This document shows, one piece after another, positions 1 to 64,000 of a DNA stretch of 64,000 nucleotides. Both the position numbers and the translations under genes were made by a program. Origin of the DNA: Centroscyllium fabricii (taxonomy: Eukaryota). The notes beneath the pieces are model-generated. The model ran no database searches. It was not told the origin of the DNA and saw only the letters and a list, made by a program, of their open reading frames with translations. Location: assembly GCA_051313645.2 (NCBI GenBank), contig JBNRSN020000026.1:70928001-70992000 (forward strand), read 5' to 3'. The stretch's first letter is position 1. Each line of letters starts with the position of its first letter.

Positions 1-392
1 TTAACATTTGCATCTTAGTCATATACATTTAGATTGTTACAGGGTTATGCCTTATTACAGAAAATAATGTAATAATTACTATAAGTATAACATTTTCAAT
101 ACGTACAGCAAAACAAACATAAAAGTTTTAATCTCACCAACTTCAGATGAATTTCAGATTAGAAGCTTAAACCATCGATCAAATTACAAGCTTGCAATTT
201 GAGAGGAAGCTTTTCACTCGAACTCTGTAACAGCTAGAAGCTGGAGTCAGCCCGATTGACTGACTAGCTATTAGCTGGAGTCAGTCCGAAATCTTGGTGA
301 CTGACTGATTTCTGTCTAATTCGACTGTATATTTATATACATTTTTTGCTGAGTTGCAATACCTCATGCCCCCCATCTGTGTGTGTCAGGTG

Positions 393-1389
393 TGTAACGG
401 AGGGGTGTGGGGCCCAAATGCAAAGACACTGATAAAACTGTCTAGGTCTTAAATCCTTTTTATACCAAACAGTAATGAATAAACATACGTGCATACATTC
501 AAGAAGTTACAAAACATAATTAAATGGCATACAAATAGTTATAACAGAAAACAAGTTCCTTTCCGATCTGGTACAAAATTTCCCTTGGTGCATGGAACAA
601 TACGCAACCAAGCGCATCATAGTGTTGTGAATTACATGTCCAACCCTGACCTCAGGTGGTAGAGAGAAAATGTCCAGGAAGTTGAATTAGGAATACTTCC
701 GAGTCCGCCCTACGGTCGAAACTCACTCCAACGGAGTCTTCAGAGGAAGAATCCATCTTCACAAACAAGGAAACTCCTCACATACACAACTGAAACGTCC
801 AAACCTCAGTTCGGGTGATAATGACCATTGTCCAGGAAGTAGAAACCAGGATCTCCTCAGAGTCCGTTCCACCGTGGGGACTTAACCCAACGGAGTCCAC
901 AGAACGAGAATACCTGATCTACTTAGCAGGGGAACGCCCTTACTTAACTAATGGAATGTCCAAACCTGAGTTCAGGAGGTAAAGTGCAATGTCCAGAATG
1001 TAGACAACCGTAGTTCTCCGAAGTCTGCTCCACAGCTAAGACTTACTCTAATCGAGAGTCCAGAAGAGAATACATCATCTACAAGGCAGGAGAATGCCCA
1101 AACCCATTGCCTCTCCAGAAGCTCAGACAACAACCACTCCTTCCAGTGGTTCGTAGTAATGAGTAGTAAGTAGAATCTAATGATCCGGCACCTGCCTGGT
1201 CAAAGCACCCAGCTTATAAGCCAAACAGGCAAACCAGATTATTTAGTGCTAGCCAATAAGCTGCAGGTATTGAGAACCAGGAACACACAGGTATGTGAAA
1301 CAGTTAATTGAGATACAATGAACAAAAACAGAGAAACAAAACCTAGAATTCCAAAATGGATTCCTTAAAGGGGAATGCCATCTGTGACA
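393..1389 (-). repeat. LTR (3' LTR in element orientation) containing three ~160-bp internal subrepeats
   Basis: Starts TGTAACGG and ends TGTGACA; repeated at 1558. The motif (a)tgtccaa(a/c)cct recurs at ~636, ~796 and ~956. Confidence 0.85.
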
Positions 1390-2545
1390 GAACCCCCCCC
1401 TCAAAGGACGACTGCTGACGTCCCAAGTACCCAAATACCGAAATAAAGGTGGGTGGAGGGGTGCGGAGGAGGGACCAACCATCCTCCAGGTATAAAGGAA
1501 TCCGAGGAGCGCTAGACGCTTCAGTGTCTGCTGGGCCCCCTTGTGGCCGGATCATTCTGTAACGGAGGGGTGTGGGGCCCAAATGCAAAGACACTGATAA
1601 AACTGTCTAGGTCTTATATCCTTTTTATACCAAACAGTAATGAATAAACATACATGCATACATTCAAGAAGTTACTAAACATAATTAAATGGCATACAAA
1701 TAGTTACAACAGAAAACAAGTTCCTTTCCGAAATGGTACAAAACTTCCCTTGGTGCATGGAACGATACGCAACCAAGCGCATCATAGTGTTGTGAATTAC
1801 ATGTCCAACCCTGACCTCAGGTGGTAGAGAGAAAATGTCCAGGAAGTTGAATTAGGAATACTTCCGAGTCCGCCCTACGGTCGAAACTCACTCCAACGGA
1901 GTCTTCAGAGGAAGAATCCATCTTCACAAACAAGGAAACTCCTCACATACACAACTGAAACGTCCAAACCTCAGTTCGGGTGATAACGACCATTGTCCAG
2001 GAAGTAGAAACCAGGATCTCTTCAGAGTCCGTTCCACTGCGGGGACTTAACCCAACGGAGTCCACAGAACGAGAATACCTGATCTACTTAGCAGGGGAAC
2101 GCCCTTACTTAACTAATGGAATGTCCAAACCTGAGTTCAGGAGGTAAAGTGCAATGTCCAGAATGTAGACGACCGTAGTTCTCCGAAGTCCGCTCCACAG
2201 CTAAGACTTACTCTAATCGAGAGTCCAGAAGAGAATACATCATCTACAAGGCAGGGGAACGCCCAAACCCATTGCCTCTCCAGAAACTCAGACAACAACC
2301 ACTCCTTCCAGTGGTTCGTAGTAATGAGTAGTAAGTAGAATCTAATGATCCGGCACCTGCCTGGTCAAAGCACCCAGCTTATAAGCCAAACAGGCAAACC
2401 AGATTATTTAGTGCTAGCCAATAAGCTGCAGGTATTGAGAGCCAGGAACACACAGGTATGTGAAACAGTTAATTGAGATAAATCTTTTGGTGAAAACGTT
2501 TATACGGTTTATTTGTAAAACAAAACTTTAGCTAATCCTGACAAA

Positions 2546-5500
2546 TTAAATTAAAATTTGGTTGACCAGGGTGACGATGCACTCCAATCCCCCCGGTGCC
2601 CAACGGTCGCGAAAAGCCTCAAGCGTACCGTCGAGCACCGCATGCTCCATCTCCAGGGCCACCCGGGTGCAAACTTGGCCGCGAAAGAGAGGCAGGCAAT
2701 CTGGCTGGACGACCCCCTCGACGGCCCGCTGCCTGGACGAATAAATGGACCTTTTGGCAAGTCCCAGGAGCAGACCGACGAGGAGATCCTCCAACCTGCC
2801 TGCTCCCCTCCGCACCGGATGGCCATAGATCAGGAGCGTGGGACTGAAGTGCAACCAAAACTTGAGGAGCAGCCCCTTCAAATAATGATAGAGGGGCTGC
2901 AACCTCCCACATTCAACATAGACATGGAACACGGACTCTTCCAGGCCGCAGAAGTGACAGGTGGCCTGGGAGTCCGTGAACCGACTTAAAACCTTGTTGC
3001 ACGGGGCTACTCCGTGCAACACTCTCCAGGCCAAGTCCCCAATATAACAGGGGAAGACTCCCGCGTAGAGAGCCCCCCATTGGGGACCTCCGCCTCCGCC
3101 GGATGGCAAAATGGCACGCCAAGGCGTGTCCGGACGGCAGGCGAAGATGGCAAAGTGGAGAGTGTGCAGGAGCAGCCCGTACAGGAAACGCCTCCGTGCG
3201 GTGTCAAAAGGCACGAAGGGCATCTCACCGAGATGGCTCAAGTTGTGAGGCGCCAGTTCCCGAGAGGGGTTTCGGGGCCGGGCACCGATGAGGAATTCCG
3301 TCCGAACGGGGGTCAGCTCAGACGGGAGTACCCCACTTCTTTGAGCCGCCTCAATTTTCGTAGTGTAGTCAAGGCCCAACGCCACTTTCAGCGACTTGAT
3401 GGCTTTGGTCGTGGCCCGGACGTTATGATGTCCCAGGCGCTGCGCCAGTTCCACTGGCGCCATCCAGCCCGCTTCTCCACCATCAAGCAGGTCCCTGACT
3501 ATAGTCACCCTGCCAGGCACAGCTCTATTCTCCGCCAGCCACCCGAACCCTCGGTCATGGAGGTGCGGATTCCTGAGCAGCGGCTCTCGAAGGAGAGCCG
3601 CCACTCCTGACGGGAGAGAGGTGCGCCTGGAGGCGACGCTGTTCCAAACCCAAAGCAGTTCCTGGTAAAAGACAGGCAGCTCCCGCAGGCTGGCATGTGT
3701 ACCGCTTATTTTCACAAAGAGGAGCTGCGTGTCATAGTTGAGGCCGCGCAGCTGGCGGAAGAAATACGTCGCCAGCGCACACCATCTAGGAGGATCCTCG
3801 ACGTACAGGTATCTCTGCAGCGTCTGAAGACGGAAAGTCGCCGCCTGGGTGCGGAGGCACACCAGCGCCTGACCGCCCTCCCTAAGCAGGAGATACAGAA
3901 CCGCGGCGGAGACCCAGTGCTTCCTTTTGTCCCAGAAGAAGTCGATGAGCTTCTTCTGTAACCTGGTGACAAAATCAGGGGGAGGGATCAAAGTGACCAA
4001 CCGGTACCACAACATGGTGGCCACCAGTTGGTTTATGACTAGCGCTCGACCCCTGTAGGACAACACTCGGAGCAGTCCTGTCCAGCGCCCTAGCCGAGTG
4101 GTGACTTTGTCTTCCAACTCTTGCCAGTTCACCGGCCAGGCTTCCTCGGCTGGGCTGAGGTGGACTCCCAAGTAGAGGAGGTGCGTGGTGCTCCAGGCGA
4201 AAGGCCTGAACTCCTCCGGCAGGGAGTCCACCCGCCACTGACCCACCAGGAGTCCGGAACATTTCTCTCAGTTGAACCTGGCGGAGGATGCGTCCGAGTA
4301 AATCTGCCGGCATTCTCGCATCCTCCGCAGGTCAGTGGGATCTGTGACCATGAGGAGCACGTCATCGGCGTAAGCCGAAAGGACGACCTCCACGCCCGGC
4401 CCTTGCAGAGCCAGTCCCGTCAACCTCTTCCACAAGAGGTGCAGGAAAGGCTCCTCGCAAACGGCATATAACTGACCGGACATGGGGCATCCCTGATGTA
4501 CCCCCCTCCCAAAGCGAAGGGGCGCCGTCAACGACCCGTTAACTTTGATCAGACACTCCGCGGCAGTGTACAAAAGTCGGATCCGGGCGACGAAATGCGT
4601 CCCGAACCCGAATGCGTGCAGAGTCCCGAAAAGGTACTCGTGATCCACCCTGTCGAACGCCTTCTCCTGATCCAGGGAAAGGAAGGCGACCGACATACCA
4701 GCCCTCTGGGAATGGTGGAGCAGGTCCCGGACCAGATGGATGTTGTCATGGATTGACCGGCCCGGGACTGTGTAGGACTGGTCGGGATGGATCATGTGGG
4801 CCCGCACGGTGCCAAGGCGGGCAGACATGGCCCTGGCAAAAATTTTGTAATCCGTGCTGAGGAGGGAGACCGGGCGCCAGTTTTTAAGGAGGCGGAGATC
4901 GCCCATCTTTGGCAGCAGGACAATAACGGCCCTGCGCCATGAGAGGGGCATCTCCCCGGTCGCCAGACTTTCCCCCAGGACCCGCTGGTAATCGCCCCCC
5001 AGGACGTCCCAGAACACCCTGTGGAACTCCACGGTCAGCCCGTCCAGCCCCGGGGACTTTCCCCTCGAGAGCTTGCCGAGTGCGCCGTTCAGCTCCGCCA
5101 GACTTAGCGGAGCGTCCAATTTTTCGGCGCCCTCCGGACTGACCTTCGGCGGGTCCTCCCACAAAACTCTACGCGCATCCTCGCTGGACGGATCCGGAGA
5201 GAACAGAGCCCTGTAAAAGGACCGGGTCTCCGCACTGATCCCCTCCGGATCCGAGACCAGAGATCCGTCGTCGGCCAGCAGCATCAAAAGCTGCTTACGG
5301 ACCCCTCGCCTTTATTCCAGCGAGTAGAAGAAGGGGGAGCCGCGGGCCAGATCCCGCAGGAACTGGATACGCGACCTCACAAACGCGCCTCGGAACCCGA
5401 CAAGCTGCAGGTCCTTCAGCGCGGCCTTCTTTTCTTCATACACCGTCCGCAGGGCCGGGTCCCCGACGACCTGACCGAGGCGGGACTCTAGGTCGAGCAC

Positions 5501-6445
5501 TTCCTTCTCTAATCGCCCGACCTGAGCCTTCCACCCCTTGGTCGACCCCCTCGCGTACTCCTGACAGAAGAGACAGACTTGAGCCTTGCCCACGTCCCAC
5601 CATAGCCTCAAGGAGGGGAAGCCCCCCTGCTTCCTTCTCCAGTCGGCCCAGAACCGACGGAACGAATCCCGGAATCGTGCGTCCTCCAGCAGCAGGTTGT
5701 TAAAATGCCAGTATGCGGACCCCCCCCGCGCGCGCAACAGAGCGAGCTCTGTCCACACCAGGTGGTGGTCCGTGCACGGCACCGGCCGCATGGAAGCCGC
5801 CCAAACGCAGGAGACGTACGCCAGAGAAATGTAGAGGCGGTCGATTCGGGAGCCTCCTCCTCCAGAGCTCACATAGGTGAATGCGCTCGAGTCGGGATGG
5901 AGATTCCGCCAGACGTCCACCAAGTCGAAGGACCCGGCCAGGTCCCTCAACTTCTCTGTCGCCGCTGGGCTGCGCAGGCGACCCGAATGGTCCCTCGCCT
6001 CGAGGGTACAATTAAAATCCCCCCCGAGGATGATGCACTCGCCGTCGTTGACAGAGCTCAGAAGAGCGGACACTTCTTCAAAGAAGCGCACTTGCTGCGC
6101 ACCGATCTGAGGGGCGTACACGTTCACAAGATGGAGCGGCACGCCCCCGTGACGAACAGTGACCTGGAGCAAGCGGCCCGGCATGTGCTCCTTGACCCTC
6201 AATATCTCCGGCTGAAAATGTGGGGCCAGCAAGATAGCCACCCCGCTGGACATGTTGGAGAGGTGACTCATGCTGACCCCTCCTTGCCACTCCAGGAGCC
6301 ACATGGCCTCGTCTCCCAGAACGGTGTGGGTTTCTTGCAGGAAGCACACCGCATACTTCCCGTCCCGAAGGACCGAGAAATTGTTAAATCTACTGTGTGC
6401 CTCCCTGCCGCCGTTGATGTTGAGGCTAGCTATGGTTATCTTCAT
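2546..6445 (-). pseudogene. Tx1 ORF2 (APE endonuclease + reverse transcriptase), 3900 nt with two in-frame nonsense codons
   Basis: ORFs 5312-6445, 4268-5287 and 2546-4246 are all in one frame (gaps of 24 and 21 nt). Motifs: SLNING, FLQETH, GGDFNC, SRIDR, TDHH, KSPGLDGL, NWRPVSLL, LDQEKAFDRV, QGCPMS, YADD, CHFC...H...C. Confidence 0.9.
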
Positions 6446-6460
6446 ATCAGCAGTATAATA

Positions 6461-8663
6461 CTAACTTTTTCCATATCGGGGAGAAAGAGCGCAATCCTTG
6501 GATATACGCTCCTTCTTCTGTAGCCCATTGAGGAACTTCTTGAGCCGGCGCAGCTCGAGGTCATTATCACCCCTGTCCGCGGCCAAGGTTTTAATGGCGA
6601 TGCGGACGGATAAAATGAGCGGCGCCAGCTCCGACCACCTTTCGATGGCCTGACGGACCAGTTTTGGGTGACCCAGGCGCACGGCCACAAATTTCCGGAG
6701 CTCCGCCACGGGGATGAGGGGAGACTCGGTGTGGGGCTCGGGGTCGTCTACCATCTCTTCGGTGACGGACTCCAGATCATCCTCCGCGCCTGGCTCCGAG
6801 TCCTCGTCCTCCTCCGGAAGGCCACCACTGGCGTCCGATCCACCAGCCACGCAGGACGCAACTAACGGCTCGGCCGCACCGTCCGACCCTACCTCTGTCT
6901 CGATTCCACCCCCAGGATCGATGGCAGAGGAGTCCTCCCTGGGCTCCAGCAGGGGTGCCGGGCCAGAGGGAGGCAGCAGTTCGGGGCTCCCCTCCTCCTC
7001 AAGCGCCGAAGAGCACGGAGAGATGGGGATGTATTCAATTATTATCCTCTCCTGTGCGTCCGACGCCGATGTTGAGGGAGGGGTGAAGGAGCCGTCACCT
7101 TCCCCGCCACCAACCACTGACCCAGCTTGTAGGGTATCCTGGCTTAGACTCTCGACCATGTCGAGCAGTTCCTGGACAATACCGTTTTTATTTTGGGCGA
7201 GGTCTATCCCTTCGACCTCGTCCACCGCTGTCTCCAGGACGCCTGACCCGTCGAGGTAAATTTGTTCCCCTTGAGGGTTTTGGTATTGCAGAGGTTGTTC
7301 CGCGTCCCCCCCCCTCGGGCAGGGCCATATCCCCATCCCCGGGAGACACAGGCGGGACAATCTCCTCCGCCCCACTCTCCCGCAAGACAGGCGACCCCTG
7401 CCCGTCGTTAACAACTATAGTGATTTTGGGAGGGGGCGCGGAGCACGACGACTCTGCTCCCTCGGGGGGACCGTCCTCATGATCACGGCCCCCCTGCTGA
7501 CCCTGGGAGTCGAAGTCCTGCTTCCTTTTTATCCCGAAGGGACACTGAGGGGGGGTGACCTCCATTTCTTCTAAGGCCACCCCCTCCTCCGTTCCCCCCG
7601 GCTGAATAGTTGTTTTGGGCCCCTTTTTTCCGAGCCCTGCCGCAGGTGTTAGGTTTTCTGCCATGGCAGTGGCGGCCGCAGGCTCAGACTCGGGGCCCTC
7701 CTCGCTCCCATATTGATCCACCAGACCCTTGATGTAATCGGGAGTCATGGCTGGCAGGTCCTGCTGTTGGGCATCCCCAGCTAGGGGACCCTCCCTCCTT
7801 TGTTTTCCCTTGTTCCACGCCCTCTTTCTGGCCGGACATGTTTCCTCCCCCCCGCCGGAGGCCGTGATGACATTGGCCTCCGACGACTCCCGCGCACCCG
7901 ACTTCCGAGACGCGCGGTCTGACTCTGGGGGAGGAGCGGCGCCGGTGCCATTTTTGGCCGCACTATTATTGGCGGCCTTGGAGGCGGGGCAGTTCCTCCT
8001 GATATGCCCCACCTCCTTACATGCATGGCACCGCACGCCATCCGTCGTCCAGAAGACGCGGTACGCGGTCCCCTGGTACAGCACGGGGAATGCGCCATCA
8101 GTGTCCTCCTCCTGCGCCAGCTGCATAAATAGCTGACGCCGGAAGGAGAAGACGTGGCGAAGGCTGGCCTCTCGGAACCCGAGCGGGATGGGCGTTATCC
8201 CCGACCTCACCTCCCCAAGTTTGCATAGGTGGGGGAGGAGGAGCTCACCGGGAATATAGGGCGGGATGTTTGAAAGGACCACCCTCTGCCCGGCGGCCTC
8301 AAGAGGGTCCACCGACAGGAAGGTGCTGCCCACGGTGAGCCCGTGTTCGATGGCCAGGGCCGCCGCCCGCTCGGATTTCAGGAAGAACACAGCCTTCCCA
8401 TACATTTTAGAGGCCGCGACGATGGCTGAGGGGCCGACCACCCCAGCCATGGCCTTGACGCATGCCTCTATTGTCATTGATGGGTGAGCGTAGCTCCTCA
8501 CCCCCAGTTTCCTTGTTAGTAGCCGGAAAGGTGACGGGGCATCAGGGGCAGCCATGGTCTTGGCAGTGGATGCCACGGTTGCGTATGTTCCCGATGTCCC
8601 CGCTACCTGCGAAGATGTTGTCGCTATGCTACCAGGTGGGGGGGTTTTTGGAGCCATGCTCAC
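6461..8663 (-). pseudogene. Tx1 ORF1 (gag-like nucleic-acid-binding protein), frameshifted
   Basis: ORF 7188-8663 has SKMYGKAVFFL, RVVLSNIPP and the zinc knuckle CHACKEVGHIRRNC. It overlaps ORF 6461-7414 in another frame; the likely slip is near the poly-C run at ~7305-7315. Confidence 0.8.
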
Positions 8664-8860
8664 CCCAAGTCACAGGCCTTAAGATGTTGTATGGCCTCGG
8701 TAGTTTTTGTCTTTCCTCTTGAGCAGAGGGGATAGTGATTAAAGAAAAGGACACACCCCTCCCCTTGATGACAGAAGGGGGAGGGGCCTTCTCCCCTCTG
8801 CTCAACTGGCAATGAAGAAATGAAAGAAAAGAAAGAAAATTGAATGATTGACGTGCCTCT

Positions 8861-8897
8861 AGGGAGAGAGGCAGAGAGAGAGAGAGAGAGAGAGAGA
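8861..8897. repeat. (GA)n microsatellite in Tx1 5' UTR
   Basis: Run of gagagaga seen directly; a (CA)n run also lies at ~9210-9229. Confidence 0.85.
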
Positions 8898-10860
8898 GTG
8901 GGATGGTGGGAAGGAGGGAGACCACAAGGGTTGGGTCACCACTCAGGATGGATGAGTGGGTGGGCGTTGACAGGTGGAGGGTGCACTCTCCGATGGAAAG
9001 TCTCTGAATGATGGTGGTCTTCTGGTGGGGGGAGAAGATGTCTTCACCTGGGACAGCTGGAAATGCCCAGGCTCAGTCCTCACCAGGTCTTTAACGATGT
9101 TGATTAGTTGAGTGAGTTCGCCTAGGCAGCTCCAGCTGTCCCAGGTCAGGCAATAGAGGTGGTGTTTGTTTTTTTTAGTGGTGTGCGCGGCCTAGTTTTA
9201 ATAGAGGATCCACACACACACACACACACCCCTTGATGGTCTGGCCTTCTGGTCTTCTTTTCCCCTCCCACCTATAAATACACAGTCTTTAAGAGAGTGC
9301 ACCTTAAGAAACAACACCCACCTTCAGCTGGTTCTTCTCCCTCCTTCCGAGCAGTTGGTGGTGATGATAACTTCCTCACCCCTCTCTCCCTCTCCCGAAA
9401 TGGAGGCCAATCTGGAAGGCAATGATGGGAAGGCCTCGACGTTGTTGTTTTTGCTGGATTCTTGGCCTCCCTTTTCTCTCCTCCGTCCTCTCTCCCGAGG
9501 CACCTTTAACTAATGGAATGTCCAAACCTGAGCTTCAGGTGGCAGAACGCAATGTCCAGAATGTAGGCAACCGTAGTTCTCCGAAGTCCGCTCCACAGCT
9601 AAGACTTACTCTAATCGAGATTCCAGAAGAGAATACATCATCTACAAGGCAGGGGAATGCCCAAACCCATTGCCTCTCCAGAAGCTCAGACATCAACCAC
9701 TCCTTCCAGTAGTTCGTAGTAATGAGTAGTAAGTAGAATCTAATGATCCGGCACCTGCCTGGTCAAAGCACCCAGCTTATAAGCCAAACAGGCAAACCAG
9801 ATTATTTAGTGCTAGCCAATAAGCTGCAGGTATTGAGAACCAGGAACACACAGGTATGTGAAACAGTTAAATGAGATACAATGAACAAAAACAGAGAAAC
9901 AAAACCTAGAATTCCAAAATGGATTCCTTAAAGGGGAATGCCATCTGTGACAAGGTGGGCTTGCGGTCAAATCTTTTTAAACTTTTTTACTTTTAGGCAA
10001 ACTGTCTGCCTCAGCATCTTTCAGCTTTGATATCCTGTAGTTTAACTCACTTCGCTATAATATATATATCTACCCTTTTAAACTTAAACCACTACTTGGT
10101 CTTCTGGCTAGTTCGGCCATTTTCTAAAATGTGTTTCCTGTTTTTCAACGAGGATACCTAAAATTTCCAGGTCAGCATTTACTGGAAACTGAGCCTGTGG
10201 TCAACTTCTACATTGTTATCCTACAGCCTGCAGTCATTTCAACATCTTATAGCCTATCTTTTAAATTAGCTCTAATCTTGTGGTCAACCTTTCATACACT
10301 CAGAGATCCCAACATCTGCTTCTGCCAGGAAACCAGGCAATCACTATTTCTAAGCTTCCATTTTATACAGACTAAGCAGTTTTTTTACTGAGCTTTTGGA
10401 AAGTACATTTTTAATCATCTTACATTGGCGAGAATTAAACAATTACCGTCACAGTTGTAAGCATTATTTTAAATTTCAGTTTTCCCCAAAGCTCTCCCTC
10501 TCACCGTTGACCACGCCCACCAACCTTGCATGGCCAATGAAATATGCCGAAACAAAATGAATTGGTTTTTACAAACCTTTATCTCTTTAAATTGCTGCAA
10601 TACGATTGTTTAACTGAATCACTCTCTGCCGCTGTCTCCAGCTGGTGCCCGTGGGATCTCAGTCCCAGGTACACTCAGAGGGAAGTTACTGTTCGCACTT
10701 ACAGCTGAGAGTGATTTGACGACATTCCCTGTGTAACCGGGGTTCTCCCGGAGATCCCAAACCTTTTCCCAGCTCCCGCTCCCCCTCTCACTCTGACCCG
10801 TGCTGTGTCCAAACCCTCGGCACTTTCAGAAATGACAAAACTCCTCACTTTCCCGGAGAC

Positions 10861-11373
10861 ACTTTCGCTTTCGGGTGTATTTGACACAACAAAGCTCATT
10901 TCCACCGAGAAACTGACTCGGACACTTTCCCGGGAGAGAGACCAGAAAAACAGGATGAAAGAAAAGGCAGCGGGACCCCCTTCGGACTCAGAGTGGAAAC
11001 AAATTAAATATTCTTCAAAAACCGAGTCTGAAAATGACTCCAGAAAACACCCAGGAAGGGACAACCTTAAAGAGCAGAGTCTCCGACAGGTGAATCCGGG
11101 GGAGACAATCGGCATCAGGCGGTGCCCCTGGGCTGTGAGCCGGGGTCTCTCCAATGTCCACACTCCCCCAATACAGACCCCCCTCCCCTCGACACCAGCT
11201 CAGGGCCCCGGGGATCCCAGTCCACACAACCCGGAGCTGGTGCTGATCTCCCAGCGGGGATTTTCCAGCCTCTGGTTCCGGAATCTCCAGCTTTTAGATT
11301 CCTTACCTCAGAAAGAAAGCGGACAAACTCCTGTAACTTTTCCAAACCTCCTGCGGCCCGATTTCACTTTTCC
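10861..11373 (+). promoter_or_regulatory. Distal IFN promoter, unit 1: ISRE-like 10861-10872, NF-kB 11257-11266, IRF-E 11362-11373
   Basis: ACTTTCGCTTTC (reverse GAAAGCGAAAGT), GGGATTTTCC and TTTCACTTTTCC (reverse GGAAAAGTGAAA, PRDI/IRF-E-like). The kB and IRF sites sit at about -346 and -241 from the ATG, matching the proximal promoter spacing. Confidence 0.65.
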
Positions 11374-11602
11374 AATGTAATGGTCCACATTAAAGCCGGC
11401 AGCGCGGCAGTGAGAGCTCCCACAGTGTCGAGCCGCTCACACACTCCACCCGGCAACACAGGCGCTCGCTCCCGGATCACAAGCGGCTGCATTTCGACTT
11501 CCAGTGTTTCATTTGGTGAACAGGAACCGTTTTCTGAGCTGAATCCGGATCCGCTGGGTTTCTGACAATTCCGATCGGTGCTTTACCCCGGTCCGGTCCA
11601 GC

Positions 11603-11734
11603 ATGGCTTTGGCGAGTGTTTGGAGATGTTGGATTGTGTTGGTCTTGTTGCCCGGGACCCTGAGTCTGGGCTGTGAGAGGCTGCAGTTACAGCAAGTTCT
11701 CAACACAGAGACTCTGAGCAAACTGAGTGAAATG
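11603..11734 (+). other. Orphan copy of IFN exon 1 (possible alternative first exon), unit 1
   Basis: 44 codons MALASVWRCW...KLSEM followed by intact GTGAGT donor. A decayed exon-2 homologue follows at ~11909; no exons 3-4 before the next exon 1. Confidence 0.85.
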
Positions 11735-11989
11735 GTGAGTTTAACCTGCATCCCGAGCCGGATCCGAACCACACAGGGTCTGTTTGTTGTGATAACTCAT
11801 GTCAGGAGAAATAGTTTGAAGTTGTCTGTTATTTGTGCAATTAATAGTCACTCTCCGTCAGTATTGATTTGACGGTATTAATTGTTAGTGGGACTCTCTT
11901 CTGTAACTCTTGGGATCATTCCCTGAGACTGTGCAACAGCAAAAGCTCTCTGAACCCTAGAGGGGTAATTCATCCCTGATGGGACCGAG

Positions 11990-14400
11990 AGACTCAGGTC
12001 CAGGGGATAGGCGGAATCGGGGGCTGACTAGATTGGGACATCAATACTGAGGGAGAGGGAGAATCTGATGCTGAGTGAAGAGGTGGGATCAGGCAGTGGG
12101 AGGCTAGAGAAGTTAGTCTGAGGCGAGAGGAGAATCTGGCTCTAAGCGGAGAAAGGAAATGAGAGACTGAAGAGAGGGGGGGGTCTTATACTGAGGGGAG
12201 TGGGTATCAGACTCCGAGAGAGAGAAAGGAATCAAGGTCTCGGGGAGAGAGGGATTCAGACCCTAAGGCGAGGGGGAATCAAATTTGAGGAGGAACTGGA
12301 ATCAGATACTGAGGGGATGGGGAATGAGACACGGAGGGGCAAGAGGAATAATAAAACTGAGTGAAGAGGGGAATTCAGACACTGAGGGGGAGAGGAAATG
12401 GATAACTGGGGAGAAGGTTAATATTAAATGGAGGGGAGATGACACAGACCCTGGGGGGAGGTGGGATCAGACCCCGGGGGCAGGTGGGATCAGACCTTGA
12501 GAGGATGTGGGATCAGACCCTGAGGGGAGATAGGATCAGACCCTGAGGGAGGTAGGATCAGACCCTGAGGGGATGCGGGAACAGACACTGAGGGAGGTGG
12601 GATCAGACACTGGGGGAGAATTGAAACCAGTCACTGTGGAGAAGGGGGTGCTCTAATATTGAGGAGAGATTCAGGACTGAGAAAGAGTGAGAACAAGACC
12701 CTGGAAACTGAGGAAAGAGAGGGAACCAGATATCAATGAGTGAGGGGACGAGGAATCAAACTTTGAGTGGAAGGGGGATTAGACATTGAGGGAAGGGGGA
12801 GATGAGACCTTGTGGAGAGAGAGAGAATCAGATACAGCCCCTGAGGAGAGATGTGCCCTGATATTGAAGGGGAAATGAGAGTCTGAAGGCAGAGGGGAAG
12901 CAATACTGTGGGAAAGTCAGAATGTGATGGTGAGGGAAGAGGGGAATCAGATCTTGTGGGTAGACAGAAATCAAACAATGAGCAGAGAACAGATGAGATA
13001 CTGAGGGGAGAGAGAATTAGACCCTGGTGGGAGGTGGGATCAGACTCTGTGAATCAGTGAATAGAGTGTGAGGGGAGAATGCGAACCAGACACTGTGGAG
13101 AGTGGAAATTATAAACTGAAGCAGTTACAGCAAGTTCTCAACACAGAGGCTCTTGAGTAAACCGAGTGAAATGGGGAGTTTAACCTGCATCCCGAGCCGG
13201 ATCCGAACCACACAGGGTCTGTTTGTTGTGAAAAGCCATATCAGGGGAAATAGATTGGGGGGATTTGTAATTGTATCCAATTAATTGACACCGATTCTCC
13301 TGTTTCCTTTACAAAATATATTTTTGAATGTATTTAGAGTCAGGGGGATGCCCTTCAGTTACACTGGGCATCATTCCCGGATAGTGTCCAACAGCAAAAG
13401 TTCCCTGAACCTAAGAGGGGTAATTAGACCCCCAGTGGAACAGGGGAATCAGACCCTGAGGGGACTGGGAGAATCTGATACCGAGGCCGTGGGGGGGGGG
13501 GTCCGGGTATGTGGGGGGAGGGAAAGGGATTCTCAAGGAAAGGGGGAATCAGATACCGAGGAGAGGAAGGGATTAGAGTCTGAGTGCGGAGAGGGAATCG
13601 GAATCTGGTGCGAGGTGGGATCAAATTCCGAATCAAGGGGGAAATCAGATTTTGGAGGATTTTTAATCAGACACTGAGCAGGGAGCGGGTAAGAGAGTCT
13701 GAGGGGCAAATAGAATCATAAAATGGGGAGATGACAGGGAATCAGACACTGATGGGAGAAATGGAACCGCAACATTGATCAGAGGAGTGGTCTTATATTG
13801 AGGGGAGGTGGAACCAGACCCTGGGGGGAACAGATCACCTACTGTGGGGACAGAGAGAGTCAGACCCTGGGGGCAGGTGGGCTCAGATTTACAGCGAAGG
13901 GAGGGGGCTGGGCGGTGGAAGCAAGGCCGGAGGGTGAATAGAGACCCGCAACTGAGGAGGGGGATATCCTGATATTGCGGAGGGAATCAGGTCGAAGAGA
14001 AAATGGGAAATCGAGACTGGGGAGAGAGGAATCAGAAACAGAGGAGAGAGAGGGAATCAGATATTGAGAAGAGGCAGAATTAACCATTGATTCGGAATCA
14101 GACACTGAGGCGAGGGTGAGGCCCTGACTCGGAATCAGAGCCGGAGGGATGGAGGAGATACTCCCTGTGGAGAGGGGGAATCAGGCACAGAGGGAGGGGG
14201 ATTGAAACACTGAGAGGGAGAATTACATTGAGAGGAAAGTGGGAATCAGCCTTTGGGGGTGATGGGATCTGACTGTGTGTTAAGGAGAGAATCAGATCTG
14301 AGGGGAGCGTGGAACCCAGACACGGAGGGGAGGGGGCTCATTAAATGAGTGAAGAGGGGGAATGTGAGCCTGAGAGGGGAGAAAGGGGAATCGGAGACAA
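11990..14400. repeat. Purine/G-rich degenerate ~22-bp repeat spacer (GAGGGGAG...GAATCAGACACT-like)
   Basis: Repeated gggatcagaccctg / gaatcagacactgagggg motifs with strong purine strand bias. Homologues at ~24400-25500, ~47550-49040 and ~59200-60300. Confidence 0.75.
13121..13425 (+). pseudogene. Third, truncated IFN exon 1/intron 1/exon 2 remnant (unit 1 only)
   Basis: gcagttacagcaagttctcaacacagag...gagtgaaatgGGgagttt (donor GT changed to GG, 1-nt insertion), then orphan-type intron and exon-2-like ggcatcattcccggatagtgt. Confidence 0.8.
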
Positions 14401-14545
14401 CCCATCAATCTAACCAGCTGCCCCTTTAGTGCCCCCGTGAGGCGAATCCGTTCAATTTGGAGGAACCGATATACTTTCCCCAAATTCCATATTGAGAATA
14501 TTGATACAATTCGATGAAACATTGAGCTGGTTGTGATCTTCTATC

Positions 14546-14670
14546 GGGGATTTCCCAGTCGCTGGTTCAGGAATCTCCAGCTTTTGGATTCCTTACCTCA
14601 GAAAGGAGGCGTACAAACTATTGCTCCCCTGCAGCTCCTCCAACATTCCTCCATCCCGATTTCACTTTTC
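14546..14670 (+). promoter_or_regulatory. Proximal IFN promoter, gene 1: NF-kB 14546-14556, IRF-E 14660-14670
   Basis: GGGGATTTCCC and TTTCACTTTTC at about -351 and -238 from the ATG; conserved in the other units. Confidence 0.7.
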
Positions 14671-14897
14671 GATTCTAATGGCCACATCGCCAGTCCCTCC
14701 TCTTATAGTGGGAGCTCCCACAGTGTCCAGCCGCTCACACACACTCCACAACACAACTGGTCGCTCCCGGAGCACAAGCGGCTGCATTTCCACTTCCAGA
14801 GTTTAATTCGGTGAACATGAACCGTTTTCTGAGCTGAATCCCGATCCACTGGGTTTCCGACCCTTCAGATCGGTGCTTTACCCCGGCTCGGTCCAGC

Positions 14898-17141
14898 ATG
14901 GCTTTGGCGAGTGTTTGGGGATGTTGGATTGTGTTGGTCTTGTTGCCCGGGACCCTGAGTCTGGGCTGTGTGAGGCTGCAGTTACAGCAAGTTCTCAACA
15001 CAGAGACTCTGAGCAAACTGAGTGAAATGGTGAGTTTAACCTGCATCCCGAGCCGGATCCGAACCATCTACTTTCTGCTCATTGTGGAAAGTTATAACCG
15101 GAGAAAATGTTTGTGGTGTTTGTAATTTGACACAATTAATAGGCAGCGATGTTCCAGTATTTCAGTGGGGCTGATTGTAACACTGACTGTCTTCTCCTCT
15201 CAGGGCGGCCCCTTTCCCCGACAGTGTGTAAGAGAGAGGCTCCGGCTGAAAACCAAGCCCTTCAATCTGGTGAAACTTTCAGAGGGATTACAGGTGAGCG
15301 AACTCTATTTTAGTTGACGTTATTCAAACAAAAGTTTTATACAAAGCATGAGTAAGATAAACAAGCTGATCAGAATTTTAATCAAGATATTTAAATCCAG
15401 TGTTAGTTGCCCATTGAAGTTAAAATGACAGTCGAGCCATTAACTCACTCTATGTCACTCTCTCTAACTAGCTCTCTCTCTCTAACTAGCTCACTCTCTC
15501 TAACTAGCTCACTCTCTCTAACTAGCTCACCCTCTCTAACCAGCTCACTCTCTCTAACTAGCTCACTCTCTCTAACTAGCTCACCCTCTCTAACTAGCTC
15601 ACTCTCTCTAACTAGCTCACCCTCTCTAACCAGCTCACTCTCTCTAACTAGCTCACTCTCTCTAACTAGCTCACTCTCTCTAACTAGCTCACCCTCTCTA
15701 ACTAGCTCACTCTCTCTAACTGGCTCACCCTCTCTAACCAGCTCACTCTCTCTAACTAGCTCACTCTCTCTAACTAGCTCACCCTCTCTAACCAGCTCAC
15801 TCTCTCTAACTAGCTCACTCTCTCTAACTAGCTCACCCTCTCTAACCAGCTCACTCTCTCTAACTAGCTCACTCTCTCTAACTAGCTCACTCTCTCTAAC
15901 TAGCTCACCCTCTCTAACTAGCTCACTCTCTCTAACTCACCTATTATCTCACTGCCATTAACTATCTAACTCTCTCTGATCATCTCACACCCTCTATTCA
16001 TTGAAGCCCCTCTAATCTTCCATTCTGCTCCCTAGATGATCTCACCCATCCTTTGACTATCCTTTTACTATGTCATAGAATTATAGAATGGTTCCAGCAC
16101 ATAAGGAGGCCATTCGGCCCGTCGAGCCAGTGCCGGCTCTCTGCAAGAACACTTCAGCTAGTCCCGCTCCACCGCCCTTTCCCCGTGGCCCTGCTATTTT
16201 TTCAGGTATTTAACCAATTCCCTTTTGAAACCCACAAATATTTTATGCTTCTAAAACACATTTGGGAGCCCTTTAATATCCCCCACTAATCTATTCCATA
16301 CATTCTCTTTGAACCTCATTTCCCTTTTCAGTTGTTCTTCACACTTTCTGCATTCAGCTTGGTCCTCTACTGTATTATAAGCTTAACGTTTATCATAAGC
16401 CTCCTTTAGCTGTTTCATTGAAATCTCCACCTTCAGTGATCCGGGGAGAGATAGCTTTGCATGCTCTGCCTTCCCCCTGGTGCGAATGTGTCTAGACTGC
16501 ACCCAAACCATCTTCTCTTTGAAGCCTTTCCATTGCTAATTTACTGTTTCACCTGCAAATCCTAGATTCCAATACACTGGAATGAGCCCTCCTCCAGTTG
16601 ACTATTGTCACTTGTGATTGATGCTTGTCCTTTTCCATAACTGCTCGAAACCTAAAAAGGAACAGGTCCCCTCTAACGACCTTGTGTGTATTGTGCACAG
16701 ACCCAGGACAGGATCCAGATTGTCCATCAAACACTGCGTCACCTCACCAAGATCTACAGCATGAACCTGGGCTCAGTCACATGGCCCCGGGACAAGGTGG
16801 AAAACTTCCGTCTTCTCCTGGATCGGCAGCTCGGGGAGCTGGAAGAATGTGTCAGGAAACCGGGCCCAGAGTCCAGGCCCAGGAGAATCGCCTCAATTCA
16901 CAAATACTTCAAAAGACTGAGAAAGTTTCTCAAACAGAAGGTGGGACAATTGATATTTTACTGAGATTACTGACACTTTCAGTCACCCGATTTAAACCTG
17001 TTCATTCTCTAATGGATTTTCCTGAATATTTCTCTTCCTCAGAGATTCAGTGACTGCGCCTGGGAAATAATCCGCGCTGAGACCAGAGCCCGATTACAAC
17101 AGATCCTTTTCATAACGGCACAAATCAGAAGAAGAAACTGA
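14898..17141 (+). CDS. ifn: Type I interferon, copy 1 (186 aa); exons 14898-15029, 15204-15293, 16701-16940, 17043-17141
   Basis: GT-AG phase-0 introns. Spliced protein: signal peptide MALASVWGCWIVLVLLPGTLSLG; GGPFPRQC...; ...LEECV...YFKRLRKFLKQK; RFSDCAWEIIRAET...IRRRN*. CAWE motif and Cys24/52/124/159 are typical of 4-Cys type I IFN. Confidence 0.93.
15456..15940. repeat. 18-bp minisatellite (CTCACTCTCTCTAACTAG)n in intron 2, gene 1
   Basis: Directly visible; produces the spurious SLTSSL ORF. Confidence 0.95.
16073..16200 (-). mobile_element. Old CR1-type LINE 3'-end fragment (antisense) in intron 2, present in all genes
   Basis: catagaattatagaatgg...ggaggccattcggccc resembles the reverse complement of a CR1/HER1-type 3' tail. 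Confidence 0.55.
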
Positions 17142-17602
17142 AGACTTTCCAAAGACATATTTCGTACAGACTGGGAACAAAGAATATTTATTTAAAAGAC
17201 CGCCTATTTATTTTTTTTAATTATATTTTAACTTATTACATTGTTGTAATATCGCGATTGGGTGCAATGTGACTGATGGAGGACAAGGACTGTCTTGATA
17301 TTGATCCATGTTGGATCATTTATTTGAATTTATTGATGGTTATTGCTGTGACAGTTGCCTGTGATGAAATGTTAGAGCTTTGACTGGGGGCGAGTCTGAG
17401 GAAAATCCTGTCTCTGTCCCTTCCTTCAGGGACTGGCAGCTGCAACAGTGAAAAGTTTCATCTCAGGTTCGGTCTGTGGGACACCTTATTCCACTCGCTG
17501 CTTTCCCAGTGTCGGCTCTCTAGACTGACCCACACGGCTGAAGCTACCTTTTGTCCCTCATCTCATCAGAATTGAGTCAAGTTTATTGCTGGACACAATA
17601 AA
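17142..17602 (+). promoter_or_regulatory. IFN 3' UTR with AU-rich elements and candidate poly(A) signal (AATAAA 17597-17602)
   Basis: Several ATTTA motifs (tatttatttaaa, ctatttatttt, catttatttgaatttatt), conserved downstream of all five genes; typical of cytokine mRNAs. Confidence 0.6.
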
Positions 17603-18524
17603 ATGTTGCAGATTTTTCACAACGTGTAAAGTCAAAAATGAGAAGAAGTAACGGAAGATTTCTCAATGACATGTTTAACACAGACTGAGAACGATGAGAT
17701 ATTTTAAAGACCTCGAATTTTAAAATGTATATATTTTAATATCTGTAACGTATTGCTAATTTTAGACTGTTGTCAGCTTGGCTCAGAGGTAATACTCTAA
17801 GTCAGAAGGTTCTGGCTCCAAACCCCACTCCCAAATCAACTCTTTCATTTCCATTCAGCTTTATGAGGCTCCTTATTCCAGTCGCTGAACTTCCAGTGAC
17901 AACTCTCTGCACTGGGAATGCCCGGCCAATACTCAGCTCTGTCACTGGCTTTCATGGCACTGATTGGCTCTCGATGGTGGGGTTGCGGAACAATGACCCA
18001 TGACCTGATCCCTGACCTGCACTGACCTTTACATTTCCGCTCTCCCAGCGGCCAACACTCCAACTCGTCCCGGGTATTCCTAATTTATTGATATTTATAG
18101 TTGTGATGTTTTCTACAATGTGTAAATTGGGTTCAGAAAGAACTGTTAATTTATTCATATTTATTCAGATTTGGGGAACAAATTTTTTCTACACTGGAAA
18201 CTTTTTATACTGAATGAGAACATGTTGGTGTAAATAAATTGTTTACAATATAACATTTTTATTGGAGTCATATTTATTTCTCATTTGCATCTGTCAGGTT
18301 TCCAGACTCACTATAAATGCTCTGGATTGCTCTGCCTGCTGCCTCTGACTGGCATTACCTCTCCGCTCGATTCCCCACTGGCTGATATTTTCTCGCCTGT
18401 CAAAATTGTGAATCCATTTTGAACCCAATTGGCTCAATATTCATGGGGAGGGGAATGAGTGGAGAGTGGGAGTGAAAGTCTTGTATATGGCACCTAATCA
18501 TGCACCTTCTGCAAAGCTGTATCG

Positions 18525-18730
18525 TTACCACTGACTGTATCCCTTTTGCTGTATATGTGAGCTTCTTGAAAACTCAGTAGAATTATTCAAGCACCAGGTG
18601 ATCTTCACAGATTCATGGTGACTGTCCCTAATGAGCCAATGTCTTTCCAACTGTTCACTAATTTCATCCCAGACTATGGACTCCATAATTTTACCCACAG
18701 CTGAGGTAAGGCTAAAAGAGATATAATTTG
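18525..18730 (-). mobile_element. Degenerate CR1 RT fragment (repeated in each complete unit)
   Basis: Translation SLTSAVGKIMESIVWDEISEQLERHWLIRDSHH resembles the CR1 RT segment SLTSVVGK..E.I....I..HL....LI.DSQHGF. Confidence 0.65.
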
Positions 18731-19012
18731 TGTCACCCTTCAATCTTTTGGCAAGATACTTGATTTCAAAGTTATGTGGGTTGTGATTATTTCTTCTTTC
18801 TGTCATTGAGGCAATTCATCACTTTCTTGCTCTGCATATGATCTGCACCTGGTGAATTTTCTACTTCCTACTTTCAGTCGCACTTACTTTTTTTATCCTC
18901 CCTTCCCCTTTGCTCCCTTGTTACTCACTTCATCCTTGCTTTTGTATATTTATCTCCATTGCTCGATTGTACATTCCCCTCAGGTTCCATTTTCACCTTC
19001 TTCAGTAACAAC

Positions 19013-19454
19013 TGTGTCTCAGTGGGGAACACTCTTGCCTGTGAGTCGGAAGATTGTGGGTTTAAGTCCCACTCCAATGACTTGAGCACAAAATCTCGGC
19101 TGAAGGAGTGCTGCACTGTCGGAGGTGCTGTCTTTCTGATGAAATGTTAAACCGAGGCCCTGTCTGCTCTCTCAGGTGGATGTCAGAGATCCCATGGCAT
19201 TATTGCGAAGTAGCGCACGGGAGTTATCGCCGGTGTCCTGACCAATATTTATCCCTCAATCAACATCAGTCAAAACCGGATGATGTTGTCATTATCACAT
19301 TGCTGTTTGTGGGAGCTTGCTGTGTGTAATTTGGGTGCCGAGTTTCCTACAGTACAACAGTGTCTACACTTTTAATGTGTTTCCTTGGCTGTAAAGCACT
19401 TCGGGACGTGCGGTGGGCGTGAATGGCGCTATAAAAATGCAAGCCTTTCTTTCT
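19013..19454 (+). mobile_element. tRNA-derived Deu-domain SINE (SacSINE1/AmnSINE-like)
   Basis: tRNA-like head (ctcagtgg...gggtttaagtccc), central gagtgctgcactgtcggaggtgc...aaaccgaggccc, L2-type tail gcgctat(a)aaatgcaag. Family assigned from memory. Confidence 0.65.
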
Positions 19455-21578
19455 AACAGGCATGTTACAGATTAAGGATCTTTACCACTTATTCAAACTC
19501 AAGTACACGCACAGGAACTAAGGCTTGTGGCCTAAAATATTATCCCATCTTCCCATGATATTTTATGGGGAGGGCAAATGGGTCAGTTTATTCCCACATT
19601 TGCCCCCTTTGCATTCCCCACCATTCCAGCTTCCGCTCTTCATCCCTCTGTGTTGCACCCACTCACTCGCATCACAATCTCTACCTCTTCTCATTTGAAC
19701 TAGTGACTAGTTTGTGTAATCAGACTGTCGAGTTCACAGAAACAAGACCCGGAATAAATGTCAACATAGGAAGATATAATTGGCAAAAGCAAACTGGAGA
19801 TTTCGCTCGTTTGTGTTGGTTTTTTTCAGCGTAATTCGTCTTAAATCGATGAAACCTGTGCAAATGGTGATGGAAAGTTAAGCGCAAATTACGCCCAGCG
19901 GAAATAAAGTTGCCGCTATTTTTGCACCAGTTTAAGAAACATCACTCTAGGAGCCGGCACCACCCACAAAACTGGCCTCGTCCCTCGGTCCAATTACTCA
20001 CCATCGGGATTTTCTGCTAATTCTGCTCATTTGCTGCCTTCGCGGAGGCTCCAAAAATTAAAATGCTTCTTTTGAAATAAAGACAGACTTGCATTTATGT
20101 AGCGCCTTTCAAACACACCAGACATCTGGTAGCGCTTTACAGCCAATAAATACTTTTTGAACTGTAGTCACCGATGGAATGCAGGTCATTTGGGGGCAAG
20201 GACACTAATAGGCATATATTAAAAACATTTGAATTTATTTTTAACCTTTTTAATTTAATTAGACTCTGACCCCAATATACCCCAATATAACTAACAAAGG
20301 TTTCTGTATCATTTTTAAAAGTCATTTTCAATCATTTAATTTAAAATTGGGTTACTTACAGTTGGTGGATTGAAACAGTGTTTAAATAATGCTTAATTTT
20401 TACATTAACCCGATTTTCAGCTGTATTAATCAAACTGCACCAAGTTACAACTCTTAAATATATCGAGTAATAATTTTAAAGGCAATTTGTTTAAGTTACG
20501 TTTTAAAACGCCGCCCGGTTGCGATGGTTCATCCGAAAGAACAACAGAAAACGCTGGAGAAACTCAGCAGGCCAGGCAGCATCGGTGGAGAGAGAAACAG
20601 AGTTAACAGTTTGTGGAATCTGACCAAGGGAGTCACTTCACTTCAGCTGTGTCTGTGGAAAAAGGACTTTGGTATTTCGAAGCCGGACAGAATTTATACA
20701 TATGCATTGAAAACAAATCCAAATGCACTCTGGCCTGTAAATAAAGGCCATGGCAGTGTTTGCCCAAAATTGGGAAACAGATTAAGAGGGCCATCAAGAT
20801 TGAGTAGGCCCATCGATACCGATTGGAAACAAATCAAGGTTGTTGTCGACCGGTAGCGACGATTACCGGCCAGCCAAAAGTTGTTAACTAGACCACTACC
20901 CTTTGTTAAATTAGCCAGCCAAAGCAAAAGACAAAGAACTGACCTGATTTGGTGGGAGATAAGGGTTTCGTCAGAAATGTATAACTGGGAACCCAGGGTA
21001 GCCATCTGGGGACAATCTTCTCAGCAGCTCTCGTCTCTGGTTCGTCTGTATCGATTTCTAGTTTCTCTGCTCCTGGTTCATGGCAGGTTTTGATTTGAAC
21101 GATTTGCAAATGGAAACTCGAAAGAAATCGCTTCTCAAAACTGGCGCAATTTTGGTAGTGGGATGGTAGGGGGGGCAAAGTAGGCAAAAGTGGGGATAAA
21201 CTGACATATGAAGTTCGACAAAGTGGAAACACTGCCCCAAACATGTGACAGAAAGGTAACATCGGGAAGTCAAGTAATGCAGAAGGATTTGTGCATGAAT
21301 GTAAGATTATTATATATTATAGATTAATGTGCTGATAAGATTCCTTGCTGTTTAACTTTATGTTGTCTACCAGTGTTCTTTAATATTCCACCTTAAATTT
21401 CCATATCTCCTTTTCGTCTCCATTCTAAACTTTTTATAAATCATACAGTTTTATTCGGCATTAGGGTACTATTAACAGCCTCTGCTGCCTCGGCCCGAAG
21501 CTCTGAAATTCCCTGCCTAAATCTCTCTGCCTCTTTACCTCTCTTTCCTCCTATAGACCCTCCTTAAAACCTACTTCT

Positions 21579-22708
21579 CGGAGCTCACAGAGTTGGTGGT
21601 ATTATATTAGCATGGATAGAGAATTGGCTAACTAACAGAAAGCACATGTTGGGGTAAATGGGTAATTTTCTGGTTGGGAAAACATAACTAATGGGGTGCC
21701 ACAGGGATCAGTGCTGGTGCCTCAAATATTTACAATCTACATTAATGATTTGGATGAAGGGTTCGAGGGTAATGTAGCCAGGTTTGCAGATGATACAAAG
21801 ATGGGTGGGGAAGCAAGTTGTGCAGAGGACTCCAAGAATCTGCAAAGGGATATAGACAGGCTAAGCGAGTGGGCAAAGAGTTGGCAGATGGAGTATAATG
21901 TGGGAAAGTGCGAGGTTATCCACTTTGGCAGGAAAAATAAAAAAGCTAATTATTATTTAAATAAAGAGAGATTACAAAATGCTACAGTTCAGAGGGACCT
22001 GGGGGTCCTTTTGCATGAAACACAAACAGTTAGCAGCAGGTGCAGCAAGTAATCAAAAAGGTAAATGGAATGTTGGCCTTTATTTCAAGGAGGTTGGAAT
22101 ATAAAAGCAGGGAAGACCTGCTACAACTGTACAGGGTATTGGTGAGGCCACACCTGGAGTACAATTTTCGTCTCCTAATTTAAGGAAGGTATACTTGCAT
22201 TGGAGGCAGTTCAGAGTCAATTCACTCGGGTAATTCCAGAGGTGAGGGGGTTTTCTTATGAGGAAAGGTTGAGCAGGTTGGGCCGATACACTTTGGAGAT
22301 TAGAAGAATGAGAGGTGATCTTATCGAAACATATAAGATACTGAGGGGGCTCGACAGGGTAGAAGCTGAGAGGATGTTTCCCCTCGTGGGGGAATCTAGA
22401 ACTCGGGGGCACAGTCTCAGAATAAAGAGTCGCCCTTTTAGAACTGAGATGAGGAGGAACTTCCTCTCTCTGAGGGTCGTAAATCTGTGGAATTCTCTGC
22501 CCCAGAGAGCCGTGGAGGCTGGGTCATTAAACACATTTAAGGTGGAGATAGACACATTTTTGCAAGATGAGGGAGTGAAGGGTTATGGGGAGCAGGCTGG
22601 GAAGTGGCTTTGAGCCCAAGATCAGCCATGATCTTATTGAATGGTGAAGCAGGCTCGAGGGGCCAAGAGGCCCATTCCTGCTCCTATTTCTTATGTTCTG
22701 ATGTTCTT
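21579..22708 (+). mobile_element. 5'-truncated CR1 LINE inserted into an L2 3' end
   Basis: PQGSVL, FADDTK, RPHLEY and RMRGDLIETYKI motifs with a (TATGTTC)-type tail. Flanks (ccttaaaacctacttct | ctttgaccaagct...gcgctatataaatgcaag) form a continuous L2-like 3' end. Confidence 0.85.
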
Positions 22709-23270
22709 GGGTAATTCTTTGACCAAGCTCCCGGACACCTGCCCTAATTTATCTTTATGTGACTCGGTGTCAATTTTTCTGTCTTAAAACACTCCCGGGA
22801 AGCGCCTTGTGACGTTTTACTATCGTTAAAGGCGCTATATAAATGCAAGTTGTTTTTGCTGTTGTTGTAAGCATTATTTTAAATTTCAGTTTTCCTCTGA
22901 GCTCTCGCTCTCACCGTTTACCCCGCCCACCAACCTTGCATGGCCAATGAAATGTGCCGAAACAAAATGAATTGGTTTTTACAAACCTTTATCTCTTTAA
23001 ATTGCTGCAATACGATTGTTTAACTGAATCACTCTCTGCCGCTGTCTCCAGCTGGTGCCCGTGGGATCTCAGTCCCAGGTACACTCGGAGGGAAGTTACT
23101 GTTCGCAATTAGAGCTGAGAGTGATTTGACGATATTCCCGGTGTAACCGGGGCTCTCCCGGAGATCCCAAACCTTTTCCCAGCTCCCGCTCCCCCTCTCA
23201 CTCTGACCCGTGCTGTGTCCAAACCCTCCGCACTTTCGGAAATGACAAAACTCCTCACTTTCCCGGAGAC

Positions 23271-23778
23271 ACTTTCGCTTTCGGGTGTATTTGACAAAGC
23301 TCATTTCCACCGAGAAACTGACTCGGACACTTTCCCGGGAAAGAGACCAGAAAAACAGGATGAAAGAAAAGACAGCGGGACCCCCTTCGGACTCAGTGTG
23401 GGAACGGATTAAATATTCTTCAAAAACCGAGTCTGAAAATGACTCCAGAAAACACCCAGGAAGGGACAACCTTAAAGAGCAGAGTCTCCGACAGGTGAAT
23501 CCGGGGGAGACAGTCGGCATCAGGCGGTGCCCCTGGGCTGTGAGCCGGGGTCTCTCCAATGTCCACACTCCCCCAATACAGACCCCACCCCCCTCGACAC
23601 CAGCTCAGGGCCCCGGGGATCCCAGTCCACACAACCCGGAGCTGGTGCTGATCTCCCAGCGGGGATTTTCCAGCCTCTGGTTCCGGAATCTCCAGCTTTT
23701 GGATTCCTTACCTCAGAAAGAAAGCGGACAAACACCTGTAACTTTTCCAAACCTCCTGCGGTCCGATTTCACTTTTCC
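23271..23778 (+). promoter_or_regulatory. Distal IFN promoter, unit 2 (ISRE 23271-23282, NF-kB 23662-23671, IRF-E 23767-23778)
   Basis: Same motifs as 10861-11373. Confidence 0.65.
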
Positions 23779-24007
23779 AATGTAATGGTCCACATTAAAG
23801 CCGGCAGCGCGGCAGTGAGAGCTCCCACAGTGTCGAGCCGCTCACACACTCCACCCGGCAACACAGGCGCTCGCTCCCGGATCACAAGCGGCTGCATTTC
23901 GACTTCCAGAGTTTCATTCGGTGAACAGGAACCGTTTTCTGAGCTGAATCCGGATCCGCTGGGTTTTTGACGCTTCAGATCGGTGCTTTATCCGGGCTCG
24001 GTCCAGC

Positions 24008-24139
24008 ATGGCTTTGGCGAGTGTTTGGAGATGTTGGATTGTGTTGGTCTTGTTGCCCGGGACCCTGAGTCTGGGCTGTGAGAGGCTGCAGTTACAGCAA
24101 GTTCTCAACACAGAGACTCTGAGCAAACTGAGTGAAATG
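24008..24139 (+). other. Orphan copy of IFN exon 1, unit 2
   Basis: Intact ATG, 44 codons and GTGAGT donor; decayed exon 2 downstream. Confidence 0.85.
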
Positions 24140-25710
24140 GTGAGTTTAACCCGCATCCCGAGCCGGATCCGAACCACACAGGGTCTGTTTGCTGTGATAA
24201 CTCATGTCAGGAGAAACAGTTTGAAGTTGTCTGTTATTTGTGCAATTAATAGTCACTCTCCGTCAGTATTGATTTGACGGTATTAATTGTTAACGGGATT
24301 CTCTTCTGTAACTCTTGGGATCATTCCCTGAGACTGTGCAACAGCAAAAGCTCTCTGAACCCTAGAGGGGTAATTCATCCCTGATGGGACCGAGAGACTC
24401 AGGTCCAGGGGACAGGCGGAATCAGGGGCTGACTAGATTGGGACATCAATACTGAGGGAGAGGGAGAATCTGATGCTGAGTGAAGAGGTGGGATCAGGCA
24501 GTGGGAGGCGAGGGAAGTTAGTCTGAGGCTAGAGGAGAATCTGGCTCTAAGCGGAGAAAGGAAATGAGAGACTGAAGAGAGTGGGGGTCTTATACTGAGG
24601 GGAGTGGGTATCAGACTCCGAGAGAGAGAAAGGAATCAAGGCTTCAGGGAGAGAGGGATTCAGACCCTAAGGCGAGGGGGAATCAAATTTGTGGAGGAAC
24701 TGGAATCAGATACTGAGGGGATGGGGAATGAGACACTGAGGGGCAAGAGGAATCTTAAAACTGAGTGAAGAGGGGAATTCAGACACTGAGGGGGAGAGGA
24801 AATGAAAAACTGGGGAGAAGGATAATATTAAATGGAGGGGAGATGACACAGACAATGGGGGGAGGTGGGATCAGTCACTCGCGGGAGGTGGGATCAGACC
24901 CTGGGGGAGAATTGACACCAGACGCTGAGGGGAAGGGGTGGTTTAATATTCAGGGGAGAATCAGGACTGAGAGAGAGTGAGAACAAGATCCTGAATCTGA
25001 GGAAAGAGAGGGAACCAGATATCGACGAGTGAGGGGACGAGGAATCAGACTTTGAGTGGAGGGGGGGATGAGACCCTGTGGAGAGGGAGGATCAGATACA
25101 GGGGGGAGGGGTATCAGCCCCTGAAGAGAGATGTGCCCTGATATTGAAGGGGAAATGAGAGTCTGAGGGCCGAGGGGAAGCAATACTGTGGGAAAAGGCA
25201 GAATGTGATGGTGAGGGAAGAGGGGAATCAGATCTTCTGGGTAGACAGAAATCAAACTTTGAGCGGCGAACAGATGAGATACTGAGGGGAGAGAGAGAGT
25301 CGGACCCTGGTGGGAGGTGGGATCAGACTCTGTGAATCAGTGAATAGAGTGTGAGGGGAGAATGCGAACCAGACACTGTGGAGAGTGGAAATTATAAACT
25401 GAAGCCCGAGGATCAGAAACTGAGGGAAGAAGGACAATGAGACACTGAGGAAAGTGGGGGATGTGAGCTGAGAGGGGAAAGGGGTATTAGAGACCACCAT
25501 CAATCAATCTACCCGTCTGCCCCCTTAGTGCCCCCGTGATGCGAGTCCATACATTTTGGAGAAACCAGTAAGATTTTCAAAATCCATATTGATAATATTG
25601 ATACAAATTACTGGACATTGAGCTGGCATGGGCTCGACGGGCCGAGTGGCCTGTTTCTGCGCTGTAACCATTCTATGTTTCAATGAACCTGTGGTTGTGA
25701 TCTTCTAACG

Positions 25711-25833
25711 GGGATTTTCCAGTCGCTGGTTCAGGAATCTCCAGCTTTTGGATTCCTTACCTCAGAAAGGAGGCGCACAAACTATTGCTTCCCTGCAGCT
25801 CTTCCAACACTCCTCCATCCCGATTTCACTTTT
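25711..25833 (+). promoter_or_regulatory. Proximal IFN promoter, gene 2 (NF-kB 25711-25720, IRF-E 25824-25833)
   Basis: GGGATTTTCC and TTTCACTTTT. Confidence 0.65.
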
Positions 25834-26061
25834 GGATTGTAATGGCCACATCGCCAATCCCTCCTCTTATAGTGGGAGCTCCCACAGTGTCCAGCCGCTC
25901 ACACACACTCCACAACACAACTGGTCGCTCCCGGAGCACAAGCGGCTGTATTTCGACTTCCAGAGTTTAATTCGGTGAACAGGAACCGTTTTCTGAGCTG
26001 AATCCGGATCCACTGGGTTTCTAACCCTTCAGATCGGTGCTTTACCCTGGCTCGGTCCAGC

Positions 26062-28355
26062 ATGGCTTTGGCGAGTGTTTGGAGATGTTGGATTGTGTTG
26101 GTCTTGTTGCCCGGGACCCTGAGTCTGGGCTGTGAGAGGCTGCAGTTACAGCAAGTTCTCAACACAGAGACTCTGAGCAAACTGAGTGAAATGGTGAGTT
26201 TAACCTGCATCCCGAGCCGGATCCGAACCATCTACTTTGTGCTCCTTGTGGAAAGTTATATCAGGAGAACATGTTTGTGGTGTTTGTAATTTGACACAAT
26301 TAATAGGCAGCGATGTTCCAGTATTTCAGTGGGGCTGATTGTAACACTGACTGTCTGCTCCACTCAGGGCGGCCCCTTTCCCCGACAGTGTGTAAGAGAG
26401 AGGCTCCGACTGAAAACCAAGCCCTTGAATCTGGTGAAACTTTCAGAGGGATTACAGGTGAGTGAACTCTATTTCATTTGACTTTATTCAAACAAAAGTT
26501 TAATACAAAGCATGAGTAAGATAAACAAGCTGATCAGAATTTTAATCAGGAAATTTAAATCCAGTGTTAGTTGCCCATTGAAGTTAAAATGCCAGTCGAG
26601 CCATTCACTCACTCTGTGTCACTCTCTCTAACTAGCTCTCTCTCTAACTAGCTCACTCTCTAACTAGCTCACTCTCTCCAACTAGCTCACCCTCTCTAAC
26701 TAGCTCTCTCTCTCTAACTAGCTCCCTCTCTCTAACTAGCTCCCTCTCTCTAACTAGCTCAATCTCTCTAACTAGCTCACTCTCTCTAACTAGCTCACCC
26801 TCTCTAACTAGCTCACTCTCACTAACTAGCTCCCTCTCTGTAACTGGCTCCCTCTCTCTAACTAGCTCACTCTCTCTAACTAGCTCACTCTCTCTAAATA
26901 GCTCACCCTCTCTAACTAGCTCCCTCTCTCTAACTAGCTCACCCTCTCTAACTAGCTCCCTCTTTGTAACTAGCTCACTCTCTCTTACTATTTCACTCTC
27001 TCTAACTAGCTCAATCTCTCTAACTAGCTCACTCTCTCTAACTAGCTCACTCTCTCTAACTAGCTCCCTCTCTCTAACTAGCTCACTCTCTCTAACTAGC
27101 TCACTCTCTCTAACTAACTCCCTTTCTCTAACTAGCTCACTCTCTCTATCTCACCTATTATCTCACTCCCATTAACTACTAACTCCCTCTAATCATCTCA
27201 CACCCTCTATTCATTGAAACCCCGCTAATCTTCCATTCTCCTCCCTAGATGATCGCACCCATCCTTTGACTATCCTTTTACTATTTCATAGAATTAGAGA
27301 ATGGTTCCCGCACATAAGGAGGCCATTCGGCCCATCGAGCCAGTGCCGGCTCTCTGCAAGAACACTTCAGCTAGTCCCGCTCCACCGCCCTTTCCCCGTG
27401 GCCCTGCCATTTTTTCAGGAATTTAACCAATTCCCTTTTGAAACCCACAAATCTTTTTATGCTTCTAAAACACATTTGGGAGCCCTTTAATATCCCCCAC
27501 TAATCTATTCCATACATTCTCTTTGAACCTCATTGCCCTTTTCAGTTGTTCTTCACACTTTCTGCATTCAGCTTGGTTCTCTACTGTATTATAAGCTTAA
27601 CTTTGGTCATAAGCCTCCTTTAGCTGTTTCATTGAAATCTCCACCTTCAGTGATCCGGGGAGAGATAGCTTTGCATGCCCTGCCTTTCCCCTGGTGCGAA
27701 TGTGTCTAGACTGCACCCAAACCATCTTCTCTTTCAAGGCTGTCCATTGTATATTTTCTATTTCACCTGCAAATCCTAGATTCCAATACACTGGAATGAG
27801 CCCTCCTCCAGTTGACTATTGTCACTTGTGATTGATGCTTGTCCTTTTCCATAACTGCTCGAAACCTAAAAAGGGACAGGTCCCCTCTAACGACCTTGTG
27901 TGTATTGTGCACAGACCCAGGACAGGATCCAGATTGTCCATCAAACACTGCATCACCTCACCAAGATCTACAGCATGAACCCGGGCTCAGTCACATGGCT
28001 CCGGGACAAGGTGGAAAACTTCCGTCTTCTCCTGGATCGGCAGCTCGGGGAGCTGGAAGAATGTGTCAGGAAACCGGGAACAGAGTCCAGGCCCAGGAGA
28101 ATCGCCTCAATTCACAAATACTTTAAAAAACTGAGAAAGTTTCTCAAACAGAAGGTGGGACAATTGATATTTTACTGAGATTACTGACACTTTAAGTCAC
28201 CCGATTTAAACCTGTTCATTCTCTAATAGATTTTCCTGAATATTTCTCTTTCTCAGAGATTCAGTGACTGCGCCTGGGAAATAATCCGCGCTGAGACCAG
28301 GGCCCGATTACAACAGATCCTTTTCATAACGGCAAAAATCAGAAGAAGAAACTGA
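26062..28355 (+). CDS. ifn: Type I interferon, copy 2 (186 aa); exons 26062-26193, 26368-26457, 27915-28154, 28257-28355
   Basis: Intact splice sites and frame; CAWE motif; carries the MNPGSVTWLRD variant. Confidence 0.93.
26619..27150. repeat. 18-bp intron-2 minisatellite, gene 2
   Basis: (CTCACTCTCTCTAACTAG)n with variant units. Confidence 0.95.
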
Positions 28356-30209
28356 AGACTTTTCAAAGACATGTTTCGTACAGACTGGGAACAAAGAATA
28401 TTTATTTAAAAGACCGCCTATTTTTTTTTTATAATTATATTTTAACTTATTATCTTGTTGTAATATCGCGATTGGGTGCAAGGTGACTGATGGAGGACAA
28501 GGACTGTCTTGATATTGATCCATGTTGGATCATTTATTTGAATTTATTGATGGTTATTGCTGTGACAGTTGCCTGTGATGAAATGTTAGAGCTTTGACTG
28601 GGGCGAGTCTGAGGAAAATCCTGTCTCTGTCCCTTCCTTCAGGGACTGGCAGCTGCGACAGTGAAAAGTTTCATCTCAGGTTCGCTCTGTGGGACACCTT
28701 ATTCCACTCGCTGCTTTCCCAGTGTCGGCTCTCTGGACTGACCCACCCGGCTGAAGCTACCTTTTGTCCCTCATTTCATCAGAATTGAGTCAAGTTTATT
28801 GCTGGACACAATAAAATGTTGCAGATTTTTCATAACGTGTAAAGTCAAAAATGAGAAGAGGTAACGGAAGATGTCTCAATGACATGTTTAACACAGACTG
28901 AGAACAATGAGCTATTTTAAAGACCTCGAATTTTAAAATGTATATATTTTAATATCTGTAACGTATTGCTAATTTTAGACTGTTGTCAGCTTGGCTCAGA
29001 GGTAATACTCTAAGTCAGAAGGTTCTGGCTCCAAACCCCACTCCCAAATGAAATCTTTTATTTCCATTCAACTTTATGAGGCTCCTTATTCCAGTCGCTG
29101 AACTTCCAGTGACAACTCTCTGCACTGGGAATGCCCGGCCAATACTCAGCTCTGTCACTGGCTTTCATGGCACTGATTGGCTCTCGATGGTCGGGTTGCG
29201 GAACAATGACCCATGACCTGATCCCTGACCTGCACTGACCGTTACATTTCTGCTCTCCCAGCGGCCAACACTCCAACTCGTCCCGGGTATTCCTAATTTA
29301 TTGATATTTATAGTTGTGATGTCTTCTACAATGTGTTAAATGAGTTCAGAAAGAACTGTTAATTTATTAATATTTATTCAGATTTGGGGAACAATGTTTT
29401 TCTACACTGGAAACTTTTTATAAAGAATGAGAACATGTTGGTGTAAATAAATTGTTTACAATATTACATTTTTATTGGAGTCATATTAGTTTCTCATTTG
29501 AATCTGTCAGTTTTCCAGACTCACTATAAATGTTCTGGATTGCTCTGCCTGCTGCCTCTGACTGGCATTCCCTCTCCGCTCGATTCCCCACTGGCTGATA
29601 TTTCCTCGCCTGTCAAAATTGTGAATCCAGTTTGAACCCAATTGACTCGATATTCATGGGGAGGGGACTGAGAGGAGAGTGGCAGTGAAAATCTTTTATA
29701 TGGCACCTAATCATGCGCCTTCTGCAAAGCTGTATCTTTAACACTGACTGTATCCCTTTAGCTTTATATGTGAGCTTCTTGAAAACTCAGTAGAATTATT
29801 CAAGCACCAGGTGATCTTTACAGATTCATGGTGACTGTCCCTAATGAGCCAATGTCTTTCCACCTGTTCACTAATTTCATCCCAGACTATGGACTCCATA
29901 ATTTTACCCACAGCTCAGGTAAGGCTAAAAGCGATATAATTTTGTCACCCTTCAATCTTTTGGCAAGATACTTGATTTCAAACTTATGTGGGTTGTGATT
30001 ATTTCTTCTTTCTGTCATTGAGGCAATTCATCAGTTTCTTGCTCTGCATATGATCTGCACCTGGTGAATTTTCTACTTCCTACTTTCAGTCGCACTTACT
30101 TTTGTTTATCCTCCCGTCCCCTTTGCTCCCTTGTTACTCACTTCATCCTTGCTTTTGTATATTTATCTCCATTGCTCGATTGTACATTCCCCTCAGGTTC
30201 CATTCTTCA

Positions 30210-30700
30210 GAGGCACTGGAAAGAGTGCAGAGGAGATTCACCAGGATGCTGCCGGGAATGGGGGGGAAGTCATACGAGGAACGGTTAAGGGAACTGGGAC
30301 TCTTCTCCCTGGAACGAAGAAGGAAGAGGGGGGACCTGATAGAGATGTATAAAATGATGAAGGGGATCGACAGAGTAAATGTGCAAAGACTGTTTCCCCG
30401 GGCGGGAAGAACGACAACAAGAGGACACGAGCACAAGATTCAAGGAGGAAGATTCAGACGGGATGGCAGGGGCAAGTTCTTCACACAAAGAGTGGTCGGG
30501 GAATGGAATAGGCTACCATCTGAAATAGTGGATGCGGACAGTCTGGGTGCTTTTAAAAGGATGATAGATAGGTACATGGAAGGGAAGGAACAGTAGGGGG
30601 GACAGGAAAAATCAGAGACGGAATAAGGGCGGCACTACATTGAGGGCCCAAGGGCCTGTACAGTGCTGTATGTTCTATGTTCTATGTTCTATGTTCTATG
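30210..30700 (+). mobile_element. 5'-truncated CR1 LINE, specific to this unit
   Basis: EALERVQRRFTRMLPGM...RGDLIEMYK... with (TATGTTC)n tail. The site is empty at ~19000, ~41670 and ~53810. Confidence 0.88.
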
Positions 30701-30704
30701 TAAC

Positions 30705-31145
30705 TGTGTCTCAGTGAGGAACACTCTTGCCTGTGAGTCGGAAGATTGTGGGTTTAAGTCCCACTCCAATGACTTGAGCACAAAATCTAGGATGAAGGAG
30801 TGCTGCACTGTCGGAGGTGCTGTCTTTCTGATGAAATGTTAAACCGAGGCCCTGTCTGCTCTCTCTGGTGGATGTCAGGGATCCCATGGCATTATTGCGA
30901 AGTAGCGCACGGGAGTTATCGCCGGTGTCCTGAACAATATTTATCCCTCAATCAACATCAGTCAAAACCGGATGATGTTGTCATTATCACATTGCTGTTT
31001 GTGGGGGCTTGCTGTCTGTAATTTGGGTGCCGCGTTTCCTACATTACAACAGTGTCTACACTTTAAAAGTTTTTCCTTGGCTGTAAAGCACTTCGGGACG
31101 TGCGGTGGGCGTGAATGGCGCTATATAAATGTAAGTCTTTCTTTC
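30705..31145 (+). mobile_element. Deu-domain SINE copy, unit 2
   Basis: Paralogue of 19013-19454. Confidence 0.65.
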
Positions 31146-32234
31146 TAACAGAGGCATGTTACAGATTAAGGATCTTTACCACTTATTCAAACTCAAGTAC
31201 ACGCACAGGAACTTAGGCTTGTGGCCTAAAATATTATCCCATCTTCCCATGATATTTTATGGGGAGGGCAAATGGATCAGTTTATTCCCACATTTGCCCC
31301 CTTTGCATTCCCCACCATTCCAGCTTCCGCTCTTCATCCCTCTGTGTTGCACCCACTCACTCGCATCACAATCTCTACCTCTTCTCATTTGAACAAGTGG
31401 CTAGTTTGTGTAATCAGACTGTCGAGTTCACATAAACAAGACCCGGAATAAATGTCAACATAGGAAGTTATAATTGGCAAAAGCAAACTGGAGTTTTCGC
31501 TCGTTTGTGTTGGGTTTTTTCAGCGTAATTCGTCTTAAATCGATGAAACCTGTGCAAATGGTGATGGAAAGTTAAGCGCAAATTACGCCCAGCGGAAATA
31601 AAGTTGCCGCTATTTTTGCCCCAGTTTAAGTAACATCACTCTAGGAGCCGGCACCACCCACAAAACTGGCCTCGTCCCTCGGCCCAATTACTCACCATCG
31701 GGATTTTCTGCTAATTCTGCTCATTTGCTGCCGTCGCGGAGGCTCCAAAAATTAAAATGCTTCTTTTGAAATAAAGACAGACTTGCATTTATGTAGCGCC
31801 TTTCAAACACACCAGACATCTCGTAGCGCTTTACAGCCAATAAATATTTTTTGAACTGTAGTCACCGATGGAATGCAGGTCCTTTGGGGGCAAGGACACT
31901 AATAGGCACATATTAAAAACATTTGAATATATTTTTAACATTTTTAATTTAATAAGACTCTGACCCCAATATACCCCAATATAACTAACAAAGGTTTCTG
32001 TATAGTTTTTAAAAGTCATTTTCAATCATTTAATTTAAAATTGGGTTACTTACAGTTGGTGTATTGAAACCGTGTTTAAAAAATGCTTATTTTTTACGAT
32101 AAACCCATTTTCAGCTGTATTAATCAAACTGCACCAAGTTACAGCTCTTAAATATATCGAGTAATAATTTTAAAGGCAATTTATTTAAATTACGTTTTAA
32201 TACGCCACCCGGTTGCGATGGTTCATTCGAAAGA

Positions 32235-33556
32235 TAAAAAATCACGGGGTTGGGGGTAATATTCTGGCATGGGTGGAGGATTGGCTTTCTAACAGAAAAC
32301 AGAGAGTTGGGATAAATGGTTCGTTCTCAGACTGGCAGTCAGTCACTAGTGGTGTTCCGCAAGGGTCGGTGCTGGGACCCCAACTCTTTACAATCTATAT
32401 TAACGATTTGGAAGAAGGGACCAAGTGCAACATATCAAAGTTTGCGGATGACACAAAAATGGGAGGGAGGGTGATGAATGAGGAGGACATTAAAAACCTG
32501 CAAAAGGACATAGATAGGCTAAGTGAGTGGGCAGAGATTTGGCAGATGGAGTATAATACTGGAAAATGTGAAGTTATGCACTTTGGCAGGAAAAATAATA
32601 GAGCGAGTTATTATCTAAATGGAAAGGAACTGGAAAGTACTTCAGTGCAAAGGGATCTGGGGGTCCTGGTGCAGGGGACACAGAAAGTTAATATGCAGGT
32701 GCAGCAGGTGGTAAGGAAGGCCAACGGAATGTTGGCTTTTATTGCTAGGGGGATTGAGTATAAAAGCAGGGAGGGCTTGCTGCAGTTGTACAGGGTATTG
32801 GTGAGACCACACCTGGAATACTGCGTGCAGTTCTGGTGTCCCTATTTAAGAAAGGACATACTTGCTCTCGAGGCAGTGCAGAGAAGATTCACTAGGTTAA
32901 TTCCGGGGATGAGGGGCTAACATATGACGAGAGGCTGAGTGGATTGGGCCTCTACTCATTGGAGTTCAGAAGAATGAGAGGCGATCTTATTGAAATATAT
33001 AAGATTGTGAGAGGGCTTGATCAGGTGGATACGGTGAGGATGTTCCCAATGGTGGGTGAGACTAGGACTAGGGGGCATAATCTTAAAATAAGGGGCTCCC
33101 ATTTCAAAACTGAGATGAGGGGGAACTTCTTTACTCAGAGAGTGGTGCGGCTGTGGAATTTGCTGCCCCAGAGAGCTGTAGAAGCTACTACGTTGAATAA
33201 ATTTAAAACTGAGATAGACAGTTTCCTGGAATTAAAGGAAATTAGGGGTTATGGTGAACGGGCTGGTAAGTGGACGTGAGGCTAGGTTCAGATCGGCCAT
33301 GTGATCTCCTGGACCAGTTTTCGATCGCCTAGATGGGTCGGAGAGGAATTTTCCTGATTTTTTTTTTCTCCAAAATTGGCTACTTTTTTAAAAATCTGGT
33401 TTTTCACCTCTCCCAGGTGATCACATTGGTCTGGGCGGGGTGGAGAGTAAAAATAAAATTGAGGTTAGGATCAGATCAGCCATGATCTTGTTGAATGGCG
33501 GAGCAGGCTCGAGGGACCGATTGGCCTACTCCTGCTCCTATTTCTTATGTTCTTAT
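32235..33556 (+). mobile_element. Younger 5'-truncated CR1 LINE, unit-specific, TSD GAAAGA
   Basis: Open RT frame with [17 protein letters not shown] and RPHLEYCVQFW. GAAAGA at 32229-32234 and 33557-33562. The site is empty in the other units (catccgaaagaacaac). Confidence 0.9.
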
Positions 33557-35166
33557 GAAAGAACAGAAAACGCTGGAGAAACTCAGCAGGCCAGGCAGCA
33601 TCGGTGGAGAGAGAAACAGAGTTAACAGTTTGTGGAATCTGACCAAGGGAGTCACTTCACTTCAGCTGTGTCTGTGGAAAAAGGACTTTGGTATTTCGAA
33701 GCCGGACAGAATTTATACATATGCATTGAAAACAAATCCAAATGCACTCAGGCCTGTAAATAAAGGCCATGGCGGTGTTTGCCCAAACCATGGGAAACAG
33801 ATTAAGAGGGCCATCATGATTGAGTAGGCCCATCGATACCGATTGGAAACAAAGCAAGGTTGTTGTCGACTGGTAGCGACGATTACCGGCCAGCCAAAAG
33901 TTGTTAACTAGACCGCTACCCTTTGTTAAATTAGCCGGCCAACGCAACAGACAAAGAACTGACCTGATTTGGTGGGAGATAAGGGTTTCGTCAGAAATGT
34001 ATAACTGGGAACCCAGGGTAGCCATCTGGGGACAATCTTCTCAGCAGCTCTCGTCTCTGGTTCGTCTGCCTCGATTTCTAGTTTCTCTGCTCCTGGTTCA
34101 TGGCAGGTTTTGATTTGAACGATTTGCAAATGGAAACTCGAAAAAAATCGCTTCTCAAAACTGGTGCAATTTTGGTAGTGGGATGGTAGGGGAGGCAAAG
34201 GAGGGAAAAGTGGGGATAAACTGACATATGAAGTTCTACAAAGTGGAAACACTGCCCCAAACATGTGACAGAAAGGTGACATCGGGAAGTCAAGTAATGC
34301 AGAAGGATTTGTGCATGAATGTAAGATTATTATATATTATAGATTAATATGCTGATAAGATTCCTTGCTGTTTCCCTTTATGTTGTCTACCAGTGTTCTT
34401 TAATATTCCACCTTAAATTTCCTTATCTCCTTTTCGTCTCCATTCTAAGCATTTTATAAATCATACAGTTTTATTCGGCATTAGGATACTATTAACAGCC
34501 TCTGCTGCCTCGGCCCGAAGCTCTGGAATTCCCTGCCTAACTCTCTCTGCCTCTTTACCTCTCTTTCCTCCTATAGACCCTCCTTAAAACCTACTTCTCG
34601 GAGCTCACAGAGTTGGTGGTATTATATTAGCATGGATAGAGAATTGGCTAACTAACAGAAAGCACATGTTGGGGTAAATGGGTAATTTTCTGGTTGGGAA
34701 ACCATAACTAATGGGGTGCCACAGGGATCAGTGCTGGTGCCTCAACTATTTACAATCTACATTAATGATTTGGATGAAGGGATCGAGGGTAACGTAGCCA
34801 AGTTTGCAGATGATACAAATATGGGTGGGAAAGCAAGTTGTGCAGAGGACTCCAAGAATCTGCAAAGGGATATAGACAGGCTAAATAAGTTTGCAAACAT
34901 TTGGCAGATGGAGTATAATGTGGGAAAGTGCGAGGTTATCCACTTTGGCAGGAAAAATAAAAAAGCTAATTATTATTTAAATGGAGAGAGATTAGAAAAT
35001 GCTACAGTTCAGAGGGACCTGGGGGTCCTTGTGCATGAAACACAAACAGTTAGCATGCAGGTACAGCAAGTAATCAAACAGGCAAATGGAATGTTGGCCT
35101 TTATTTCAAGGAGGTTGGAATATAAAAGCAGGGAAGACCTGCTACAACTGTACAGGGTATTGGTGA

Positions 35167-35412
35167 ATGCAAAAAGTCACACAACACCAGGTTTATAGTC
35201 CAACGTTTTATTTTAAATCACAAGCTTTCGGAGCGTCGCTCCTTCGTCAAGGTGAACAGAGAGAGACTGAACTTAAACATCACACATCAGGGGAGGGGAG
35301 AAATCCGATCTCTTACACATCTCATTCTGTGGATATCGGAGGAGGGGAGAAATCCGATCTTATACACATCACACCCTAGAGACAGAGAAATCCGATCTCT
35401 GCCTAGAGACAG
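35167..35412 (-). mobile_element. Penelope-like terminal-repeat fragment with 13-bp TSD
   Basis: TSD AGGGTATTGGTGA at 35154-35166 and 35413-35425. Minus strand reads TTGACGAAGGAGCGACGCTCCGAAAGCTTGTGA (variant hammerhead core). Confidence 0.7.
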
Positions 35413-35920
35413 AGGGTATTGGTGAGACCACACCTGGAGTACAATTTTCGTCTCCTAATTTAAGGAAGGTATACTTGCATTGGAGGCAGTTCAGAGTCAA
35501 TTCACTCGGGTAATTCCAGAGGTGAAGGGGGTTTTCTTATGAGGAAATGTTGAGCAGGTTGGGCCGATACTCTTTGGAGATTAGAAAAATGAGAGGTGAT
35601 CTTATTGAAACATATAAGATACTGAGGGGGCTCGACAAGGTAGATGCTGAGAGGATGTTTCCCCTCGTGGGGGAATCTAGAACTCGGGGGCATAGTCTCA
35701 GAATAAAGGGTCGCCCTTTTAGAACTGAGATGAGGAGGCCTTTCCTCTCTCTGAGGGTCGTAAATCTGTGGAATTCTGTGCCCCAGAGAGCTGGGAGGCT
35801 GGGTCATTAAACACATTTAAGGTGCAGATAGACACATTTTTGCAAGATAAGGGAGTGAAGGGTTATGGGGAGTGGGCGGGGAAGTGGCTTTGAGCCCGAG
35901 ATCAGCCATGATCTTATTGA

Positions 35921-36200
35921 TAATGTGGGGGTGCCGGTGTTGGACTGGGGTGGACAAATGTAAGAAGTCACACAACACCAGGTTATAGTCCAACAGTTTT
36001 ATTTTAAATCACAAGCTTTCGGAGCTTCTGCCCCTTCGTCAGATGAAAGAGAGACTTTTCTGTCTTTCATCTGAGGAAAGAGCAGCTCTCCGAAAGCTTG
36101 TGAGATTCTCTTTCATCTGACGAAGGGGCAAAAGCTCCGAAAGCTTGTGATTTAAAATAAAACTGTTGGACTATAATCTGGTGTTGTGTGACTTCTTGCA
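35921..36200. mobile_element. Penelope-like fragment forming an inverted repeat, 13-bp TSD
   Basis: TSD ATGATCTTATTGA at 35908-35920 and 36201-36213. ~35962-36050 is the near-perfect reverse complement of ~36108-36197. Confidence 0.75.
36065..36150 (+). ncRNA. Two tandem minimal type I hammerhead ribozyme-like motifs (third copy on minus strand at ~36009-36048)
   Basis: TTTCAT-CTGAGGA-AAGAGCAGCTCTCC-GAAA-GCTT-GTGA and TTTCAT-CTGACGA-AGGGGCAAAAGCTCC-GAAA-GCTT-GTGA. CUGANGA and GAAA cores, stem II hairpin, palindromic AGCU in place of stem III, UCAU/GUGA stem I. Confidence 0.6.
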
Positions 36201-36839
36201 ATGATCTTATTGAATGGCGGAGCAGGCTCGAGGGGCCGAGAGGCCCATTCCTGCTCCTATTTCTTATGTTCTGATGTTCTTATGTAATTCTTTGAACAGG
36301 CTCCCGGACACCTGCCCTAATTTATCTTTATGTGACTCGGTGTCAATTTTTCTGTCTTAAAACACTCCCGGGAAGCGGCTTGTGACGTTTTACTATGTTA
36401 AAGGCGCTATATAAATGCAAATTGTTTTTGCTGTTGTTGTAAGCATTATTTTAAATTTCAGTTTTCCTCCAAGCTCTCCCTCTCACCGTTGACCACGCCC
36501 ACCAACCTTGCATGGCCAATGAAATGTGCCGAAACAAAATGAAATGGTTTTTACAAACCTTTATCTCTTTAAATTGCTGCAATACGATTGTTTAACTGAA
36601 TCACTCTGCGGTGTCTCCAGCTGGTGCCCGTGGGATCTCAGTCCCAGGTACACTCGGAGGGAAGTTACTGTTCGCAGTTACAGCTGAGAGTGATTTGACG
36701 ACATTCCCTGTGTAACCGGGGTTCTCCCGGAGATCCCAAACCTTTTCCCAGCTCCCGCTCCCCCTCTCACTCTGACCCGTGCTGTGTCCAAACCCTCCGC
36801 ACTTTCGGAAATGACAAAACTCCTCACTTTCCCGGAGAC

Positions 36840-37345
36840 ACTTTCGCTTTCGGGTGAATTTGACACAAAGCTCATTTCCACCGAGAAACTGACTCGGACA
36901 CTTTCCCGGGAGAGAGACCAGAAAAACAGGATGAAAGAAAAGGCAGCGGGACCCCCTTCGGACTCAGAGTGGAAACAAATTAAATATTCTTCAAAAACCG
37001 AGTCTGAAAATGACTCCAGAAAACACCCAGGAAGGGACATCCTTAAAGAGCAGAGTCTCCGACAGGTGAATCCGGGGGAGACAGTCGGCATCAGGCGGTG
37101 CCCCTGGGCTGTGAGCCGGGGTCTCTCCAATGTCCACACTCCCCCAATACAGACCCCCCCTCGACACCAGCTCAGGGCCCCGGGGATCCCAGTCCACACA
37201 ACCCGGAGCTGGTGCTGATCTCCCAGCGGGGATTTTCCAGCCTCTGGTTCCGGAATCTCCAGCTTTTAGATTCTTTACCTCAGAAAGAAAGCGGACAAAC
37301 TCCGGTAACTTTTCCAAAACTCCTGCGGCCCGATTTCACTTTTCC
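36840..37345 (+). promoter_or_regulatory. Distal-type promoter directly upstream of gene 3 (ISRE 36840-36851, NF-kB 37229-37238, IRF-E 37334-37345)
   Basis: Upstream sequence matches the orphan/distal type, not the proximal type. Confidence 0.7.
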
Positions 37346-37574
37346 AATGTAATGGTCCACATTAAAGCCGGCAGCGCGGCAGTGAGAGCTCCCACAGTGT
37401 CGAGCCGCTCACACACTCCACCCGGCAACACAGGCGCTCGCTCCCGGATCACAAGCGGCTGCATTTCGACTTCCAGAGTTTCATTCGGTGAACAGGAACC
37501 GTTTTCTGAGCTGAATCCGGATCCGCTGGGTTTCTGACAACTCCGATCGGTGCGTTACCCGGGCTCGGTCCAAC

Positions 37575-39814
37575 ATGGCTTTGGCGAGTGTTTGGAGATG
37601 TTGGATTGTGTTGGTCTTGTTGCCCGGGACCCTGAGTCTGGGCTGTGAGAGGCTGCAGTTACAGCAAGTTCTCAACACAGAGACTCTGAGCAAACTGAGT
37701 GAAATGGTGAGTTTAACCTGCATCCCGAGCCGGATCCGAACCATCTACTTTCTGCTCCTTGTGGAAAGTTATATCAGGAGAACATGTTTGTGGTGTTTGT
37801 AATTTGACACAATTAATAGGCAGCGATGTTCCAGTATTTCAGTGGGGCTGATTGTAACACTGACTGTCTGCTCCACTCAGGGCGGCCCCTTTCCCCGACA
37901 GTGTGTAAGAGAGAGGCTCCGACTGAAAACCAAGCCCTTGAATCTGGTGAAACTTTCAGAGGGATTACAGGTGAGTGAACTCTATTTCATTTGACTTTAT
38001 TCAAACAAAAGTTTAATACAAAGCACGAGTAAGATAAACAAGCTGATCAGAATTTTAATCAGGAAATTTAAATCCAGTGTTAGTTGCCCATTGAAGTTAA
38101 AATGCCAGTCGAGCCATTCACTCACTCTGTGTCACTCTCTCTAACTAGCTCTCTCTCTAACTAGCTCACTCTCTAACTAGCTCACTCTCTCTAACTAGCT
38201 CACCCTCTCTAACTAGCTCTCTCTCTCTAACTAGTTCCCTCTCTCTAACTAGCTCCCTCTCTCTAACTAGCTCAATCTCTCTAACTAGCTCACTCTCTCT
38301 AACTAGCTCACCCTCTCTAACTAGCTCACTCTCACTAACTAGCTCCCTCTCTGTAACTGGCTCACTCTCTCTAACTAGCTCACTCTCTCTAACTAGCTCA
38401 CTCTCTCTAAATAGCTCACCCTCTCTAACTAGCTCCCTCTCTCTAACTAGCTCACCCTCTCTTACTAGCTCCCTCTTTGTAACTAGCTCACTCTCTCTTA
38501 CTATCTCACTCTCTCTAACTAGCTCAATCTCTCTAACTAGCTCACTCTCTCTAACTAGCTCACTCTCTCTAACTAGCTCACTCTCTCTAACTAGCTCACT
38601 CTCTCTATCTCACCTATTATCTCACTTCCATTAACTACTAACTCCCTCTAATCATCTCACACCCTCTATTCATTGAAACCCCTCTAATCTTCCATTCTCC
38701 TCCCTAGATGATCGCACCCATCCTTTGACTATCCTTTTACTATTTCATAGAATTAGAGAATGGTTCCCGCACATAAGGAGGCCATTCGGCCCATCGAGCC
38801 AGTGCCGGCTCTCTGCAAGAACACTTCAGCTAGTCCCGCTCCACCGCCCTTTCCCCGTGGCCCTGCCATTTTTTCAGGAATTTAACCAATTCCCTTTTGA
38901 AACCCACAAATCTTTTTATGCTTCTAAAACACATTTGGGAGCCCTTTAATATCACCCACTAATCTATTCCATACATTCTCTTTGAACCTCATTGCCCTTT
39001 TCAGTTGTTCTTCACACTTTCTGCATTCAGCTTGGTTCTCTACTGTATTATAAGCTTAACTTTGGTCATAAGCCTCCTTTAGCTGTTTCATTGAAATCTC
39101 CACCTTCAGTGATCCGGGGAGAGATAGCTTTGCATGCCCTGCCTTTCCCCTGGTGCGAATGTGTCTAGACTGCACCCAAACCATCTTCTCTTTCAAGGCT
39201 GTCCATTGTATATTTTCTATTTCACCTGCAAATCCTAGATTCCAATACACTGGAATGAGCCCTCCTCCAGTTGACTATTGTCACTTGTGATTGATGCTTG
39301 TCCTTTTCCATAACTGCTCGAAACCTAAAAAGGAACAGGTCCCCTCTAACGACCTTGTGTGTATTGTGCACAGACCCAGGACAGGATCCAGATTGTCCAT
39401 CAAACACTGCATCACCTCACCAAGATCTACAGCATGAACCTGGGCTCAGTCACATGGCCCCGGGACAAGGTGGAAAACTTCCGTCTTCTCCTGGATCGGC
39501 AGCTCGGGGAGCTGGAAGAATGTGTCAGGAAACCGGGAACAGAGTCCAGGCCCAGGAGAATCGCCTCAATTCACAAATACTTTAAAAAACTGAGAAAGTT
39601 TCTCAAACAGAAGGTGGGACAATTGATATTTTACTGAGATTACTGACACTTTAAGTCACCCGATTTAAACCTGTTCATTCTCTAATAGATTTTCCTGAAT
39701 ATTTCTCTTTCTCAGAGATTCAGTGACTGCGCCTGGGAAATAATCCGCGCTGAGACCAGGGCCCGATTACAACAGATCCTTTTCATAACGGCAAAAATCA
39801 GAAGAAGAAACTGA
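37575..39814 (+). CDS. ifn: Type I interferon, copy 3 (186 aa); exons 37575-37706, 37881-37970, 39374-39613, 39716-39814
   Basis: Intact splice sites and frame; CAWE motif; chimeric promoter. Confidence 0.93.
38132..38610. repeat. 18-bp intron-2 minisatellite, gene 3
   Basis: Directly visible. Confidence 0.95.
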
Positions 39815-41678
39815 AGACTTTCCAAAGACATGTTTCGTACAGACTGGGAACAAAGAATATTTATTTAAAAGACCGCCTATTTATTTTTTTTAATTATATT
39901 TTAACTTATTATCTTGTTGTAATATCGCGATTGGGTGCAAGGTGACTGATGGAGGACAAGGACTGTCTTGATATTGATCCATGTTGGATCATTTATTTGA
40001 ATTTATTGATGGTTATTGCTGTGACAGTTGCCTGTGATGAAATGTTAGAGCTTTGACTGGGGGCGAGTCTGAGGAAAATCCTGTCTCTGTCCCTTCCTTC
40101 AGGGACTGGCAGCTGCGACAGTGAAAAGTTTCATCTCAGGTTCGCTCTGTGGGACACCTTATTCCACTCGCTGCTTTCCCAGTGTCGGCTCTCTGGACTG
40201 ACCCACCCGGCTGAAGCTACCTTTTGTCCCTCATTTCATCAGAATTGAGTCAAGTTTATTGCTGGACACAATAAAATGTTGCAGATTTTTCATAACGTGT
40301 AAAGTCAAAAATGAGAAGAGGTAACGGAAGATGTCTCAATGACATGTTTAACACAGACTGAGAACGATGAGCTATTTTAAAGACCTCGAATTTTAAAATG
40401 TATATATTTTAATACCTGTAACGTATTGCTCATTTTAGACTGTTGTCAGCTTGGCTCAGAGGTAATACTCTAAGTCAAAAGGTTCTGGCTCCAAACCCCA
40501 CTCACAAATGAAATCTTTCATTTCCATTCAGCTTTATGAGGCTCCTTATTCCAGTCGCTGAACTTCCAGTGACAACTCTCTGCACTGGGAATGCCCGGCC
40601 AATACATTGGCTTTCATGGCACTGATTGGCTCTCGATGGTCGGGTTGCGGAACAATGACCAATGACCTGATCCCTGACCTGCACTGACCTTTCCATTTCT
40701 GCTCTCCCAGCGGCCAACACTCCAACTCGTCCCGGGTATTCCTAATTTATTGATATTTATAGTTGTGATGTTTTCTACAATGTGTAAAGTGGGTTCAGAA
40801 AGAACTGTTAATTTATTCATATTTATTCAGATTTGGGGAATATATAATGTTTTTCTACACTGGAAACTTTTTATACTGAATGAGAACATGTTGGTGTAAA
40901 TAAATTGTTTACAATATAACATTTTTATTGGAGTCATATTTATTTCTCATTTGAATCTGTCAGTTTTCCAGACTCACTAGAAATGCTCTGGATTGCTCTG
41001 CCTGCTGCCTCTGACTGGCATTCCCTGTCCGCTCGATTCCCCACTGGCTGATATTTCCTCGCTTGTCAAAATTGTGAATCCATTTTGAACCCAATTGGCT
41101 CAATATTCATGGGGAGGGGACTGAGAGGAGAGTGGGAGTGAAAGTCTTTTATATGGCACCTAATCATGCACCTTCTGCAAAGCTGTATCTTTACCACCGA
41201 CTGTATCCCTTTAGCTGTATATGTGAGCTTCTTGAAAACTCAGTAGAATTATTCAAGCACCAGGTGATCTTTACAGATTCATGGTGACTGTCCCTAATGA
41301 GCCAATGTCTTTCGAACTGTTCACTAATTTCATCCCAGACTATGGTCTCCATAATTTTACCCACAGCTGAGGTAAGGCTAAAAGGGATATAATTTTTGTC
41401 ACCCTTCAATCTTTAGGCAAGATACTTGATTTCAAACTTATGTGGGTTGTGATTATTTCTTCTGTCTGACATTGAGTCAATTCATCACTTTCTTGCTCTG
41501 CGCATGATCTGCACCTGGTGAATTTTCTACTTCCTACTTTCAGTCGCACTTACTTTTTTTAACCTCCCTTCCCCTTTGCTCCCCTGTTACTCACTTCATC
41601 CTTGCTTTTGTATATTTATCTCCATTGCTCTGTTGTACATTCCCCTCAGGTTCCATTTTCACCTTCTTCAGTAACAAC

Positions 41679-42120
41679 TGTGTCTCAGTGGGGAACACTC
41701 TTGCCTGTGAGTCGGAAGATTGTGGGTTTAAGTCCCACTCCAATGACTTGAGCACAAAATCCAGGCTGAAGGAGTGCTGCACTGTCGGAGGTGCTGTCTT
41801 TCTGATGAAATGTTAAACCGAGGCCCTGCCTGCTCTCTCAGGTGGATGTCAGAGATCCCATGGCATTATTGCGAAATAGCGCACGGGAGTTACCGCTGGT
41901 GTCCTGACCAATATTTATCCCTCAATCAACATCAGTCAAAACCGGATGATGTTGTCATTATCACATTGCTGTTTGTGGGGTCTTGCTGTGTGTAATTTGG
42001 GTGCCGAGTTTCCTACATTACAACAGTGACTCCACTTTAAAAGTGTTTCCTTGGCTGTAAAGCACTTCGGGATGTGCGGTGGGCGTGAATGGCGCTATAT
42101 AAATGCAAGTCTTTCTTTCT
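41679..42120 (+). mobile_element. Deu-domain SINE copy, unit 3
   Basis: Paralogue of 19013-19454. Confidence 0.65.
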
Positions 42121-43959
42121 AACTGAGGCATGTTACAGATTAAGGATCTTTACCACTTATTCAAACTCAAGTACACGCACAGGAACTAAGGCTTGTGGCC
42201 GAAAATATTATCCCATCTTCCCATGATATTTTATGGGGAGGGCAAATGGGTCAGTTTATTGCCACATTTGCCCCCTTTGCATTCCCCACCATTCCAGCTT
42301 CCACTGTTCATCCCTCTGTGTTGCACCCACTCACTCGCATCACAATCTCTACCTCTTCTCATTTGAACTAGTGGCTAGTTTGTGTAATCAGACTGTCGAG
42401 TTCACAGAAACAAGACCCGGAATAAATGTCAACATAGGAAGTTATAATTGGCAAAAGCAAACTGGAGATTTCGCTCGTTTGTGTTGGTTTTTCTCAGCGT
42501 AATTCGTCTTAAATCGATGAAACCTGTGCAAATGGTGATGGATAGTTAAGCGGAAATTACGCCCAGCGGAAATAAAGTTGCCGCTATTTTTGCACCAGTT
42601 GGAAAAAACAGCACTCTAGGAGCCGGCACCACCCACAAAACTGACCTCGTCCCTCGGTCTAATTACTCTCCATCTGGATTTTCTGCTAATTCTGCTCATT
42701 TGCTGCCTTCGCGGAGCCTCCAAAAATTAAAATGCTTCTTTTGAAAGAAAGAAAGACAGAATTGCATTTATGTAGCGCCTTTCAAACACGCCAGACATCT
42801 GGTAGCGCTTTACAGCCAATAAATACTTTTTGAACTGTAGTCACCGATGGAATGCAGGTCCTTTGGGGGCAAGGACACTAATAGGCATATATTAAAAACA
42901 TGTGAATTTATTTTTAACATTTTTAATTTAATAAGACTCTGACCCCAATATACCCCAATATAACTAACAAAGGTTTCTGTATAGTTTTTAAAGTCATTTT
43001 CAATAATTTAATTTGAAATTGGGTTACTTACAGTTGGTGGATTGAAACTGTGTTTAAAAAATGCTTAATTTTTACGATAAACCCATTTTCAGCTGTATTA
43101 ATCAAACTGCACCAAGTTACAGCTCTTAAATATATCGAGTAATAATTTTAAAGGCAATTTATTTAAGCTACGTTTTAAAACACCGCCCGGTTGCGATGGT
43201 TCATCTGAAAGAACAACAGAAAACGCTGGAGAAACTCAGCAGGCCAGGCAGCATCAGTGGAGAGAGAAACAGAGTTAACAGTTTGTGGAATCTGACCAAG
43301 GGAGTCACTTCACTTCAGCTGTGTCTGTGGAAAAAGGACTTTGGTACTTCGAAGCCGGACAGAATTTATACATATGCATTGCAAACAAATCCAAATGCAC
43401 TCAGGCCTGTAAATAAAGGCCATGGCGGTGTTTGCCCAAACCATGGGAAACAGATTAAGAGGGCCATCAAGATTGAGTAGGCCCATTGATACCGATTGGA
43501 AACAAAGCAAGGTTGTTGTTGACCGGTAGCGACGATTACCGGCCAGCCAAAAGTTGTTAACTAGACCGCTACCCTTTGTTAAATTAGCCGGCCAAAGCAA
43601 AAGACAAAGAACTGACCTGATTTGGTGGGAGATAAGGGTTTCATCAGAAGTGTATAACTGGGAACCCAGGGTAACCATCTGGGGACAATCTTCTCAGCAG
43701 CTCTCGTCTCTGGTTCGTCTGCCTTGGTTTCTAGTTTCTCTGCTCCTGGTTCATGGCAGGTTTTGATTTGAACGATTTGCAAATGGAAACTCGAAAAAAA
43801 TCGCTTCTCAAAACTGGTGCAATTTTGGTCGTGGGATGGTAGGGGAGGCAAAGGAGGCAAAAGTGGGGATAAACCGACATATGAAGTTCTACAAAGTGGA
43901 AACACTGCCCCAAACATGTGACAGAAAGGTGACATTGGGAAGTCAAGTAATGCAGAAGG

Positions 43960-44460
43960 TGTAACGGTTGTAGGTTGGGCCCAAATGCAATACACCGAAA
44001 ACATGCGTAGAAGTAAACTCCTTTAATTTCTGAGCAGTCAAAAGATATGGGAAACAGTAGGTCAATAACGGCAGAAAGTTCACGGAGGCAACAAGTCCAA
44101 AACAGAGTTCAGGCAGGAGAGAATCCAAATTCAGAAACAGTAATATTCCGGGTAGTCCGTCCACGGGAGCGACAAATCCAAAAACAGAGTTCAAGCAGAA
44201 GAGAATCCAAATTTCCGGTAAGCAGGTCAGTATCACGAACAGACAGGATCAGAGAGCTAGGAACTAAACACATGTATCACAGTCAGAAGAATTAACGATC
44301 TGGCAACCTCATGGTGAAATGTGGGAGCTGATATACAGCTCTAGATACTACTGGTTAATCTGGGCTGTCCGATCAGGGGCATGCAGTAGTTAACGAGGTG
44401 CTGACCAGTTTAAAGGAGAAGAGCCCACCTAGGAGTTAAAGGGGAATCCAACCTATGACA
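43960..44460 (-). mobile_element. Solo LTR (501 bp), related to the LTRs at 393-9952
   Basis: TGTAACGG...ATGACA termini; TSD GAAGG at 43955-43959 and 44461-44465; empty site aatgcagaaggattt in other units. Shares gggcccaaatgcaa and ttaaaggggaat with the 393 LTR. Confidence 0.88.
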
Positions 44461-44749
44461 GAAGGATTTGAGCATGAATGTAAGATTATTATATATTATA
44501 GATTAATGTGCTGATAAGATTCCTTGCTGTTTCCCTTTATGTTGTCTAACAGTGTTCTTTAATATTCCACCTTAAATTTCCTTATCCCCCTTTCGCCTCC
44601 ATTCTAAACTTTTTATAAATCATACAGTTTTATTCGGCATTAGGGTACTATTAACAGCCTCTGTTGCCTCGGCCCAAAGCTCAGAAATTCCCTGCCTAAA
44701 CCTCTCTGCCTCTCTTTCCTCCTATAGACCCCCCTTAAAACCTACCTCT

Positions 44750-45865
44750 CGGAGCTCACAGAGTTGGTGGTATTATATTAGCATGGATAGAGAATTGGCT
44801 AACTAACAGAATGCAGAGAGTCGGGGTAAATGAGTAATTTTCTGGTTGGGAAACCATAACTAATGGGGTGCCACAGGGTTCAGTGCTGGTGCCTCAACTA
44901 TTTACAATCTACATTAATGATTTGGATGAAGGGATGAAGGTTTGCAGATGATACAAAGATGGGTGGGAAAGCAAGTTGTGCAGAAGACTCCAAGAATCTG
45001 CAAAGGGATATAGACAAGCTAAGTATGTTTGCAAACATTTGGACGATGGAGTATAATGTGAGAACGTGCGAGGTTATCCACTTTGGCAGGAAAAATAAAA
45101 AAGCTAATTATTATTTAAATGGAGAGAGATTAGAAAATGCTACAGTTCAGATGGACGGGGGGTCCTTGTGCATGAAAAACAAACAAGTTAGCAGCAGGTA
45201 CATCAAATAATCAAACAGGCAAATGGAATGTTGGCCTTTATTACACGGGGGGCTGAGGTATAAAAGCAGGGAAGACCTGCTACAACTATACAGGGTATTG
45301 GTGAGACCACACCTGGAGTACAATTTTCGTCTCCTAATTCAAGGAAGGTATACTTGCATTGGAGGCAGTTCAGAGACGATTCACTCGGGTAATTCCAGAG
45401 GTGAGGGGGTTTTCTTATGAGGAAAGCTTGAGCAGGTTGAGCCTATACACTTTGGAGATTAGAAAAATGAGAGGCGATCTTATCGAAACTTATAAGATAC
45501 TGAGGGGGCTCGACAAGGTCGATGCAGAGAGGATGTTTCCCCTCGTGGGGGAATCTAGAACTCGGGGGCACAGTCTCAGAATAAAGGGTCTCCCTTTTAG
45601 AAATGAGATGAGGAGGCCTTTCCTCTCTGAGGGTCGTAAATCTGTGGAATTCTCTGCCCCAGAGAGCCGTGGAGGCTGGGTCATTGAACACATTTAAGGT
45701 GCAGATAGACAGATTTTTGCAAGATGAGGGAGGGAAGGTTTATGGGGAGCGGGCAGGGAAGTGGCTTTGAGCCCAAGATCAGCCGTGATCTTATTGAATG
45801 GTGAAGCAGGCTCGAGGGGCCGAGAGGCCTATTCCTGCTCCTATTTCTTATGTTCTGATGTTCTT
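44750..45865 (+). mobile_element. CR1 fragment (paralogue of 21579-22708)
   Basis: Same RT-end motifs and tail. Confidence 0.85.
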
Positions 45866-46426
45866 GGGTAATTCTTTGACCAAGCTCCCGGACACCTGCC
45901 CTAATTTATCTTTATGTGACTCGGTGTCAATTTTTCTGTCTTAAAACACTCCCGGGAAGCGCCTTGTGACGTTTTACTATCGTTAAAGGCGCTATATAAA
46001 TGCAAGTTGTTTTTGCTGTTGTTGTAAGCATTATTTTTAATTTCAGTTTTCCTCTAAGCTCTCCCTCTCACCGTTGACCCCGCCCACCAACCTTTCATGG
46101 CCAATGAAATGTGCCGAAACAAAATGAAATGTTTTTTACAAACCTTTATCTCTTTAAATTGCTGCAATACGATTGTTTAACTGAATCACTCTCTGCGGTG
46201 TCTCTAGCTGGTGCCCGTGGGATCTCAGTCCCAGGTACACTCGGAGGGAAGTTACTGTTCGCACTTACAGCTGAGAGTGATTTGACGACATTCCCGGTGT
46301 AACCGGAGCTCTCCCGGAGATCCCAAACCTTTTCCCAGCTCCCGCTCCCCCTCTCACTCTGACCCGTGCTGTGTCCAAACCCTCCGCACTTTCGGAAATG
46401 ACAAAACTCCTCACTTTCCCGGAGAC

Positions 46427-46932
46427 ACTTTCGCTTTCGGGTGAATTTGACACAAAGCTCATTTCCACCGAGAAACTGACTCGGACACTTTCCCGGGAGA
46501 GAGACCAGAAAAACAGGATGAAAGAAAAGGCAGCGGGACCCCCTTCGGACTCAGAGTGGAAACGGATTAAATATTCTTCAAAAACCGAGTCTGAAAATGA
46601 CTCCAGAAAACACCCAGGAAGGGACAACCTTAAAGAGCAGAGTCTCCGACAGGTGAATCCGGGGGAGACAGTCGGCATCAGGCGGTGCCCCTGGGCTGTG
46701 AGCCGGGGTCTCTCCAATGTCCACACTCCCCCAATACAGACCCCCCCTCGACACCAGCTCAGGGCCCCGGGGATCCCAGTCCACACAACCCGGATCTGGT
46801 GCTGATCTCCCAGCGGGGATTTTCCAGCCTCTGGTTCCTGAATCTCCAGCTTTTGGATTCCTTACCTCAGAAAGAAAGCGGACAAACTCCTGTAACTTTT
46901 CCAAACCTCCTGCGGCCCGATTTCACTTTTCC
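46427..46932 (+). promoter_or_regulatory. Distal IFN promoter, unit 4 (ISRE 46427-46438, NF-kB 46816-46825, IRF-E 46921-46932)
   Basis: Same motifs as 10861-11373. Confidence 0.65.
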
Positions 46933-47161
46933 AATGTAATGGTCCACATTAAAGCCGGCAGCGCGGCAGTGAGAGCTCCCACAGTGTCGAGCCGCTCACA
47001 CACAGCACCCGGCAACACAGGCGCTCGCTCCCGGATCACAAGCGGCTGCATTTCGACTTCCAGAGTTTCATTCGGTGAACAGGAACCGTTTTCTGAGCTG
47101 AATCCGGATCCGCTGGGTTTCTGACAATTCCGATCGGTGCTTTACCCGGGCTCGGTCCAGC

Positions 47162-47293
47162 ATGGCTTTGGCGAGTGTTTGGAGATGTTGGATTGTGTTG
47201 GTCGTGTTGCCCGGGACCCTGAGTCTGGGCTGTGTGAGGCTGCAGTTACAGCAAGTTCTCAACACAGAGACTCTGAGCAAACTGAGTGAAATG
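47162..47293 (+). other. Orphan copy of IFN exon 1, unit 4
   Basis: Intact ATG, 44 codons (V15 and V25 variants) and GTGAGT donor. Confidence 0.85.
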
Positions 47294-48009
47294 GTGAGTT
47301 TAACCTGCATCCCGAGCCGGATCCGAACCACACAGGGTCTGTTTGTTGTGATAACTCATGTCAGGGGAAAAAGTTTGAAGTTGTCTGTTATTTGTGCAAT
47401 TAATAGTCACTCTCCGTCAGTATTGATTTGACGGTATTAATTGTTAGCGGGACTCTCTTCTGTAACTCTTGGGATCATTCCCTGAGACTGTGCAACAGCA
47501 AAAGCTCTCTGAACCCTAGAGGGGTAATTCATCCCTGATGGGACCGAGAGACTCAGGTCCAGGGGATAGGCGGAATCGGGGGCTGACTAGATTGGGACAT
47601 CAATACTGAGGGAGAGGGAGAATCTGATGCTGAGTGAAGAGGTGGGATCAGGCAGTGGGAGGCGAGAAAATTTAGTCTGAGGCGAGAGGAGAATCTGGCT
47701 CTAAGCGGAGAAAGGAAATGAGAGACTGAAGAGAGGGGGGATCTTATACTGAGGGGAGTGGGTATCAGACTCCGAGAGAGAGAAAGGAATCAAGGCTTCA
47801 GGGAGAGAGGGATTCAGACCCTAAGGCGAGGGGGAATCAAATTTGAGGAGGAACTGGAATCAGATACTGAGGGGATGGGGAATGAGACACGGAGGGGCAA
47901 GAGGAATAATAAAACTGAGTGAAGAGGGGAATTCAGACACTGAGGGGGAGAGGAAATGAATAACTGGGGAGAAGGATAATATTAAATGGAGGGGAGATGA
48001 CACAGACAA

Positions 48010-48445
48010 TGGGGGCAGGTGAGATCAGACCCTGGGGGAGGTGGGATCAGATCCTGGGGGGAGGTGGGATCAGACCGTGGGGGGAGGTGGGATCAGACAC
48101 AGGGGGAGGTGGGATCAGTCCCTGGGGGGAAGTGGGATCAGATCCTGTGGGGAGGTGGGATCAGGCCCTGGGGGAGGTGGGATCAGACCCTGGGGGAGGT
48201 GGGATCAGTCCGTGGGGAGGTGGGATCAGTCCCTGGCAGGAGGTGGGATCAGATCCTGGGGGGAGGTGGGATCAGGCTCTGGGGGAGGTGGGATCAGTCC
48301 CTGGGGGGAGGTGGGATCAGTCCCTGGGGTAAGGTGGGATAAGACCCTGGGGGAGGTGGGATCAGTCCCTGGGGGGAGGTGGGATCAGTCCCTCGGGGGA
48401 GGTGGGATCAGATCCTGGGGGGATGTGGGATCAGACCCTGGGGGA
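48010..48445. repeat. Expanded ~22-bp G-rich minisatellite (GGGGGAGGTGGGATCAGACCCT)n
   Basis: Roughly 19 copies here, versus about 2 in units 2 and 5 and about 7 in unit 1. Confidence 0.9.
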
Positions 48446-49253
48446 GAATTGACACCAGACGCTGAGGGGAAGGGGTGGTTTAATATTCAGGAGAGAATCA
48501 GGACTGAGAGAGAGTGAGAACAAGATCCTGAAACTGAGGAAAGAGAGGGAACCAGATATCGACGAGTGAGGGGACGAGGAATCAGACTTTGAGTGGAGGG
48601 GGAGATGAGACCCTGTGGAGAGGGAGGATCAGATACAGGGGAGAGGGGTATCTGCCCCTGAGGAGAGATATGCCCTGATATTGAAGGGGAAATGAGAGTC
48701 TGATGGCAGAGGGGAAGCAATACTGTGGGAAAAGGCAGAATGTGATGGTGAGGGAAGAGGGGAATCAGATCTTGTGGGTAGACAGAAATCAAACATTGAG
48801 CGGGGAGCAGATGAGATACTGAGGGGAGAGAGAGAATCGGACCCTGGTGGGAGGTGGGATCAGACTCTGTGAATCAGTGAATAGAGTGTGAGGGGAGAAT
48901 GCGAACCAGACACTGTGGAGAGTGGAAATTATAAACTGAAGCCTGAGGATCAGAAACTGAGGGAAGAATGACAATGAGACACTGAGGAAAGTGGGGTGGT
49001 GGGGGGTGAGCTGAGAGGGGAAAGGGGTATTAGAGCCCACCATCAATCAATCTACCCGTCTGCCCCCTTAGTGCCCCCGTGATGCGAGTTAATTCATTTT
49101 GGAGAAACCAGTAAGATTTTCAATATCCATATTGATAATATTGATACAAATTATGGGACATTGAGCTGGCATGGGCTCGACGGGCCGAGTGGCCTGTTTC
49201 TGCGCTGTAACCATTCTATGTTTCAATGAAACTATGGTTGTGATCTTATAACG

Positions 49254-49376
49254 GGGATTTTCCATTCGCTGGTTCCGGAATCTCCAGCTTTTGGATTCCT
49301 TGCCTCAGAAAGGAGGCGCACAAACTATTGCTTCCCTGCTGCTCCTCCAACACTCCTCCATCCCGATTTCACTTTT
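49254..49376 (+). promoter_or_regulatory. Proximal IFN promoter, gene 4 (NF-kB 49254-49263, IRF-E 49367-49376)
   Basis: GGGATTTTCC and TTTCACTTTT. Confidence 0.65.
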
Positions 49377-49604
49377 GGATTGTAATGGCCACATCGCCAA
49401 TCCCTCCTCTTATAGTGGGAGCTCCCACAGTGTCCAGCCGCTCACACACACTCCACAACACAACTGGTCGCTCCCGGAGCACAAGCGGCTGTATTTCGAC
49501 TTCCAGAGTTTCATTCGGTGAACAAGAACCGTTTTCTGAGCTGAATCTGGATCCACTGGGTTTCTGACTCTTCAGATCGGTGCTTTACCCTGGCTCGGTC
49601 CAGC

Positions 49605-51658
49605 ATGGCTTTGGCGAGTGTTTGGAGATGTTGGATTGTGTTGGTCTTGTTGCCCGGGACCCTGAGTCTGGGCTGTGAGAGGCTGCAGTTACAGCAAGTT
49701 CTCAACACAGAGACTCTGAGCAAACTGAGTGAAATGGTGAGTTTAACCTGCATCCCGAGCCGGATCCGAACCATCTACTTTCTGCTCATTGTGGAAAGTT
49801 ATATCAGGAGAAAATGTTTGTGGTGTTTGTAATTTGACACAATTAATAGGCAGCGATGTTCCAGTATTTCAGTGGGGCTGACTTTAATACAGACTGTCTG
49901 CTCCTCTCAGGGCGGCCCCTTTCCCCGACAGTGTGTAAGAGAGAGGCTCCGGCTGAAAACCAAGCCCTTCAATCTGGTGAAACTTTCAGAGGGATTACAG
50001 GTGAGTGAACTCTATTTCATTGGACTTTATTCAAACAAAAGTTTTATACAAAGCATGAGTAAGATAAACAAGCTGATCAGAATTTTAATCAAGATATTTA
50101 AATCCAGTGTTAGTTGCCCATTGAAGTTAAAATGCCAGTCGAGCCATTCACTCACTCTATGTCACTCTCTCTAACTAGCTCAATCACTCTAACTAGCTCA
50201 CTCTCTCTAACTAGCTCAATCTCTCAAACTAGCTCACTCTCTCTAACTAGCTCACTCTCTCTAACTAGCTCACCCTCTCTAACTAGCTCCCTCTCTCTAA
50301 CTAGCTCACTCTCTCTAACTAGCTCACTCTCTCTAACTAGCTCACTCTCCCTAACTAGCTCTCTAACTAGCTCAATCTCTCTAACTAGCTCACTCTCTCT
50401 AACTAGCTCACTCTCTCTAACTAGCTCTCTAACTAGCTCACTCTCTCTATCTCACCTATTATCTCACTGCCATTAACTGCTAACTCCCTCTAATCATCTC
50501 ACACCCTCTATTCATTGAAGCCCCTCTAATCTTCCATTCTGGTTCCTAGATGATCCCACCCATCCTTTGATTATCCTTTTACTATTTCATAGAATTATAG
50601 AATGGTTCCCGCACATAAGAAGGCCATTCGGCCCGTTGAGCCAGTGCCGGCTCTCTGCAAGAACACTTCAGCTAGTCCCGCTCCCCCGCCCTTTCCCCGT
50701 GGCCCTGCCATTTTTTCAGGTAATTAACCAATTCCCTTTTGAATGTCACAAATCTTTTTTATGCTTCTAAAACACATTTGGGAGTCCTTTAATATCCCCC
50801 ACCAATCTAATCCCATACATTCTCTTTGAACCTCATTTCCCTTTTCAGTTGTTCTTCACACTTTCTGAATTCAGCTTGGTTCTCTACTGTATTATTAGCT
50901 TAACGTTTGTCATAAGCCTCCTTTAGCTGTTTCATTGACATCTCCACCTTCAGTGATCCGGGGAGAGATAGCTTTGCATGCCCTGCCTTTCCCCTGGTGC
51001 GAATGTGTCTAGACTGCACCCAAACCATCTTCTCTTTGAAGGCTTTCCATTGCTAATTTACTGTTACACCTGCAAATCCTAGATTCCAATACACTGGAAT
51101 TAGCCCTCCTCCAGTTGACTATTGTCACTTGTGATTGATGCTTGTCCTTTTCCATAACTGCTCGAAACCTAAAAAGGAACAGGTCCCCTCTAACGACCTT
51201 GTGTGTATTGTGCACAGACCCAGGACAGGATCCAGATTGTCCATCAAACACTGCGTCACCTCACCAAGATCTACAGCATGAACCTGGACTCAGTCACATG
51301 GCCCCGGGACAAGGTGGAAAACTTCCGTCTTCTCCTGGATCGGCAGCTCGGGGAGCTGGAAGAATGTGTCAGGAAACAGGGCCCAGATTCCAGGCCCAGG
51401 AGAATCACCTCAATTCACAAATACTTCAAAAAACTGAGAAAGTTTCTCAAACAGAAGGTGGGACAATTGATATTTTATTGAGATAACTGACACTTTCAGT
51501 CTCCCGATTTAAACCTGTTCATTCTCTAATGGATTTTCCTGAATATTTCTCTTTCTCAGAGATTCAGTGACTGCGCCTGGGAAATAATCCGCGCTGAGAC
51601 CAGGGCCCGATTACAACAGATCCTTTTCATAACGGCACAAATCAGAAGAAGAAACTGA
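49605..51658 (+). CDS. ifn: Type I interferon, copy 4 (186 aa); exons 49605-49736, 49911-50000, 51218-51457, 51560-51658
   Basis: Intact splice sites and frame; CAWE motif; variants NLDS, KQGPDS and RITS. Confidence 0.93.
50163..50450. repeat. 18-bp intron-2 minisatellite, gene 4 (shortest array)
   Basis: Directly visible. Confidence 0.95.
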
Positions 51659-53015
51659 AAACTTTCCAAAGACATGTTTCGTACAGGCTGGGAACAAAGA
51701 ATATATATTTAAAAGACCGCCTATTTATTTTTTTAAATTATATTTTAACTTATTATATTGTTGTAATATCGCGATTGGGTGCAAGGTGACTGATGGAGGA
51801 CAAGGACTGTCTTGATATTGATCCATGTTGGATCATTTATTTGAATTTATTGATGGTTATTGCTGTGACAGTTGCCTGTGATGAAATGTTAGAGCTTTGA
51901 CTGGGGGTGAGTCTGAGGAAAATCCTGTCTCTGTCCCTTCCTTCAGGGACTGGCAGCTGCGACAGTGAAAAGTTTCATCTCAGGTTCGCTCTGTGGGACA
52001 CCTTATTCCACTCGCTGCTTTCCCAGTGTCGGCTCTCTGGACTGACCCTCCCGGCTGAAGCTACCTTTTGTCCCTCATCTCATCAGAATTGAGTCAAGTT
52101 TATTGCTGGACACAATAAAATGTTGCAGATTTTTCACAACGTGTAAAGTCAAAAATGAGAAGAAGTAACGGAAGATTTCTCAATGACATGTTTAACACAG
52201 ACTGAGAACGATGAGCTATTTTAAAGACCTCGAATTTTAAAATGTATATATTTTAATATCTGTAACGTATTGCTAAGTATAGACTGTTGTCAGCTTGGCT
52301 CAGAGGTAATCCTCTTAAGTCAGAAGGTTCTGGCTCCAAACCCCACTCTCAAATGAACTCTTTTATTTCCATTCAGCTTTATGAGGCTCCTTATTCCAGT
52401 CGCTGAACTTCCAGTGACAACTCTCTGCACTGGGAATGGCCGGCCAATACTCACTCTGTCACTGGCTTTCATGGCACTGATTGGCTCTCGATGGTCGGGT
52501 TGCGAAACAATGACCCATGACCTGATCCCTGACCTGCACTGACCTTTCCATTTCCGCTTTCCCAGCGGCCAACACTCCAACTCGTCCTGGGTATTCCTAA
52601 TTTATTGATATTTATAGTTGTGATGTTTTCTACAATGTGTTAAATGAGTTCAGAAAGAACTGTTAATTTATTCATATTTATTCAGATTTGGGGAACAATG
52701 TTTTTCTACACTGGAAGCTTTTTATACTGAATGAGAACATGTTGGTGTAAATAAATTGTTTACAATATAACATTTTTATTGGAGTCATATTTATTTCTCA
52801 TTTGAATCTGTCAGTTTTCCAGACTCACTATAAGTGCTCTGGATTGCTCTGCCTGCTGCCTCTGACTGGCATTCCCTGTCCGCTCGATTCCCCACTGGCT
52901 GATATTTCCTCGCCTGTCAAATTTGTGAATCCAATTGGCTTGCTATTCTAGGGGAGGGGAATGAGTGGAGAGTGGGAGTGAAAATCATTTATATGACATC
53001 TAACCCTGCACCTTC

Positions 53016-53315
53016 ATAGAATCATAGAATCCCTACAGTGCAGATAGAGGCCATTTTGGCCCATCAAGCCTGCACCGACACATATCCCACCCTATCCCCG
53101 TAACCCCACATATTTAATCCACCTAACACTAAGGGCCAATTTATCCTGGCCAATCAACCTAACCCGCACATCTTTGGACTGTGGGAGGAAACCGGAGCAC
53201 CCGGAGGAAACCCACGCAGACACGGGGAGAATGTGCAAACTCCACACAGATAGTACCCGAGGCTGGATTTGAACCCGGGCCCCTGGCGCTGTGAGGCAAC
53301 AGTGCCACCGTGCAG
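53016..53315 (-). mobile_element. HE1/V-SINE-like SINE, unit-specific, TSD CCTTC
   Basis: V-domain-like tgtgggaggaaaccggagcacccggaggaaacccacgcagacacggggagaatgtgcaaactccacacag, B-box (ggttcaaatcc on minus) and (ATTCTATG) tail. CCTTC at 53011-53015 and 53316-53320; empty site gcaccttctgcaaag in other units. Confidence 0.85.
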
Positions 53316-53818
53316 CCTTCTGCAAAGCTGTACCTTTAACACTGACTGTATCCCTTTAGCTGTATATGTGAGCTTCTTGAAAACTCAGTGAATTATTGAA
53401 GCACCAGGCGATCTTTACAGATTCATGGTGACTGTCCCTAATGAGCCAATGCCTTTCCAACTGTTCACTAATTTCATCCCAGACTATGGACTCCATAATT
53501 TTACCCACAGCTCAGGCAAGGCTAAAAGGGATATAATTTTGTCACCCTTCAATCTTTAGGCAAGATACTTGATTTCAAACTTATGTGGGTTGTGATTATT
53601 TCTTCTTTCTGTCATTGAGGCAATTCATCACTTTCTTGCTCTGCGTATGATCTGCACCTGGTGAATTTTCTACTTCCTACTTTCAGTCGCACTTTTGTTT
53701 ATACTCCCGTCCCCTTTGCTCCCTTGTTACTCACTTCATCCTTGCTTTTGTATATTTATCTCCATTTCTCGATTGTACATTCCCCTCAGGTTCCATTTTC
53801 ACCTTCTTCAGTAACAAC

Positions 53819-54260
53819 TGTGTCTCAGTGGGGAACACTCTTGCCTGTGAGTCGGAAGATTGTGGGTTTAAGTCCCACTCCAATGACTTGAGCACAAAAT
53901 CTAGGCTGAAGGAGTGCTGCACTGTCGGAGGTGCTGTCTTTCTGATGAAATGTTAAACCGAGGCCCTGTCTGCTCTCTCAGGTGGATGTCAGAGAGCCCA
54001 TGGCATTATTGCGAAGTAGCGCACGGGAGTTATCGCCGGTGTCCTGACCAATATTTATCCCTCAATCAACATCAGTCAATACCGGATGATGTTGTCATTA
54101 TCACATTGCTGTTTGTGGGGGCTTGCTGTGTGTAATTTGGGTGCCGAGTTTCCTACATTACAACAGTGTCTACACTTTTAAAGTGTTTCATTGGCTGTAA
54201 AGCACTTCGGGATGTGCGGTGGGTGTGAATGGCGCTATATAAATGCAAGTCTTTCTTTCT
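53819..54260 (+). mobile_element. Deu-domain SINE copy, unit 4
   Basis: Paralogue of 19013-19454. Confidence 0.65.
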
Positions 54261-56386
54261 AACAGAGGCATGTTACAGATTAAGGATCTTTACCACTTAT
54301 TCAAACTCAAGTACACGCACAGGAAGTAAGGCTTGTGGCCTAAAATATTATCCCATCTTCCCATGATATTTTATGGGGAGGGCAAATGGGTCAGTTTATT
54401 CCCACATTTGCCCCCTTTGCATTCCCCACCATTCCAGCTTCCGCTGTTCATCCCTCTGTGTTGCACCCACTCACTCGCATCACAATCTCTACCTCTTCTC
54501 ATTTGAACTAGTGACTAGTTTGTGTAATCAGACTGTCGAGTTCACAGAAACAAGACCCGGAATAAATGTCAACATAGGAAGATATAATTGGCAAAAGCAA
54601 ACTGGAGATTTCGCTCGTTTGTGTTGGTTTTTTTCAGCGTAATTCGTCTTAAATCGATGAAACCTGTGCAAATGGTGATGGAAAGTTAAGCGCAAATTAC
54701 GCCCAGCGGAAATAAAGTTGCCGCTATTTTTGCACCAGTTTAAGTAACATCACTCTAGGAGCCGGCACCACCCACAAAACTGGCCTCGTCCCTCGGTCCA
54801 ATTACTCACCATCGGGATTTTCTGCTAATTCTGCTCATTTGCTGCCTTCGCGGAGGCTCCAAAAATTAAAATGCTTCTTTTGAAATAAAGACAGACTTGC
54901 ATTTATGTAGCGCCTTTCAAACACACCAGACATCTGGTAGCGCTTTACAGCCAATAAATACTTTTTGAACTGTAGTCACCGATGGAATGCAGGTCATTTG
55001 GGGGCAAGGACACTAATAGGCATATATTAAAAACATTTGAATTTATTTTTAACCTTTTTAATTTAATAAGACTCTGACCCCAATATACCCCAATATAACT
55101 AACAAAGGTTTCTGTATCATTTTTAAAAGTCATTTTCAATAATTTAATTTAAAATTGGGTTACTTACAGTTGGTGGATTGAAACAGTGTTTAAATAATGC
55201 TTAATTTTTACATTAACCCGATTTTCAGCTGTATTAATCAAACTGCACCAAGTTACAACTCTTAAATATATCGAGTAATAATTTTAAAGGCAATTTGTTT
55301 AAGTTACGTTTTAAAACGCCGCCCGGTTGCGATGGTTCATCCGAAAGAACAACAGAAAACGCTGGAGAAACTCAGCAGGCCAGGCAGCATCGGTGGAGAG
55401 AGAAACAGAGTTAACAGTTTGTGGAATCTGACCAAGGGAGTCACTTCACTTCAGCTGTGTCTGTGGAAAAAGGACTTTGGTATTTCGAAGCCGGACAGAA
55501 TTTATACATATGCATTGAAAACAAATCCAAATGCACTCTGGCCTGTAAATAAAGGCCATGGCAGTGTTTGCCCAAAATTGGGAAACAGATTAAGAGGGCC
55601 ATCAAGATTGAGTAGGCCCATCGATACCGATTGGAAACAAATCAAGGTTGTTGTCGACCGGTAGCGACGATTACCGGCCAGCCAAAAGTTGTTAACTAGA
55701 CCACTACCCTTTGTTAAATTAGCCAGCCAAAGCAAAAGACAAAGAACTGACCTGATTTGGTGGGAGATAAGGGTTTCGTCAGAAATGTATAACTGGGAAC
55801 CCAGGGTAGCCATCTGGGGACAATCTTCTCAGCAGCTCTCGTCTCTGGTTCGTCTGTATCGATTTCTAGTTTCTCTGCTCCTGGTTCATGGCAGGTTTTG
55901 ATTTGAACGATTTGCAAATGGAAACTCAAAAGAAATCGCTTCTCAAAACTGGCGCAATTTTGGTAGTGGGATGGTAGGGGGGGCAAAGTAGGCAAAAGTG
56001 GGGATAAACTGACATATGAAGTTCGACAAAGTGGAAACACTGCCCCAAACATGTGACAGAAAGGTAACATCGGGAAGTCAAGTAATGCAGAAGGATTTGT
56101 GCATGAATGTAAGATTATTATATATTATAGATTAATATGCTGATAAGATTCCTTGCTGTTTCACTTTATGTTGTCTACCAGTGTTCTTTAATATTCCACC
56201 TTAAATTTCCATATCTCCTTTTCGTCTCCATTCTAAACTTTTTATAAATCATACAGTTTTATTCGGCATTAGGGTACTATTAACAGCCTCTGCTGCCCCG
56301 GCCCGAAGCTCTGAAATTCCCTGCCTAAATCTCTCTGCCTCTTTACCTCTCTTTCCTCCTATAGACCCTCCTTAAAACCTACTTCT

Positions 56387-57514
56387 CGGAGCTCACAGAG
56401 TTGGTGGTATTATATTAGCATGGATAGAGAATTGGCTAACTAACAGAAAGCACATGTTGGGGTAAATGGGTAATTTTCTGGTTGGGAAACCATAACTAAT
56501 GGGGTGCCACAGGGATCAGTGCTGGTGCCTCAACTATTTACAATCTACATTAATGATTTGGATGAAGGGTTCGAGGGTAATGTAGCCAGGTTTGCAGATG
56601 ATACAAAGATGGGTGGGGAAGCAAGTTGTGCAGAGGACTCCAAGAATCTGCAAAGGGATATAGACAGGCTAAGCGAGTGGGCAAAGAGTTGGCAGATGGA
56701 GTATAATGTGGGAAAGTGCGAGGTTATCCACTTTGGCAGGAAAAATAAAAAAGCTAATTATTATTTAAATAAAGAGAGATTACAAAATGCTACAGTTCAG
56801 AGGGACCTGGGGGTCCTTTTGCATGAAACACAAACAGTTAGCAGCAGGTGCAGCAAGTAATCAAAAAGGTAAATGGAATGTTGGCCTTTATTTCAAGGAG
56901 GTTGGAATATAAAAGCAGGGAAGACCTGCTACAACTGTACAGGGTATTGGTGAGACCACACCTGGAGTACAATTTTCGTCTCCTAATTTAAGGAAGGTAT
57001 ACTTGCATTGGAGGCAGTTCAGAGTCAATTCACTCGGGTAATTGCAGAGGTGAGGGGGTTTTCTTATGAGGGAAGGTTGAGCAGGTTGGGCCGATACTCT
57101 TTGGAGATTAGAAGAATGAGAGGTGATCTTATCGAAACATATAAGATACTGAGGGGGCTCGACAGGGTAGAAGCTGAGAGGATGTTTCCCCTCGTGGGGG
57201 AATCTAGAACTCGGGGGCACAGTCTCAGAATAAAGAGTCGCCCTTTTAGAACTGAGATGAGGAGGAACTTCCTCTCTCTGAGGGTCGTAAATCTGTGGAA
57301 TTCTCTGCCAGAGAGCCGTGGAGGCTGGGTCATTAAATACATTTAAGGTGGAGATAGACACATTTTTGCAAGATGAGGGAGTGAAGGGTTATGGGGAGCA
57401 GGCTGGGAAGTGGCTTTGAGCCCGAGATCAGCCATGATCTTATTGAATGGCGGAGCAGGCTCGAGGGGCCAAGAGGCCCATTCCTGCTCCTATTTCTTAT
57501 GTTCTGATGTTCTT
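56387..57514 (+). mobile_element. CR1 fragment (near-identical to 21579-22708)
   Basis: Same sequence at an offset of ~34.8 kb. Confidence 0.85.
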
Positions 57515-58076
57515 GGGTAATTCTTTGACCAAGCTCCCGGACACCTGCCCTAATTTATCTTTATGTGACTCGGTGTCAATTTTTCTGTCTTAAAACACTC
57601 CCGGGAAGCGCCTTGTGACGTTTTACTATCGTTAAAGGCGCTATATAAATGCAAGTTGTTTTTGCTGTTGTTGTAAGCATTATTTTAAATTTCAGTTTTC
57701 CTCTGAGCTCTCGCTCTCACCGTTTACCCCGCCCACCAACCTTGCATGGCCAATGAAATGTGCCGAAACAAAATGAATTGGTTTTTACAAACCTTTATCT
57801 CTTTAAATTGCTGCAATACGATTGTTTAACTGAATCACTCTCTGCCGCTGTCTCCAGCTGGTGCCCGTGGGATCTCAGTCCCAGGTACACTCGGAGGGAA
57901 GTTACTGTTCGCAATTAGAGCTGAGAGTGATTTGACGATATTCCCGGTGTAACCGGGGCTCTCCCGGAGATCCCAAACCTTTTCCCAGCTCCCGCTCCCC
58001 CTCTCACTCTGACCCGTGCTGTGTCCAAACCCTCCGCACTTTCGGAAATGACAAAACTCCTCACTTTCCCGGAGAC

Positions 58077-58584
58077 ACTTTCGCTTTCGGGTGTATTTGA
58101 CAAAGCTCATTTCCACCGAGAAACTGACTCGGACACTTTCCCGGGAGAGAGACCAGAAAAACAGGATGAAAGAAAAGGCAGCGGGACCCCCTTCGGACTC
58201 AGTGTGGGAACGGATTAAATATTCTTCAAAAACCGAGTCTGAAAATGACTCCAGAAAACACCCAGGAAGGGACAACCTTAAAGAGCAGAGTCTCCGACAG
58301 GTGAATCCGGGGGAGACAGTCGGCATCAGGCGGTGCCCCTGGGCTGTGAGCCGGGGTCTCTCCAATGTCCACACTCCCCCAATACAGACCCCACCCCCCT
58401 CGACACCAGCTCAGGGCCCCGGGGATCCCAGTCCACACAACCCGGAGCTGGTGCTGATCTCCCAGCGGGGATTTTCCAGCCTCTGGTTCCGGAATCTCCA
58501 GCTTTTGGATTCCTTACCTCAGAAAGAAAGCGGACAAACACCTGTAACTTTTCCAAACCTCCTGCGGTCCGATTTCACTTTTCC
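58077..58584 (+). promoter_or_regulatory. Distal IFN promoter, unit 5 (ISRE 58077-58088, NF-kB 58468-58477, IRF-E 58573-58584)
   Basis: Same motifs as 10861-11373. Confidence 0.65.
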
Positions 58585-58813
58585 AATGTAATGGTCCACA
58601 TTAAAGCCGGCAGCGCGGCAGTGAGAGCTCCCACAGTGTCGAGCCGCTCACACACTCCACCCGGCAACACAGGCGCTCGCTCCCGGATCACAAGCGGCTG
58701 CATTTCGACTTCCAGAGTTTCATTCGGTGAACAGGAACCGTTTTCTGAGCTGAATCCGGATCCGCTGGGTTTTTGACGCTTCAGATCGGTGCTTTATCCG
58801 GGCTCGGTCCAGC

Positions 58814-58945
58814 ATGGCTTTGGCGAGTGTTTGGAGATGTTGGATTGTGTTGGTCTTGTTGCCCGGGACCCTGAGTCTGGGCTGTGAGAGGCTGCAGTTA
58901 CAGCAAGTTCTCAACACAGAGACTCTGAGCAAACTGAGTGAAATG
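58814..58945 (+). other. Orphan copy of IFN exon 1, unit 5
   Basis: Intact ATG, 44 codons and GTGAGT donor. Confidence 0.85.
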
Positions 58946-60516
58946 GTGAGTTTAACCCGCATCCCGAGCCGGATCCGAACCACACAGGGTCTGTTTGCTG
59001 TGATAACTCATGTCAGGAGAAACAGTTTGAAGTTGTCTGTTATTTGTGCAATTAATAGTCACTCTCCGTCAGTATTGATTTGACGGTATTAATTGTTAAC
59101 GGGATTCTCTTCTGTAACTCTTGGGATCATTCCCTGAGACTGTGCAACAGCAAAAGCTCTCTGAACCCTAGAGGGGTAATTCATCCCTGATGGGACCGAG
59201 AGACTCAGGTCCAGGGGACAGGCGGAATCAGGGGCTGACTAGATTGGGACATCAATACTGAGGGAGAGGGAGAATCTGATGCTGAGTGAAGAGGTGGGAT
59301 CAGGCAGTGGGAGGCGAGGGAAGTTAGTCTGAGGCTAGAGGAGAATCTGGCTCTAAGCGGAGAAAGGAAATGAGAGACTGAAGAGAGTGGGGGTCTTATA
59401 CTGAGGGGAGTGGGTATCAGACTCCGAGAGAGAGAAAGGAATCAAGGCTTCAGGGAGAGAGGGATTCAGACCCTAAGGCGAGGGGGAATCAAATTTGTGG
59501 AGGAACTGGAATCAGATACTGAGGGGATGGGGAATGAGACACTGAGGGGCAAGAGGAATCTTAAAACTGAGTGAAGAGGGGAATTCAGACACTGAGGGGG
59601 AGAGGAAATGAAAAACTGGGGAGAAGGATAATATTAAATGGAGGGGAGATGACACAGACAATGGGGGGAGGTGGGATCAGTCACTCGGGGGAGGTGGGAT
59701 CAGACCCTGGGGGAGAATTGACACCAGACGCTGAGGGGAAGGGGTGGTTTAATATTATGGGGAGAATCAGGACTGAGAGAGAGTGAGAACAAGATCCTGA
59801 ATCTGAGGAAAGAGAGGGAACCAGATATCGACGAGTGAGGGGACGAGGAATCAGACTTTGAGTGGAGGGGGGGATGAGACCCTGTGGAGAGGGAGGATCA
59901 GATACAGGGGGGAGGGGTATCAGCCCCTGAAGAGAGATGTGCCCTGATATTGAAGGGGAAATGAGAGTCTGAGGGCCGAGGGGAAGCAATACTGTGGGAA
60001 AAGGCAGAATGTGATGGTGAGGGAAGAGGGGAATCAGATCTTCTGGGTAGACAGAAATCAAACTTTGAGCGGCGAACAGATGAGATACTGAGGGGAGAGA
60101 GAGAGTCGGACCCTGGTGGGAGGTGGGATCAGACTCTGTGAATCAGTGAATAGAGTGTGAGGGGAGAATGCGAACCAGACACTGTGGAGAGTGGAAATTA
60201 TAAACTGAAGCCCGAGGATCAGAAACTGAGGGAAGAAGGACAATGAGACACTGAGGAAAGTGGGGGATGTGAGCTGAGAGGGGAAAGGGGTATTAGAGAC
60301 CACCATCAATCAATCTACCCGTCTGCCCCCTTAGTGCCCCCGTGATGCGAGTCCATACATTTTGGAGAAACCAGTAAGATTTTCAAAATCCATATTGATA
60401 ATATTGATACAAATTACTGGACATTGAGCTGGCATGGGCTCGACGGGCCGAGTGGCCTGTTTCTGCGCTGTAACCATTCTATGTTTCAATGAACCTGTGG
60501 TTGTGATCTTCTAACG

Positions 60517-60639
60517 GGGATTTTCCAGTCGCTGGTTCAGGAATCTCCAGCTTTTGGATTCCTTACCTCAGAAAGGAGGCGCACAAACTATTGCTTCCCT
60601 GCAGCTCTTCCAACACTCCTCCATCCCGATTTCACTTTT
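60517..60639 (+). promoter_or_regulatory. Proximal IFN promoter, gene 5 (NF-kB 60517-60526, IRF-E 60630-60639)
   Basis: GGGATTTTCC and TTTCACTTTT. Confidence 0.65.
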
Positions 60640-60867
60640 GGATTGTAATGGCCACATCGCCAATCCCTCCTCTTATAGTGGGAGCTCCCACAGTGTCCAG
60701 CCGCTCACACACACTCCACAACACAACTGGTCGCTCCCGGAGCAGAAGCGGCTGTATTTCGACTTCCAGAGTTTAATTCGGTGAACAGGAACCGTTTTCT
60801 GAGCTGAATCCGGATCCACTGGGTTTCTAACCCTTCAGATCGGTGCTTTACCCTGGCTCGGTCCAGC

Positions 60868-63161
60868 ATGGCTTTGGCGAGTGTTTGGAGATGTTGGATT
60901 GTGTTGGTCTTGTTGCCCGGGACCCTGAGTCTGGGCTGTGAGAGGCTGCAGTTACAGCAAGTTCTCAACACAGAGACTCTGAGCAAACTGAGTGAAATGG
61001 TGAGTTTAACCTGCATCCCGAGCCGGATCCGAACCATCTACTTTGTGCTCCTTGTGGAAAGTTATATCAGGAGAACATGTTTGTGGTGTTTGTAATTTGA
61101 CACAATTAATAGGCAGCGATGTTCCAGTATTTCAGTGGGGCTGATTGTAACACTGACTGTCTGCTCCACTCAGGGCGGCCCCTTTCCCCGACAGTGTGTA
61201 AGAGAGAGGCTCCGACTGAAAACCAAGCCCTTGAATCTGGTGAAACTTTCAGAGGGATTACAGGTGAGTGAACTCTATTTCATTTGACTTTATTCAAACA
61301 AAAGTTTAATACAAAGCACGAGTAAGATAAACAAGCTGATCAGAATTTTAATCAGGAAATTTAAATCCAGTGTTAGTTGCCCATTGAAGTTAAAATGCCA
61401 GTCGAGCCATTCACTCACTCTGTGTCACTCTCTCTAACTAGCTCTCTCTCTAACTAGCTCACTCTCTAACTAGCTCACTCTCTCCAACTAGCTCACCCTC
61501 TCTAACTAGCTCTCTCTCTCTAACTAGCTCCCTCTCTCTAACTAGCTCCCTCTCTCTAACTAGCTCAATCTCTCTAACTAGCTCACTCTCTCTAACTAGC
61601 TCACCCTCTCTAACTAGCTCACTCTCACTAACTAGCTCCCTCTCTGTAACTGGCTCCCTCTCTCTAACTAGCTCACTCTCTCTAACTAGCTCACTCTCTC
61701 TAAATAGCTCACCCTCTCTAACTAGCTCCCTCTCTCTAACTAGCTCACCCTCTCTAACTAGCTCCCTCTTTGTAACTAGCTCACTCTCTCTTACTATTTC
61801 ACTCTCTCTAACTAGCTCAATCTCTCTAACTAGCTCACTCTCTCTAACTAGCTCACTCTCTCTAACTAGCTCCCTCTCTCTAACTAGCTCACTCTCTCTA
61901 ACTAGCACACTCTCTCTAACTAACTCCCTTTCTCTAACTAGCTCACTCTCTCTATCTCACCTATTATCTCACTCCCATTAACTACTAACTCCCTCTAATC
62001 ATCTCACACCCTCTATTCATTGAAACCCCTCTAATCTTCCATTCTCCTCCCTAGATGATCGCACCCATCCTTTGACTATCCTTTTACTATTTCATAGAAT
62101 TAGAGAATGGTTCCCGCACATAAGGAGGCCATTCGGCCCATCGAGCCAGTGCCGGCTCTCTGCAAGAACACTTCAGCTAGTCCCGCTCCACCGCCCTTTC
62201 CCCGTGGCCCTGCCATTTTTTCAGGAATTTAACCAATTCCCTTTTGAAACCCACAAATCTTTTTATGCTTCTAAAACACATTTGGGAGCCCTTTAATATC
62301 CCCCACTAATCTATTCCATACATTCTCTTTGAACCTCATTGCCCTTTTCAGTTGTTCTTCACACTTTCTGCATTCAGCTTGGTTCTCTACTGTATTATAA
62401 GCTTAACTTTGGTCATAAGCCTCCTTTAGCTGTTTCATTGAAATCTCCACCTTCAGTGATCCGGGGAGAGATAGCTTTGCATGCCCTGCCTTTCCCCTGG
62501 TGCGAATGTGTCTAGACTGCACCCAAACCATCTTCTCTTTCAAGGCTGTCCATTGTATATTTTCTATTTCACCTGCAAATCCTAGATTCCAATACACTGG
62601 AATGAGCCCTCCTCCAGTTGACTATTGTCACTTGTGATTGATGCTTGTCCTTTTCCATAACTGCTCGAAACCTAAAAAGGGACAGGTCCCCTCTAACGAC
62701 CTTGTGTGTATTGTGCACAGACCCAGGACAGGATCCAGATTGTCCATCAAACACTGCATCACCTCACCAAGATCTACAGCATGAACCCGGGCTCAGTCAC
62801 ATGGCTCCGGGACAAGGTGGAAAACTTCCGTCTTCTCCTGGATCGGCAGCTCGGGGAGCTGGAAGAATGTGTCAGGAAACCGGGAACAGAGTCCAGGCCC
62901 AGGAGAATCGCCTCAATTCACAAATACTTTAAAAAACTGAGAAAGTTTCTCAAACAGAAGGTGGGACAATTGATATTTTACTGAGATTACTGACACTTTA
63001 AGTCACCCGATTTAAACCTGTTCATTCTCTAATAGATTTTCCTGAATATTTCTCTTTCTCAGAGATTCAGTGACTGCGCCTGGGAAATAATCCGCGCTGA
63101 GACCAGGGCCCGATTACAACAGATCCTTTTCATAACGGCAAAAATCAGAAGAAGAAACTGA
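60868..63161 (+). CDS. ifn: Type I interferon, copy 5 (186 aa, same protein as copy 2); exons 60868-60999, 61174-61263, 62721-62960, 63063-63161
   Basis: Intact splice sites and frame; CAWE motif. Confidence 0.93.
61425..61956. repeat. 18-bp intron-2 minisatellite, gene 5
   Basis: Same variant-unit pattern as in gene 2. Confidence 0.95.
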
Positions 63162-64000
63162 AGACTTTCCAAAGACATGTTTCGTACAGACTGGGAACAA
63201 AGAATATTTATTTAAAAGACCGCCTATTTTTTTTTTTAAATTATATTTTAACTTATTATCTTGTTGTAATATCGCGATTGGGTGCAAGGTGACTGATGGA
63301 GGACAAGGACTGTCTTGATATTGATCCATGTTGGATCATTTATTTGAATTTATTGATGGTTATTGCTGTGACAGTTGCCTGTGATGAAATGTTAGAGCTT
63401 TGACTGGGGCGAGTCTGAGGAAAATCCTGTCTCTGTCCCTTCCTTCAGGGACTGGCAGCTGCGACAGTGAAAAGTTTCATCTCAGGTTCGCTCTGTGGGA
63501 CACCTTATTCCACTCGCTGCTTTCCCAGTGTCGGCTCTCTGGACTGACCCACCCGGCTGAAGCTACCTTTTGTCCCTCATTTCATCAGAATTGAGTCAAG
63601 TTTATTGCTGGACACAATAAAATGTTGCAGATTTTTCATAACGTGTAAAGTCAAAAATGAGAAGAGGTAACGGAAGATGTCTCAATGACATGTTTAACAC
63701 AGACTGAGAACAATGAGCTATTTTAAAGACCTCGAATTTTAAAATGTATATATTTTAATATCTGTAACGTATTGCTAATTTTAGACTGTTGTCAGCTTGG
63801 CTCAGAGGTAATACTCTAAGTCAGAAGGTTCTGGCTCCAAACCCCACTCCCAAATGAAATCTTTTATTTCCATTCAACTTTATGAGGCTCCTTATTCCAG
63901 TCGCTGAACTTCCAGTGACAACTCTCTGCACTGGGAATGCCCGGCCAATACTCAGCTCTGTCACTGGCTTTCATGGCACTGATTGGCTCTCGATGGTCGG

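Follow-up and report, generated by a model that had tools for sequence, protein, structure and literature searches.

Two-start interferon genes have been described in teleosts, in which group I IFNa/IFNphi1 genes of Atlantic salmon, zebrafish and rainbow trout have two promoter regions or 5' variants, the long form lacking a signal peptide and being intracellular and the trout forms arising via splicing of 5' introns (available text of PMC5127012 and PMC3828176). A further arrangement with alternative starts is the tandem variable-first-exon cluster of UGT1A, GCNT2, the clustered protocadherins and chelicerate sDscam, where units of promoter plus first coding exon are duplicated before shared constant exons, many first exons diversify the protein, promoter choice and cap-proximal splicing are the proposed route, and conversion has been reported among protocadherin exons (available text of PMC1885805 and PMC4835542). 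Intron-containing type I interferons of cartilaginous fish have undergone birth-death expansion (PMC6640115, available text). The word "promoter" is absent from the available text of that report, and a duplicated promoter and exon 1 in a cartilaginous-fish interferon gene was not found in the literature searched.

The window, by which is meant the whole 64,000-nt stretch analysed (Centroscyllium fabricii, assembly GCA_051313645.2, contig JBNRSN020000026.1, positions 70,928,001-70,992,000, forward strand), lies inside a tandem array of shark type I interferon genes, 20 in number and each with four exons. Exons 2-4 were open with GT/AG ends in 20/20 units, the introns being phase-0 and the predicted product 186 codons long. 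Exon 3 of unit 1 (16701-16940) matched PF00143 (Interferon alpha/beta domain) with 43.5 bits against a cut-off of 26.8 (E 4.9e-11), and exon 4 (17043-17141) gave a match, below cut-off, to the C-terminal end of the same domain. In the comparison 39 of 78 candidate proteins passed, all of them named shark or ray proteins, and exon 3 was 59-89% identical to predicted elasmobranch interferons. By predicted domain and gene structure, the array genes are cartilaginous-fish intron-containing type I interferons, of the same family as the expansions in the available text of PMC6640115.

In 19 of the 20 array units, a distal promoter and exon 1 module (D) was noted 2-3 kb upstream of, and in addition to, the proximal, gene-adjacent promoter and exon 1 (P). 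A sequence-only reading had reported a second exon 1 in units 1, 2, 4 and 5, and these were found on the forward strand, like all coding features given here, at 11603-11734, 24008-24139, 47162-47293 and 58814-58945, or 3295, 2054, 2443 and 2054 nt from the respective gene-adjacent ATG. As that reading had stated, all four have the ATG context of the gene copy, 44 open codons and a phase-0 GTGAGT donor. Distal and proximal exon 1 matched at 98.5% over 132 nt (E 3e-63), far above what chance would give, and both encode the same hydrophobic N-terminus, comprising a predicted signal peptide and the first mature residues. The corresponding genes consist of proximal exon 1 at 14898-15029 and exon 2 at 15204-15293 in unit 1; 26062-28355 in unit 2 (proximal exon 1 26062-26193, exon 2 26368-26457, exon 3 27915-28154, exon 4 28257-28355); 49605-51658 in unit 4 (49605-49736, 49911-50000, 51218-51457 and 51560-51658); and 60868-63161 in unit 5 (60868-60999, 61174-61263, 62721-62960 and 63063-63161). 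The exon 2 acceptors at 15204, 26368, 49911 and 61174, to which the distal exons had been proposed to splice, are intact and in phase. In agreement with the same reading, the exon 2 of the distal module itself lacks an AG acceptor and is interrupted by stops in every reading frame (11735-12000 in unit 1, comprising distal intron 1 and the decayed remnant), its similarity to exon 2 being faint (p approximately 0.012-0.016 against 500 shuffles). The spacer between D and P in unit 1 also contains a degenerate, purine-rich 23-mer minisatellite (12242-12647, forward strand). A third, truncated exon 1 copy, absent from the sequence-only reading, lies at 13121-13425 and comprises the 3' half with a 1-nt insertion, a lost donor and an intron remnant; such copies occur in 5 of the 20 units.

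This layout is a variation on known kinds, namely teleost two-start interferon genes and tandem first-exon clusters. As in the available accounts of teleost IFNa/IFNphi1, an upstream and a downstream start face the same later exons of an intron-containing type I interferon gene, but in the shark the entire coding exon 1 with its predicted signal peptide is duplicated, so that the upstream form has a signal peptide and both forms would be secreted and near-identical. The shark array also belongs to a separate lineage, in which use of the second start is a candidate only. As in the UGT1A, GCNT2, protocadherin and sDscam clusters, according to the available text on these, promoter and first coding exon are duplicated as a unit before shared exons, each first exon having its own promoter motifs and a donor that matches the shared exon in phase. 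In the shark, however, there are two first exons rather than many, they are identical and encode no distinct protein ends, and it is the whole two-headed gene that has been amplified.

Motif matches indicated kB-like, IRF-E-like and TATA-like elements before both exons 1. In the D promoter of unit 1, a putative NF-kB-like site is at 11256-11266 (forward strand, a match to the motif consensus), an IRF-E-like site at 11360-11371 (reverse strand) and a core and start block at 11372-11477 (forward strand) with a TATA-like element at 11386-11395. The P promoter and 5' UTR of unit 1 span only about 370 nt (14524-14897), with kB at 14546-14556, IRF-E at 14658-14669, a changed TATA-like block at 14700-14708 and an AG 29 nt before the ATG. 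The presence of kB and IRF-E motifs before both exons thus agreed with the sequence-only reading, whereas their spacing, said there to be the same, is close but not identical, the sites starting at -347 and -241 in D versus -352 and -238 in P owing to an 8-nt deletion in D. An exact ISRE-like motif 600-900 nt upstream (10860-10872 in unit 1, reverse strand; copies at 23270, 36839, 46426 and 58076) was present in 19/20 D and 0/20 P promoters and also in a single-promoter paralog, and the upstream enhancer and TATA-like core are common to D and single-promoter paralogs. Judged by its match to these paralogs, the distal promoter is ancestral in type and it is the proximal core that has changed, which alters the earlier framing; how old and how widespread the arrangement may be is judged from paralogs only.

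Differences in constraint between the two cores were evident from counts of lineage-specific changes. Between IRF-E and the UTR edge (approximately 100 sites) there were 24 P-only and 6-7 D-only changes (p 0.001-0.003 in three alignments) compared with 18 P-only and 23 D-only changes over 116 sites of intron 1, and the D core and D intron differed in rate (p 0.009), the limits of the constrained D block having been set after the alignment was viewed. In a wider interval, -370 to -151, the asymmetry was weak (18 versus 13). Site counts were used in place of the core-promoter tree, in which the P branch was much longer but bootstrap was not settled. An origin of the P core block from another paralog was unsupported, its motif occurring 20 times in the genome, always inside the array.

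Identity between D and P varied sharply by region: exon 1 together with the first 36 nt of the intron was 99% identical, the remainder of the intron 64% and the core 79%. Exon 1 had 0 D-only and 0 P-only changes and no fixed D/P difference, and 8 D and 7 P copies had one and the same sequence across exon 1 and its edges, whereas core and intron trees placed D and P in separate, supported groups, the tree thus changing by region. Near-identity of exon 1 (99%) inside diverged flanks (64-80%) therefore requires gene conversion, and the D and P exons 1 have, on this pattern, the features of a conversion-maintained duplicate under concerted evolution. The sequence-only reading had proposed that residue 25 (E or V) distinguishes the two products in units 1 and 4. 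The difference was found in both units, but V is carried by five of the D copies and by a single P copy, and residue 25 differs between D and P in 6 of 19 dual units and in both directions; it was rejected as an isoform mark, E/V being a polymorphism common to D and P copies, and two products with a meaningful protein difference are not supported by these sequences. Within-array diversity was also dropped as a test of selection, the dead exon 2 remnant (pi 0.009) being about as invariant as D exon 1 (0.0065).

Recombination between the modules was noted as well. Unit 3 (36436-39814, forward strand; exon 1 at 37575-37706), whose fused structure had escaped the sequence-only reading, joins the D enhancer and promoter through exon 1 to the P intron, with a crossover between 37561 and approximately 37744, and is a natural D-only, single-promoter recombinant with exons 2-4 intact. 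The opposite recombinant, with P promoter and D intron, was found at G000:C778:70829387; exchange therefore runs in both directions. Patchy near-identity, sharp edges and reciprocal deletion/duplication recombinants are characteristic of truncated tandem paralogs under concerted evolution. The shark array is like these systems in all three respects and unlike them in that the promoter core is better conserved in the truncated D copy, which is not followed by further exons of its own before the gene.

Exon 1 was intact, including the phase-0 GTGAGT, in 20/20 copies with a D promoter. The P exon 1 was damaged in 4 of 19 gene-adjacent copies, in each case above open exons 2-4 (Fisher p 0.047 versus D), by two start-codon losses with loss of Cys24, one insertion and one donor +3 change (the first three in the units at G000:C778:70888032, 71028074 and 71119664); these represent only 3 independent events, on which count p is 0.125. 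The intact ATG, frame and donor of the distal exon, offered earlier as an argument for its use, were thus observed but are weak by themselves because gene conversion keeps both exons identical. With regard to splicing, the exon 2 of the gene is the next exon-2 acceptor for a distal donor, as had been claimed, but not the sole AG with a pyrimidine tract: 7-10 further candidates per intron passed a loose scan based on pyrimidine count only, one of them 29 nt before the P ATG. This AG was kept in 19/19 gene-adjacent P copies and lost in 16/19 upstream D copies, and splicing there would add 161 nt and cause a frameshift with a stop at codon 30.

For this species, none of the listed sequence holders is catalogued as RNA, which argues neither way. 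Leader alleles by which D and P can be told apart lie at -142 to -138, -126, -50, -36/-35 and -31. A run from a related organism gave a spliced exon 1-2-3 contig and a 226-nt contig that mapped to the D leader in both placements, with D alleles at -50 and -31 and P/ancestral alleles at -36, -35 and -14; in that species the gene may have only one promoter. The 393-nt junction contig from the relative fits both exons (11733>15203 or 26192>26367), and the 11733>15203 joint was rejected as evidence of distal splicing since this contig cannot separate the D from the P exon. Run X2 had no contig on exon 1 or exon 2, and run X1, at an uninformative depth of 4-5, left the distal intron and spacer without cover. 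DNA runs X3 and X5, which may be from the assembly's own sample, covered all 30 bins, which counts against an assembly artefact; their joints inside the P region (25844>25979 and 25403>26142) were taken as contigs of paralogs or truncated copies.

On balance, there appears to be about an even chance that both modules start transcripts spliced to one shared exon 2, giving essentially one secreted interferon. An old partial duplication would have produced two copies: one upstream, which retained the original enhancer and core promoter while its exon 2 died, and one downstream, with its short promoter and working exons 2-4. Later conversion would have held exon 1 and its edges alike. In the distal transcript, splicing would run from the cap-proximal donor directly to exon 2, leaving out the proximal exon. 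The benefit would lie in regulation and not in a new protein: D would receive ISRE-linked feedback, both promoters would take kB/IRF input, and each exon 1 would serve as a backup when the other is damaged. The dual-promoter use proposed in the sequence-only reading is plausible and is favoured, on sequence grounds, by the match of D to single-promoter paralogs, constraint on the D core, integrity of D exons, P lesions over intact gene bodies, upstream ATGs in P but not D leaders, the D-only unit 3, the D-like 5' UTR of the relative and retention of P motifs. Against it, gene conversion would by itself suffice to preserve D exon 1, kB is altered more often in D (5/20) than in P promoters (1/20), and a D transcript would face the -29 AG, A(A/T)TAAA poly(A) hexamers in the spacer and a P donor identical to its own but nearer to exon 2.

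These same obstacles (rival donor, -29 acceptor and hexamers) are expected if D is only an enhancer for the P promoter and its exon 1 a passenger kept by conversion, D transcripts being unproductive. This explanation, the main rival though less likely than joint use, draws on a process that the identity pattern already requires and on the lack of an ISRE in P, hence a D enhancer that would be kept anyway; downstream cassettes of chelicerate sDscam likewise splice to the constant exon (available text of PMC4835542). It does not predict constraint on the TATA-like and start block, in which the two modules resemble each other least and whose conservation is not attributable to conversion from P, or lesions confined to P, and the promoterless third exon 1 in the same spacer has decayed, albeit as a shorter conversion target.

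It is improbable that the true or dominant promoter is D, with the P promoter and exon 1 a relic within a long first intron. The P core has changed no more slowly than the intron (24/100 versus 18/116), lesions and upstream ATGs (4/20 P and 0/20 D leaders) are confined to P, D resembles single-promoter paralogs, and the sole leader contig seen, from the relative, is D-like. On the other hand, the P kB and IRF-E block had 5 P-only changes in 118 sites, kB, IRF-E and the TATA-like motif were kept in 19-20 of 20 P copies (20/20 for the last), 15/19 gene-adjacent P exons are intact, the short P intron 1 (174 nt) favours P splicing and the P-promoter/D-intron recombinant indicates two-way exchange. 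Very improbable is a role of D transcription as a brake, damping P output by running through the proximal promoter or by splicing into proximal exon 1 at the -29 AG to give a frameshifted RNA, since this AG, for all its retention in P and loss in D, is ancestral and found in single-promoter paralogs, and a brake gives no reason for an intact D-only gene or P lesions.

More tentatively than joint use itself, it is possible that ISRE-linked D serves as the main start, or as the feedback one, with P rewired and partly dispensable, that recombination in exon 1 switches units between one, two and three promoters, that P-damaged genes, which annotation would class as broken, are expressed via the distal exon, and that the array is a natural promoter-variant series for one cytokine. 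How cartilaginous fish control their interferons has hardly been studied, and the array has internal controls in its D-only unit, a three-exon unit and units whose P exon is damaged. Should the distal exon be unused, the locus would be a clear case of an exon that looks functional only through conversion. If it is used, gene counts would change, up to four P-damaged units being live genes, and sharks would have two-start interferon regulation independent of that in teleosts, via duplication and conversion of a coding exon 1.

The window lies within an array of tandemly repeated shark type I interferon genes. Their exon 3 matched Pfam Interferon with a score above the family cut-off, and its nearest database relatives were shark and ray interferons, many with 186 residues. 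A search of the species' own genome (G000) placed 20 exon-3 copies at 70.77–71.13 Mb of the array contig (C778) and a second, older interferon cluster near 18.7–19.0 Mb of the same contig; the comparison covered 424 kb containing the array and 200 kb from the second cluster. The genes consist of four coding exons of 44, 30, 80 and 32 codons, and exons 2–4 are open with GT/AG ends in all 20 units. Two 10.7-kb blocks (window 18501–29194 and 53311–64000) are 99.3% identical and are a very recent duplication inside the array. An 18-mer minisatellite in intron 2 (window 15455–15937 and 26619–27148) differs in copy number by unit, and intron 2 of the second cluster holds related sequence. Direct repeats upstream of the first unit (window 393–2480 and 9506–9952; one of 923 nt at 98%, another of 447 nt at 97% with a spacing of about 8.5 kb) are possibly a long-terminal-repeat element. 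Interferon genes at G000:C778:18751640 and 18802411 combine another exon 1 type (50% identical) with an exon 3 90% identical to that of the array, as do two proteins predicted from other sharks (P0005 and P0007), a mix that points to swapping of 5' and 3' halves between shark interferons.

A separate distal (D) exon 1 was found upstream of the gene-adjacent, proximal (P) exon 1 in 19 of the 20 units, preceding it by 2.05–3.3 kb in four window units. For these four the positions given by the sequence-only reading hold, each having an ATG, 44 open codons and a GTGAGT donor, and their exon 2 is dead as claimed, lacking an AG and interrupted by stops in every reading frame; this remnant resembles exon 2 weakly (p 0.012–0.016) and, as a point against D use, is as little variable among units as exon 1. 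In the twentieth unit, unit 3, the D promoter continues through exon 1 into the P intron, with the switch point between 37561 and about 37744, and the converse recombinant, in which a P promoter precedes a D intron, occurs at C778:70829387 in a unit with three exons 1. DNA runs, perhaps from the assembly's own sample, cover unit 2 over its full D-to-P length (30 of 30 bins). A third, promoterless copy of half of exon 1 (window 13121–13425 and four other units) has a 1-nt insertion and a lost donor and, in contrast to the distal exon, is decayed. An orphan D promoter (G000:C778:71094772-71102143) is interrupted just past its kB site by some 7.1 kb of sequence that occurs three times in the region compared.

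In three units compared with four paralogs, D–P identity was 99% for exon 1 plus the 36 intron bases that follow it, 92% for the leader, 79% for the core promoter and 64% for the remaining part of intron 1. Against an outgroup of single-promoter paralogs from the second cluster, intron 1 carried 23 changes unique to D and 18 unique to P at 116 sites, whereas neither kind was seen at 129 sites of exon 1, which showed seven differences from the outgroup (rows used: D, 17 of 19; P, 16 of 18; outgroup, 2 of 4; the rest excluded for indels or rearranged upstream DNA). Trees split D and P with support in core and intron and intermixed them in exon 1, where eight D and seven P copies are identical (insertion-bearing copy excluded). 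Since D and P diverged in core and intron and are the same in exon 1, these alignments show that the duplication is old and that exon 1 is kept alike by conversion. An open frame and good donor are thus expected of an exon used or unused, and lose the weight they had been given as signs of distal exon use. The proposed E/V difference at residue 25 does distinguish D from P exon 1 in 6 of 19 dual units, but both residues are found on both sides, V occurring in five D copies and one P copy.

Several observations favour use of the distal promoter. Promoter comparison shows that D is the ancestral type. An upstream region, an ISRE-like element and a TATA-like core are common to D and the single-promoter paralogs, whereas the P promoter is only about 370 nt with an altered core, and the ISRE motif marks 19 of 20 D promoters but none of the 20 P promoters (the names NF-kB, IRF-E, ISRE and TATA denote matches to consensus motifs). 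Motif spacing, first read as identical, differs, D carrying an 8-nt deletion. From the IRF-E to the leader edge (about 100 sites), 24 P-only versus 6–7 D-only changes were counted (p 0.001–0.003 in three alignments), in a block picked after the alignment was viewed; over -370 to -151 the count was just 18 versus 13. The D block is slower than D's own intron (p 0.009) whereas the P block is not slower (p 0.12), and because D and P are least alike in this block, constraint on the D core is not caused by conversion from P. Against D, 5 of its 20 promoters have an altered kB site versus 1 of 20 for P. In favour of D, upstream ATGs were seen in 4 of 20 P leaders and in none of the 20 D leaders; that at -81 in the unit 1 proximal leader opens a six-codon frame (window 14817–14837).

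Among the runs listed as carrying this stretch, none is recorded as RNA. Further evidence for use of D came from X1, a coded sequencing run from another, related organism. One X1 contig has exon 1 joined to exon 2 by splicing and continues into exon 3-like sequence. Another, of 226 nt, fell on the D leader in both placements, with the D allele at -50 (19 of 19 D and 2 of 18 P-promoter copies) and -31 (16 of 19 and 1 of 18; three copies with leader deletions excluded), whereas its bases at -36, -35 and -14 are those of P or of the ancestral type. At a depth of 4–5, and from a species that may have one promoter, this contig speaks faintly for D use. The joint 11733>15203 was rejected as proof of distal splicing, a same-length contig being placed also as 26192>26367 with indistinguishable exons. 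Also against D use, any distal transcript must bypass a nearer, identical P donor 174 nt from exon 2; an AG lies 29 nt before the P start codon in 19 of 19 gene-adjacent P copies, and its use would cause a frameshift to a stop; and the spacer holds one to three poly(A)-like hexamers. Competition of downstream cassettes with the cap-proximal one is described for chelicerate sDscam (PMC4835542). A distant minus-strand paralog (G000:C778:18760604-18760900) also has an AG about 29 nt before the ATG and a donor-like site further upstream; a 5' UTR intron is possible in some shark interferon genes.

Also in favour of D use, exon 1 behind D promoters is intact in 20 of 20 cases, whereas lesions were found in 4 of 19 gene-adjacent P exons (Fisher p 0.047; p 0.125 counted as three events): two lack start codon and Cys24, one has a 1.1-kb insertion and one a weakened donor. 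Unit 3, likewise, is an intact gene that has D alone. The insertion (G000:C778:71118279-71119403) has an 8-bp target duplication, short terminal inverted repeats and a SINE-like part, and is a candidate non-autonomous hAT-type element. Exon 1 presumably encodes a signal peptide, called from its hydrophobic N-terminus and family knowledge. Where the proximal start codon is absent (G000:C778:70887725 and 71027767), the next in-frame ATG is codon 44, preceded by an out-of-frame ATG; a start at codon 44 would give a signal-peptide-less form as in trout.

Teleost IFNa/IFNphi1 has two starts, its long form being without a signal peptide, according to passages of PMC5127012 and PMC3828176, through which, as citing papers, the salmon and zebrafish data are known; the shark locus differs, no signal-less upstream form being found. 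In layout it is like the UGT1A, GCNT2 and protocadherin clusters, in which tandem promoter and first-exon units vary the protein (PMC1885805), but unlike them it showed no distinct first exons. Promoters are unmentioned in the available text of a shark interferon phylogeny study (PMC6640115), and literature searches, with subscription papers and supplements outside their scope, found no report of the duplicated layout.

The preferred reading, at about even odds, is two live promoters for one protein; D as an enhancer only is less likely, D as the sole real promoter unlikely and D as a brake very improbable. In the two-promoter reading, an old partial duplication would have left an upstream copy that kept enhancer, core and exon 1 and a downstream copy that retained a short promoter plus the remainder of the gene. 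The composite gene would then have been amplified. Conversion and crossover in the shared tract of about 300 nt keep the exons alike and alter promoter number, and distal transcripts would splice the cap-proximal donor to exon 2. The sequences show the layout, the conversion and the recombinants; the order of events, a start of transcription at D and the splice itself are inferences. The double promoter and exon 1 are a real feature of this interferon array, and a function of the distal promoter and exon 1 is likely.

Follow-up and report, generated by a model that had tools for sequence, protein, structure and literature searches.

How one gene of a tandem interferon array came to carry, upstream of its start codon, a type of sequence that elsewhere in the array precedes a different copy of exon 1 is the question raised by a locus of the shark Centroscyllium fabricii. 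Self-comparison of the window (the whole 64-kb stretch of DNA that was analyzed) revealed a tandem array of five units extending from 10454 to the window end. Each unit has one gene with four exons, 186 codons, and three GT-AG introns, and the reading frame is open in all five. The interferon alpha/beta domain (PF00143) was detected in exon 3 (E-value 6.8e-11, 43 bits, cut-off 26.8); exon 4 taken alone matched it under the cut-off (E-value 7.4e-5), and exons 1 and 2 gave no match to this domain. Exon 3 matched 47 proteins with 58–89% identity, all from sharks or rays and 46 of them named interferon-like, the closest being those of Pristiophorus and Heptranchias (84–89%). By domain and exon layout, the five genes are cartilaginous-fish type I interferon (IFN) genes, which have four exons and a fused exon 3 according to the available text of PMC5332411. 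The shark IFNs that we retrieved fall into two subtypes by exons 1 and 2 (LGC.. vs. QDC/QGC..) with very similar exon 3, and all five genes of the window belong to the first subtype. In exon 3 of genes 2 and 5 (27915–28154 and 62721–62960), L>P and P>L replacements are found within the motif MNLGSVTWP, whose common residues are kept by gene 3 and by many of the retrieved shark and ray IFNs.

Nine copies of exon 1 are present in the window, five of which lead genes and four of which lead an upstream module, hereafter D. In units 1, 2, 4, and 5, module D (promoter, exon 1, and diverged intron 1) precedes the gene's own promoter, hereafter P. The positions of the features are given in table 1.

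Table 1. Features of gene 3 and of the units compared with it (positions are counted from the first base of the window)
Feature	Position	Strand	Remarks
Decayed exon-2 remnant behind exon 1 of D in unit 1 (D1)	11910..11999	+	Acceptor AG lost; frameshifts and stops
Unit 2 reference for the stretch absent from gene 3	24008..26061	+	D exon 1, D intron, exon-2 remnant, G-rich 23-bp-repeat spacer, P promoter
Gene 3 upstream region and 5'UTR (D-type)	36436..37574	+	Identity to D1/D4 98.0/97.9%, to D2/D5 97.0/97.2%
IRF/ISRE-like cluster	36801..36905	-	Five GAAAG[T/C] cores, one GAAANNGAAA; near -775..-675
NF-kB-like site	37229..37238	+	Predicted; common to D and P
Proximal IRF-element-like site	37334..37343	-	Predicted; common to D and P
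Weak TATA-like element	37360..37367	+	D-specific; putative function
D-to-gene junction interval	37540..37743	.	37562-37743 if the donor was of unit-2/5 type
Gene 3 exon 1	37575..37706	+	44 aa; N-terminus signal-peptide-like
Gene 3 intron 1	37707..37880	+	GT..AG; gene-type from 37744
Unit-2/5-like tract of gene 3	37744..40400 (end approximate)	+	About 2.7 kb; 99.5% like units 2/5
Gene 3 exon 2	37881..37970	+	
VNTR in intron 2 of gene 3	38132..38607	+	18-bp repeat, 26.7 copies
Gene 3 exon 3	39374..39613	+	PF00143; gene-3-specific H/L/P/T haplotype
Gene 3 exon 4 and stop	39716..39814	+	

A second, longer repeat was observed in the window: 18501–29194 and 53311–64000 are 99.35% identical across 10.7 kb (about 99.8% past the first 1.2 kb), with a period of 34.8 kb that equals units 2, 3, and 4 together. 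It may reflect a recent duplication of three units, a long conversion, or a falsely duplicated haplotype, and a second copy of gene 3 could lie beyond the window. Outside the array, a LINE retrotransposon, which we take to be Tx1-like, occupies 2546–8663 on the minus strand and encodes a zinc knuckle, an endonuclease, and a reverse transcriptase, each in its own frame; it is flanked by 96–98% identical pieces of another repeat (393–2480 and 9506–9952).

The preliminary description of this DNA had regarded gene 3 as an intact gene whose upstream sequence is of the distal type and whose first intron is of the gene type. We aligned the nine copies of exon 1 and used as diagnostic the columns that tell the four copies of D apart from the four of P. 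Between -375 and -1, 68 of the 69 diagnostic columns carry the D allele in gene 3, the exception (37319) being a change private to gene 3 among D copies; between +1 and +300, gene 3 has the gene (P) allele at all 60. The last upstream and first downstream diagnostic columns are 37539 and 37744. Across all nine copies, identity is 97–100% over exon 1 plus the first 37 bases of intron 1; between D and P, it falls from 98.5–100% in exon 1 to 88–91% in the UTR and 72% in the proximal promoter on one side, and to about 53% in the intron beyond +169 on the other. A D-type 5'UTR motif joined to a gene-type intron-1 motif matched the window only once (37520–37748) and none of 100 shuffled sequences. 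The start codon at 37575, the four exons, the GT/AG sites, and the 186-aa frame all proved sound, so both parts of that description hold. Its copy-specific marks are also unique among the five genes: the H/L/P/T combination in exon 3 (39411, 39441, 39459, and 39538-9) and the A at 37573 (ccaacATG). The exon 3 markers fall within a single 49-base stretch, which makes copy-specific RNA-seq feasible. Compared with the other four units, 2054–3295 bp are missing from gene 3; the "about 2 kb" given earlier was right as to the absence and lies at the low end of this range.

To understand what was joined to gene 3, we analyzed the nature of module D. Behind D exon 1 lies a sequence that can be aligned with intron 1 and exon 2 of the gene, up to the exon-2 donor, with a score of 103.5 (31 ± 5 and at most 48.5 in 300 shuffles) and a global identity of 65.1% (142/218). 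Considering this alignment and the loss of the exon-2 acceptor and frame, D is best described as a decayed duplicate of the 5' end of the gene, not a bare promoter. The supposed "orphan intron" is thus truly absent from gene 3 but is really a diverged paralogue of intron 1 with a decayed exon 2. Similarly, the fusion of a distal promoter to the gene body was correct as a hybrid structure, whereas a role of D as a distal promoter in units 1, 2, 4, and 5 is putative. No homology was found between the D–P spacer and intron 2 or exons 3–4, and tblastn revealed no remnants of exons 2–4 in the spacer of unit 1. A possible descent of D from the second shark IFN subtype was considered as well: in a frameshift-tolerant comparison, D scored 22.9 against that subtype (eight type-B peptides) versus 19.4 against type A (24 peptides), and the best shuffled sequences came close to both scores.

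In each of the four D modules, exon 1 codes for the complete 44-aa leader and has a GT donor. Divergence between D and P outside exon 1 and the UTR is 28–47%, versus 3–5% between units; gene conversion would hold the two exons 1 in the near-identical state that was observed. Upstream of P, faint similarity to D beyond -370 was detected, which was significant in unit 2, borderline in unit 4, and absent in unit 1. The D–P interval has been rearranged repeatedly, as shown by the varying distance between the D and P start codons (3295 bp in unit 1, 2443 bp in unit 4, and 2054 bp in units 2 and 5) and by an extra fragment in unit 1. This fragment (13121–13475), found in unit 1 only, contains the 3' half of exon 1 and a D-type intron/exon-2 remnant with 78% identity to D1. 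The P upstream region of unit 1 also differs by 22% from those of units 2, 4, and 5.

The two sides of the join have different relatives. Upstream, gene 3 agrees with units 1/4 at 14 of 15 informative sites and with units 2/5 at none (one site is other); downstream, it agrees with units 2/5 at 36 of 43 sites and with units 1/4 at seven. Fisher's exact test of this switch gave a P-value of 1.5e-8, which is overstated since the sites are linked. In phylogenetic trees, the body of gene 3 grouped with units 2/5 (support 100/99) and its promoter with unit 1 (83/88), the promoter tree being unrooted and nearly star-like. Over the unit-2/5-like tract, gene 3 has 8 and 11 differences in 2107 bases to units 2 and 5, whereas units 1 and 4 differ from it at 66 and 74. 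The nesting with units 2/5 is confined to this 2.7-kb tract (in a tree without a rooted outgroup), and identity drops to 95–97% beyond approximately 40400. By these site patterns, gene 3 is a mosaic of a unit-1/4-like promoter and a unit-2/5-like body over a limited tract. Because such a promoter meets such a body, and the latter ends near 40400, one clean deletion would be insufficient; the mosaic points to either ectopic recombination or conversion between units, or a deletion with later conversion. The earlier proposal of an unequal crossover or deletion in the exon-1 tract is therefore supported in that the origin is recombinational and the join lies inside the homogenized tract, and needs revision in that a single simple deletion gives way to an event involving a second unit. 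Gene 3 is not a copy of another unit, since it has its own flanks (95–97% identical to the others), its own VNTR, and a normal number of private sites in the promoter (nine, one of which is multi-allelic). Its VNTR has the same unit order as in units 2/5, but 26.7 copies versus 29.7 and private variants; the copy numbers across the five units are 26.8, 29.7, 26.7, 16.7, and 29.7.

Taken together, gene 3 is probably a real and derived hybrid, that is, an intact gene for a secreted type I IFN under D control. D exon 1 would have paired with the exon 1 of a gene through the direct repeat of about 180–200 bp, and recombination would have removed the D intron, the G-rich spacer, and the P promoter. 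Within this reading, we tentatively favor a single gap-repair or double-crossover event with a unit-2/5-type gene as template, which would have entered in exon 1 and left near 40400. Somewhat less probable is an older deletion on which a conversion involving gene 3 and unit 2 would later have been superimposed. With five copies, the body exchange may be read in either direction.

It is quite improbable that the junction is an assembly misjoin, in which the assembly would have jumped from D exon 1 to gene exon 1 over the identical stretch and unit 3 would in truth be an ordinary D–spacer–P unit. The join does lie inside a tract identical among copies, with the nearest gene 3 markers (37573 and 37752) 179 bases apart. 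We examined contigs from 4 of 20 matching sequencing runs, X1 and X2 being the two best-matching ones of the four; among the 20, none was listed as an RNA run of this species, which says nothing for or against expression. No contig of the four runs bridges the gene 3 junction, the shared exon-1 tract (37628–37743) being collapsed into one contig, and several private alleles were not seen: contigs of neither X1 nor X2 show the gene-3-only alleles at 37040, 37541, and 37573, and the one at 37554 is missing in X1. These contigs drop variants; those of X1 also lack the alleles at 36977-8, though three of five D copies carry them. The main D contigs of both X1 and X2 appear to have the gene-3-only allele at 36677, as judged from the count, since they show only one other letter, at 36610. 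The body/exon-1 ratio of contig depth was 0.31–0.32, compared with predictions of 0.44 for the window as is, 0.39 with gene 3 collapsed, and 0.36 without gene 3; the D/exon-1 ratio was 0.52 and 0.50 in X1 and 0.45 and 0.47 in X2. None of five depth models fits all ratios, contig depth not being equal to copy number, and the as-is model fits no better than the others. Only 20% of the 31-mers of gene 3 are private, so that the overall share of matching words in the runs (0.83–0.84) says little, and the junction pattern had no match in metagenome contigs, a collection that is not of sharks. Against a misjoin, the window is free of N and resolves five units of 95–99.8% identity with distinct VNTR lengths, which implies long reads that would easily cross 180 bp. 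Moreover, after a false switch into unit 2 or 5, the assembly would have to switch again at 40400, and neither the 8–11 differences nor the private VNTR would result.

If gene 3 were ancestral, it would never have carried the block of D intron, spacer, and P promoter, which would have been inserted once in the other units before their radiation; the body of gene 3 would have been converted later by unit 2. The unrooted and nearly star-like promoter tree is compatible with this view, and so is a relative, organism D, whose contigs (guessed to be RNA) show the splice from 37705 to 37880 between exons 1 and 2 (GT..AG), an intron 1 of the gene type (about 89%), and a 5' piece aligned without clipping across 37426–37437, where P-type pieces are clipped, with the D allele at 37525. 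The same piece, however, has the P allele at 37539. In addition, D and P occur together in four of five units. Their divergence (28–47%) far exceeds that between units, and organism B holds both types, its contigs including a D-type promoter at approximately 98–99% and a P-type loose end at 37438; these two observations indicate that the D–P arrangement predates the array. An ancestral gene 3 is therefore very improbable. The contig of organism D gives a weak hint that the D-type 5' sequence is nearer to that of the ancestral gene. A rather unlikely extension, suggested by the IRF/ISRE cluster and the higher CpG number of D, is that D started out as the promoter of the gene. When the 5' end was duplicated internally long ago, the IRF/ISRE upstream sequence would have stayed with the first copy and the body of the gene with the second, and gene 3 would be a reversion that collapsed this duplication and restored the ancestral pairing of promoter and gene. 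Standard units, having two interchangeable first exons matched by conversion, would make the same secreted interferon from both.

The ISRE block reported in the distal-type upstream region was confirmed as an IRF/ISRE-like cluster that is present in all D modules and in no P upstream region. Five IRF-type cores were observed where 0.43 were expected, a count that none of 2000 shuffles reached, though both the window and the motif had been picked after looking. The kB-like and IRF-like sites were called with what we take to be their consensus motifs, and strict TATAWAW is absent from both promoter types. Since the kB-like and IRF-like sites are retained in D and the IRF/ISRE cluster occurs there only, gene 3 is reasonably likely to be virus-inducible under D.

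Independently of origin, it is conceivable, if somewhat unlikely, that D is a truncated and dead paralogue, with conversion alone keeping its exon 1 intact, so that gene 3 would be weak or silent by promoter capture. The D promoter varies little among units 1, 2, and 4 (15/597 sites vs. 123/1995 neutral, P-value = 0.0002), and the dead D intron is equally invariant (6/232, P-value = 1.0); thus, conversion explains this invariance as well as selection does. This equality, the destroyed exon 2 of D, and the lack of a strict TATA box fit a dead module, whereas the retained kB-like and IRF-like sites, the cluster found in D alone, the higher number of CpG in -365..-1 (23–26 in D vs. 15–17 in P), the lower variation of D in the proximal promoter (5/180 vs. 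14/170, P-value = 0.03), and the presence of an ISRE-block paralogue in organisms A and B all speak against it. Polarity of CpG decay was also counted (3–4 vs. 0–2 events), the counts being too few to use. The low variation of the D promoter was not taken as proof of purifying selection, the dead D intron being equally invariant.

Contigs of organisms A and B contain the paralogue of the ISRE block (cf. 36800–36925) at about 90% identity with other flanks. Its contig depth is similar to that of module D, it is absent from the window, and other IFN genes possibly have it in their promoters. The promoter and 5'UTR of P (e.g., 25734–26060) also contain several pyrimidine-rich, acceptor-like AG sites that could intercept splicing from D exon 1; splicing from D to exon 2 in standard units would have to skip these sites, so that the use of D exon 1 as an alternative first exon is putative.

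The preliminary description had also treated the expression of gene 3 as a direct test of D and its silence as a refutation of D function. Gene 3 is not the only such test: a transcript that reaches 37385–37539 would reveal its promoter type in any unit because D and P differ there at 15 diagnostic columns. Its silence would not strictly refute D either, since the gene 3 promoter has private changes at 37274, 37304, and 37319, between the kB-like and IRF-like sites.

Hybrid genes are common in tandem immune arrays, and the gene 3 event represents a well-known mechanism. In humans, the CYP11B1/CYP11B2 chimera and the CYP21A1P/CYP21A2 hybrids arise by unequal crossover between tandem paralogues (PMC8750845 among others). 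Such hybrids put the promoter of one paralogue on the coding body of the other, and in the CYP21A1P/CYP21A2 hybrids the gene is lost by promoter capture. They are human alleles with a known phenotype, whereas the donor in gene 3 is a 5'-half duplicate from within the repeat unit itself and the protein is not altered. The chicken BG genes, as far as described in the available text of PMC4046983, are tandem immune genes with two promoter/5'UTR classes, in which unequal crossing-over or deletion generates hybrids and the 5' end sets expression. Gene 3 resembles them in its tandem immune setting, two 5' classes, and recombination-made hybrid. Unlike in BG, where both classes head complete and expressed genes (PMC4046983), D heads a truncated remnant of putative activity.

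Type I IFNs undergo birth-death evolution (PMC6640115, available text), and the shark array is similar to the cartilaginous-fish IFNs described in PMC5332411 in having four exons and three introns, 186 aa, and a tandem cluster. The duplicated promoter/exon-1 module in each unit and the hybrid copy are features of this array that the available text of that account does not describe. In teleosts, two promoter regions lie upstream of the intron-containing type I IFN gene IFNa/IFNphi1, and the upstream transcript lacks a signal peptide and gives an intracellular IFN (PMC5127012; PMC5332411). In contrast, shark D exon 1 encodes a full, near-identical signal peptide in all four D copies, so that D could give solely the same secreted protein. 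No study of shark interferon promoters was found in the literature searched, most subscription journals being outside its coverage.

With two promoter types on one protein, the array offers a natural test of which control region drives these genes, and the copy-specific markers in one 49-base stretch of exon 3 would aid such a test. If D is the main or ancestral promoter, this antiviral family would change its regulation by exon-1-mediated exchange of modules, and the array would be a shark counterpart of the two-promoter system of teleosts, albeit with another outcome. If gene 3 is indeed a reversion, the array may tune interferon regulation through gain and loss of a promoter/exon-1 module (3295, 2443, 2054, and 0 bp) while the protein stays unchanged.
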